A DNA stretch of 64,000 bases, taken from positions 17,858,001 through 17,922,000 of the forward strand of contig NW_024704743.1 in assembly GCF_018977255.1 (NCBI RefSeq), written 5' to 3'. Below are positions 1 to 64,000 of the stretch, piece after piece. This stretch comes from Callorhinchus milii. Taxonomy: Eukaryota. The translations under genes were made by a program, and so were the position numbers. Position 1 is the stretch's first letter, and each line of letters opens with the position of its first letter. The notes under the pieces were generated by a model. It saw nothing but the letters and a program-made list of their open reading frames with translations, was not told the DNA's origin and ran no database searches.

Positions 1-1435
1 GGTAGCAATATAAGTCTCCTCCCATCTGTCCACGTGTCTTTCCTGGTTCCCCCTTACAATACAATACAAAATTACATTTGTTATAGAGCCTTTCACATCA
101 TGAGGACATCCCAATGCTCTTAGCATCAAAGGTCTCCACCCCCATCAATATGCCCTCACAATCCGCTTGCACAAAGCAATCACCAGCAGCTCAGTGTGTG
201 TGTGTGTGTGTGTGCACCCAGCACAGCCTTGCTCCCCTCCACCACCCCTCCTGCTCTCTCTCTCTCTCACACACACACACAAACCAATTCATTTCAAATG
301 AGAAGTTTGCACTCCATCAAATGCAGGCGAGCAATTCCTCTGATCGCTTTAGCACGGTTTCAAGCTGAGAATGGCTTACCAGCACAAACAGCAATCATTT
401 CCCCCCACTCAATGCACTCAGCAGACGGTCTTCCCACTACCTTGTGCTCTCCACCCGCTGCAGGAATGCTGCCTGCACGTCAATCACTCCACCCACCACT
501 GGCCAGCCTGCATTTTAGCTCCCAGTGTCTGAGGAGCAAGGGGAGGCGCACAAAATCCTTGCCTTTTTACACAATCCACCCCCCCCACACGCACACTAAC
601 AGCCTCTATTCCTTTTGCATACAGTTGTTTAAACGAACTCAGCATGCTTGAACCACCACAGCAACTTTGGGATGCCCTCCCGGGGTGAAAGGCGCTTAAC
701 GAAATGTAATGTTAAGCGCTCCCAGATGTTGCCCTGTGTGTGACGGGCGCTGTATACATGCAAGTTGTTGTTGTGATTTGTTGTTGCAACCGCAAAACAT
801 GATCGGGCTGAGGAGCATCTGGAAGAGAATGGTCCTAAGTTTGCACCCGTAGCATTAACTTCTCGTTCTCTCTTAGATGCTAATTTACACACTGTGAATT
901 TGTACTCTTCTTTCAGGTTTCCGGCTTTTTTCTCATCTTCCGGAAAGTCACTGCAGCAAATTGAAAATTTGCACAACTAATGCACAATCAATCAACAGAA
1001 TCCATAAGAGCAGTTTCTTCTATGTGCACATATGCAAAGGAGGGAGCACTCTTAATAATAATCCCTCATGACAAAAATTTATAAAATTGGTCACTTCAAT
1101 CCATGACTTTTTGTGGGACACTGCTGTCAAATGTTGTGACTATTTGGAGGCAAACATAGCAGCTATTTTGCGAAGAACAAATTCACACAAACAGCTATTA
1201 ATTGAATGATTGATCGCAGAAAGTCATCAGTGACTTTGGCCTCCTTCTGAGGTGTAAAGTTATGTTATTCAATGATCATAATTGTTTTTCAAAATGCATT
1301 GTTTTGGAAGAATTAGAAAGGATACCACAACTAAATTGATAGTTGGAATTAATAAAAATAATAATTCTTGAATTTGATATAGCGCCTTATCAAGTCTTCG
1401 AGACATCTCAAAGCGCTTCATAGAATATATTGTAA

Positions 1436-2058
1436 ACAACAATAACAAAATTACATTTGTATAGCGCCTTTCACGTTGGGAGGATGACCCAAGGCGCTGG
1501 ACAGTCAGTGTTTCGGACCCAAGCTGGGGTTTGGGATTGGGGAGGGTGGAGGGCAGGGGGAGAAGCAGGGTGACCGAAGGCACGGTCAAAGAGGAGGATC
1601 TTGAGACAGGTCTTGACGGAGTCAAGGGAAGGTGTGAGGCGGACAGACTTCAGGATGGAGTTCCAGAGGGTGGGGACAGAGTGGCAGAAGGCCCGCCCAT
1701 TAATGGTGGGGCAAGCGAGGTGGGGGACGTGAAGCAGGCCGGAGCCTACTGAGCGGAGGGAGCGGGCAGGTTGGTAGGGGGTTAGGAGGTCGCAGAGGTA
1801 GAGGTGACCAAGGCCTCGGAGAGCTTTGAAGGTGAGGACCAGGATCTTGAACTGTATCCTCTGTGTGATGGGAAGCAGTGAAATTGGGCAAGGATGGGGG
1901 TGATAGGGTCACGGAGCCTGGTGCATGAGAGGAAATGGGCTGCAGAGTTCTCGATGCTCTGCAGCCTATGGAAGGTGGAGTTGGGGAGGCCGACAAGCAA
2001 GGAGTTTGAGTAGATGTTATGTTATGCCTGGATGCTATGAATGTGTGTATGAGGGTCT
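1436..2058 (-). mobile_element. L2 LINE 3' fragment
   Basis: 3' tail ...aacgtgaaaggcgctatacaaatgtaa(tttg)n and RT C-terminal remnant (LLVGLPNS..RLQ..NSAA). Confidence 0.88.
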
Positions 2059-2329
2059 CGTGAATTGACTATATTTTGTTGGCAAATGCAGCAGCTAATT
2101 GCGCACAGCAATGTCCACAAACAGCTGTGGATTGAATGACCAAATTATTATTAATACATGTGTTATAAGTAATAGTTACAGAACCTGGGAACATAACACT
2201 GGATGTGACAAGAGAAAGCTCAGAGAAGATCTTATTGACATATTGACAAGAACCTATAGAATATCAATAAACTAAATTTTAATAATGTTTAACATGGCTG
2301 TAAATTCTGCTACAAGTGAATATGAATTC

Positions 2330-2610
2330 AAGCTCCAAGGAAGGAATGTGAACAGCTTAATGGTGAATATGTGGAACAGATGGTAGGCAGTGGAGGCATA
2401 TTGTGTCAGCAAATTAAGAGGGGTGAAGAAATGGATTGAGGTGTATGAGACATAATGATAGATAATTATTTGAGGAGGACAAGTTTGCAGAGCTATGGGG
2501 AGAGAGCAGGGGAGTGGGATTGAATTGGATAGCTCTTTTCAAAAAGCCGGCACAGACATTACGGGCCGAACGGCCTCCTTCTGTGCTGTGTAATTCTCTG
2601 ATTCTATGAA
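2330..2610 (+). mobile_element. Degenerate CR1-type LINE 3' end
   Basis: gggccgaacggcctccttctgtgctgt...attctatg tail typical of CR1 3' ends. Confidence 0.65.
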
Positions 2611-3119
2611 TGGTTTATTTGGAATAGAAATGGAATGAAAACTTGCCTAAGGTTTCGCTCTCCCTGGGAATCGAACCCAAGTCCTCTCGCTTGCGAGGCA
2701 AGTGGTCTAACCGATACACTACAGGACTCTACAGATATCATGTGATACAGAATCACTTAAGTTCAAAATTACATATTACAGCAGTGCTCCAGATCCAATC
2801 TCATATTTAATCCGTGAGAACCTGCTGCAGTCTGCTAAAAAACGTGGCACTGAATGGAATACAAGTGCCCATGTGTTGCCACACATTTATCAGAACGAAT
2901 AATAGGTTGAAGCGTGATTCGAATGAGTAACACATCTTGAGGTTAAGATGACATTGATAAGGTTTGGAACATGCCTCATTTCCTTGAACTGTTACTGCTT
3001 TGGAGGATACTGCAGGCTATGCGTTGCCCTATATACAACTAGCTGGATGCAAATCAGGAGACATTGCATTCTTTTACGTAACTGAAAGAATCTTGGTCAT
3101 GTACCAATAACAACAGGAG

Positions 3120-3675
3120 GGTCTTCCCAACTCCTCCCTCCACAGGCTGCAGATAATCCAGAACTCTGCAGCCCGTGTCCTCTCCCGCACCAAACTCCGT
3201 GACCCCATCTCCCCCACTCTCGCCCGACTCCACTGGCTCCCTATCCTTCAGAGGATCCAGTTCGAGATCCTAGTCCTCACATACAAAGCCCTCCATGGCC
3301 TCGCCCCACCCTAGCTCTGCAACCTCCTAACCCCCTACCAACCCACCCGTTCCCTCCGCTCAGCCGGCTCTGGCCTGCTCCACATCCCCCGACCCACCCG
3401 ACCCACCATTGGCGGGAGAGCCTTCAGCCACTCTGCCCCCAACCTCTGAAATTCCATCCCCCAGTCACTCTGCCTCGTGCTCCTCCTTAGCCTCTTTCAA
3501 GTCCCACCTAAAGACCCTCCGCTTCGATCATGCCATCGGCCACCCCCCTTCCCCTCCCCTCCCTTACCCACCCAACCCCAGCTCAGGTCTGAAATACTGT
3601 ACTCTGTCCAGCGCCTTGGGACGTCCTCCCGACGTGAAAAGTGCTATACAAATGTAAACTTGTTGTTATTGTTGT
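3120..3675 (+). mobile_element. L2 LINE 3' fragment
   Basis: Ends in gggacgtcctcccgacgtgaaaagtgctatacaaatgtaa plus (ttg)n; LQIIQNSAARVL remnant. Confidence 0.9.
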
Positions 3676-6600
3676 CTTGTCTGATATACTCTGCGCTGTA
3701 ATTAACCAGATAACCCTCTGGATAAAGAATTGCTTAACCAACAGCTATATATCTTAGGGTAATCCTCTAAAGGGGAAGTTGTAAACAAAGGTAACAACAA
3801 CTGGACTTGCCTATATGAACTGGTGAGTGATGGTGTTCAAAATATAGCCGTTTTAGGTCAAAATGAGATCTTTACTGAGATATATAAAATAATAAAAGAC
3901 ATAATTAAAGACTGTTGGTCAGGAAAAGGAGACCCAAGTGAAACAGAGAACTGGCTGCCAATCAAATGAGGACACGAGAATTAACAGAACACCAAACTAG
4001 GGAACAGACCTGGCAAGTAAATGGGGGCAAGAATCAGAACAAAACAAGTGTTCATGCAAGATAAGACAGTGACATGAAGAGATATAGATATGGAACAAAC
4101 CAGCAAAGTGGTTAGAAGAGAAAGAACCAAAGCAAGCATTGATATGCAAACATTGAAATGCAGCTCTGAACTGAGCTACCCTGAGGCACTGTGTGAAACC
4201 CATCATAAGTCCCTTCATATCAATCCAGGAATATAATATCTAAATAAGCAGTGACCTTGATCCGCTCTGTCCTATATTCTCATGGTTAGTCCAGTACAAC
4301 GCAGACTTGCTGCTGTTGTGGAGGCAAGGGACTAGTATCTGTGACCTTACATATCTGTATCCGTGTCTAGATTCTAGATATATTTTCACACAAAACACAA
4401 AGATATGTGTGTGCGTGTCCAACACCATTTGGATATCACATCCTGTGTTGTCAGTTTATGGAAGTAGTTGCACAGATATTGAGATGTGATGAATTGAGGA
4501 AATGTATTAAGAAAATTGGATGGTGTATGTTGGGGAGAACAGAATTAGGGTCAGCTGTATCACCCCATTGCAGGAGTTTCAGCCAAAGTGGGAGCTGGGC
4601 CAGGACCTAGAATCTACACCTGTGGAGAGGAGTGTGAGGTGGAGGGATTGAGTCAGAGGGCTAAAGGCCCTTATCCTCTGACACACCAAATTCCACGTAC
4701 TCCACTGACACCCTATCTCCGAACAGATCAACTTCAAGATCCTCAACTTCACACACAAATCCCTTCATGCCCCAGCACTTCCCTACCTCTCTGACTTGCT
4801 CGTATCTCACTCCTCTGCCCACCCTATTCATTCAGTTACTACAAGCCTACTGCACTGACCTGACCCCGCCACCCCACCTTTGATGGCCATGCCTTCAGCC
4901 ACAAAGCCAATGTCTGGTTCAATCTCTCTGCCTCTCCGCTCTTTATCTATTTAAATCCCACCTAAAGACCTACCTTTTCAACCACATCTACGGGTACCTC
5001 CCCTTCTCTCTTGCTCAGAATCCAAGCCCTCCTCTGTGCAGAGCTCCAAGACACTATCCTGTATGAAGGGCATTATATAAATGCAAGTTGTTATTATATT
5101 CTACACCTGCTGATTTTCAAGAAAAAAAACTCCTGGTGAAAAGAATAGACCACACATAAATCTTTCCTTCAAAAAAATATTCAAAAGAGAGAGATGTCAA
5201 AGGATACTGATTCTTTAGGTAAGTTGAGTTCTTTAGGTAAGTTGAGTTCAAACTATACCAACAGAACCACAATAGATATTGATATTGTTCTCTAGCTCCC
5301 ATTCTAGCTTGTGATATCTGCCAGTTGTTTACTTTTCTGATTAGAAACTGACAAGGAGTCTGTCATGAATGCGATGTGTAAATTATTCATAATATTCATG
5401 CGTTTCGAGACTGCTGTAATTTCCTGCTTCAGTACCCTTTCCGAAAAAGGGATATGGAACCAGTTTCTTGAAATCTAGATAAGTACTCTGCTAGGCAGGT
5501 TCATGTGATGAGAGAAATTCGAGGGCTAATTGAATCATATTCATGATTACATGTGAATAAGATTAAATTCCTAAATTCTTAGCCTGCAAAAGCATTTTGT
5601 TCTACAATTTAAAATGTCTAGCAGAATTGCGCAACATAATAATAATCCTTGCATTAAATATTGCACCTTTCATGACATGAGGTTGTCTCAAAGAATGTTT
5701 ATTGGATTCACTACGTAACGTATTTTGTAGGTGAGCAAAATGCTTAAATTTAGTCTTAATTTGGAGGCAGTTTTTTCACATTTCTGAAAAAGAAGACTTT
5801 CACCACTGAGACTAAATTTCCACAATGCTATTAGGTAAATATTAAGAAAAAAATGACCTTATAACAACAACAAAGTACATTTATATAGCGTCTTTCACGC
5901 CGGGAGGACGTCACAAGGTGTTGGACAGTCAGGGATTTGGATCCAAGCTGGGGGTTGGGATCAGGAAGCGTGGAGGGCAGCGAGGGTGGGGATAGGAGGG
6001 AGGGGTATAGGCTAAGATTAAATGGAATTTTGGCCCCCTGGTTCCTTAAAACTGATAGTTTTGAGCTTTTAGGTTTATGGAAATCATGTTGGCTTAAATG
6101 TCTGATGGAATGATTTAGTACAATTCAGTTCAACATGTGTACTGGCAAGATTAGACACTAGATTCGATCATAGGTCAAAGTTTAGATTTACAGTGCTCCA
6201 ATATTGCTCAATGAAAGTAAATAATGTGACTCAGCAGGATCCTTGGCGTAACATAAATTGCTCAGTTGCCTTTTTAAGGGCTTATTTTCCTAATATGAGT
6301 TTTCAGTTGTTCATTTTGCCTCACGGGATGTCGACATTTCTATACTTTTTTCACTGGAAGACACAGCTGTGACAAAATTACATCTGTTGTGCTTGCATAA
6401 TTTAACATCTTGTTGGTCGATTGACTGCATCCTAGTTTACTATAATTTACGTGGAACAGTCGCAGTGATTGTGTACCTACTTAGAATAACCTGCATACTT
6501 ACAGAAAGGATTGCTGCTTAGATCTGACTGAAACGTGCATTTTGACTGAACTGTATACACCTGGGCCCTGGGTTCTAGGCAAACATGCCCTCGTACTAAA

Positions 6601-8363
6601 TGTGAAGCACTATATTAATTATGGTACTGTTGCATAACAAATAAATAACATATAAATGATAAATTTGAAATAACGTATATAATGACAAACTAACTCAAAG
6701 TACTTTGCATTAATTACTGTTAAGTTTCGTGACTGTTAAGTGTAGTGAGAGAAACATAGGAACCAATTAACAAACAACGTCCCACAAACATCCAGGAGGT
6801 GAAAGTCAATAACAATTTACACTTATATCATGCCTTTAAACATAGGAAAACACCTCAAAATGGTTTAGAATGATGGATTGAAGCCCAAGTTGGAAAGGAG
6901 AAGCTGGGTGAGAGGAGGGAGCTGCAAGCACAGTCAAAGAGATAGGTTTTTAGACAGGTTTTGAAAGCAAAGAGGCCACGATTTTGTGTTGCAGTCCTGG
7001 AGTCAGCATTTGAGCTCTGCTTCACTGGATACCAAATGTCCAATTGTGAGGTTAGTGTCCTATTTTTAGCAAAACTCAAAACACAGTCTCTGTGATCAGG
7101 ACCATCAGCAACAACAAATTGCATTTACAGAGCACCTTTCATTTTGGGAGGGCATCCCAAAGCACTGCACAATCAGGGGTTTGCACCCAAACTGGGGGTT
7201 GGAATAAAGAGTGTCGGAGGGTGCAATATGACGAATGGCACAGTCAAAGAGGAAGGGCCTTAAAGGAGGTAAGGGAAGGGGTGAGGCGAAGGAATGGAGA
7301 TCCAGAGGGTGAGGTCAGAAGGGCTGAAAGCCCGACACCGATGGTGGGGGACACGGAGCAGGCTAGTACCCGCTGAGCAAAGGGAGCGCTTAGGCTGGTA
7401 TGGTTTCAGCAGGTCGCAGAAGTAGGGAGAAGCAGACATCTTTGGGGCAAACTATCATGCTGAATTGGGGAGTGGGGGCAAGGGTTTTGTTCTAAAAATG
7501 GATAGAAAAATGTAACATTTTATACCAGATTTAATAAAAGAGACAATAATTTTTGAATGTTATGAAATATCACACTTTCACCTCACGGTGTTACTTGCCA
7601 CATGTTATTATCATAAAAGTGATGAATCATTCTATTGTTTCTTCCCTTTCTTAAAATAAAAAGATTGTTAAACAATGTTCAGTCATTGTCCCTATGGGTA
7701 ATAAGAGTAACAATTCATTCCGCATTTCTTCATGAGCCACAAAACAGGTTTTCACTTTATCGCACTGAATAACTAGACACTGAAATAAAGCCATTAAAAG
7801 TTTCGAAGTACTGGATTTCCAGCAAGTGTTAGTTAAATTAGTTCACTACTAAAGAAAATCTTTGGTTGACTTACTCACAGTAATGAAGGTATAACCCATT
7901 ACTGTGATTCAGAAAGGAGATGTCAGCCATCAAAAAGAAACACACAAATACATGGATACTAAAATAAATCTGTCTCTTTTATTGGATAACAATATTTTTT
8001 TCTTACAACACATAATATATAAATTCAGAAACCAACTTAAAACGTCTAGAAACTTACTGAAGCACGTTTATTATATACAATATATAAAAGCACATATATA
8101 CATTATTATTATTATTATTACATTATATATGGAGGCCTCGAGGGACTACAATTGTGTTAGTCCCATTCTCCTTTTGCCAGGTGAGTTCTCTCTGTGATTG
8201 CAATGTTCCACGTTTAACCAAATGATAATAATAGTAATAATAAAATTCATAAAAAATAAAAAACTAGTGAGCAAGTAAGGAGGAAACATAGTCTAAGATA
8301 GTCAGAAAATAAGTGCTCAGTCAATGAATTTAACCAGATCAGAGCATGAAGCAGCTCTGCTGA

Positions 8364-8665
8364 TAATAATAATCCTTACATTTTGATATAGCACTTTTTA
8401 CATCTTCTAGACGTCTCAAAGCACTACACAGAATATACTGCAAAGTGAACTGACTCGATATTTGTGGGAGAAACACGGCAACCAATTGTGGACAGCAGTG
8501 TCCCACAAACAGTCGTGGATTGAGTAACCAAATTATTATTGTTTTTTTGAGGGATTATCTTCAGGCATGTAAAGTAAGGAAACTTGCCCAAGGTTTTGAC
8601 CTGCCGGGAATCAAACCCAGGTCTCTCGCTTGTGAAGCAAGTGATCTAACCACTGAGCTACAGAA
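8364..8665 (-). mobile_element. tRNA-headed SINE
   Basis: Head, body and (att)n tail present. Confidence 0.85.
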
Positions 8666-9705
8666 CTTAACTTTCACATTCCTTTTAATTTTAACAGCCA
8701 GGTTTGTCAACACCGAGGGGGGGGAAGGAGTGGGCTCAAAATGAATGACAAATAATATTATACAGATCTTGTCCACTCAGTAAAGTACAGCATCTTTATT
8801 TGTAATTCTAGGCATTATATATAAAATGGAGACTACGTGGGGACAACATTCAGTTACACTACACATTTATTGTAAAACTCATATACTCAATACAACAACA
8901 AATACAAATTGTATTTATATAGACTTTTTCATGCCAGGAGGATGTCCCAAGGCACTGGACAATCAAGCTTTCACCCAAGCTGGCGATTAGATTTGGAAAG
9001 GTGGGAGCCAAAGCACAGTCAAGGAGAAAGGTCTTTAGACAGACTTGAAGGAGGTGAGTGAAGGAGCGAAGTGAAGGGACTCCGGGATGGAGTTCCAGAG
9101 AGTGGGAACAGATAGGCTGAAAAACTTCCATGGTGGAGCGGGCAGGGCAGTCGATGTAAAGCAAGTCAGGTCAGTGCTTGCCAAGCATATCAAACATACA
9201 ATACAAAAGCAAATTTTGCATAGCTGCAAAATTTTCAGTCAGAATAGCTGACGGAAAATTGCAAAGCTATTCCAAAATTGCAAAGCTAATCCAATGCATT
9301 ATTTGTGGTCAGCTGGGAGTCCAACACACAGAAATCCCTTGCTGTGCTTAGAATTCCCCAGTTCCAGCTGTTCAGAACTCATAAAAACAGAGTTTCCAAC
9401 TGCCAGTTCTGGAGTGGTCTCTCTCCCTCGGCGGAGGGAGCAAGGCATCCTGCTTTCTTATGTACAGGGAACGCAAGGCAGGTTCTGCTGGAATTGAACT
9501 AGCTGAAACTAAGAAATTGATCAGCATTGAGTTACTTGCCTATCTGAATTTTCCCATTAGACCATTGGCTTTGCAAGGTACCAGAAGCCAAACAGAAGAA
9601 ATCATGTTCCACAGCCATCTGTTTGCCTCTTCAAATCTCATTGGAGATTTAGGTTTGTCAAGCATCAACCAGCAGGATTGCAGACATGCCTCCCATAGGT
9701 ATTGG

Positions 9706-9920
9706 CCTAATAATAATCCCTCCAAAACCAAAAACAATAATAAATTGGTCATTTTCAATCTACGACTGTTTGTGGGACATTGCTGTGCGCAATTGGCTGC
9801 CGCGTTCGCCCACAAATGTACAGTCAATTCACTTTGCAGTGTGTTCTGTGAAGCGCTTTGGGACGTCCTCCCGACATGAAAAGCGCTATATAAAATGCAA
9901 GGATTATTATTATTATTATT
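9706..9920 (+). mobile_element. 5'-truncated SINE of the same family
   Basis: Body and tail match; no tRNA head. Confidence 0.88.
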
Positions 9921-10849
9921 GAATAACCAAGTGCACTGCAAAGGGTTGACTCTTCTCTGGCTGTTATAATGGAGCCAAAGAGCCATTTTTTCCCGTCCCT
10001 TCCAAGATGTATAGTCACAAGACTGAAGCGGGTTAAACAGCTGACAAGCACAAGCTTGAACTCTTGACGAAAGGAAAGCTGATGTCATGAATCCCTCCTA
10101 AGTCACGTGGTGAGCAACACAACTCAACTGTGTTGTCCGTGTGTTGCCATCATTTTCCAGACTATGAGGACACACGTTGTAACCCATCAAACAGTGTCTA
10201 CTAGGCTGAAGTGCAAAGCTTCACCAAGAGTTCCTTATCATTCTGCATACCAACAAAGTTGGTACACCACCCAGTTGGTATCCAGATATTAGAGAATATG
10301 CTCACGATAGCACCTTTCAGATAATGCCTTCCAACAGCTGTTGTGACAAGCCTCAGGTTCTTTTTACGAACTTTTGACTTTTCTTTTGTATATTCTCTAA
10401 TCAGGAGTTCTATGCCAAATCCTAGAGGAAGAGATAGATCTAGATAGATCTTTCAGAGATCCAGCATACCCATGTTGGGTCTAATGGTCTGCTTCTAGGC
10501 TGTGAATAGCTGTGATTCTATGATTCTTAGGAAAGTCACATTCTCCTCTCCCCCAATCTCTCTCTCCTCCTCTCCTCCCCCCGCCTCTCTCTTCTCCTCC
10601 CCTTCAAATCTTCTCTCTCCTGATCAGCCTCGCGGGTCACTATCTGCAGCAGCAGGAGCCGGCAGTTGCTAAGGACGCGGTTGGTAAGAGATGCGCTTGC
10701 CTTCCTGTCAGAATGCAAGTAATATTTGCATTCTCCGTGCTGCGTCCTCCGAACCGCTGGCTCCTGCCACTGCCCTGGGAGGACGTTTGCCAGGGAGGGA
10801 GGGAGGGAGGGAGGGAGGGAGTGAGCGAGCGGAAGTTGGAATGTTGGAA

Positions 10850-10921
10850 ATGATCTCAGGCCGCATAAAATTACCCGCCGGGCCAGATGTGGCCCGCGGG
10901 CCGCCAGTTGGACCATTGCTG
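10850..10921 (-). mobile_element. hAT-Charlie-like transposon terminus
   Basis: Reverse complement reads cagcaatggtccaactggcggcccgcgggccacatctggcccg, a typical Charlie-type end. The element probably extends left to about 10540. Confidence 0.6.
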
Positions 10922-11802
10922 ACTTAATCAAAGTTACAAATGCAAAATGTAAACTTAATCTATGGTAATGAAGTATTTCTAAGATCTTTATATCTTCATA
11001 AATACTAGTTATTTCATTAATTTAAGAAAACAAAAATACAAAGCACTGAATAAAAGTAAACAATTTACAGTTTAGAAAATAGAATTCTATTAGTCTGAAT
11101 GAACCTGTTAATGTTGTATAACATCATTGGATTTTACTGAGGCCTTTATGTAATATTTAAGACTAGACACGGTCAGTGCATGCTGCTGAGATTAACTTCT
11201 GTGTATTTGTTAAATCTGGTGTTTGGTACACAATCTGCTTGAAATTGTGTTTTAGGAGAAACAATTGTGGGACGTCTCCCTTTAAAATAAATTAATGTTC
11301 CAAAAAGTATATAAAAAACAAGGTTTTTAGAATTCAAAACCATGTACTGACTTTTTCTCCTATAGTTTGAAGCACCATCAGTAAAATTAAATCAGGTTTA
11401 GTTTTAAAAAGCTTTTTTCTTATAAAAAGGACATTATATACGACAAAATTAAGTCTGTTTTTGTTTAGCATTGTTGACATCACCATATTCTATGATACCT
11501 ACCAAATGTTTCAGAGCAAATAACTGGACATATGATCAACAATATGAGAAATGAAAAAAAAATAATTGCTATGTTTGCATGCATATTGTACAGTGGCCAT
11601 GCCAAGCTTTGTAAATGTAAAAATTTGATTGCTGCATAGTTTTCATAAAGAGAATAGGACTAAGTAAAATGATGCTTCTCACAAAATGTGAGAGAAGCAG
11701 TGGCTTACTGCACATTCACATAAATCACAAATCAAACTCAGTTAGAAAATAGCAGCATTGGTAATTGTCCACTAAACTTCCACTGGAATTCATCCTCTTA
11801 AA

Positions 11803-12078
11803 TCAGACTTCATCTTCTGTTACATCATTGTTAAGAGGGGAATCCATTTTATGTTTTGTAGACAGATCCCACCCTCTTCGAATTTGAGCTAATTGATTTG
11901 CAAAGCATGGGAACATCAATACAGTTTTGCCTACCAAGACTAGAATAGGCAGAAAAACGGCAATCATAAATGTAGGAGGTGTGTACCAGACGAAGTAACT
12001 GAGGTCCACCCACTTTCTCCAGGCAAACACCAGAGCGTGCAAAGTACATAGTAGTAGTGCGCAATATCCCATCTTCGA
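11803..12078 (-). CDS. STEAP1: STEAP1 last coding exon ([20 protein letters not shown]...[16 protein letters not shown]...stop)
   Basis: Translation matches the STEAP1 C-terminal TM region, including the second heme His (TLHAL) and [10 protein letters not shown] acceptor at 12079-12080, TGA at 11803-11805; 276 bp, phase 0. Confidence 0.95.
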
Positions 12079-13464
12079 CTGTAACACACAGACATAGTAC
12101 AAAAATATTAATGTGCTTTTTTTTGGATACTTTAAAAAAAATACATTGTTTGAATATCAAAAACAGCTTTCCCATTATGCTGTATTAGACTACAATAAAA
12201 ACACTGTTTAAAGAGGAGGCTGGCATCTATTTTATCTAACTTACAATGAGATCTATTTTTATAAAAATAGCGATCTGCTTGTTTAATTGTTATAATCTTT
12301 ATAATGGGAAATAACATATTTATAATGGGATTTTCCATTAGAAAGATGTAACAGATTGTGATTTTAGCGATTTGTGTAGGATAGGCCCTAATAACAGCAA
12401 AATAAATCATGTGCTGCTACAAATCCTATACAACCTGTTACATTAATTCACATTATTACAATTCATTCGATTTTTTCTTGGTCTTTTCTGATCCCGTACA
12501 TTCATATTTTTCTATGAAACAATTTAAGTAACCAATCTGAAACCTTACGCATAGAAGTGCATACATATGATCTTCTGGCAAGTTAACAGCAATTTTACAA
12601 TAAATATGGATGTGAACAGGCCACAATAAGTTTTACCAGTGGGGCTTTCAGTTATGTACAGTTGTGGGCACTCCAGTAAAGGAGATATAAAAGCATCGGA
12701 AAAGGTGCGTTGTAGATTCATAGGAACGAACATGGAAAATTATGAAGAAGGGGAACCATTCAGTCCAACGAGGCTGTTTCATAGTTTATTAGATCTTGGT
12801 AGATCTTTAAAGCCCAATTCCCCATCCTTTCGCCACACCCCTTAATATTTCTATTACCCAAGTAGCTATCTATCGCTCCGTTAAATATTCCTATTGATTC
12901 TGCCCCTACTAAAATACCAATTTCCATAATCAAGAACAGCAATGGAGTCCTGCAATAAAATCATTGGATCCAGCCATTTTGCTGAGGCTGTCCCTGTGAA
13001 TAAACCCTTGAATGTCATTAGTTATTTTATGGCCTTTTGTTCTCGGAAGATTCACATATTTGCATCCTTTGACCTCTCTGTTCTTTAATATCATTAGCAT
13101 CTACACCATTTAGGATTTACTTTATTTCTTTAGTTCCCCTCACTCCCCACCTCCTTGCAAAATGTACCAATTTAAATTTCTCAACATTAAACTACATCTA
13201 CCATTGATCTGTACACTCTGCTCAGCAGTCTCTGTCATCCTACAATTTTCTTCTTCAGTTTGTTGTATCCCATAATTTTAATAATAAAAAATAATAATCA
13301 TTTGATCACTTCAATCCACGACTGTTTGTTGTACACTGATGTGCACAATTGGCTGCCGCGTTTTGTCCAGAAAATATTCTATGAAGCGCTTTGAGACTTC
13401 TCAACAACATGATAAAGTGTATATCAAATGCAAGGATTATTATTATTATTATTTTGTTTTACTA

Positions 13465-13641
<177 letters not shown>

Positions 13642-15359
13642 TTAAAATAAAACAATTTTATCTTTTAAGGCAAAATGGCATATACTGTCATATACCAAGC
13701 GGGGTTAACATTAAAGGTGGGTGGAACAGAAAATTTCTATGTTTCAATATTCTGGTTTGTCTTAAATCGCTTTGAGCATCATGGGAAGATGAATAAGCAG
13801 GTGGAGTAAAGGGAGCAAAGATCACAAAAGAGTAGATTTTTAAATCTTGTACGTAGGAGTGGGCCTGCTTGGTTCTAAAAGATTTTTTCTCATGCCATGC
13901 TTTGCTTTACTTATTTTAAGGCAAAGAATTAATTCACTTGCCATGATTAACCCGAAAAATATTTTCCCTTTAGGATTAAAGTTCTATTATAACCTGAGAA
14001 TTGTGGGTTAGATGCTAATACATTTTTATTAACCTAACCAAAAAAGGCAAATTCATTCTGAAAGGATAAGCTTGCTTTACAAATTCAGGTGACCTTAGTA
14101 CCGGTTCCCAGGCAAGGAATCAGATCCTATTTGCATGGCTGAGATTATACAAACTGAGAAACAATCATACATTGATTTTATGGGAAGTGACAGAACCACA
14201 AAACAATAAGTAGTTCACATGAATTTTATGTATGCTAGTTTAAATGTTGTAAGCATTGGTGAAGCAGATTTGCTGATATCTCATAGACATCCACAGAATC
14301 ACAATTAAATGAAAAAGCTATTCAGCATTTCCATTCAGTCTAGTATTTAGGTCCTTATACAAGTACATAATGATGATTTTCATCCCCTGCTTGCTTTGGC
14401 ACTAAGCCTATATCCCTATATTGCATATTTAATCGGGAATCCAACCCTCACAATGTACTAATGTGGGCTGCATTCATGGTTTAAGATTCCTAGTTGATTA
14501 AATTAAATATACCAAAACTTGAATATTTAAAAATTCTGAAACATTTCCCGGGTAGGGAAAAATCTCAGCCCCGAAAATATGGTACTTCTTACAATACACA
14601 GTATGACATACACTGCCTTCCACAGCACTGATAAAATAAATCAGTAAATCAGAACAAAAATTCCAGGGGGGGGGTCAACAACATAGGAAAGTGAAGAATA
14701 ATAATGCCTTTTCACCAACCAAGCCTAATCCTTTCAATAGAGGAGCAAAGGCGTTTTAGAATGATTTGGGGAAATATTCCACCTGGGTTTAGGTTTGCTC
14801 TATCTATGTAACGATTTAGAGTGGCTAGAATCTGACAAACTATTGAATTCAACCTCAACTTTGAAGCCGTTTTTCTGTAGTTCGTAGAACGACGACAGAA
14901 AAAGTTACAAAATATAACACTGTATTTAAGAATTTGCCAAATTCTCGACAATCTAAAATGCTGTATAAATAGAGTAAATCTAAACATAAGTGGAATGTTT
15001 TACCCAGTTGTGAGGTGTTGAGTGAAAGTGAAACACTTTCAAACAGAGATAAGGGATGGTACAGATTAACCTAAAGTTAAAGAAAGTATGGCAAGGCAAT
15101 GTGCACTATATTTCAGGAAGTATGAGATGCAGCAAATTGATAATGAGTCATTTATATATAGTTTTATATATAATATAATATATAATTATAATATATTGTA
15201 AACCTCACATAAGTAGTATCAGTTGGGAACCATACACTTAATATGAATTATTATGCAATGTATGAGTTATGTCAAACTTGCATAGAATGTAAGCTCTTGA
15301 ATGGGACTTAGGCAGATGTACGACTTAGGCAATTATACTATTTATACAGATCAGACTTA

Positions 15360-15941
<582 letters not shown>

Positions 15942-16805
15942 TTAAACAAAGTTAGACTGCACGTAGCTAAACTTGTCAGAAAACAAAACCTGAAGTACCT
16001 TGTTTTGAAACAGAGGCTATTGTAACTGCTGCAGCATCCAATTGGATTCTCCTAGATAGACCTAACATGACTAATCGGATGTATACACAAAGTCTCTTTC
16101 ACATCTTCAAAAAATCCTCCTGTTGGAAAATTATTTGTATCCTTGTGTCAAGCATTGAGGAATTTACTTGGGAGAAGGGGCTAAGAAGCACACAATCATT
16201 AATAACAAGTCACATAATAATGATAATAATAATAGTAATAACAAATAATAATCCTTGCATTTGATATGATGCCTTATCACATCATTGAGATGTCTCAAAG
16301 CTCTTTGCAGAATATATTGTAACGTGGATTAACTGAGTATTTCGTGAAAATGAATTAAAGGGGAGGTTAAAAAAGTTTTTGCAGAGGATGGTGAGAATGT
16401 GGAATTCTCTGCACAGACCAGAAATGGAATCTGTTTGATTTTTATAGCTTAGTGTTACTCATTAGGCAACGGAGGGAGTGAACGTAATTTGAAGCAGATG
16501 CCGAATTTGACAAATTTTGCACAAAATTGCGGGGTGTTGATTAGTGCTATTGAAGTACATTTTACTGCCAACCTACATTTTTTCACTTTATTGATAAAAA
16601 CTAAACATAAGGAAATAACACATATTAGATTGTTGCAAAAAAATTCTTCTTCAACAAAAAATGGGTGACCCATTTGTGGGGAGTGGGGTGGGACACCAGA
16701 ACAGGCCCAAAGGGCCTGGAGGTCCGCCAAAAAATAAACACTCAGGACCAGTGTCCTGGCTGTGGGGCTACAAGAGCTATACACCTCCTGCCTCTCAGTG
16801 CCCAG

Positions 16806-17370
16806 CACCACACACACAGACAGAGAGACACACACATTAACAGACACACAGAGAGAGACACACACACTCAGACACAGAGACACACACACTCAGAGACACA
16901 GAAAGAGACACACATACACTCAGACACAGAAAGACATACACACACTCGTAGACACAGAGAGATACACAGAGACATAGAGAGGGAGACACACACACACACA
17001 CTCACAGATACACAGAGCAAGAGACACACACACACTTACAGACACACACATACACAGAGATACACATTCTCAGAAAGAGACACACCACACTCATAGACAC
17101 AAAGAGACATACACACACAGAGAGGAGAGAGACACAGAAACACTCATACATATAGAAGAGACACACTCACAAAGACATATATACAGAGGAGAGAGAGAGA
17201 CATACACAGAGACACACATTCTCAGAGAGAGAGACACACACTCAGACACAAAGAGACATACACACACGGACAGACATACGTAGACACTCACAAACACATA
17301 GAGAGAAAAAGCCACATAGACACACTCACACAGACACTCACAAACACATGCAGAGGAGAGAGACACAGAC
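16806..17370. repeat. Degenerate (CA)/(GA) compound microsatellite
   Basis: Directly visible cacacagagaca-type runs. Confidence 0.9.
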
Positions 17371-18386
17371 AATCCCAACAGTGTGGCCTCCGAGTGAAGC
17401 GAAGCCCATTTCCCGCTTGTGTCACACCGAACATGCATGTCTGGAGCCGCTCGGCCCACAGTTGCGTCGGATAAACAGCGCGAGAGGCCTGGAGAAACTT
17501 CACTTTTTAGTGGTTTCACAGTGGTGGACGGGGTGTTTGTAGCGGATTCCGCGAAAAAATTGCGGCTGCACTTTTCTATTGAACCAGCTCATGTGTCAGC
17601 CAGCAATAAACAAAAGATGGGCTGTCAACTCACTACATTGTCAACTTAAGACTCGACATTCTCAGAAGTCCTGTTTTATATGTAGAGTGTTCTGTTCAGG
17701 CTGTACTTAGCCACTACAACATAAATAGAAAGGGAAGTCAGACGGAACACTTTCTACATAAAAGGTAATGATTTGTGGAGTAAGACGTGGGGGAAAGCCA
17801 ACTAATGAGGCAAATAATACTAACAGTAAATGGAGGCATTGGCTCCTGAACAATCCAGTTCCACAGTCAACTGGATGCATTTCTGAAGAAGCACTTGAGG
17901 AGGAATACTGAAGCGGGTAGGAAAAGTGGGGTTGAAAATCATCAAAGCAGGAATGTTGGGCCTAATTGCCTTTTCCTAACCTAAAGTTTCTTAAATTCCT
18001 GAGATGCGAGAATAAAATAGGAACAGAAAGAAGTAGTATGGCTTCAGTCCTGGACTGGTGTAGCTAGAATGGGTTTAGTTAAATAATGCTGCTGGTTTTC
18101 ACTCCGCAGTGTTCAGGATGAAGGATGAAATTCAAGGTTATTGAACCAGTAGCTGAAAATTCAGGCTGCCTCAGTTGGTGGCATATTCAATTCTGCGTCC
18201 AAAAATTGTGAGTTCAAGCTGACATTGTGACTGAAGCTCATAACCCTAGTGCAGTGCTAAGGGAATGCTGCATAATTGGAGGTGCCATCTTTCAGATAAG
18301 ATATTAAACTGAAGTACTGTCTGCCAGTTTTAGTGGGTGATAAACATTCTATGTAACTGATAGAGATGAGATTCTTCTAGTACCTT

Positions 18387-18816
18387 AATAATAATCCTTG
18401 CATTTGACATAGCATATTACCACATTGTCGTGTCGTCTCAAAGCGCTTCACAGGATATACTGTAAAGCAGTTTGATTGTGTATTTTGTGGGTGAAACGCG
18501 GTAGCCAGCTGCATACAGGAATGCGCCATAAACAGCCATGGAGTGAGTGACCAATTTTATTTGGGGGATTTGTTGGCCAGGACACCAGGAGAAACTCCCT
18601 TTTCTTTTCCAATAGTGCCATGAGATATTAAACATCCCCCTGAACAGGCAAATTGGACTTCAGTTTAATGTCCACCCAAAGGACGGCACCTCCAACAATT
18701 CAGCACTGCGTTGGACTGTCAGCATAGATAATATGATTCCAAGTCCCTATGTAGGGCTTGAATCCAGACCCTTCTGACTCAGAGGTGAGAGTGCTACCAT
18801 TAAGCCAAACCGACAC
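18387..18816 (-). mobile_element. Older SINE with Deu-like central domain
   Basis: Contains ...catggcactatt...gggagtttctcctggtgtcctggccaac..., resembling the DeuSINE (AmnSINE1/SacSINE1-type) core. Related copies near 20431-20770(+), 54943-55225(-), 56285-56600(-), 58048-58495(+) and 61648-62719(-, split). Confidence 0.75.
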
Positions 18817-18997
18817 ACAAACTTCTTAAAATTCACCTCAAGACTGTTTGTGGACCTTGCCAATATAAATGGTTGCTGAGTTGTCTGCAATAATAGTCAT
18901 TAAACTTGACAGCAACATCTGTGATGTGCTTTATGATGTGATGAGGCACAATAAATATGTCAGTTCTTTACTTCTCTCAAAAGACTAAATTAGGGAG

Positions 18998-19345
18998 AAT
19001 AATAATCCTTGCATTTGATGTAGCACCTTATGACGTCTCAAAGAGCTTCACAGAATATACTGTAAAGTGAATTGACTGTATATTTTGTGGGCGAAATGTG
19101 GCAGCCAATTGCACACAGCAGTGTCCCACAAACAGTCGTAGATTGAGTGATCAATTTTGTTTTTAAGAAATTATTATCCCCGGAAAAGCGATCTAGCAAT
19201 CGACTAACAACCAGGTTCCTATATACTGCTAGGTAAACAGGGGTGTGTTGAGTAAGGCCACTTCTCCAACATTTTGCCCTGGTGGGAATCAAATCCAGGT
19301 CTCTCGCCTGCGAGGCGAAGGCTCTAACCACTGAGCTATATGACT
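18998..19345 (-). mobile_element. tRNA-headed SINE (long subfamily with gttagtcgatt segment)
   Basis: Head, extended body and tail present. Confidence 0.88.
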
Positions 19346-19832
19346 TTGCATGTTTGTCATTGCGGATAAAAAGATTCAGTTTAGTGAGCTGAAAAAGCTT
19401 TTCTTCCAGTTTGCCATTGTAATTTTCAAGACTTATGCCAGTTCAATAAAAAACTCAGTGAACAGCAGGATTTCAAGAATTCTTGTGTTTATTCTTGGTT
19501 ACCGTTGCTGTTTAAAGCAGGAAATTACCCTGTGGTTCAATGATATTAGTTAATATATCTCATAGAACAAAACATAGATTAACTATTGCCGCGCCAGTGA
19601 GTCAAATTTCCTAATTTAACTTGGTTCTAATGGTGTAAGAGAATTTGGGTAGGTGTTAACGATCCCATGGGAAAAAAGGAGACAGTTTTCCCCAACTCTC
19701 TTGGCCAGAAATCCTCCTGATGTCTGTTTGGCCGAGTTGGTAATACTCTTGAGGACCCTGAACTCAATCCAGCATTCCCCTAGCACTGTAATGAACTGCC
19801 GAGAACAGCTGTTCTTTGGATGAGATATTAAA

Positions 19833-20207
19833 ACAATAATATAATAATACTTGCATTTGATATAGCGCCTTATCATGTCTTTGAGACGTCTCAAAACACT
19901 TCACAGAATATACTGTTAAGTGAATTGACTGTATAATTTATGGTTGAAATACGGCAACCAATTGAACATAGTTGTGTCTCATAAACAGTCGTGGATTGAG
20001 TGACCAAATTATTATTATTTAGAGGGATTATTACCCCTAGAAAGCGATCTACCAATCGACTAACAACTGGGTTCCTACTTACTGCTAGGTAAACACAAAG
20101 GCGTGTGGAGTAAGGAAACTTGCCTTAGGTTTCGCCCTGCCCGGGAATCAAACCCAGGTTCTCACTTGCGAGGCGAGTGCTCTAACCACTATTTGCTATG
20201 GGACTTC
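19833..20207 (-). mobile_element. tRNA-headed SINE (long subfamily)
   Basis: Collinear with 18998-19345. Confidence 0.88.
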
Positions 20208-21134
20208 ACACATCTGAGCGGTGCATATGCACAATGTGAGAACAACTTCTACTTTATATCCCTGAATCTGTGATGTCTTGTCGCTGCCTTGTATTATCTG
20301 AGAGTATTGTTCCATGTTTAATTTTTTAAGTATATTTTATATCAGATTAATTATGAGAAATCTATATCCAAGGAATAAAAAATCTTATGTTACTGTATTT
20401 AGCCATTCCTCTTAGCTCTTCTCTTTTAATGTGTGCCAGCTTGGCTTAGTGGTAGCATTTCTTACGTCTGAATCAGAGGGGTGTGGGTTCAAATCCCATG
20501 TCGGGACTTGAACACACATAGTCAAAGATGACACTTCAATGCAGTGCTGGGGGAGTATTGCATTGTTGGAGATGTCGTACTTTGGATAGATGTTAAACTG
20601 AGGTCCAGTCTGCCTGTTCAGATAGGTGTTAAAGATCTCATGGCACTATTCAAAAAGAGAAGGGAGTTCTCCTAGTGTCCTGGACAACAATCCCACAAAT
20701 AAAACAGGTCTTCTGTTTGTGGGACATTGCAGTGTGCAATTGTGCTACTGCATTTGCCTACAGATACAGACTTTCAATTTCACAAGTCTAAACTCAATTG
20801 ATTTTGTAATGGAGCCCAGAATCTCGCTTCTTTGTTTATTGGTGCCTCACAAGATTGCAGGTAGACTCTAGTTGATGATTCTGATAAAGTGTTCCCAATC
20901 TGTTGAGATCTCCTGCGGGCATAACGTCAATAACCTATTTTCAGTCCAATACACTTTGAAATCATGCACAAAGGATTGTGTAGGAGCTGGATGAAGCATG
21001 TTTCTTTTCTAATTGTCTCTCTGTTTGAGAATTTTTTTCTTTCCACTTTACACATCCTCATTATAGTAAAGGCAAAGATTAAGAATTTCTTAGGGGAGAA
21101 AATACTACATATGGCTAGTACCTTTTTGTACAAT

Positions 21135-21870
21135 CTAATACAAATTGCATTTGTAAAGCGCCTTTCACGTCGGGAGGACTTTGCATTTGTAAAGTCAGGG
21201 ACTTGGACTGAGCTGGGGGTTGGGATTGGGGAAGGTGGAAGGCAGGGAGAGTCGGAGGGTGGCCAAAGGTTCGGTCGATGAGGAGGGTATTGAGACGCGC
21301 CTTGAACGAGGCAAGGGAGGGAGCGAGGTGAAGGGAATGTGGGATGGAGTTCCATAGGGTGGGGCACAGAGGCTGAAGACCCAACTGTCGATGGTGGGGC
21401 GGATTATGCAAGGACATGGAGGAGGCCACAGCCTGCTGAGCGTGGACAGTGGGCAGTGGACAGGTTGATATGGAGGCCTTGAAGTTGAGGATTTTGAACT
21501 CTATCCTCTGGGGGTTGGTGAGTCAGTGGAGCTGGGCGAAGGTGGGGTTGATGGGGTCACGGAGCCTGGTGGGGGAGAGGACGCAAGCTGCAGAGTTCTG
21601 GATGATCTGCAGCTTGTGGAGGGAACAGTTGGGAAGGCTGACAAGCATGGTGTTGGCGTAATGAAGCCTAGATGTGATGAATACGTGTATGAGGGTTTCG
21701 GTGGCCTCCGGTGTGAGACAGGTGTCGGAGCCGGGCGATGTTGCGGAGGTGGGGGAAGGCAGAGCAGGTCATGGCATGGATGTGGGGTAGAAAGGACAGT
21801 TGAGGGTCAAACAAGACGCCAAGATTCCCGACTGGCTCAGTGAGGTGGAGCCACTCTGTGGCACCATTTA
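21135..21870 (-). mobile_element. L2 LINE 3' fragment
   Basis: Same 3' tail; PVGNLGVLFDPQLSF remnant. Confidence 0.85.
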
Positions 21871-22409
21871 ATATAATAATAATAATCCTTGCATTTGATA
21901 TAGCGCTTTTCACATCTTCTAGACGTCTCAAAGAGCTTCACAGAATATACAGAATATTTCTCTAACCCACTATTATCAAACCATTCTGTGCATCCTTCTA
22001 CTATTGAAACAGATGCCAATGTAAAGTAGTGAATACCAGGTTAAACAATCTCAATTTTCCCTGTCAGGAAATCAAGATTTGTGTTTGGGATTCAAACACA
22101 ATGCTCTGCCTGAAACATTGCTTGAATTGGTTATCAGACATATTTTGTTGAGTGCTGTCAGGTGATTAAAGGAGCTTGGTATTGCTGCATTTAAACAGAT
22201 ATATTCAGTTGGTGTGAACGAGCTAGGTAGATAAAGCCATAGGTAACTGAAAAAGCATCTTTTTTCTCTTCTTTCTACTTGCTTCCCAATCTCGCAAGAT
22301 AATAACAATAATAATCCTTGCATTTGATGTAGTCCCTTATCGCATTGTTGAGATGTCTCAAAGTGTTTCACAGAATATACTGTAATTCTGAATTCCGAAT
22401 ATATTATAT

Positions 22410-22770
22410 TCAGTAGTTAGACCACTCGCCTCACAGGCGAGAGATCTGGATTTGATTCCCAGCAGGGTGAAATATTGGGCAAATTTCCTTATTCCACACG
22501 CCTCTGTTAACCTAGCGTTAAATAGGATCCCGGTTGTTAGTCGATTCGCGGATCGCTTTTCCGGGGGTAATAATTCCTTCAAAAAACAATTATAAATTGG
22601 CCACTCAATCCATGACTGTTTGTGGGACACTGCTGTGTGCAATTGGCTGCCACATTTCGCTCAGAAAATATAATCAATTCACTTAACAGTATATTCTGTG
22701 AAGGAATTTGAGACATCTCGAAGACATGATAAAGCGCTATATCAATTGCAAGGATTATTATTATTATTAT
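22410..22770 (+). mobile_element. tRNA-headed SINE (long subfamily)
   Basis: Same family in plus orientation. Confidence 0.85.
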
Positions 22771-22897
22771 CTATTAAGAACTACTCCATTTCAAATCTAA
22801 CCAGCAGGCAGTTATTAAACTATGCTTGAAACATGATCATACCTACACTGGAATCTCAAGTAGAAGAATCAACCTGCTTAGTCCTCAAGTATGGGGA

Positions 22898-23217
22898 TAA
22901 TGATAATAATAATAATCCTTGCATTTGATATAGCGCTTTTCACAGCTTCTAGACATCCCAAAGCGCTTCACAGAATATACTGTAAAGTGAATTGACTGTA
23001 TATTTGTGGGCGAACGCGGCAGCCAATTGCGCACAGCAGTGTCCCACAAACAGTCGTAGATTGAAAATGACCAATTTATTATTGTTTTTGGTTTTGGGGG
23101 GAATATTATGAGGCTCTGTGTGGAGTAAGGAAACTTGCCCAAGGTTTCGCCCTCTGCCTGGAATTGAACTCAGGTCTCTCACTTGCAAAGCGTGTGCTCT
23201 AACCACTGAGCTACATT
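22898..23217 (-). mobile_element. tRNA-headed SINE (short subfamily)
   Basis: Collinear with 30056-30380. Confidence 0.9.
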
Positions 23218-23331
23218 TCAATCCATCACTTTTTTTCTTTAATATGAAATTTCAGTACCTGACAACTTCTTGTTCTTTCTTTATGGTAGGGTTACTAGAA
23301 GCTATCACAAACAGCTTCTTTGGCGATAAGA

Positions 23332-23685
23332 GTAATAATAATTTTCCTTGCACTTGATATAGCGCCTTATCACATCTTCGAGATGTCTCAAAGAGCTTCA
23401 CAGAATATATTGTAAAGTGAATTGACTGTTAATTTTGTGGGTGAAACGCGGCAGCCAATTGCGCACAGCAGTGTCGCACAAACAGATTGAGTGACCAAAT
23501 TATTTTTATTTATTTTGAAGGAATTATTATCCCCGGAAAAGCAATCCACCAAACGACTGACAAACAGGTTCCTACTTATGTGCTAGGTAAACAGAGGTGT
23601 GCGGAGTAAGGAAACGTGCCCAACGTTTTGCCCTGCTGGGAATCTTGCAAGGTGAGCGCTCTAACCACTAAGCTACAGGACTCCA
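23332..23685 (-). mobile_element. tRNA-headed SINE (long subfamily)
   Basis: Same family; head partly deleted. Confidence 0.85.
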
Positions 23686-24470
23686 CAAATGTTCCAGTGC
23701 CAAGAATCAAAAGTCCTTACCAGGAGTATTTGTTAAAAGACGACCTGTTAAGAGGTGATAGAATTCTCTCTATTAACCTTATTGGAGTACAAAATGAATA
23801 GGTACTGGCGGGGAAAAAAATAATAGTCAAACAAAAACATCAAGTGGAATTTACTAAAACATTCACCTGTCACCACTACTTTAACAGGCGATTCTTATGA
23901 TTCTTAAAATGTTAGATTCAACGTTGAAGCTGAACACGTTGAACCATTAAAATGAGTCACGATACCACCTCCTTAATCGCCACCAGCAGTGACCGATGTT
24001 ATGCTGACCAGTGTCATTTCACAATGTTGAAGTCATTATAGCGAGTGCAACAATTTGCATTTCTATAGGATTTATAAACTCTTCACATAAGCGCTCTGGA
24101 TGGAAGCCGAAGATAATAATAATAATAATAATAATAATCCTTGCATTTGATATAGCGCTTTTCACGTCGGGAGGACGTCCCAAAGCGCTTCACGGATGAC
24201 AGAAAGCGGGCTCAAAGAGGTACATCTCCAGGCAAATTCATCCATGAGCTCGAAAAGAATCGCCGGACTTAAGTTTTGTAAGTTCCAAACAGAAAAGGGA
24301 AACAGTCACTCCTCATATTATTAAAAAAGGCAGAACAGTTCACTCCAATGCAAACTGTCATTGCATCACAGTCTAATGTAAACACAGGAACACGAGTTGA
24401 CAAAACATTGCAATGAAGGCATTCCCTCGTTTGCTTGTTTGTTTGTTTTGTAAAAAAAAAGAAATGTTAC

Positions 24471-24557
24471 CATAAAGTTATTCCTCGCACTTATGGACAA
24501 TTCCAGTGGATAAACTTCATCGGAGTTGGCGGTGGGGCGGTGGGTTTCATCATCCAT
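24471..24557 (-). CDS. STEAP1: STEAP1 probable first coding exon (MDDETHRPTANSDEVYPLELSISARNNFM)
   Basis: ATG at 24557, 87 nt to a phase-0 gtaaca donor, with upstream AG acceptors at 24590-24591 and 24601-24602. Joins the next exon in frame to give 339 aa. The peptide itself is poorly conserved, so the assignment rests on structure. Confidence 0.7.
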
Positions 24558-24826
24558 TGGGGTGGGTGGGGGTGTGGGTCACACTCTCTCTGTAAAGCAC
24601 CTACAGTCACAAGCAAAGACAGTATTATGCACAGATTCTGACACACATTCGAAGCTCCTAATAAACTTGACGGTCACGACCGTGCTCTCCCCCCGAAAAA
24701 CAAATATAAAACGGTATAAATAATAATAATAATAATAATAATAATTAAAAAGTTTGCAACTCTTCCCTCCCCACAGTCCAATGCACAATGAATGTGGACT
24801 TTTTTCCTGCCCCTTACAAACCCCAC

Positions 24827-25810
24827 AGTGTGAGTGATTGTGTGTGTGAGTGTGTGTGTGTATGAGTGAGTGTGTGTGTGAGTGTGTGTGAATGAGTGAG
24901 TGTGTGTGAATGAGTGAGTGTGTGTGAATGTGTGTGTGTGTGAATGAGTGTGTGTGAACAAGTGAGTGTGTGTGTGAATGAGTGTGTGAGTGTGTGTGAA
25001 TGAGTGTGTGTGTGAATGAGTGAGTGTGTGTGAATGAGTGAGTGTGTGAGTGTGAATGAGTGAGTGTGTGTGCGAATGAGTGTGAATGAGTGAGTGTGAG
25101 TGTGAATGAGTGAGTGTGTGTGAGTGTGAATGAGTGAGTGTGTGTGAATGAGTGTGTGTGTGAGAGTGAGTGTGTGTGAATGAGTGAATGAGTGTGAATG
25201 AGTGTGTGTGAGAGTGAGTGTGTGAGTTTGTGTGTGTGTGAATGAGTGAGTGTGTGTGAATGAGTGTGAGTGTTAATGAGTGAGTGTGTGTGTGAATGAG
25301 TGTGAATGAGTGTGTGTGAGAGTGAGTGTGTGAGTTTGTGTGTGTGTGAATGAGTGAGTGTGTGTGAATGAATGAGTGTGTGTGAATGAGTGAGTGTGTG
25401 TGAATGAGTGAGTGTGTGTGAGTGTGAATGAGTGAGTGTGTGTGAATGAGTGTGTGTGAATGAATGAGTGTTTGTGAATGAGTGAGTGTGTGTGTGAATG
25501 AGTGTGTGTGTGAATGAGTGTGTGTGAGTGAGTTTGTGTGTGTGTGAATGATTGTGTGTGAGTGAGTGTGTTTGTGTGTGTGTGTGAATGAGTGAGTGTG
25601 AATGAGTGAGTGCGTGTGTGAGAGTGAGTGTGTGTTTGTGTGTGTGTGTGAATGAGTGAGTGTGAATGAGTGAGTGCGTGTGTGAGAGTGAGTGTGTGAG
25701 TTTGTGTGTGTGAGTGAATGAATGAGTGTATGAGTGAGTGAGTGAATGACTGTGTGTGTGTGAGAGTGAGAGTGTGTGAGGGACTGAGTGTGAGTGTGAG
25801 TGAGTGTGAG
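24827..25810. repeat. Compound TG-rich simple repeat (tgtgaatgag/tgtgag variants)
   Basis: Directly visible; source of the His/Thr-rich pseudo-ORFs. Confidence 0.97.
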
Positions 25811-25933
25811 CAGTCCCAGCCCCTGGGTTCCCCCTGACCGGCTGCTCCGGGGCTGACACACAGGTCTGAAATGTGAGTCAGACCCACGTTGGCAACGATT
25901 CGCGCAGAATAACTCCAACAAGAGATCAGCGAA

Positions 25934-28297
25934 TGTGTGTCTGTGTGAGTGTGTGTCTGTGTGTCTGTGTGAGTGTCTGTCTGTGTAAGTCTGTGTCTGT
26001 GTGAGTGTGTGTCTGTGTGAGTGTGTGTCTGTGTGTGTGTGTGTCTGTGTGTCTGTGTGTGTGTGTCTGTGTGAGTGTGTGTCTGTGTGTGTGTGTGTGA
26101 GTGTGTGTCTGTGTGAGTGTCTGTGTGTGTGTGTGTGAGTGTGTGTCTGTGTGTGTGTGTGTGTGTGTGAGTGTGTGTGTGTGTGAGTGTGTGTCTGTGT
26201 GTGTGTGTGTGTGTGGTGTGTGTCTGTGTGAGTGTGTGTCTGTGTGAGTGTGTGTCTGTGTGAGTGTGTGTCTGTGTGAGTGTGTGTCTGTGTGAGTGTG
26301 TGTCTGTGTGAGTGTGTGTCTGTGTGAGTGTGTGTCTGTGTGAGTGTGTGTCTGTGTGAGTGTGTGTCTGTGTGAGTGTGTGCTGTGTGAGTGTGTGTCT
26401 GTGAGTGTGTGCTGTGCGTCTGAGTGTGTGCTGTGAGTGTGTGGTGTGTGTCTGTGTGAGTGGTGTGTCTGTGTGAGTGTGTGTCTGTGTGTGAGTGTGT
26501 GTCTGTGTGAGTGTGTGTCTGTGTGTGTGAGTGTGTGTCTGTGTGAGTGTGTGTCTGTGTGTCTGTGTGAGTGTGTGTCTGTGTGAGTGTGTGTCTGTGT
26601 GTGTGAGTGTGTGTCTGTGTGAGTGTGTGTCTGTGTGTGTGAGTGTGTGTCTGTGTGAGTGTGTGTCTGTGGTGTGGTCTCTGTGAGTGTGTGTCTGTGT
26701 GAGTGTGTGTCTGTGTGAGTGTGTGTCTGTGTGAGTGTGTGTCTGTGTGTGTGTGTCTGTGTGAGTGTGTGTCTGTGTGAGTGTGTGACTGTGTGTGTGT
26801 CTGTGTGAGTGATGTGTGTCTGTGTGAGTGATGTGTGTGTCTGTGTGAGTGTGTGTCTGTGTGTGTGAGTGTGTGTCTGTGTGAGTGTGTGTGTGTGTGA
26901 GTGTGTCTCTGTGAGTGTGTGTCTGTGTGAGTGTGTGTCTCTGTGAGTGTGTGTCTGTGTGAGTGTGTGTCTGTGTGAGTGTGTGACTGTGTGTCTGTGT
27001 GAGTCTGTGTGAGTGTGTCTGTGTGAGTGTGTGTCTGTGTGAGTGTGTGTCTGTGTGAGTGTGTGTCTCTGTGAGTGGTGTGTCTGTGTGAGTGTGTCTG
27101 TGTGAGTGTGTGACTGTGTGGTCTGTGTGAGTGTGTGTCTGTGTGAGTGTGTGACTGTGTGTCTGTGTGAGTGTGTGTCTGTGTGAGTGTGTGTCTGTGT
27201 GAGTGTGTGTCTGTGTGAGTGTGTGTGTCTGTGTGAGTGTGTGTCTGTGTGTCTGTGTGAGTGTGTGTGTCTGTTGTGTGAGTGTGTGTCTGTGTGTGTG
27301 TGTGTCTGTGTGAGTGTGTGTCTGTGTGAGTGTGTGTCTCTGTGTGTGAGTGTGTGTGTGTGTGTCTGTGTGTGTCTGTGTGAGTGTGTCTGTGTGTGTG
27401 TGTGTGTGTCTGTGTGTGAGTGTGTGTCTGTGTGTGAGTGTGTGTCTGTGTGAGTGTGTGTGAGTGTGAGTGTGTGTGAGTGTGTGTGAGTGAGTGTCTG
27501 TGTGTGTGTCTGTGTGTGTGAGTGTGTGAGTGTCTGTGTGTGTGAGTGTGTGTCTGTGTGAGTGTGTGAGTGTGTGTGTGAGTGTGTGTGAGTGTCTGTG
27601 TGTGAGTGTGTATGTGTCTATGTGTGAGTGTGTGTGAGTGTCTGTGTGTGTGAGTGTGTGTGTGTCTGTGTGTGTCTGTGTGAGTGTGTGTGTCTGTGTG
27701 AGTGTGTGTCAGTGTGAGTGAGTGTGTGTGAGTGTGTGTGAGTGTCTGTGTGTGAGTGTGTATGTGTCTATGTCTATATGTGAGTGTGTGTGAGTGTCTG
27801 TGTGTGAGTGTGTGTGTGTGTGTGTCTGTGTGAGTGTGTGTGTCTGTGTGAGTGTGTGTCAGTGTGAGTGAGTGTGTGTGAGTGTGTGTGAGTGTCTGTG
27901 TGTGTGTGAGTGTGTGTGTGTGTGTGAGTGTGTGTCTGTGTCTGTGTGTGAGTGTGTGTGTGAGTGTGTGTGAGTGTCTGTGTGAGTGTGTGTGTGTCTG
28001 TGTGTGAGTGTCTGTGTGAGTGTGTGTGTGTCTGTGTGTGTGTGTCAGTGTGTGTGAGTGTGTGTGTGTGTGTGTGTGTCTGTGTGTGTCAGTGTGTGAG
28101 TGTGTGTCTGTGTGAGTGTGTGTGTCTGTGTGAGTGTGTGTGAGTGTCTGTGTGTGTGTCTATGTGTGAGTGTGTGTGAGTGTCTGTGTGAGTGTGTGTG
28201 TGTCTGTGTGTTAGTCTGTGTGAGTGTGTGTGTCTGTGTAGTGTGTGTCAGTGTGTGTGAGTGTGTGAGTGTGTGTCAGTGTGAGTGAGTGTGTGTG
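25934..28297. repeat. Compound TG-rich simple repeat (tgtgtc/tgtgag variants), about 2.4 kb
   Basis: Directly visible. Confidence 0.97.
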
Positions 28298-28335
28298 CAC
28301 ACTGTGTAAAGTTGCTCAGAGTCAGTGAATGTCAC

Positions 28336-28422
28336 CTCTGAGCAGAGCTCCTGTCACAGCCACAGCCACAGCAGCAATCAATGAGCAATCAGCCGCCCTG
28401 CGCTTCCCAGTCTGTCTGCCCG
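28336..28422 (-). other. STEAP1: Candidate non-coding first exon of STEAP1
   Basis: Short unique GC-rich stretch directly downstream (minus sense) of the GC-box minisatellite, ending at GAG|GTGACA (GT at 28334-28335). TSS not determinable. Confidence 0.4.
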
Positions 28423-28423
28423 C

Positions 28424-29662
28424 CCCCCGCCTGTCAATCACACCGTCCACAGCCCCGCCCCCCGCCTGTCAATCACACCGCCCACAGCCCCGCCCCCCGC
28501 CTGTCAATCACACCGTCCACAGCCCCGCCCCCCGCCTGTCAATCACACCGTCCACAGCCCCGCCCCCCGCCTGTCAATCACACCGTCCACAGCCCCGCCC
28601 CCGCCTGTCAATCACACCGTCCACAGCCCCGCCCCCGCCTGTCAATCACACCGTCCACAGCCCCGCCCCCCGCCTGTCAATCACACCGTCCACAGCCCCG
28701 CCCCCGCCTGTCAATCACACCGCCACAGCCCCGCCCCCGCCTGTCAATCACACCGTCCACAGCCCCGCCCCCGCCTGTCAATCACACCGTCCACAGCCCG
28801 CCCCCCGCCTGTCAATCACACCGTCCACAGCCCCGCCCCCGCCTGTCAATCACACCGTCCACAGCCCCGCCCCCCGCCTGTCAATCACACCGTCCACAGC
28901 CCCGCCCCCGCCTGTCAATCACACCGTCCACAGCCCCGCCCCCGCCTGTCAATCACACCGTCCACAGCCCCGCCCCCCGCCTGTCAATCACACCGTCCAC
29001 AGCCCCGCCCCCGCCTGTCAATCACACCGTCCACAGCCCCGCCCCCCGCCTGTCAATCACACCGTCCACAGCCCCGCCCCGCCTGTCAATCACACCGTCC
29101 TCAGCCACGCCCCCGCCTGTCAATCACACCGTCCACAGCCCCGCCCCCGCCTGTCAATCACACCGCCCACAGCCCGCCCCCCGCCTGTCAATCACACCGT
29201 CCACAGCCCCGCCCCCCGCCTGTCAATCACACCGTCCACAACCCCGCCCCCGCCTGTCAATCACACCGTCCACAGCCCCGGCCCCCGCCTGTCAATCACA
29301 CCGTCCACAGTCCCGCCCCCCGCTTGTCAATCACACCGTCCACAGCCCCGCCCCCCGCCTGTCAATCACACCGTCCACAGCCCCGCCCTCGCCTGTCAAT
29401 CACACCGTCCACAGCCCCGCCCCCCGCCTGTCAATCACACCGTCCACAGCCCCGCCTCCGCCTGTCAATCACACCGTCCACAGTCCCGCCCCCCGCCTGT
29501 CAATCACACCGTCCACAGCCCTGCCCTCCGCCTGTCAATCACACCGTCCACAGCCCCGCCCCCTCGCCTGTCAATCACACCGTCCACAGCCCCGCCCCCG
29601 CCTGTCAATCACACCGTCCACAGTCCCGCCCCCGCCTGTCAATCACACCGTCCACAGCCCCA
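28424..29662. repeat. GC-rich minisatellite, 34-35 bp unit (cgcctgtcaatcacaccgtccacagccccgcccc[c]), about 35-36 copies
   Basis: Directly visible tandem array. The minus strand of each unit reads GGGGCGGGG...TGATTGACAG. Confidence 0.97.
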
Positions 29663-30055
29663 CCCACCCGCCCTCACACACACCATTGGTCCCGGTGACC
29701 TGTCCGTCACAGCCGCCCACTGCCACGTGCCCCGTCTGCTCACTCCGCGGGGGGTGGGGGGGGGCACTGCTGAGCCGCAGTCTGACTGATGACCTGTCTC
29801 ACTGTGTCAGTGCAGTGCCTCCAGACGCTTCCTTCCACCTGATGATCACATCTGCCGTAATCCCTGCCTTTCACACCGAGCCTCGGCGGATCCCGGAGTT
29901 TGTAGGGATTGGCGGCCGCGTTTCACCCACAAAAATATACAGTCAATTCACTTTGCAGTCTATTCTGTGAAGCGCTTCGAGACGTCTAGAAGACGTGATA
30001 ACCTGCCAACAATGCAAGGATCAGTATTGTTATTCCTCCGCCTTGGCCCTTAATA

Positions 30056-30380
30056 ATATAATAATAATAATAATCCTTGCATTTGATATAGCGCTTTTCA
30101 CGTTGGGAGGACGTCCCAAAGCGCTTCACAGAACACACTGTAAAGTGAATTGACTGTATGTTTGTGGGCGAACGCGGCAGCCAATTGCGCACAGCAATGT
30201 CCCACAAACAGTCGTAGATTGAAAATGACCAATTTATTATTGTTTTGGTTTTGGAGGAATTATTATTAGGCTCTGTGTGGAGTAAGGAAACTTGCCCAAG
30301 GTTTCGCCCTCTGCCTGGAATTGAACTCAGGTCTCTCGCTTGCAAAGCGAGTGCTCTAACCACTGAGCTACAGGACTCCA
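30056..30380 (-). mobile_element. tRNA(Ala-like)-headed SINE with L2-type tail, full length, short subfamily
   Basis: Head GGAGTCCTGTAGCTCAGTGGTTAGAGC...GAGTTCAATTCC (A/B boxes), conserved body and (tta)n tail. Near-identical relatives at 22898-23217, 54165-54467 and 9706-9920. Confidence 0.92.
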
Positions 30381-30914
30381 TGTTTCACCCTCAAAAATAT
30401 ACAGTCAGTTGTTTGCCTTGTTTGCCTGTGCTCACATCACACCTGAAGACCTTTCTCTTGCTCCGTGCCTTCTGCCTGAGCAAGTTTGTAAAACGCCTTT
30501 CACATGGGGAGGACGTCCCAAGGCGCTGGACAATCAGTGTTTCGGACTCGAGCTGGGGGTCGGGATCGGGGAAGGTGAAGGGCAGGGGAGCAAAGAGGGT
30601 GATTGAAGGCACGATCGAAGAGGAGAGTCTTGAGACGGGTCTTGAAGGAGACGAGGGAGGGAGCGAGTCTTCAGTCACCTCCTCTATCTCCGTCCAGCTC
30701 AGGCGCCAAACCACACCACTGTTTGTGCGCTCCAAGACGCTACTCCAGGGTGCTTTATAAATGCAAATTGTTGTGATTGTAGGAAGCGCTTTTGAGTCGT
30801 CCTCCTCAAGTGAAAGACACTATATAAATAAATTGTATTCTATTGTGTATTTGGAAGTGCAAGTTTATATCAAATGCAAGGATTATTGTGTAATATATAT
30901 TCTCTGATCTTAGA

Positions 30915-31060
30915 ATTTCAGAGCATGCAGAATTTGGCAAATTCTTAAAATATAGCCTTAATTTTCAGGCAGGCTTTCCGCGGAGCTGTTTAGTACAGAA
31001 AGCTGGCTTCAAAGTTAAGACTGAGTTCAAAAAATTGTCAGATTTTCCAAGCTCTGAAAT
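30915..31060. mobile_element. Small MITE-like element, about 146 bp
   Basis: Perfect 10-bp inverted ends atttcagagc/gctctgaaat extending imperfectly to about 30 bp; diverged inverted copy at about 14812-14960. Confidence 0.6.
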
Positions 31061-32332
31061 AGTATAATATTATGTCAAAAGATCTCAAAGTGTTTCTCAT
31101 GTTTTCTGTAGTGACTGTTTGTAGGAGGATGTGGCAGCTAATTTGCACAAAGCAATTGGTTGTCACATTAACAATATCATCTGCTATTATAAATGTAATA
31201 TTTTATCTTACTTTTGATAAAATATGGAAACTATGTTTGCATGAAAGTGGACATAAAATCTGCTTCAGATGTGGCAACAACAACAACAAAATTACATTTG
31301 TTTAGGTCCTTTCACTTCAGGAGGATGTCTCAAGGCGCTGGACAATCAGTGTTTCGACAGCCAACATAACAAGTCTACAGGAATCCAGGAACTGAACTTA
31401 ATATCGAACAGCCCACTGACATGACAATAACATATTAAGATTAATTGTAAGATCACATTCCACATCAGATAAGACTGTCATTTTATCCTAATTTTACTTA
31501 AGATCATATTTCCTGGCCACTTTCATCTAATTTTTTTTGTCACCCACCATAACATAATATACTGGAATGGATGCAGTGATAATACTTGTCAATACTCTCT
31601 GTCTTCCATTCTCCTTTTTACTCCTTTTACCTCCTATTCTTCATTTTTCATCCTTTTTAATTTTTGTATTTTCCACTTTTTCCCTATAAAGTAACTGTCA
31701 CTGTAATGCCAATATTCCTCCTTAATCCAAATTCACCCAAATTAATTCCATTCAATTTATTTTTATTGTTAATCATCTTTATTGTTTGTGAAACATTGCA
31801 CGTATGGATTGACTGCTGTCTTTACCCATATGAAAAACATTCGATATTAAAGACTTTTGTTGCATTTCCAGATCATGATCCCTTTTTGATTCAATCACTA
31901 ATTTTGGTCCTTCCAGCTTGTGATCAGGTGAATATAAAAGAATCCCTCCTTCCCCGACTAAGGTATATTTCAAAGAAAAGTTAAGTTTTCCTCGTGGTAT
32001 GTTGGTTTATATTCCCTACTTATCAAAATTCATTGCAAAAGTTCTAATAAATTGTTTGTAAGACATTTCTCATTTCTACTTCTTATTAGCTGTCGCATTT
32101 GCCTCCTTGGCATCATTCACTTCATTTCTAATTAATCTCATGCTCTAACTTTTGTTTACTTTTAACTGAAAGGCATCACATGAATATAACTTGTGTGAAT
32201 AAAGTCTCCATGGCTACAAATCAAGTCCTCTTTTCTGATCTGGTAACATGCAGTCAATAGGGTGACTTTCTGAATTTCCTGCAATATTATATTGTGCAGT
32301 GCAATGCTGGTAAAGACCTTAAAAAGAGACCA

Positions 32333-32856
32333 AACAACAACAACAACAACAAGATTCCATTTATAGAGCGCCTTTCACGTCAGGAGGACGTCCCAAGGCG
32401 CTGGACAGTTGGGTCAGGACCCGAGCAGAGGGGAAATGGTCAGGGTGAGGGGAGGGAAGGGAGGGAGCGAGGAGGGGGCAGACAGTCAAGAGGGGAGCTG
32501 AAGTCACGGTTGAAGAGAAAGGTCTCGAGACCGGCCTTGAAGGAGGAAAGGGAGGAGGCGGCGAAGGCACTGGGGGATGGAGTTCCAGAGCCTGGGGGCT
32601 GAGAGGCTGAAGGCCCGGCCACCGATGGTAGGGCGGTTGGGGCGGGGGATGTGGAGCAGACCGGAGCCAGAGGAACGGAGGGTACGGGCAGGTAAGTAGG
32701 GGGATAGTAGGTCGGAGAGGTAGGAGGGAGCAAGGCCGTGAATAGCCTTGTAGGTGAGGATGAGGATCTTGAATTCGATCCTCTGGGGGATGGGGAGCCA
32801 GTGGAGGCGACGAGGGTGGGAGTGATGTGGTGAGAGCCTGGTGCGGGACAGTACAC
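32333..32856 (-). mobile_element. L2 LINE 3' fragment (relatively young subfamily)
   Basis: (caa)n tail; nearly collinear with the copy at 61918-62584. Confidence 0.9.
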
Positions 32857-33351
32857 AGTGTTTAAAACAGTGGTTCAGGATGGTATTAAAATGGTGTTAA
32901 TGTGCACACGGTATTTTGTTATTGATGCCATTGCATTTTAAAACTAAACTGTAAAATTTTGCAGAAGAAAGTGCAAACAAGATCTCCCATTACTAAACAT
33001 TAGAGAATTTAAATTCAGTTTTCTTCATCGGCTTGGAAGATTGCACAATTCCTTTTTTTTGGGTCAGCCGAGTGTCTTACACATGCGGAAATCCATCACT
33101 ATGTGTAAGAGTATTCAAACCAAACTGACATTTCCAGTATCCCACCTACACATAGAAATCCCAGAGATAGATTGTTGGAATGGAATGCACTCTCTCTCTG
33201 GGACATCCTCGTGATGTGAAAGGTGCAATACAAATGTAATTTGTTGTTGTTGAAGAGATGCATCCTGCTTACCTAATTCTGGAAAGTTTGGCGAGAGCCA
33301 AGGCTTTGGGCCCCCAGAGTGTGCAGTCTAACCAGATAAAATGCCAAAGCT

Positions 33352-33740
33352 TAATAATAATAATTGTTGCATTTGATATAAAGTCTTACCACACCTTCGA
33401 GACATTTCAAAGCACTTCACAGGATACACTGCAAAGTGTAGTGACTATGTGTTTTGTGGGAGAATGTGGCAGCCCATTCTGCACAATGAAGTCCCACAAA
33501 CAGTTGTGGATTGAGTGACCACATTGTTATTATTATTATGAAGGGATTATTACCCCAGGAAAGTGATCCACCAATCAACAAACATGCAGGTTCCAACTTA
33601 CTGCTAGGTAAACAGAGGCGTGTGTGTGTGGAGTAAGGAAACTTGCCTTAGGTTTCGGCCTGTCTCGAGCGGGAATTGAACCCAGGTCCTCTCACTTGCG
33701 AGGCGAGCGCTCTAACCACTGAGCTACATGCAGGATTCCA
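33352..33740 (-). mobile_element. tRNA-headed SINE (long subfamily)
   Basis: Same family. Confidence 0.85.
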
Positions 33741-33889
33741 TTGATATTATAACACAACAAAGATACACTGAATATACAATAATTCAAAATAATATCAAGA
33801 ATATACAAAACAGTTTTCATACAATCAACTCTAAACCTGCATACGATCAAATAATTTTACTTTACATACATTTCCTTGACACTTAGAAG

Positions 33890-34490
33890 ACCATTAAATA
33901 TCTTCAACCCTCAGCTATCCTTCAAACCCCACATTTGTGCCGTGACCCGTTCCACCTTTCCCCACCTCTGCAATATTGGCCGCCTCCACCACTGCCTCTC
34001 ACCGCAGGCTGCTGAGACCCTGATCCACGCTTTCATCACGTCCCGTCTTGACTACGCCAACTGCCTGCTCACTGGGATTCTCAACTCTTCCCTCCACACG
34101 CTGCAGATTATTTAGAGCTCTGCAGCTCGTGTCCTCTCCCGCACCAGGAACCAATCACCCTGTTCTTGCCCGGCTTCAGTGGCTCCCCATCGCTCAGACA
34201 ATCGAGTAGAAAACCCATGTTTTCACTTTCAAAGCCCTCCGCGTCTTCTTGCCCCCTACCTCTCCGACCTCCTAACCACATATCAGCCTGTCCGCTTCCT
34301 CCGCTCAGTGGACCACGGCTGCTTCAGGCCCTCCGCACTTCCCGCCGCACCATTGACGGTTAGACATTCAGCATTTCTGCCCCAACACTCTGGAACTTTA
34401 TCCTGCTATTCCTTTGCCTCACCCCCACTCGTGCCTCCTTCAAATACCATCTAAAAACCTTCCTCTTTGACCGTGCCTTTGGCCATCCTT
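33890..34490 (+). mobile_element. L2 LINE fragment
   Basis: AAETLIHAFITSRLDYANCLL remnant of the RT C-terminal region. Confidence 0.88.
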
Positions 34491-34494
34491 CAAA

Positions 34495-34720
34495 TTCAGT
34501 TGTGGCAAGTTGAAGACACCACCCAAGGGTATCTCTATCAAGCGTGTTGCGATGATTGGACTTTTCAATGCAGAGACACGCGTTTTCACAAATGCATGTG
34601 CTTGCAAACATAGAACCCATCTTCAGTGCAAGATCATTTAATTTAGGAGAACGATCCTTAGGAATAACTTTCCAAACGTTTTCGTGAATCTCATTCTTCT
34701 TTGAGATGAACATCGGGTCA
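34495..34720 (-). mobile_element. hAT (Charlie/SPIN-like) transposase C-terminal relic
   Basis: ENVWKVIPKDRSPKLNDLALKMGSMFASTCICE...KSNHRNTL...LQLATT resembles the hAT C-terminal dimerisation region. Confidence 0.75.
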
Positions 34721-35895
34721 GGGGCGGCAGCCAAACGGGCACGCCGAGACTGGGCATCATCAGCCCGCGGACGTAGCTGGAAGGATGACACTCATAGTGT
34801 TACAGGTTGCCTGACCTAGTAAATAATTCAGAGAGGATTGAGAGATTTGAGAGAGAAAGAGGGGAGAGAAGCGAGAGAGGACCGGAAGGGATCCCTTGCT
34901 TTGGTATAGTTTAATTTGAAAAATAGAACTATCCTTTTTAATGTAAGGACGTTAAAAGTAAGATGTTATATCAAATTCAAGGATATATATTATTTAATAA
35001 ATATTCAATTGCACCACTATTCAGCTGAATCTGGATTAAGGCATAAACTTAATATGACGTTGAACCTCACAGAGTATTATGTTTGTAGCACCACCATCTG
35101 TTCTCAAACCGAATACAGGTGAATGTGATAGCTTTTACTGCACAGTGATGTCGTTCCATCTACTGGACAGATGCATAAGAACAGAACCCAAGGATTTAAG
35201 AGCAAGTAAAATTTAACCCCGATACCATTAAATACTCCCAAAGCCACATTAGGGAAACATTTCTGAAATAAGACCTCATATAAGCGTAGCTATCAAAGTA
35301 TTTACCATTTTTTAACGCATAATATGATTTAAGATAACATTTTCCAAAGTAGCAAAAGCAAATCCAAAACCTAAAAAAAAAGACTTTCTTTGGAGGGGAG
35401 TATTTCTTGGCACTATATTACAGTCGGATTAAAAACAAAGTTTGGAAGTTATTTCTACGCCGTTGTGGGACATTGCTGCCGCCGTTGCCTACAAAATACA
35501 CAGTCACTCCACTTCACAGTGATTCCTGTGAAGCACTTTGATACAACAACAACAACAAAATTGCACTGATAGCGAGAGTGCCTTTCACGTCGGGCGGACG
35601 CCCCAAAGCGCTATTATCAAACACAAGGATCATAGGTACAAACTGAACACATTTCACTGTGTTCGGGCGACAGATTCACACCCTCCTGAATGGACCGCAC
35701 CCTTTCGAAGCCTCTGAGGCGCCGTCCGGCGTGAAGGGCGCTGTATAAAGCCGAGTTGTTGTTGTTGTTGCTGAATAATAATAATAATAATAATAAATAA
35801 TAAATAATAATGAATCACAAGGCAGTTTAATTACACCATTGAGGGAGGGGAGGGGAGGGCCACCACCTGCCACTGCTGCTGGATCCTGTTCCCAT

Positions 35896-36632
35896 GGGGA
35901 TCGCCATGGAGACTCTGTGATTGACAGGGCTTGAGGGGAGGGAGGGGGAGACGGGATCGCCATGGAGACTCTGTGATTGACAGGGCTTGAGGGGAGGGAG
36001 GGGGAGACGGGATCGCCATGGAGACACTGTGATTGACAGGGCTTGAGGGGAGGGAGGGGGAGACGGGATCGCCATGGAGACTCTGTGATTGACAGGGCTG
36101 GGGGGGGGGAGGGAGGGGGAGACGGGATCGCCATGGAGACTCTGTGATTGACAGGGCTGGGGGGCGGGGAGAGGGAGGGGGAGGAGGGAGACGGGATCGC
36201 CATGGAGACACTGTGATTGACAGGGCTTGGGGGGAGGGAGGGGGAAACGGATCGCCATGGAGACACTGTGATTGACAGGGCGGGGGGAGGGAGGGGAGGT
36301 GGGAGACGGGATCGCCATGGAGACACTGTGATTGACAGGGCGGGGCGGGGTAGGAGGGAGACGGGATCGCCATGGAGACACTGTGATTGACAGGGCGGGG
36401 CGGGGTAGGAGGGAGACGGGATCGCCATGGAGACACTGTGATTGACAGGGCGGGGCGGGGTAGGAGGGAGACGGGATCGCCATGGAGACACTGTGATTGA
36501 CAGGGCGGGGGGAGGGAGGGGAGGTGGGAGACGGGATCGCCATGGAGACACTGTGATTGACAGGGCGGGGGGGAGGAGAGAGGGGGAGGAGGGAGACGGG
36601 ATCGCCATGGAGACACTGTGATTGACAGGCGG
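35896..36632. repeat. G-rich minisatellite, about 55-67 bp unit with constant core gggatcgccatggagac(a/t)ctgtgattgacagg, 13 copies
   Basis: 13 TGATTGACAG-containing cores counted, separated by variable G/A-rich linkers. Confidence 0.97.
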
Positions 36633-36714
36633 CTGACCCCGTGACCGGCTCGCCAGACGATCAGCTGAGTGAGAGCTGTCGGACAGACAGACGAGCGGCG
36701 CAGTGCGGGCGGCC

Positions 36715-36824
36715 ATGGCGACCTTCAGCCTGGGGCTGGGCCTGGGCCTGGGCCTGGGGCTGCTGCTCGCCCTGTTGACACGTGCGACTGCCGGACCTTT
36801 GCACGCGCAGTGCTCGGTGAAATG
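36715..36824 (+). CDS. Uncharacterised secreted Cys-rich protein, exon 1 (signal peptide; MATFSLGLGLGLGLGLLLALLTRATAGPLHAQCSVK-W)
   Basis: Strong Kozak context gcggccATGG in a CpG island, hydrophobic leader with an A-T-A cleavage-type site, donor TG|gtaggc, phase 2. Confidence 0.88.
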
Positions 36825-36924
36825 GTAGGCAGTGTCCGCAACCCCGCGCTGCGTCTAACGTGAGGGGCGGCATAGCATTATCAGCTGCAAATTGCTGCTG
36901 TGGTCTTCACGTGATTGACACGTG

Positions 36925-38870
36925 GGTGGGGTGTGGGGGGGGTGTGGGGAAGCGGAGATGGAAAGCGCGGTCGAGGAGGAGGGTCTTGAGGTGGGTCTTG
37001 AAGATGGCGAGGGAAGGGGCCGAGGCGAGGGAGGGGGCCGAGGCGAGGGGCTGCGGGATGGAGTTCCAGAGGGTGGGGGCAGAGTGGCGGAAGGCCCGGC
37101 CGCCGAAAACGGGGCGAGCGAGGAGGGGGACGTGAAGCAGGCGCCGGAGCCGGAGCCCGCTGAGCGAGGGGGCGAACAGGATGGTAGGGGGTTAGGGGGT
37201 CGGAGAGGTAGGGGGGGGAGCAAGACTGTGGAGGGCTTTGCAGGTGAGGACCAGGATCTTGAACTGTATCCTCTGTGTGATGGGAAGCCGGTGGGATCGG
37301 GCGAGGGTGGGCGTGATAGGGTCTCGGAGCCTGGTGCGGGAGAGGGACACGGGATGATCTGCGGTCTACGGAGGGAGGAGTCGGGGAGGCCGACCAAGCA
37401 GTGAGTTTGATTAGTCGAGCCTCGATGTTGTGAATGCGTGTATGGGTTTCGGGAGCCTGCGGTGTGAGACAGTGTCGGAGCCGAGCGATGTTGCGGAGGT
37501 GGGGGAAGGCAGAGCGGGTCATGGCGCGGATGTGGGGTAGAAAGGATAGTTGAGGGTCAAACAAGACCCCAAGGTTCCGGACTGGCTCAGTGAGGTGGAG
37601 TGCACATCCACGGATGGTGATGCTGTCAGCGCCTGAGGTGAGGAAGCGCTGACAGGAGCCTATCAGGTGGACCTCGGTCTTGTTGACGTTCAACTGTAGA
37701 AAGTAGCTCTCATCCAGGACTTGATGTCTAACAGTCATTCTATCAGGACAGCAGTGGTCCTGGAGTCGAGGGTGGAGGCAGAGAGATAGAGTCGGGTGTC
37801 ATCCGCATATATGTGGAAGTTGACCCCATGTCTGTGGATGATGTCACCAAGAGGGAGCATATATATATTGAAGAGGAGGGGATCAAGGACCTCTCCTGAG
37901 GAACGCCGCATGAGAAGGTGTGGGGGCTAGAGGAGAAACGGTTTGTGGAGATGAAGCGGAGAGGATGTGAGAGGTACGATCTGAACCAGTGAAGGACAGA
38001 GCCGTGAAGGTTGAGGTGAGAGGAGAGAGGGAGGATGAGGGTAAAATAGTCGACGGTGTCGAAGGCAGCAGAGAGGTCAAGGAGGACGAGGAGGTAGAGG
38101 GAGCCCTGGTCGCAGATGGACAGAATGTCATTGGTCACTTTGACCGGGGCTGTTTCTGTGCTGTGGGCGGACTTGAAACAGGCCGGAGCAGGAGGGTGAT
38201 CGAAAACATGGTTGAAGAGAGTCTTGAGATGGGTCTTGAAGGAGGCAAGGGAGGGGGGCGAGGCGGAGGGACTGCAGGATGGAGTTCCAGAGAGTGGGGG
38301 CAGAGTGGCTGAAGGCCAGGGTGGGGGTTCGTGAAGGGAGTGGCCGGAGAGGAAGGAGCGAAGCTGGGAAGCAACAACTTGTTCCAGGACCTTGGAGAGG
38401 AAAGGGAGGTTGGTGATGGAGCTGTAGTTTGAGAGCAGGAATGTGTCCAGCGATGGGTGTGATGAAGGCTGTTTTTAAAGGGATGGGAATGGTACCAGTG
38501 GACTGGGAGAGGTTTATGATGTCTGAGTAGAAGGGAAAGAAGGTGGAGCTGGGAGGTAAGGAGAGGATTAGGAATGGGGTCGAGGGAGCAGGTGGTCGGT
38601 TTCATGCGGGTTATAGTGGTGATGTGAGAGGAGTGGGAGACAGGTCTGGTTCGAAGGTGTGGATGGAGGGATGGGTAGGGGCTAGGGTGTGACAGGGAGA
38701 TGGGGAGAGGGGGTATAGACGGTTTGGCAGAGGCAGTTGAGCGGATCCCCTTGACTTTGGATTTGAGGATGTCCAGCATCGCCTTGCAGTTGGCATTGGA
38801 GATGAGGATGGGTGAGGCATGAGAGGGTGGGCGGAGGAGCCGGTTGGTAATGAATGGCTTGCTGTCCGCT
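36925..38870 (-). mobile_element. L2-clade LINE, degraded ORF2/RT portion, in intron 1 of the plus-strand gene
   Basis: Frameshifted translations include LLVLLDLSAAFDTVD, YADD (about 37800-37811), FLQLNVNKTE and VRNLGVLFDPQLSF. The 3' part matches the other L2 copies. Confidence 0.92.
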
Positions 38871-39021
38871 TTTGGCTGCGTCATGGTTCTTCTTTTTCAT
38901 ATTGTACCTTTTTTTTCTTCAGTGAATGAGTCAGGACCAGGTAGAATGCAGCACAGTGGTCTTTGCTGGCCCTGTTCTGGTGTTGACTTTTTCTCTTCAA
39001 CCTGCTTTTTCTTCTTCACAG

Positions 39022-39130
39022 GACCTTTGGCGTTTCTTGCGCAAATGTGTATGAGGAGTTGGTAACACAAATCAAGAAGTGGAAAACTGCAGAAAATTGT
39101 GCTCATGGAGGGGAGAAATGTTTGTATACT
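39022..39130 (+). CDS. Uncharacterised secreted protein, exon 2 (W-TFGVSCANVYEELVTQIKKWKTAENCAHGGEKCLYT)
   Basis: Polypyrimidine tract plus cacag acceptor and gtaagt donor; 109 bp, phase 2 to 0, completing the TG|G Trp codon from exon 1. Confidence 0.92.
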
Positions 39131-41905
39131 GTAAGTATGAAAAGTATGTAGATTGTGGGACATTGCTGTGCACAAATTGGTACATATTTTAGTAAATCAT
39201 AATCATACTTGCATTTGATATAGTGCCTAATCACAGCGATCAGATGTCTCAAAGCGCTTCACAGGTTATACTGTAAAGTGGATTGGCTGTGTATTTTGTG
39301 GGTGTAAATCACGTGAAGTGCTTTAAAACGTCCTCGCACATATGTACCAAGTATGCCTTGTACCAAAACTTCTGGATCAATGTTGCTTCCTATTTGCTGC
39401 GTATGCTGGGTAACGTAAGGTGACGTTAGTTGACGTTGGTTGTAATCTGTAATCTGGAAGTCAGCCTTTAATTAGCAGAGGAAGCTAAACTGGATGACTT
39501 ACTCCCATTCACTGTTGATTTCAACTTCTGCTTTCCGCATATGCGGTAAAGCAAGAATGTGATGTTGGCAGTGTCCTGATGACTCGTACTTTAGTGTGAA
39601 AAGCCTGGCATCTGTATATGCTGTGAATGGGCTCCACAGTGCAATTGAGTAGAGAAACACCTAAATTTGTGCTATAAAGAAGTAAGCTGTAATCGAGCTG
39701 CGCTCTACATAAGCAAGTGTGGCAGGGAATCTGTGCCAGCAATTGTTCTGTTAACAACAATGAGACATCGATTTCCAAATTCAAAATATTGTTGAGATCT
39801 GGCAGAAGATACTTGGAGGCAGTACGACAACGTGTATTTATATAGCACCCTTCCTTCATATAGGATAATGTCTCAGAGTGCTTCACAAAATTGGAATTGG
39901 ACGCCAAGATGATGTGTGTGTTTTACGCAGGATTTAAAAACAATAACAACTTGCATTTATGTAGCACCCTTCATGGAGGGGAGAACCTCAGAGCACTGAA
40001 CAATGGGTGACATTAATGGGGAGAAACGGGAGGTGAGGATTTATGGGGAGAAACGGGGGGTGAGGAGGATTTCTTCAATGTGTTTTCAAGGCAGGAAAAG
40101 AGGAGTAAGACAGAAAGATTGATGCACAAATTAGTTTAATTGATTAATTAATATAGAATCTGGAAGAGCAGTTCAGACAAATGCCCCTTTGAGCACTGAA
40201 AGATGTTTTTATTTCCAAGAAACAATACCCATTTCTGATTCTGGATATTTTTCTCATAATTGTATTTCGAAAAGGACATCATGTGGGATGTTGATGTTAT
40301 AAAATGAACACTTGGTACACTAGAAATACTGTAGTAGATTCTGAGAAAGATTGAAAACAGCTGCACTCTCATTTGGTTTTGAACAAAATACTGCTCAAAG
40401 GGTTATTGTGTACCAGGTTGGCTCAAATGCTAATAATCCATGCATTTGATATAGAGCTTCATTATATTGTCGAGATGTTTCAAAGGGCTTCACAGGATTT
40501 TACTGAGAAGTGTAGTGACTGTGTACTTGTAGGCAAACACAGGCGCCAGTTTGCACACAGTGATGTCAGAAAGTCATTACCAGAACAGGATCAGCAAAGA
40601 TCAATGTGTTGCACTCTACTTCACTAAAGAAATAGTTGTAAAGTGAATGACCAATTACAAATTTCAAGGCAATTCCTGTTTTCTCCAGAATAAGCCTTTG
40701 AAATTGCCTGCTTGAGTATTTCTATTAACCTATTCATGCAATTTTAGTTATTTTAAATTACTATCTGTGGTTGGCCTCACCATCATCCTGATTGTCTTTG
40801 ATTCACAGGCTGAACCATTGAATGAAGCATTATTTCACTTGTATCTCGGCTCCCATCAAACCCTCTCCTTCTCCCACTCAGTGTTCATTCAGCAACTGGC
40901 AATGTTGGAAGCCAAATCTAAGTGAAGAAATATTCTCTTTTTCCTATCTTAGAAAGTCCGCAATTCTATCAGTACCAATCTGTGGACGAGTCACTGCGTG
41001 GAGAATCTTTCTAAGTATTTGAGTTCAGAAAACATATTTTTGAAGCTACACATTAGCTCCCTCAGCCTCATCCAGTTTATTCACTGAGTACAGACCATGT
41101 GGATTCTAGGCTTGATTCCCTGATCTGTAAACTGAGCTATCTTAAGTCAGCTAAGAAAGCCACGTACAGTACTAGCAATTACAATCGACCTCAATGCCCC
41201 AGGTTATGTTGGGGGAAAGATTACCTCGAATTCCTGGTAGTGCAGTGACCTTAGGGGAATACACAAGTGGGATATCAAGTCAGAACTAGGCTTGGCTGCA
41301 AAGTTCTGTGTTTGAATGGCCTGCTTCCGTTTGCTGTCTGGACTCGCACGTGAATATTGGCCACTTGATTGAAGCACTGGAGCTGTATTACACTAAACAG
41401 AAAGGAGGAGAGGGAGGAAGCGTTCAGCTGTGCTTAGCAACAACAACAACAACAAGATTCCATTTATTGAGCGCCTTTCACGTCGGGAGGACGTCCCAAG
41501 GCTCTGCAAGAGGACTCAGGCCTCATGGCTATCTTCTCCATGTCGTGGAGGGTTCCTTTGAATGAATGGTGGTCACTGTATTGCGTTCGTAAGTGCTCCG
41601 TGTGAAGGGCGCTACATAAATGCAAGTTGTTGTATTGCAACATTAGGCTGTGAGTAACTTGTGTTGAGACGATTTATTTACAAAACTAAGGTTTTGCTTT
41701 GGTGTGTTTGAAGATTTTGCAACTTTAATTGCCAATAAGAAGATCCTTGTTTTGATACCAATATACCACAACCTTTGATATTGTCAGTTGTTCGTAAGAA
41801 TGAATGATGCACATGGTCTTTCTCCCCCCCCCCCCCCACCTCTGTGGGTAACTTGCTATATCTACTAGTGTTGTGCTTTCAGTACAACTTTCTTTTCCTT
41901 CACAG

Positions 41906-42025
41906 CTGAAGTCAGCAAATGTACATTACATAGTGGCTGAGCACACCAGCCCAATGCACAAGTATGTTGACAACATTACGTTCAGACTCGTTTCTTCCTT
42001 GGGCAGGGATTCTTGCTACGTCTCA
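41906..42025 (+). CDS. Uncharacterised secreted protein, exon 3 (LKSANVHYIVAEHTSPMHKYVDNITFRLVSSLGRDSCYVS)
   Basis: tttcttttccttcacag acceptor and gtaagt donor; 120 bp, phase 0/0. Lies within ORF 41873..42076. Confidence 0.92.
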
Positions 42026-43267
42026 GTAAGTACTGCCATGTTATTTCTGTACACATCTCATAATATATATGTATGATTTGTCTGAATATCATAAATAATC
42101 ACTGATGTCTTCAGTTGCCCAATTTTCTTTGTCGGTTATCTTGGTGATTTATTAACTCACGAGATTGGATCAAGGCCTGGGTTTTGACATTTTCTAAACA
42201 ATCAGTATCATGGAATAATGCCATTCTGTAAGGAACCAGCCCCTAAATCCCCATTGATATTTGAAATTGATGGAAAAATCGCACTGGACTTTGAGCTCAG
42301 AACACCTCTCAGATCCACCCCTCTCACAAAACAATGCTTAATAATCTACATAATCCTTCTTTTAACAAAAAGATATTCACTGTTTTACTAAATACATCAC
42401 CGCCTTCTTCAGTATAAAGAAATTCAGGGAAGGGGAGCAGGAGCTGGTGATGGCTGTTGGGTGACAGTGGAGCTTGATTGTAATGCTCTCACCGCAGTTG
42501 TGCAGGTTGATAACACTTAGTTGATGTGTAAAGAGTGGAAAAGCTGCCAGTAACTGTGGAACCTACTCAGGTTTCCAACTATCCCTTGTTGAAGTGGCTC
42601 AAAAATGTAAAGGACTCATTAGCATTTGTTTACCTAGCAGTAAGCAGGAACCTGGTTGTTAGTCGATTGGCCGATCACTTTTTCGGGCTTAATAATTCTT
42701 TCAAAATAAAAACAATAATTTAGTCACTCAATCCACAACTGCACAATTGGCTGCTGCGTTTCGCCCACAAAATATACAGTCAATTCACTTTACAATATAT
42801 ATGTGAGGTGTTCTGAGACGTCTTGAAGACGTAATAAGACACTATATCGAAGGCAAAGATTATTATTATTTAAGGTTAGAAAATTCATATATCCTATAGC
42901 CATTGTTCTTCAGCATTGCATATCTTCTGGATATGGTGGATCCTTAGAGATGTGTAGAATTTCTCCCGAGGAGATGGAGTGAAGTCTATGATGGCAGGTT
43001 TTGGATAAAGATGGGTTCTGCGTGAAGAATCTAATTTATCTACATCTTTGCTGCGAAGCTCCTTTTTTGGTAACTTTTGAAAACAGGACTGCTGCCTTAA
43101 AGTTAGGGTGGCAATTCTGCAGGTTTGTGGCTGTTGTGTTTAGGTTTTCAGAATTCCATGGGTCCTCATATTCATAAGCAGTTAGCGTTGCCACATTATT
43201 ATCTTTCTTTGCATTTCTCTACACCTGCTCAGTTGCTGCTAATTCAGATCATTATGTTCTCTCGCAG

Positions 43268-43346
43268 GGATTCTCGGTTTCTGAAAAGTGGTATGCTGTC
43301 TTTGACTACGGTACAAACTACTGTAACCTGCACAACCTTATAGAAG
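43268..43346 (+). CDS. Uncharacterised secreted protein, exon 4 (GFSVSEKWYAVFDYGTNYCNLHNLIE-G)
   Basis: ttctctcgcag acceptor and G|gtaaat donor; 79 bp, phase 0 to 1. Confidence 0.92.
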
Positions 43347-43664
43347 GTAAATGGAAAAGTGAAACCCATTTTAATTATTTTTTAAAAAAGCATTTCATAA
43401 TGTTGATTTGATGATTAATTCCCCCTCTCTACCACTCCATCTCATCTTCCCCCACCCTCTCTTTCTGTCTTCTTCTTGCCTCAAATCTTAGCTCTTTAAA
43501 CATGCCTATAGCTATTTCCCTCTCCCTTGCTTGGTGCAATTCCCATTCCTGTTAAGTGCTCTAAGATGTTACCCTACGTAAAGAATGTTATGAAATGCAA
43601 GTTACTGAGTTGAGATCCTCTCGTTCTCATTTTCTTACAATAATCTGTTCTGTCCTTTTTGCAG

Positions 43665-43756
43665 GTAGTGGTTTAGACAAAGTCCCAAATTACAGCGAAT
43701 TAACAAACAACTTCCAGTGCACTCAGTACTCATCAGCTAACTGTACAATTTACTGA
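43665..43756 (+). CDS. Uncharacterised secreted protein, exon 5 (G-SGLDKVPNYSELTNNFQCTQYSSANCTIY-stop)
   Basis: tccttttttgcag-type acceptor, phase 1 matching exon 4, TGA at 43754-43756. Total CDS 510 nt = 169 aa plus stop. Confidence 0.92.
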
Positions 43757-43999
43757 ACAAGAAAGACTCTGGAGTAACAGTTGGGCAAAGTGAGCAAGAA
43801 ACCCTGATGTCCAATGCTGATTAACTCAGGCGGCTTGAATTCATTCCCGATTTGCTGAAAGAATGCAAAAGCTTTAAGCAGTTGAATTTCTGAATCTGAT
43901 ACCCAGCTGTACCTATGAACAAAGCTGCCAAGAGCTCTCATCAGGAGTATAAAAAAGAAGTCAGACTGTTTCAGCTTTATATAACTATACAATCTTAAT

Positions 44000-44005
44000 A
44001 ATAAA
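44000..44005 (+). terminator. Candidate polyadenylation signal of the plus-strand gene
   Basis: AATAAA about 245 nt after the stop codon. Confidence 0.5.
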
Positions 44006-44765
44006 TATATTGCGATTGATTTCTCATTCTTCTGTAACACTGGGGCACTTGCCTACGTGTTAGGATCATAGAAATGATCTGATGGGTCAGTAAGGTTGTT
44101 TTGAAGAGGGAGGAGAAAGTGTACAGGAAGTCTGTTGTGTCTGCACCATTACGAGCGCTTCATAACCGACTAACAAAATCGTTAAATGCTCAGGTTTGCT
44201 TTATAAGATTACGTCCTCCTTCATATAAGAGGAACAAGGAAAAGGAGGGGTATGGGTATGGGAGGCAGATAGGGAGATGAGGTTAGGAATGGTTTGGAGA
44301 AATGGTTTGTTTCATTGCCTTACATTCTGTAATTTTATATAATGGTTTATGTATTTCTCTGATTATGAAACCCATGTGGAGTTTCTCTTTTTTGTTTAAA
44401 AAGACACCAGATTATTCCAGTTACATTGGTTAATGCACCATAAGAACTGCCATAATCCTTTAATCCCATGCACCTCCTATATAGTGCACTTTGCCCTCAA
44501 AATATACAGTCAATATATTCTACATCAAATGCAAGGATTATTTTGTAGAATTAAATGTTATATCCATTCTAAAATGCTTCATGTCAAATGCCTGCTTCTG
44601 TACTTGTATCACTTGCAGTTTTACACTTTAATTATTCTATTCATTTGTGAATGGATCATGCTTCGATTCTTCCTTTTATTTCTATCAAATTACTTTCAAC
44701 CTCACTTACATTTTTCCTGTCACAGAGCTTCATCAGAGAAGCATTCGGGTAGCTTTGCTGACAAA

Positions 44766-45075
44766 GGAGTCCTGTAGCTCAGTGGTTAGAGCACTTGCCT
44801 CACAAGCGGGAGACCTGGGTTTGATTCCTGGCAGGGCAAAACCATGGGCAAGTTTCCTTACTCCATACGCCAGATAATATTCCTTCAGAAAAAACAATAA
44901 AATAAAATTGGTCACTTCAATCCACGACTGTTTGTGGGACACTGCCGTGTGCAATTGGCTGCTGTGTTTCACCCACAAATATACAGTCAGTTCACTTAAC
45001 AGTATATTCTGTGAAGCGCTTTGAGACGTCCAGAAGACTTGAAAAGGGCTATCTCAAATGCAAGGATTATTATTT
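44766..45075 (+). mobile_element. tRNA-headed SINE
   Basis: ggagtcctgtagctcagtggttagagc head, body and tail. Confidence 0.9.
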
Positions 45076-45700
45076 TTATTTAACTTTATTCTTTTCGATC
45101 GATTTCTGGTCAGTTTTAATCTGATAACGTCACCTTTTATAATGTCAATTCCTACCTATTGTCATCTCATGCACAGCCAAGCTCAGCACTTACGACAACG
45201 CCATTTTCTTGTCATTTCAAGTTACCTACATTTCAAGAGACCTGAAATGAAACAGTAGTTTTTCAAACCATGAATTCTAGTTAGGGGAAGTTATTTGTGT
45301 TGTTTAGGGATGATTGTATATAGGGATTGTTTTGAGAGCTTTTCCAATGCTTCTAGGGCTTTAAATGTGCACATGAAAAGTTAGAATCTAAAGGTCAATA
45401 GAACGGAACCGGGAGTGCAGTTACTGCAGTACAATCCCCCAGGTAAATTGTCACTCACTTCATGGCTGATGTGAGACATTGCTGTGGACAAATTGGCTGC
45501 CATGTTTGTCTACAAAATACACAGTAAATCCTGTGAAGTGCTTTGAGATATCCTCCCACATACATACCAAGTGCCTCAGATTGTGTGGGATAAAGTGTTT
45601 TAGCAGTGAAAAGTAACTTGTCTTATTTCCATGGACTGGCGATCATGCTTTTTATTATTCTCTAACAAATGAATGCAGTGGAAAGGGAAAAGGTGGTAAT

Positions 45701-46030
45701 TAGGAGTTTGCAATCTCAGGAATCCTGATGCCAGGATCCCGTATGGTAATGGTGCTCCCCAAATCCTGGGTTTCATTGAAGAGAATCCTGGGATTTCGGA
45801 TTATGGGAAGGCTGAGCTCGGGCGTAGGGGGAGTGCGGGTTTTCCTGCTCAGTTGAAAGCATCTGCACATCACAAGGACAAATCAGTGGGGAAGGGAAGG
45901 GTGGGTGTTTAAACCTGCCGGGCGCCCCCGCAGAGGGATGCTCTCTCTGAGTTACTCCCCTGGTTCTGAATGACTGGGAGTCCTGGATGAGATTCAGGAT
46001 TCCGAAAGAGCACCGGGATTGCAAGCCCCA
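45701..46030. mobile_element. hAT-superfamily MITE, 330 bp
   Basis: Perfect 8-bp target-site duplication GTGGTAAT (45693-45700 and 46031-46038) and imperfect TIRs taggagtttgcaatc / gattgcaagcccca. Confidence 0.85.
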
Positions 46031-46369
46031 GTGGTAATCACTATCCTCCCACAGGAGTTCACCTACACTTTACAGTAAAAAAAAGTCCTGTGAAGGGCTT
46101 GAGGCATCTTCCTGATGTGAAAGGCACTATATCAAATGCAAGGATTATCATGATTCCATCTCGGACAAGTTACAATGTGGAGTTATAAATCTGATCGCCA
46201 GCGACAGGTTTATTTATCCAGGTGCGGATTTTGATGGGACAGCAGTCTTTTCAAGTTCTGATGTGTTTTTACACAACAGATTGATCTGGTCACATATGAT
46301 GTGACTATTGTCAACCATCTAAGTCTTAAAAATAAATAATATCAACTACTTGCATTTATGTGGCGTCCT

Positions 46370-46853
46370 GTAACTCTGCAGCCCGTGTCCTCACCTGCAC
46401 CAGGCTCTGTGACCTTATCACTCCCGACTCCACTGGCTTCCCATCACACAGAGGATACAGTTCAAAATCCTGGTCCTCACCCAACATGGTCTTGCTCCCC
46501 CCTACCTCTGCGACCTCCTAAACCCCTACCATCCTTCTCGCTCCCTCTGCTCAGCGGGCTCCGGCCTGCTTCACGTCCCCCGTCTCGCTCGCCCCACTAT
46601 TGATGGGCGGACCTTCTGCCAATCTGCCCCCTCCATTGGCAGTCCCTCCGCCTCGCCCCCTCCATTGCCTCCTTCAAGACCCATCTCAAGACCCTCCTCT
46701 TCAACTGTGCTTTCAATCACCTGCTTCCCGCCCCCCGCCCCAACCCTCCCCAATGCCAACCCCCAGCTCGGGCCCAAAACTCTGTCTGTCGAGCACCTTG
46801 GGGCATCCTCCCGACGTGAAAGACGCTATACAAATGTAATTTTGTTGTTGTTG
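46370..46853 (+). mobile_element. L2 LINE 3' fragment
   Basis: Typical tail ...ccgacgtgaaagacgctatacaaatgtaa(tttg)n. Confidence 0.88.
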
Positions 46854-47197
46854 CAGTTTAGTGGTTAGAGCACGCACCTCGCAAGCAAGAGGAGCTGGGT
46901 TCTATCCCAGGGCGGTGAAATGTTGGGCAATTTTCCTTACTCCACAAACCTCTGTTTGCCTATCAGTAGGTAGAAACCTGGTTGTTAGTCGATTGGCGGA
47001 ATGCTTTTGTGTGGGTAATAATTCCTTCAAAATAAATTTAAAAAAATAATTTGGTCACTCAATCCTGATGTGGGCCACTGCTGTGTGCAATTTGCTTCCG
47101 CGGTTCACCCACAAAATGTGCAGTCAATTCTCTTTACCTTAGCCATCTCAAAGACACGATAAGGCACTATATCAAATGCAAGTATCATTATTATTAT
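46854..47197 (+). mobile_element. tRNA-headed SINE (long subfamily) directly after an L2 tail
   Basis: Same family. Confidence 0.82.
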
Positions 47198-50118
47198 AAA
47201 TTTGTATTGTATTGAATAGGTTCTGTCATAGAGCGGATCGACTTCAAGGTCCTCACTCTAGTGTTTAAATCCCTCCATTCCTTGGCACCCCCTTATGTCT
47301 CTAACCTTCTCTCTCCCCACAGCGGTAACCAGTGCCTCCGCTCTACTGGGTCTGTCATCCTCTGTGTTCCTTGAATCCTCCGCTCCACCATCAGTGGCGT
47401 GCCTTCAGACACTACGTCCCCAAAATTTGGAACACCCTCCCTCAATCCCTTTGCCTCACCTCCTCCTTCGACCGAGCCTACGGTCACCTTCCCGCTCTCC
47501 CTGGCTTGGGCTCCACCATCGTTAAGTGCTCTGATACATCGCCCAGCTTGGAGGACGCTATTTAAATGGAAGTGGTTGTTGTTGTAGGTTTTCACAGAAC
47601 AAAATTTCATGAAACATATGTAAGATTTTGAAAATCATACTAGATGGTCTGTCTGTCTGACTAGTCTGTCAGTTTTGGGGATGAAGGTTGCATTTATTTT
47701 AAAACCTGCGAATTTCTTCAGAACATTCAGTAAAAAAATCTGAGAACCAGATGCTGGATAGAATAGATTGCAAACACCAGACACATTGGCGTGAAACATT
47801 TTCATCTTTCCTCATCCACAAACAACCAGTTCAGCCAATATGTCACAGACCTGTTTTCAGTTAGACAAGTGAAACAAAGAGACAAAATGATAAGTGGTGA
47901 AATAAATGATGGTGCTGCACTTTTTTTTATGTCAAAACAATGGATACAGGAAAAGCTTACTAACTATCTTATTAATCATCTTCACCTTCAATGACTATCT
48001 TCAACCACTAGATGATGCCCAGAGACTATACTAGACCAAACTGAAGTATTGTCTTGATGTTCACTGTGCCTTCACTTCAGCCTGATATATTAATCTTGTT
48101 CCAGTAACAATAAATGTCTTATAATTAACTGGAGATATTACTAAATTTCAGTTCCGGGATTATTATGTTTTGTACATTTTACTATTCTTCTATTTCTGTA
48201 TCATGTTAATTGATTGATAGTTTTTTTTACTAATTACTATATGTAAGTCTATTTTAGCTCATGTACCTTTACTATATTCTTATAGTTAAGGCTTGTAACA
48301 CTGTCGACTTTCCACTGACAGAAGGGTACTTTCAGGTGTACATGTTTGGACTGTTTTGGGAACTCATCAAATAATCGATCATTATAAAAATATTTTATTT
48401 CTGTAAAGGAATTGCGAATTCAAACTCTACTTGAACTCTGCACTGATTATCTGAATATAACTTCTAGTAGTTTGCCTCAACGTAGTAAATCTGCAGTTCC
48501 CTACAGAGGCAATAAATAAATCAAAGTGGCTATTCCTAAAATATTGCATTACTATTCAAGTGCTAAATATTTGTGTTCGCCCCTCACAGGAAAATCAAAC
48601 CCATTTGTGAACATCATAGAATGTTACAGCATGGAAAGGGGCCTGGTAGCCCATCAGGTCACCACTGTGGTTGTGCAGTGATGTCAAGTTTGTTTGTGCT
48701 TTATCTTATTCTAATAGAACCATAGAAATTTATAGCACAGAAGGAGCCAATTTGGCCCATCATATCTGTGCTCTCTTTTAAGAGTAATTCCTTCAGTCTC
48801 ATTTACGTGCTCTTTCACCATACCTTTGTCGTTGACTCATTTTTAGATATTTTTCTAGTTATCTACTGTAGCTTTAAAATTATTTATTCAAATCCCATCC
48901 CCCTTATCTGGAAGAGATGAAGGTGCTGCTCAGGCTCCCATATCAACGTCATTGTGTACTTGGACACGAGGAGGTGTATAAGCATGGTTGGATGACCTCA
49001 TCAATTTTTTCTCCCCTGTAACAACTGAGCCTGGGAATGTGTGACGCAGAGACACGCAGCGTTCAAACTCTCTACCCAGCTCTCTGTGAACACATTGCAT
49101 TGGTACAGTAACATCAGATACTATTATAACAGAATTCCATCCTTTGAAACTGCAGATATAAGGTGACCTTCAGACCCGATTGCTTGAAATTTGAATGCAA
49201 TGACTATCTTGCGTACGTAGAAAATGTGATCCATAGTTCTTTGCACATTTAGAAACTCTGTCCACACATTGACCAGTATTTCCATGCTCAGTGATTTTAG
49301 TAGTTAGAAGCAGAGGCAAGTTTGACTTCCTGAGCTACAGATACAATTCCTCTAAATATTTCTGTAATACCAGGGAAATATTTTCCCTTTTTGGTTCACA
49401 CAGATATGTTCTTTGCTCTTTCACATTCACAATAAATAATATAATAATAATTAGAATAATAATCAGCAGAATAACTGGCATCTGAATGAAAAGTTGCTTA
49501 TAGTTCAAACTGCAAGAATCGGTTAAGTATTTGCTATATGTATGAATAACTACTGTTCTCTGTAAGAAATTGCTTTCGGAATTGATGGTGCGGCAACTTG
49601 CCTGGCACAGGAAGGCAGGAATTGAGTCAATCCTCTGGGCCAGTATTGATAGTTCACAACCTGAGCCAAGCTGGACCACACCGTTGTTCCTGACAAAGTA
49701 GGCAGCCTAGCTTTTTGATAGGACTTGGAGAAGCAAACCCGAAGGGTGGCTGTAGCTGGACAAACAGTTGTCAGCCTTGTTCAATTGGTAGCACTCTTGC
49801 CTCTGAGGTGAAGATTGCAGGTTCAAGCCCCACGTCAGGAGTTTGAACTTGAGTCAACTCAAAGCGCTTCACAGAATACATTGTAAAGTAGTGTACTTCA
49901 CAGGTGAATGCAGCAGCCAATTGATGCACAGCAGTCTCTCACAAACAGCAGTGAGTGATCAATTTATTTGGGGGATTGTTGGCCAAGACGCTGCTTTGGA
50001 GTATCAAAACCAAAGAGTTCCATGTATCCCACCAACACAAGGAAATTCCTATGTGTTTGGAATGGAATGTACACTCTCTCTGTGGAAGGATGCATCCTGT
50101 TTACCTAATTCCAGAAAC

Positions 50119-51670
50119 ATTAGACCATAAGACGTAGGAATAGGAATAAGCCATTCGGCCCCTCGAGCCTGCCCCGCCATTTAATAAGATCTTGGCTGAT
50201 CTTCTAACCTAATTCCATTTACCTGCCCTATCCCCATATTCCTTAATCCCTCTATCCTTTAGAAATCTATTAATCTCAGTCTTGAATATGTTCAAGGACT
50301 GAGCATCCACAGCCTTCTGGGGTAGAGAATTCCACAAATTCACTACCCTCTGAGTGAAGTAATGTTTCCTCAACTCAGTTCGAAAAGGCTGAACCTTAAT
50401 CTTGAGACTATGACCCCTAGTTTTAGATTCTCCAACCAGGGGAAACAGCCTCATGGCATCTACCCTGTCAAGACCCTTAGGAATCTTATAGGTTTCTATA
50501 AGATCACCTCTAATTCTTCTATCTTCTAGAGAATATATGCCTAGTTTACTTAACCTATTCTCAAAGGTCAACCCCCTCATCCCAGGAAGCAATTTAGTGA
50601 ACCTACGCTGCACCCCCTCTAAGGCAAATATGTCCTTTCTTAAATAAAGAGACCAAAACTGCACACAATATTCTAGATGCGGTCTCACCAAGGCCTTATA
50701 CAACTGCAGCAAGACTTCCCTACTCTTGTACTCTATCCCTTTTGCAACAAACGCCAACATGGCATCAGCCTTCCTAGTTGCTTGCTGTACCTGCATACTA
50801 ACTTTTTGTGGCTGGTGTACAATGACACCCAAATCCCTCTGAACACTAACACTACTCTAGAAAATAATCCGCTTTTCTATTTTTACTACCTAGGTGAATA
50901 ACTTCACACTTCCCCACGTTATACTCCATCTGCCACCTTATTGCCCACTCACCTAGCCTGTCTTTGCATTCTTCCTGTGTCAACCTCACAGGTTACTCTC
51001 CCACCTATCTTTGTATCGTCCGCAATTTAGATATGTTAAGTTCTATTTCCTCATCTAAATCATTGATATAGACTGTAAATAATTGAGGCCCAAGCACTGA
51101 TCCTTGTGGCACTCCACTAGTCACATCCTGCCAATCTGAGAAGGACCGGTTTATCCCTACTCTCTTTTCTTCCTGTTAGCCACTCTCCAATCCATGCTAA
51201 TATAGTACCTTTAATTCCATGGGTCTAATCTTATGGAACAAGCTTTTATGTGGCACCTTGTCGAATGCCTTCTGGAAATCCAAATACACCACATCTACTG
51301 GTTCCCCCCTATCTAACCTGCTAGTTACATCCTCAAAAAACTGTATAAGATTTGTTAAACATGATTTCCCTTTTGCAAAGCCATGATGACTACCTAATCA
51401 TGTTATGATTTTCTAAGTACCCCACAATGACGTCCCTAATTAAGGACTCTAGAATTTTCCCTACCACCGAAGTCAGACTAACTGGTCTATAGTTCCCCAT
51501 TTTTGTCTACCACCCTTCTTAAATAGCGGCGTTACGTTTGCAACCTTCCAATCAATGGGAACTGTTCCAGAATCCAGGGAATTTTGGAAGATCATAAACA
51601 AAGCATCCACTATCTTTACAGCCACCTCTTTTAAAACCCTAGGAAGCAAGCCATCAGGTCCAGGGATTTA
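50119..51670 (-). mobile_element. CR1-clade LINE, 5'-truncated, RT C-terminus and 3' UTR
   Basis: ORF 50209..50832 (LQLYKALVRPHLEYCVQFWS...RGDLIETYKI...TRGHSLK...QRVVNLWNSLP) is a classic CR1 ORF2 end. Upstream sequence is frameshifted RT ([26 protein letters not shown]). Confidence 0.95.
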
Positions 51671-54164
51671 TCGTTTTTTAATCCTATTGATTGCTCTAGT
51701 TAGGACAAGTACGGGCAAGAGCCAAGAGCCCAGTGTGTGCTTTGGGGCACCTTCAAACTGAGAGACGACAATGCTACTAACTAAGCCAGGCTGACACATT
51801 ATAAAAATAGTTATTTTGCTTAAAAAAAGTCTATTCCTGGAAATCCATAGCCATAAGAGAAAATATTGGTGCTTCATTAGTGAAATAATCATTTTACCCA
51901 CCTGATTATGTTTATTTGTAAATTATTGTAATTTTCGAAACCAGTTCATATTTTCCAGTAACTGAGGACTAGATTCCTGCCCCTCAACTAATCTCTGAAA
52001 AGTTGTAAGTAAATGTAAAAAAAAACTAAGTGGTTACCTTAGTCAATTGGAACACCTTGATTACTGATCCGGCTGAGCTCCACTCACTCAGCGTAATCAA
52101 ACCTGGCACCTTTCGGATCTGTGTGCCTCAGTTTCACTCTGACCAATTGAGCCATGGAGAGAGTTGTATCTAACTCATTTAATCACTTCAGAGAGCATGC
52201 GTTCTGTGAAACACTTCACCAATCTCCAAAGATAATTGGTCAAAACTCCAGAATCTCAATTTGACCTTACAAACTACACTTTTCAATCCAACTGGTTGAA
52301 TGTTGCAGATGACATTTCCATGGTCCCAGCACACAAACCATTATTCTCCATGGAGTATTTGTTTATCGCAGTCTACACTTATCTCTGTAATCTTCAGTCC
52401 GGTTCTCAACAAGGTATTTATCCAGCTCATTTTAAAATGAGTTAAATGGCGTCACATTAATTGGCATTTGCTTTGCGTTTATTGGACTATTGAATCCAGA
52501 AAGTGGGATAAATTCTCATCTCTAGTCTTGTTGGAGACTTGCCAATTTTGTCATTGTGTCTTCTGTTTCTGTTATTCAACATCTAGTTAAATATCTTCCC
52601 TATACTGTAAATGTACATCAGGTTTTTCTCATAAATAGGGAGAAATAAGGTACATTATTAGAAATGATTCCTATAGTAAACGTTCTCAATATGGTTTCAC
52701 CAACAAGGTAAAAAGAGTTTGATTCAAATTATAAACAAAGTGGATTCTGGTAAATTATTGGGGTGATGGAAAGCAGAGCCTGGTATGGGTGAGGAGATGC
52801 GCAATGGAATTTTGAATCATTTGATCCTTGTTAATAGTGATGCTGCGGAGATCGGTGAAGAACCTAAACATCACTAGAGTTTAATCGAAATTCAATTCTT
52901 GACGTACCAAAAAGACAGATCTGAAGCTCCTTGACACCTGTCACAACAACAACAACAGCAAATTGTATTTATATAGCAATTATAGTGACTTTCTCACTAA
53001 AATGGCTCTAACAGGTCACTGGCTCCTCTTCTGTAGCTGTTGCTTTCTTTTGCCCCATTTTCGTTTTTTCTTGTTTTCATCTTTTTTTCTGGTGTCGGTC
53101 TGCTACATGTTCCCTGTCCCCCCATCCACTCCACAATTGGTGGCTGTGCTTTCAGCCACAATGTCTCAAATTTCTGGAACCGCTAGCCTCAATCCCTCCA
53201 TCTTACCCCTTTCACATCTGTCTACAAATCATGCATGAAGACTTTCCTCTGAGAACATGCCTTTGGTCACTTCTAGCTCAGCATCAAAGCACACCATTGT
53301 GGTTTGACGAGTTCCATTACTTTTTACTTATTCAGTTGATTAAGAAATGCATAGGATTTTTAGCTAATAATAATTTTAAAACTAAAGATAGCAGGGTTGG
53401 AAGTGAAAAACAATTCACACAGAAAAATGAGGGATGCATGGAATCCATTGTCTAAAAGGCTTTTATTCCGGGGATTTGGGAAAATAATAATAATAATAAT
53501 AAAGGTGGGGACATAGGATCAAAACATCTGTCATGATCTGATAGACTGATGGAACACATTTGATGGACCGAATTACTTCCTATTGTTCCTATTTTCCTCA
53601 ACTAAAACATTGGAAATCATTTGATCCCACAGAACAGTGAATATATGGAAGAGATTCCTAGCAAAACTGTTGAACTGGATTAACTAACTCCATCAAGAGA
53701 GCAGGATCAATATCTGTTTTGGATGGGATTGAAGGAAGACATTGGAATAACATCACACAAAGAATATCAATTTCTCCATGAAACACACTGGTTCTTACTG
53801 TTGAGACCAAGGAAATGTTAACTGTGGACACTAATTGGTTGGATTGGATAAGGGATGGAACAATGGATCGATATATCAGAATTTCTCAATTACTTTTGGA
53901 TGTCAGGGAAAAATCTGTAGAACTTTCCCTTAGGAATTGAAATGAGTGAGGGAATGTTTGTAACCAGACAGATTGTATGTCAAATGATCATTTTTCTTTC
54001 CGTGCACTTTTATGTTCTTACATCCATCTGATCTTTAACCAAGGTTGACTAACCCATTAATTGGTTCCTCATCTTTACCAAGTGTGTATTTAAAGATTAG
54101 TCTTGTTTGATTGGAGTTAAAATAATAGCTTTAGGCAAATAAAAGGTTGATTTAGACACATTTC

Positions 54165-54467
54165 GTGGTTAGAGCACTCGCTTTGCAAGCAAGATACCTG
54201 AGTTCAATTCCAGGCAGGGCGAAATCTTGGGCAAGTTTCCTTACTCCACACGCCTAATAATAATCCCTCCAAAACCAAAAACAATAATAAATTGGTCATT
54301 TTCAATCTACGACTGTTTGTGGGACATTGCTGTGCGCAATTGGCTGCCGCGTTCACCCACAAATATATAGCCAATTCACTTTACAGTATATTCCGTGAAG
54401 CGCTTTGGGGCGTCTAGAAGACGTGAAAAGCGCTATATCAAATGCAAGGATTATTATTATTATTATT
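54165..54467 (+). mobile_element. tRNA-headed SINE (short subfamily)
   Basis: Collinear with the reverse complement of 30056-30380. Confidence 0.9.
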
Positions 54468-57400
54468 AAATAGGCAGCTTTTCAAAACTTTTTGTAAAAC
54501 TTCTCCATTGGATGGGATTCACTGCTGAGGAGGTCCACATGCTGGCAGAATTATTCCAACCACTGTGCCTCAGCAAAGTATTAAAGTAACACCTTCGAAA
54601 GGCCACAAGGGAACTGTAAGTAAATGTCAATTAAGATTAGACTTGTTATAGTAACCCATTCCACTGCTAAAAATGACATTTCTGGTCCTAGACCACCAAA
54701 AGTGCCAGATGGTGTGTATTATAGTGAACATACTTTTGACAGCAGTGTTGCTGACTAAATTAAATAAAGGAATTAAAAATATATTGTAGGTTTTTCCAAG
54801 ACATAGCAAATCCTCCCAGAAGGTTTATACTTTCTGGTGTGGGATGGAACAAAAGATTTGTTTTTGACAAAGTAACACAAGATTTTTTTTGTAATTCGTT
54901 TAAACATTGCATTGTGCAGTGTGTAAAAAAGAGCCAAAGTTATAATAATAATCCTAGCATTTGATGTAGTGCCTAATCATGTTGTGGAGACGTCTCAAAG
55001 TGCTTCACAGGATATACTGTAAAGTGGATTGACTGTGTATTTTGTGGGTGAAACGCGGCAGCCAATTACGCACAGGAATTAGAGCGAGTGACCAATTTTT
55101 TTTCTTATTTTGGGGAATTGTTGGCCAGGACACCAGGAGAAACTCCCTTCTCTTTGCAAATAGTGCCATGGGATCTTTAACGTCCACCTGAACAGGCAGA
55201 TGAGACTTCAGTTTGATGTATCAACCAAACAAACGATATACTCTATATTTGATTATAGTGCCTCTGAACACTGGAAACGTTCTGAAACAGCCCTGTCTGC
55301 AATATCCCCTTTGTGTTACTAGTCTCCATTTAGTAACCTGTCGTCCCAATTAGATTTAGTTCCTGTGCTAACCTGCGCTGAAAAGTTTAACAAAGCAAGG
55401 ATTTGTGCCCTTAATGGAATATCCTATGCTTCTTAGAGAGATTTAATGCACTTCGGGGATTTTTTAATTAAAAAATATAACCCCCATTAAGAAGATTATT
55501 TTTAATTTGTATTTTAATTGCTGGTGTTCAATGTTACAAGATTTTGCTAGCTTTGCGCATGTTCCTCTGTGAAAGACATCATGGAAAGCAAGTGGCAATT
55601 TTCTGTGTTTTTTTTAACACCAATTAAAAAATTCAAGAGCACTGGAGATGAATAAAAGTACAAGATAAATCTGGGAGGAGAGACTGGAGTGGAAGGCAGC
55701 GATTCTTGATATTGAATATTATTGAACAGTCCAACATTAACGCACAATAAATCACGTTGAAAGGTGAAATGGATATTTGTTTTCTTTTTATCAAGGACAG
55801 ACAGGGCATACTGTCTTCTGCGCAAAAAGAAACAAACCCTTTGTCCTCCCTCTCTTTAATGCAACTTCCCTTTCACCTAATGTGTCTCACCAACTTTATC
55901 TGGATTGAGCAATATTTTCTTTATCATTATCCTAGCTAATTTATTTTGACTACGAGTGTTTATAGAAAGTGGAGGGTTATTTTTCTTTGATGATGAGTGT
56001 ATGTGTCATATTTAATAGTAATCCTTGCATTTGATATAGCGTGTTATTACACTGTCAAGACTTCTCAAAGCACTTCATACGGTTCGGTAGGGACTTGGTA
56101 TTGTCTTGGGACTTGGTGCCACACACAACAATCAACCCAACACTCAAGCTAAATGATTAATCTGAGCCTTTATTTTCTCTTTTATTCCCTAGGTCTTTAT
56201 ACATCAAATCTTGCAATTCATGGGGTCAAAACTGCTTTCTAGTAAAGCAAAAGATTTCTATTTCTAGGAAATGATTATGACAGTAATAATAATCCTTGTA
56301 TCTGGTCTGGTGACTTTCATGTCAGGTGGTCTCAAAGTGCCCCCCAATTTTACTATGAAGAGGAGTAACTGTGCCTATTGTAGGCAAACACAGCAGCCCA
56401 ATTTTTCACAGCAATATCCCACAAACAGCTTTGGAGTGAGTGACCAATTTTTACTTTGGGGATTGTTCACCAGGACACCAGGGGAATCTCTCTTCTCTTT
56501 TAGAATAATGTCATGGAATCTTCGACATCCACCTAGCAGACCAAACCTTGATTTTAAGTCTTGTCTGAAGGACAGCACCTGCGACAATATAACATCCCCA
56601 TTCTGCTAGCTTAGGTGATGTGAGCTTACGTCTCGATTGAAACATCAATAATGCTCAATACCAAGAATAGCTGCTTTCCGCTCCAGTCTCTCCTTCCAGA
56701 TTTATCGTGCACTTCCAATTTCCTTACCCCACCCCCTCTCATCCAATGAGTCCATGCAATTATCACTACATCTCTAATATTGGTCACAAAGAGATAATCG
56801 ATCCATTTTTGTGGGAATAAATTAACGCAGTATTAAAAGCAGTTCTGCACTCAGTAAGAGACAAAGAAAAACAATGTATAAATCGGATTTCTGTGGCAGT
56901 CTACAAATGATCTTCTGAGATAGACAGTTCCTGCTCTTTGCAGCAATTAACAGCTGACCAGGGATTCCTAACACATCAGGAAGCAGGAGCGAAACATTTC
57001 AACATGACATTGGAGGCCCAGAGAACCAGCAGATTGTAATATGATAATGTTTGGTGGATTTAGTTGCACAAAATATTAATCCATGTGACAGAGGTTATTT
57101 ATTAGGAAGAATCATTTCCAACTTGATCTCTAAATTCTTATTTTCCGAGCTCATGTATTGGCCATGTAAGAACATAATAATGACCTCTTGCCCACATGCA
57201 TTTATTTCATCTTTAGCACAACAAGGACCACTTCAGTTGTATGATGGCCAGATATTCCTGGTGCACTATCACTGCTGATACACACTCAACCTCATTCATT
57301 ATTGCTCAAGTACATATGTTGCAAGACTCTGAAAACAAAATAAAAGGTGTTTTTAGCCATTACAATTTGGATATTGTTTTGTCCCTATTTATTTTCATTC

Positions 57401-58047
57401 AGAAGTTCTAATTTTTTTTTTAGTAATGATCAACACAATTCTGCCCAAAACCTAGAGCATGAAATTTTGATCAAATGACTGTGAACATAGGAGGAATTTA
57501 ACCCTATTAACAAATAAAAGAAATATCAAAAATTGTATAAGAGTTCTCACTAGCACTGAGAAGTTCAACCTGAAATATTAAAAAAAACTTTCCTGAGAGC
57601 TGAATATGTCCACTATTCACTTTTCCATCAAATGGGATTTGAGTTCTCACACCTCAAATGATTAGAACTTTGGTTTAGTGCCTTAGGCAGTCATCTATAA
57701 TGTTAGAGAACCCACCCCCCCACCTCCCCTCCCGTTATATTGATAGTGACATTGAAGCTTGTTTCTATTGATGACTGACTTTAACACTGGCAGTTTCTTC
57801 ATTAACAAATGGCCCCTAAATAGAATCCATTTTGAGAATTTTAGGAGAGCAACAAACCTTTGTGAAAGGTAAGTCCTTCCCAGGATCCTTCTTAAAAGGA
57901 TCTGTGTTTTAAGCACTCCGAGATGCCGCCCAGCGTGAAGGGGGCAAAATAAATGCAAGTTGATGTTTGAAGTCTTTTTTGTGTAACATGCAATGAAGCA
58001 CTCGACTGCTGGATCAAACTGTATACCGTATTGAGATATTTATTCAG

Positions 58048-58495
58048 TGTGTCAATCTGACTCAGTTGGCGTGTTGGTAGCATGCTCGCACTCTCACCAC
58101 TGAGTCAGAAGGTTGTGGATTCAAGCCCATGTTGGGACTTGGAACTCACATAGTCTAAGAAGACACTCCAATGCAATGCTAGGTGTGTGCTGCATTGTCA
58201 GATGCCTTCCTTTAGATACTATGTTAAAACCCAGACTGTCTGTTCAGGTAGACGCTAAAGATCTCGTGGCACTACTTAAAAGAGAAGGGAATTGCTCCTG
58301 GTGTCCAGGCCAACAATGCTCCAAATAAAATTGATCACTCACTCCATGGCTGTGGGACATTGCTGTGTACAAACAGCTGCTGCAGTTACCCACAAGTTAC
58401 ACTATTATATATATTATATATTATATTCTGTGAAGCACTTTGGAACATTCTACTGATGTCAAAGGTGTTATACCAAAAGCAAGGATTATTATTAC
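58048..58495 (+). mobile_element. Deu-like SINE, near full length
   Basis: tRNA-like head, Deu-like core and decayed L2-type tail. Confidence 0.75.
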
Positions 58496-60102
58496 TTCGG
58501 GGAGAAGGGAGTGAGTGAGGAAAAAATGTCTGGACATTATTACTCCAGTTGAATCACAGCTCCACTAATGATATTATTTGTGGTTAAGAAGATGTCCTTT
58601 GATGCCCCCTTATTGCAACTAAGATCAGCTCCTTGCAGAAGAACAAAAGAAATCATAGAAGAAAGGAACTTGAATTGACAAAAAACGAAATGACAAAGTT
58701 TATTCAGCAAAGAGTTCAAATCCCAAGAGACAAATTTAAAAATGAGAAGGTAGAAATAAGAAGTCAAACAGAACTTTTTAATAATAAGTTATCAACTTTT
58801 GCTGATAAAAGTTACCATGGAAGGCCATTGAAACAGTCAGTATGAATGAGTTTAAGAGGCAATTTTGTTTTGGTCAGTCAAGTATCTGACACACCCGACT
58901 AATCAAACAACCACTTCTGAAGAGTGAGGGGATAGATTGAGAATCAAAAAGGAACAGGCTTGTTGGGGCTAATGGCTTTTGCCTATTTCTGTGAATTGTT
59001 TTAGATAACATTTGAAAAAATTGGTTGAAGTGAGATATGTTTTAACATTTGACAAATCAAATGTATTGGAAATCTCAGTGCCAAGTTCTGCTAACAAGCT
59101 ATGTTAACTTCTGCTCAATATTGGACTAAAATGTACAAACAATTTTTAAAAATCTTTATGAAAGAGCATCACTTTCATGGTCTCTTTAGTTACAGACTAT
59201 AAAGCAGATATGGCACATTATTGATTGCTCAATGAAGCATCTCAGCATTACAAACTAAAATATTGGTTCCTGTTTTCTGGGAGCCATTTTATTGAATCCC
59301 ATGGATTAGTTAGCCTGCAGGAAAGATTAACAATTCAGAATCAAAATCTTCCTTTGCTTCTTTTTTATTCTATGAAAAAAGAATTGGATATCTGGGGAAA
59401 ACATTGCTTTGCATACTGCATATGCATTCACAGTATGAATAATGTCACTTATGAATGCAAGTGAATAATTATTGTATAATTCAACCAGAAACACTAGAAA
59501 TTGCATTTCCAAAAATGGTGTTAATGCACTTTGAAGTCATATGCAATAAAATCTTCTTTAATCAAATGAGGTTAAATAAGAAGATAGACGATCCTCTCAA
59601 TGCATAGTTTCTCAATCATAGAATCATAACATCTTTCAGCACATAAATATCATTTAGTCCATGAGATATTTGTTATATATATTAAGAATTATTATTCTGC
59701 TTGAACCACGGTTTTTGGCAGGTCATTCCATCTCTTAATAACCCACCCACATAAACAAATGTCTCTTATCTTCCTCTTTTTTCGGTGTTGGTAATGATTT
59801 TAAATTGATGACCTTCAGTTACCGACTCTGATCAAGATCTAGAAATATCTTCTTCCTGTTTCCATCATTGGAACACCTTATCATTTTGAACACCTTTATC
59901 TGGACCCTCACAACCTTCCTTGTCTCCAATACGACTTCATTAATGTTTAATATTACATGTTTATAAAGGATTGTCCCTTTTTTAACTACAGCATTATCTT
60001 TTGTTAACTATTCCAAAATTTCAAAGCCATCAACTGCACATGTATTAGTTAATCATTTTTTTGACAAAAGGACAAATCAATTTTCTTATGTTATATTATT
60101 GT

Positions 60103-60372
60103 TGGTCAGATGGGTGTCTGACACATGCAGAAATCCATCACCATGCTAAGGGTATCCAAACCAAGCTGAGATTTCCATGCATCCCACCTACACATTGAAA
60201 TCCCAGAGATAGATTGTTGGAACGGAATGGGCACTCTCTCCCTGGAGGGACATATCTTGATTACCTAATTCCGGAAATATTAGGTGCAGGTTGGCAAGAG
60301 CTGAGGCTTGGGGATCCCAGAATGTGTGATTGAATCCTGCTGGAATCTAACCAGTTAAAATTACATAGCTTG
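60103..60372 (+). repeat. Unclassified interspersed repeat (3 copies in window)
   Basis: Collinear with 33061-33352 and with about 49998-50123 plus 51698-51730. Confidence 0.75.
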
Positions 60373-60712
60373 CAATTATGTTGGTTAACTAAGAACAACC
60401 ATTTTGGGGAATAATGGAGACTAATTGTTTAATCAGTTGTCCAATGAAAAGTCTGTAAGGAGTGCAAAAGCATGCTAACAAGTTATCTCTCCAGGGACTT
60501 TAGTTTTGATTTTTAAATTTAAAGTGAGCAGGGCAGCACATCACAATGGAAGTAAGTACATTATTACATTTAGATCGCTTTAAACTAGATAGAAAGCTTT
60601 GCCAATGGATGATCTAATACAGTTGATCCATATAAGAAGAAACCTTTGTGGCTGCAGGAATGTGTGTCATGTTCACCCCTTCCATTAATACTATAAAATA
60701 TATCCAAAATAT

Positions 60713-60850
60713 GGAGTCCTGTAGCATATTGGATAGAGCACTCGCCTCGCAAGTGAGAGGCCCTGGGTTCGATTCCCGGGCAGGGCGAAACATTAGACAA
60801 GTTTCCTTACTCCACACACTTCTGTTTACCAAACAGTAAGTAGGAATACT
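60713..60850 (+). mobile_element. tRNA-derived SINE head, 3' truncated
   Basis: ggagtcctgtagc...gggttcgattccc head followed by the SINE body start. Confidence 0.8.
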
Positions 60851-61004
60851 GGAGTGTTAACCTTTACAGTGAGTTCAAAGTGCTGATGTAGATGGAGCTT
60901 GAACCCACAGCCTCCTGGCTCAGTGGTGAATGTTTACCAACTGAGCCACGCTGACACTTTCAGTTCAATAAAAAGAGAAAATGCTGGAAATGGACAGCAA
61001 CATC

Positions 61005-61200
61005 TGAAAGAACATAGGAACAGGAACAGGCCATCCAGCCCCTCAAACATGTTCCACCATTCTATAAGATCATGGTTGATCTGCACCTCAATCCCGCCTT
61101 TGCCCCATATCCTTTGATGCCCTTATCTAATAAATATGTATCTACCTCAGTCTTGAAAATTTGAATGGATCCAGCATCCACAGCTTTTTGGGGGAGAGAA
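61005..61200 (-). mobile_element. CR1 LINE 3' fragment
   Basis: Similar to 50130-50330. Confidence 0.75.
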
Positions 61201-61917
61201 AAAGATAGGTTAAGATTTCAGGCATCGATGCATAACCCTCCATTGTCAGAACTGGGTTGCGTGGACTGACTGGGAATTCAAACTCTGATCTTTCCATTCC
61301 AATGTCCTGGTGCTCAACCAATTTAGCTATCCAGGCTGTCTACAACATACACAAGAGCATCAGCAAGCACAGACATTCAGACAGCTAAATCATCTCGAGG
61401 TATATATATTCTATTTTCTTTATAATCTATAAAAATGATACATACCTAGAAGATAAAGGCAGAAACAACCAGGGCTCTAAAAATAAGTGTATGGGTAGCC
61501 TCACAATTTAATTTGAACCCATCAATTGTGCTGCTGTCATGTCACTCTCTCCTTGGTATTCATTAATCTCCGCATGTGTGCTGCAAAAACTTTTGACTAT
61601 AATGCCAAATGCAACAAGTTTAAATAATTAGGATAACAGAAAATGAATAGTAATCCCTGTTTTTGATATAGTATTTATAACGTCTCAAAGTTTCTGTAAA
61701 TTTAAGTGATTTGTAGGCAAATATACCAACTAATTTACGCATCACCTTATCCCAAACAACTATTAAATCAATGATTAATTTTATCTAGAGGATTATTGGC
61801 CAGGACACCAGGAGGAACGCCTTTTTGTTTTTGAATAGTGCCATGGGATTTTTAAAGTCTACCTGAAAAGGCAGATGGGACCTCAGTTTAACATTTTATT
61901 TCAAGACTGACACTACC

Positions 61918-62584
61918 TTACCCCTCACGCTGCTGAAACTCTGGTCCACGCCTTTATCACCTCAAGGCTGGACTATGGGAACTCTCTCCTCGCCGGCCTT
62001 CCCGCCACCTCCCTCCACAAACTGCAGGTCATTCAGAACTCTGCAGCTCGTGTACTGTCCCGCACCAGGCTTCGGGACCACATCACTCCCACCCTCGCTC
62101 GCCTCCACTGGCTCCCCATCCCCCAGAGAATCAAATTCAAGATCCTCACCCTCACCTACAAGGCCATTCACGGCCTTGCTCCCTCCTACCTCTCCGACCT
62201 ACTATCCCCCTACCTACCTGCCCGTACCCTCCGTTCCTCTGGCTCCGGTCTGCTCCACATCCCCTGCCCCAACCGCCCTACTATCGGTGGCTGGGCCTTC
62301 AGCCTCTCAGCCCCTAGGCTCTTGAACTCTATCCCCCAGTGCCTTCACCTTGCATCTTGCCTTTCCTCCTTCAAGGCCGGTCTCAAGACCTTTCTCTTTG
62401 ACCGTGCCTTCAGCTCCTCTCTCGACTCTCTAGCCCCTCCTCGCTCCCTCCCTTCCCTCCCCTCACCCTGACCATTTCCCCCCAATGCTCGGGTCCTGAC
62501 CCAACTGTACAGCGCCTTGGGACGTCCTCCCGACGTGAAAGCTGCTCAATAAGTGGAATCTTGTTGTTGTTGTGTTGTTGTTGT
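61918..62584 (+). mobile_element. L2 LINE 3' fragment inserted into a Deu-type SINE
   Basis: AAETLVHAFITSRLDYGNSLLAGLP remnant and (ttg)n tail. Confidence 0.9.
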
Positions 62585-64000
62585 TCTGACATTGCAGTGC
62601 TTCACCAGCACTGCACTGGACTGTCAGCCTGGACTATGAGTTCAAAGTCCTACATGGGTCTTGAGCACATTGTCTTCTGACCAAACATGGCAGCGCTACC
62701 AAGTGAACCAGGCGGACACCTCGGAGCTTAGATTTGGTAAATATTTTCATTGCTGCTCAAAAAGATAAACAAGCTGATAATTTGCTCTTTCCACTGAAAA
62801 TGCTATGTTACAAAAATAACAAACCAACCCCTCTTATGTACTACATTGCACTTGTCATGTTCCCCTCCTGCATTTGAAGATCATCAAAAGATGAGATGGT
62901 ACCATTTTCTCTGCACTCTTTCACTCAGGCTATATTGCCTGATCTTATTCCTGTCCATTCTTCTTCCCAATTCCTTCTGGTCACACTCCTACAATTTGCT
63001 GTGTCTATTCTTCTTCCTGATCTCTTCTTCCAATTGTTCCTCCACTGGAATTCTCTTTCTATCTGTGGATTCTTCCTCCCAATCTATCTCCGACTCTCCA
63101 TTCCAATCGGTTATTCTAGCTCACTCATCTCATGTTGGTTAATCTCCCTATCTGCTCATACTTCCTGCTGATCTGTCTTTTTAACTACCCTCCCAATTTA
63201 TCTCTCAACTCTCTGCTCCCTCTTCCAGCTAGTCTTTCCATATGCTGGTTCTTCCTCTCAATCTATCTTTCCAGCTCATTGCTTTCCATACTCGGCTGTT
63301 TTTCAGTCTTCTCATTCTCCCTTGTGGCTTAATTTTCCATCTGCCTCCTCATGTTCCATTTCTTTGCAGCTTGGTGCTCTGTTTACCAGCCTGTCTTTCC
63401 AGCTGAATTCTCATTCCTAGACTGTCTCTCCAGTTTACCAGTTTCTTTCTCTCTTTGCCACTCTACTTCATGATCTTTATCTCTACCTCCTTCCTTTCCT
63501 TCATTGGCTCTCTTTAGCTCTTCACTCTTCCCAGATATACACATTTTCACTGCAACAGTCAGAGGCTGTTAAGTTAAAACATGTTATGCTTGAATTACTG
63601 TGGTTACGTTAAATGTAACTGGGGTCACTGAAGCCAAATATTCTTCATGAAAAGTGCTAGCTCTGCAATTGAAAAATGTATATACAGTATATGATGAGTT
63701 TTAGCAGCTCATAGCTTAACCATTATGTAAGATGTACCACTTTCCAGCTTGCCCTATGTTAAATACTTATTATATTGTCCAATTCCTCTTTAGCAAGCAC
63801 TCCTAAGCAACTAAATTGCAACAAGCATGCTTCACATTGTCTGACATAAAATTACCTTAGGTATTGCAATAGCGCCCTAGAGTGAGCCTTTCCATGACTG
63901 AGCAGGGATTTCACATACTAAAACTAGAAACTTTGAATGAACAATCAATATTCAATACCCAATTCCTATTACTCCTCCCCTTATCACTGGATTTTTTTTC

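What the first reader, a model, noticed from the sequence alone, without database searches (positions are those of the whole stretch)
28424..36632. Two different promoter minisatellites amplify the same TGATTGACAG plus GC-box cassette, each oriented with its own gene
SEEN: array A (28424-29662, about 35 x 34-35 bp) and array B (35896-36632, 13 x about 60 bp) differ in unit length and flanks. Both carry gtgattgacagg(g)c followed by G-runs or GGGGCGGGG. A has it on the minus strand, ending right at the candidate STEAP1 first exon. B has it on the plus strand, ending about 85 bp before the ATG of the divergent gene. KNOWN: TGATTGACAG is the decameric PBX-PREP(PKNOX)/MEIS site enriched at vertebrate CpG promoters, and GGGGCGGGG is the Sp/KLF GC box. 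INFERENCE: the promoters here are built from tandemly amplified TF-site cassettes. These could act as copy-number-tunable promoters, or reflect a mutational process (e.g. recombination at motif-bound promoters) that repeatedly expands this motif in this lineage.
Basis: partly seen in the sequence, partly recalled or inferred. Interest (0 to 1): 0.75.

Follow-up and report, generated by a model that had tools for sequence, protein, structure and literature searches.

The report
Twin promoter minisatellites in elephant shark
Two back-to-back elephant-shark genes each have a tandem repeat upstream that multiplies the same transcription-factor site; the repeats look like by-products of recombination at unmethylated promoter DNA, and any effect on gene activity is untested.

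Summary
Both arrays are real: A has 36 units of 33-36 bp (35 exact TGATTGACAG, minus strand); B has 13 decamers 55-69 bp apart (plus strand). The genome is Callorhinchus milii. B ends 83 bp before the start codon of LOC103181569. A ends 3.87 kb upstream of the STEAP1 start codon, and its proposed first exon is unproven. The exact GC box is in 25 of 35 A units but only 4 of 12 B units; neither array has the CCAAT partner. New evidence: array A shows no CpG decay, and the 5 of 68 SINE/LINE copies within 500 bp keep more CpGs (33/42 vs 191/495) and shift AT-to-GC (p 0.005-0.04). That fits germline-unmethylated islands with recombination-driven GC-biased conversion, in a species whose PRDM9 status is disputed. 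The promoters also share a 30-bp block (p about 0.001), so a common seed is possible. Tandem arrays of this decamer also occur in unrelated metagenome DNA. Verdict: promoter minisatellites of a known kind, probably by-products; tuning of expression is untested, and no genome-wide test was possible. The scan noted other promoter arrays and a GC-shifted SINE in this genome before.

The parts
28419..29672 (-). Array A: 36 units of 33-36 bp, each a DECA site followed by a G-run/GC box; 35 exact TGATTGACAG; variant units cluster in the half far from STEAP1
   Evidence: polarity Mann-Whitney p=0.011; 1 CpG transition in 209 CpG positions vs 7 in 630 other C/G positions
35896..36632 (+). Array B: 13 DECA sites 55-69 bp apart; a near-invariant 38-bp block (ATG in Kozak context opening a 4-codon ORF whose stop is the first TGA of the decamer) and a variable purine tract; 11 canonical G-quadruplex patterns
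28393..28422 (-). 30-bp block just downstream of array A, similar to the block before the LOC103181569 ATG
   Evidence: score 28; 2 of 2000 shuffles; 3 of 2946 real window tiles reach it
36680..36708 (+). Counterpart of that block, between array B and the ATG
   Evidence: (0 of 1944 real tiles reach 28 with this flank)
28300..28423 (-). Candidate non-coding first exon of STEAP1 (unproven); weak donor at 28337
   Evidence: sequence only; no RNA laid here
29663..30030 (-). Distal flank of A: CpG o/e 0.73, one CCAAT (29685-29689, 39 bp from the nearest DECA), an E-box (29724), then a GC-shifted SINE copy
24471..24557 (-). STEAP1 first coding exon (29 codons), with acceptor-like AG sites upstream at 24602 and 24591
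   Evidence: tblastn with Heptranchias STEAP1, E=3.5e-4; one RNA? contig of run X3 lies on 24470-24541 and leaves the stretch at the donor
11803..15929 (-). STEAP1 coding exons at 15929-15438, about 13640-13474 and about 12084-11803
24828..28297 (.). 3.47-kb compound CA-type microsatellite between array A and the STEAP1 ATG exon, with a unique 170-bp island at about 25790-25960
36715..43757 (+). LOC103181569, five coding exons (36715-36824, 39022-39130, 41906-42025, about 43268-43346, about 43665-43757); uncharacterised chordate protein with a hydrophobic N-terminus
35405..35765 (.). SINE/L2 fragments upstream of B with AT-to-GC shifts, including a strongly diverged tail at about 35702-35762
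36956..37345 (.). L2 3' copy 324 bp downstream of B: 9 AT-to-GC vs 3 GC-to-AT rare changes, 14 of 16 CpGs kept

Best explanation
Two locally born CpG-island minisatellites. Each is a tandem amplification of a short piece of its own promoter region that already held a PBX-PREP DECA site beside a G-rich Sp/KLF-type tract. Shown: the arrays, their orientation, the position of B at a first coding exon, the lack of CpG decay, and the GC bias of neighbouring repeats. Inferred: the islands are unmethylated in the germline and attract meiotic breaks, as promoter-like sequences do when PRDM9 does not draw breaks elsewhere. Break repair (strand annealing, conversion, unequal exchange) then duplicates and extends the local sequence, while slippage varies the G-runs. 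The motif points the same way as each gene because the seed was that gene's own promoter. PBX/PREP and Sp/KLF probably can bind the copies and may help keep the island open, but multiplying the sites is a by-product rather than a selected dial.
For: Among TRF arrays with period 25 or more and unrelated to simple repeats, only A and B have 5 or more copies, and they coincide with the strongest CpG-rich, GC-rich stretches. Neither unit occurs elsewhere in the window. A: 1 CpG transition in 209 positions against 11.6 expected at 5-fold CpG hypermutability. The 5 of 68 SINE/L2 copies within 500 bp keep 33/42 CpGs vs 191/495 (stratified permutation p=0.0014; p=0.0018 among copies at least 3% diverged) and show 24 AT-to-GC vs 6 GC-to-AT rare changes against 199 vs 295 (p=0.005); with every possible CpG column removed it is 16:5 vs 141:214 (p=0.023; 17 of 423 slid placements reach it). 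Elephant-shark TEs are normally hypermethylated and expressed TSSs unmethylated (PMC5437953, passages). C. milii PRDM9 lacks a detectable SSXRD, was the only ortholog not found in testis RNA and shows no rapid zinc-finger evolution (PMC5519329, passages). PRDM9-independent hotspots lie in hypomethylated regions and leave this substitution signature (PMC11161765, passages). Most GC-rich human minisatellites are thought to be by-products of local meiotic recombination (PMC2599865, passages). A is polar in its variants (p=0.011).
Against: Only 5 near copies, one locus, several cut-offs tried: the GC bias weakens at 1 kb (p=0.056) and is gone at 2 kb (p=0.40). A later survey scores C. milii PRDM9 as complete because it ignores SSXRD (10.1101/2021.06.08.447603, passage). 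No TSS, methylation, binding, break or copy-number data were obtained. The STEAP1 first exon is not located, so A may lie in an intron or further upstream than assumed. A young array would also show little CpG decay, and sequencing errors could inflate the non-CpG rate. Two neighbouring promoters amplifying the same decamer is more than this model predicts, and the shared 30-bp block points to a common seed.
Confidence: 0.55

Rival explanations
1. Common seed: one short promoter module (DECA, GC tract and the CAGACAGAC-GCGCAG block) was copied in inverted orientation, or converted from one island to the other, and each copy was then amplified in a different register. The 6.2 kb between them filled with retroelements. 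The growth mechanism may be the same as in the best explanation.
For: The gene-proximal terminal copy of B matches A exactly for 16 bp, unlike the other B units, and the second shared block follows in the same orientation. That block scores above 1998 of 2000 shuffles; the opposite orientation does not (1549 of 2000 reach it). The pattern occurs only at these two places in the window. SINE and L2 models cover 38% of the interval vs 22% of the window.
Against: I saw the block by eye before testing it, and it is built from simple words. The distal flanks show no similarity (230 of 500 shuffles). With the decamer fixed, the unit similarity is marginal (237 of 5000). A 47-bp gap is needed to join the two blocks.
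Confidence: 0.23
2. Selected, copy-number-tunable promoters: the arrays are kept because more PBX/PREP and Sp/KLF sites change STEAP1 and LOC103181569 expression.
For: The decamer is changed at 1 of 350 positions vs 15 of 838 elsewhere in A units (p=0.05) and is invariant in B while the purine tract varies. Human promoter VNTRs with TF sites can affect expression (10.1101/2020.11.03.367367 and PMC12776774, passages).
Against: The conservation contrast is borderline and the variable part is slippage-prone G-runs; the non-motif 24 bp of the B block are as invariant as the decamer. Neither array contains CCAAT, the partner 11 bp from DECA in the cooperative element (10.64898/2026.02.16.706105). 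Only 1 of 7 DECA/NF-Y elements drove a reporter (PMC6023610, passage). No polymorphism or expression data.
Confidence: 0.12
3. Ordinary slippage-grown G-rich repeats whose link to the promoters and to each other is partly coincidental; A is not at the STEAP1 TSS.
For: A is 3.87 kb from the STEAP1 ATG and its proximal flank is CpG-poor. Tandem triples of the decamer occur even in prokaryote genomes without PBX (49 stretches, 26 from one MAG) and in at least 120 metagenome stretches, some probably intronic (L035, L077). The pair was picked out of 161 windows of this genome.
Against: The shared word is unlikely by chance for this pair; both arrays face away from each other in step with the genes; the flanking repeats show CpG retention and GC bias; I saw no stronger CpG-rich patch between A and the STEAP1 ATG exon.
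Confidence: 0.1

Closest known systems
Human promoter VNTRs carrying TF sites (XRCC5 Sp1 VNTR, TPMT promoter VNTR, MAOA uVNTR, HRAS1), as cited in 10.1101/2020.11.03.367367 and PMC12776774 (passages and reference lines seen)
   Same: GC-rich tandem units with TF motifs within 1 kb upstream of a gene, in a CpG island.
   Different: Here two adjacent divergent genes both have one, with different units but the same decamer; length polymorphism and an expression effect are not shown.
DECA and DECA-CCAAT elements bound by PBX/PREP, NF-Y and Sp2 (PMC6023610, passages; 10.64898/2026.02.16.706105, abstract and passages)
   Same: Exact TGATTGACAG, with Sp/KLF-type motifs nearby as reported at zebrafish Prep peaks.
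   Different: No CCAAT in any unit; the site is present in 13 and 35 tandem copies rather than singly; binding is untested in chimaeras.
PRDM9-independent (default) recombination hotspots at hypomethylated promoter-like regions (PMC11161765, PMC5519329, passages)
   Same: CpG retention and AT-to-GC substitution bias close to a promoter-like island.
   Different: Inferred from 5 repeat copies at one locus; no recombination map; tandem amplification of promoter sequence was not described in the passages I saw.
GC-rich human minisatellites at recombination hotspots (MS32, MS205, CEB1; as summarised in PMC2599865, passages)
   Same: GC-rich units, interspersed variants, polarity.
   Different: The unit here is a promoter cassette in a cartilaginous fish; germline mutation has not been measured.

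Membership tests
Promoter VNTR carrying TF sites | Head-to-tail array of units of 7 bp or more | tested here: met
Promoter VNTR carrying TF sites | Within about 1 kb of a TSS | tested here: inconclusive
   B is 83 bp from the first coding ATG; no TSS mapped; A is 3.87 kb from the STEAP1 ATG and the first exon was not located
Promoter VNTR carrying TF sites | Unit contains a TF-binding motif | tested here: met
   exact DECA in 35 of 36 and 13 of 13 sites
Promoter VNTR carrying TF sites | Copy number varies between individuals | not testable with these tools
Promoter VNTR carrying TF sites | Copy number changes expression | not testable with these tools
   needs reporters or eQTL data
DECA-CCAAT composite element | DECA decamer | tested here: met
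DECA-CCAAT composite element | CCAAT 10-12 bp from DECA | tested here: not met
   no CCAAT/ATTGG in either array; nearest is 39 bp from A's distal copy, none near B
DECA-CCAAT composite element | Occupancy by PBX/PREP in vivo | not testable with these tools
   needs CUT&RUN or EMSA
PRDM9-independent recombination hotspot | Germline hypomethylated, promoter-like region | tested here: inconclusive
   indirect only: CpG retention in array A and in neighbouring repeats
PRDM9-independent recombination hotspot | Local AT-to-GC substitution bias | tested here: met
   within 500 bp only; p 0.005 to 0.04 by test, 5 copies
PRDM9-independent recombination hotspot | Measured breaks or crossovers | not testable with these tools
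   no recombination data
RFX X-box | Match to the X-box consensus (consensus recalled, not from a call) | tested here: not met
   the B unit word has 4 mismatches in 14 and fails the strict pattern
Dispersed repeat family or transposon-borne monomer array | Same unit at other loci or inside a mobile element | tested here: inconclusive
   no other copy in the window or in scan notes by sequence; the genome was not available

The most novel reading that the evidence does not exclude
In the elephant shark, meiotic breaks directed to unmethylated promoters routinely convert core-promoter cassettes into minisatellites, so that a sizeable share of promoters are arrays of TF sites. DECA-bearing cassettes are amplified more often than other promoter sequence because bound PBX/PREP copies keep the island open and so attract further breaks, a self-reinforcing loop that makes promoter strength a heritable, fast-mutating quantity.
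Probability: 0.2. Interest if true: 0.78.

Novelty: new member of a known kind. Interest (0 to 1): 0.45.

Why it matters
How minisatellites are born, and where cartilaginous fish place recombination, are open questions. If promoter islands in a vertebrate with doubtful PRDM9 function both undergo GC-biased conversion and spawn tandem arrays of their own TF sites, one process would explain both, and a single TRF-versus-TSS count on the public C. milii assembly would test it. Such arrays are also likely to be collapsed or missing in short-read assemblies and methylomes, so promoter annotation in chimaeras may be systematically off.

Tried and rejected
Genome-wide enrichment and strand test: not possible, no genome is held. 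RNA: no listed holder is on record as RNA. The single read lay (24150-24800, four RNA? runs) was mostly filled by SINE hits at 24150-24196; the loose letters of the one exon contig were not printed and no contig covered the 5' part of the exon, so the first exon stays open. Protein searches with antisense array frames: none at E<=1e-5 among 8000 candidates; one weak unrelated repeat protein among 1.84 billion representatives; the arrays show no sign of coding. Viral contigs: 0 tandem triples. RFX site in B: not met. Hairpin in B: z=-1.9 with an almost empty centroid, rejected. G-quadruplex as a shared cause: 11 patterns in B, none in A. Distal-flank homology: none. Assembly artefact: unlikely, since units carry many distinct variants, but copy numbers and G-run lengths may hold errors. 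My first repeat analysis had overlapping fragments and subfamily markers and was replaced. No third promoter was found to serve as an internal control. Literature: searches (40 of 118 listed; 25 of 42; 25 of 31); from listings and abstract starts I saw no report of DECA minisatellites or of elephant-shark promoter minisatellites. Two chondrichthyan genome papers (PMC10620051, PMC12952989; passages) treat tandem repeats only by chromosome. I read no supplements; the PRDM9 domain tables of PMC5519329 and 10.1101/2021.06.08.447603 bear on the PRDM9 status and were not seen.
Full report
Observation. TGATTGACAG occurs 48 times in the window, 35 times on the minus strand in A and 13 times on the plus strand in B, against 0.29 expected. 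A has 36 sites and 35 full units of 33-36 bp; two variants differing by one G make up 20 of 35. B has 12 full units of 55-69 bp, with a near-invariant 38-bp block and a variable purine tract. The exact GC box is in 25 of 35 A units and 4 of 12 B units, although all 12 B units have GGGCGG or GGGAGG. The units share a 13-bp word (15 of 20000 shuffle pairs). Their best alignment beats all 5000 shuffles but only 95% of shuffles that keep the decamer, so the unit-level sharing is the decamer plus G-richness.

Organism and genes. A 40-residue exon of the plus-strand gene found one protein, V9L069 of Callorhinchus milii, clustered with XP_007896359.1, LOC103181569, whose N-terminus equals the window's reading from ATG 36715. 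The exons map at 97-100%. It is an uncharacterised chordate family with no Pfam hit above cut-off. B ends 83 bp before this ATG. The minus-strand gene is STEAP1. Its first coding exon is 24557-24471; one contig of RNA? run X3 lies on 24470-24541 and leaves the stretch at the donor, which I read as splicing, though the loose letters were not shown. Acceptor-like sites precede the ATG, so a non-coding first exon upstream is likely, but it was not located. A ends 3.87 kb from the ATG, beyond a 3.47-kb CA-type repeat. The 124 bp next to A are CpG-poor and have a weak donor. The claim that A abuts the first exon is plausible and unproven.

Motifs. The decamer is the DECA site of PBX-PREP dimers, found with CCAAT and Sp/KLF motifs at zebrafish Prep peaks (PMC6023610, passages). 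The cooperative DECA-CCAAT element needs about 11 bp spacing (10.64898/2026.02.16.706105, abstract and passages); neither array contains CCAAT. Each B unit has an ATG in Kozak context opening a four-codon frame that stops in the decamer; if transcription began inside B these would be upstream ORFs, which argues (inference) for a TSS in the last 83 bp. An RFX reading of the same word fails a recalled consensus.

Methylation footprint. Array A shows 1 CpG transition in 209 CpG positions and 7 C>T/G>A changes in 630 other C/G positions; 3-, 5- and 10-fold hypermutability would give 7, 11.6 and 23. Youth or read errors could mimic this. An independent test used retroelement copies, which are hypermethylated in this species (PMC5437953, passages). 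I built SINE and L2 3'-end profiles only from copies more than 2 kb from the arrays and kept 68 non-overlapping copies of 81 hits. The 5 within 500 bp keep 33 of 42 CpGs against 191 of 495 (stratified permutation p=0.0014; p=0.0018 among the 56 copies at least 3% diverged).

Recombination footprint. Counting only rare changes outside CpG-prone columns, the 5 near copies have 24 AT-to-GC and 6 GC-to-AT changes, the 63 others 199 and 295 (copy-level p=0.015 unstratified, 0.005 stratified). Dropping every column that could ever have been CpG leaves 16:5 against 141:214 (p=0.023), and 17 of 423 slid placements of the two arrays do as well. The signal fades at 1 kb (p=0.056) and is absent at 2 kb (p=0.40). 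More AT-to-GC with fewer GC-to-AT changes is the signature of GC-biased gene conversion, and PRDM9-independent hotspots lie in hypomethylated regions (PMC11161765, passages). Baker et al. found C. milii PRDM9 without SSXRD, undetected in testis RNA and not rapidly evolving (PMC5519329, passages); a later survey calls it complete under a looser definition (10.1101/2021.06.08.447603, passage). Most GC-rich human minisatellites are regarded as by-products of local recombination, with polar mutation (PMC2599865, passages); variants in A cluster away from STEAP1 (p=0.011). The lead for this test came from an earlier scan note on a GC-shifted SINE at another CpG island of this genome; I tested the idea here, not that locus.

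A second shared element. The unique flanks downstream of the last decamers align over 30 bp in gene orientation (2 of 2000 shuffles; 3 of 2946 and 0 of 1944 real tiles), and the terminal copy of B matches A exactly for 16 bp. I noticed this by eye first. It raises the rival that both arrays grew from one module copied in inverted orientation; a shared promoter grammar would also explain it. The distal flanks are unrelated.

Elsewhere. By a crude rule 40 of the 120 are minisatellites with mostly unrelated units, 73 have decamer-like subunits and 7 are irregular; 4 of 120 have a GC box and none has the unit of A or B. In 61 of 120 the decamer is followed by GT or CT, against 3 of 24 prokaryote rows (p=5e-4), and 28 of the 62 loci of 2 kb or more have no frame of 150 codons. 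Of 100 of 263 candidate flank frames scanned, 9 in 7 loci hit Pfam, among them LDL-receptor/EGF and vault-protein exon-like pieces beside probably intronic arrays and two prokaryote-like loci. So tandem DECA arrays are not peculiar to this lineage or to promoters; without a control decamer their enrichment is unknown. Unchecked notes from this genome list CpG-island or upstream arrays of CRE/kappaB, CTCF and locus-specific units, which suggests the process is general and the motif varies.

Mechanism and verdict. Shown: two locus-specific arrays, gene-matched orientation, B at a first coding exon, CpG retention and short-range GC bias. Inferred: germline-open islands, promoter-directed breaks, repair-driven tandem growth, TF binding. 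Best reading (0.55): local promoter cassettes amplified as a by-product of recombination. Rivals: common seed (0.23), selected tunable promoters (0.12), coincidence (0.10). Promoter VNTRs with TF sites are a known kind; I found no report of this motif or species in ten library searches, seen mostly as listings. The pair is a new member of that kind, made more interesting by the recombination footprint, and the decisive genome-wide count could not be run.

Noticed in passing
window 24828-28297: 3.47-kb compound CA-type microsatellite in two blocks of different motif, with a unique 170-bp island (about 25790-25960, CpG o/e 0.53) holding a 7-of-9 splice donor at 25887; a possible alternative STEAP1 5' exon.
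   Followed up: partly
window 36715-36762: The N-terminus of LOC103181569 is a Gly-Leu run from a hexamer repeat; the UniRef entry V9L069 starts differently and is 3 residues shorter than the window and RefSeq form.
   Followed up: no
window 35896-36632: Each B unit has a Kozak-context ATG with a four-codon frame ending in the decamer; 13 potential upstream ORFs if the array is transcribed.
   Followed up: partly
window 35702-35762: Retroelement 3' tail so GC-shifted that it was missed in the window-wide search and found only in a local one (E=3e-5); it was not among the 5 counted copies.
   Followed up: partly
window 36950-38900: Long GC-rich L2-like fragment, antisense, about 125 bp after the first exon of LOC103181569, extending the CpG-rich region into intron 1.
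   Followed up: partly
window about 10690-10925: GC-rich patch just past the STEAP1 3' end that resembles a hAT-type MITE end (resemblance recalled, not tested); no STEAP2 start was seen in 1-9000.
   Followed up: no
window 50209-50856: 215-codon frame resembling the 3' end of a CR1-type reverse transcriptase (recalled, not tested).
   Followed up: no
L001-L120: Many unrelated tandem arrays of the DECA word in low-coding metagenome contigs, biased to a following GT or CT; some alternate DECA with TGATTGGCAG (L006, L042, L073) or hold it in inverted pairs (L017).
   Followed up: partly
L121-L169: 26 of 49 prokaryote hits come from one Thermoplasmata MAG, suggesting a dispersed repeat family with this word in that genome.
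   Followed up: no
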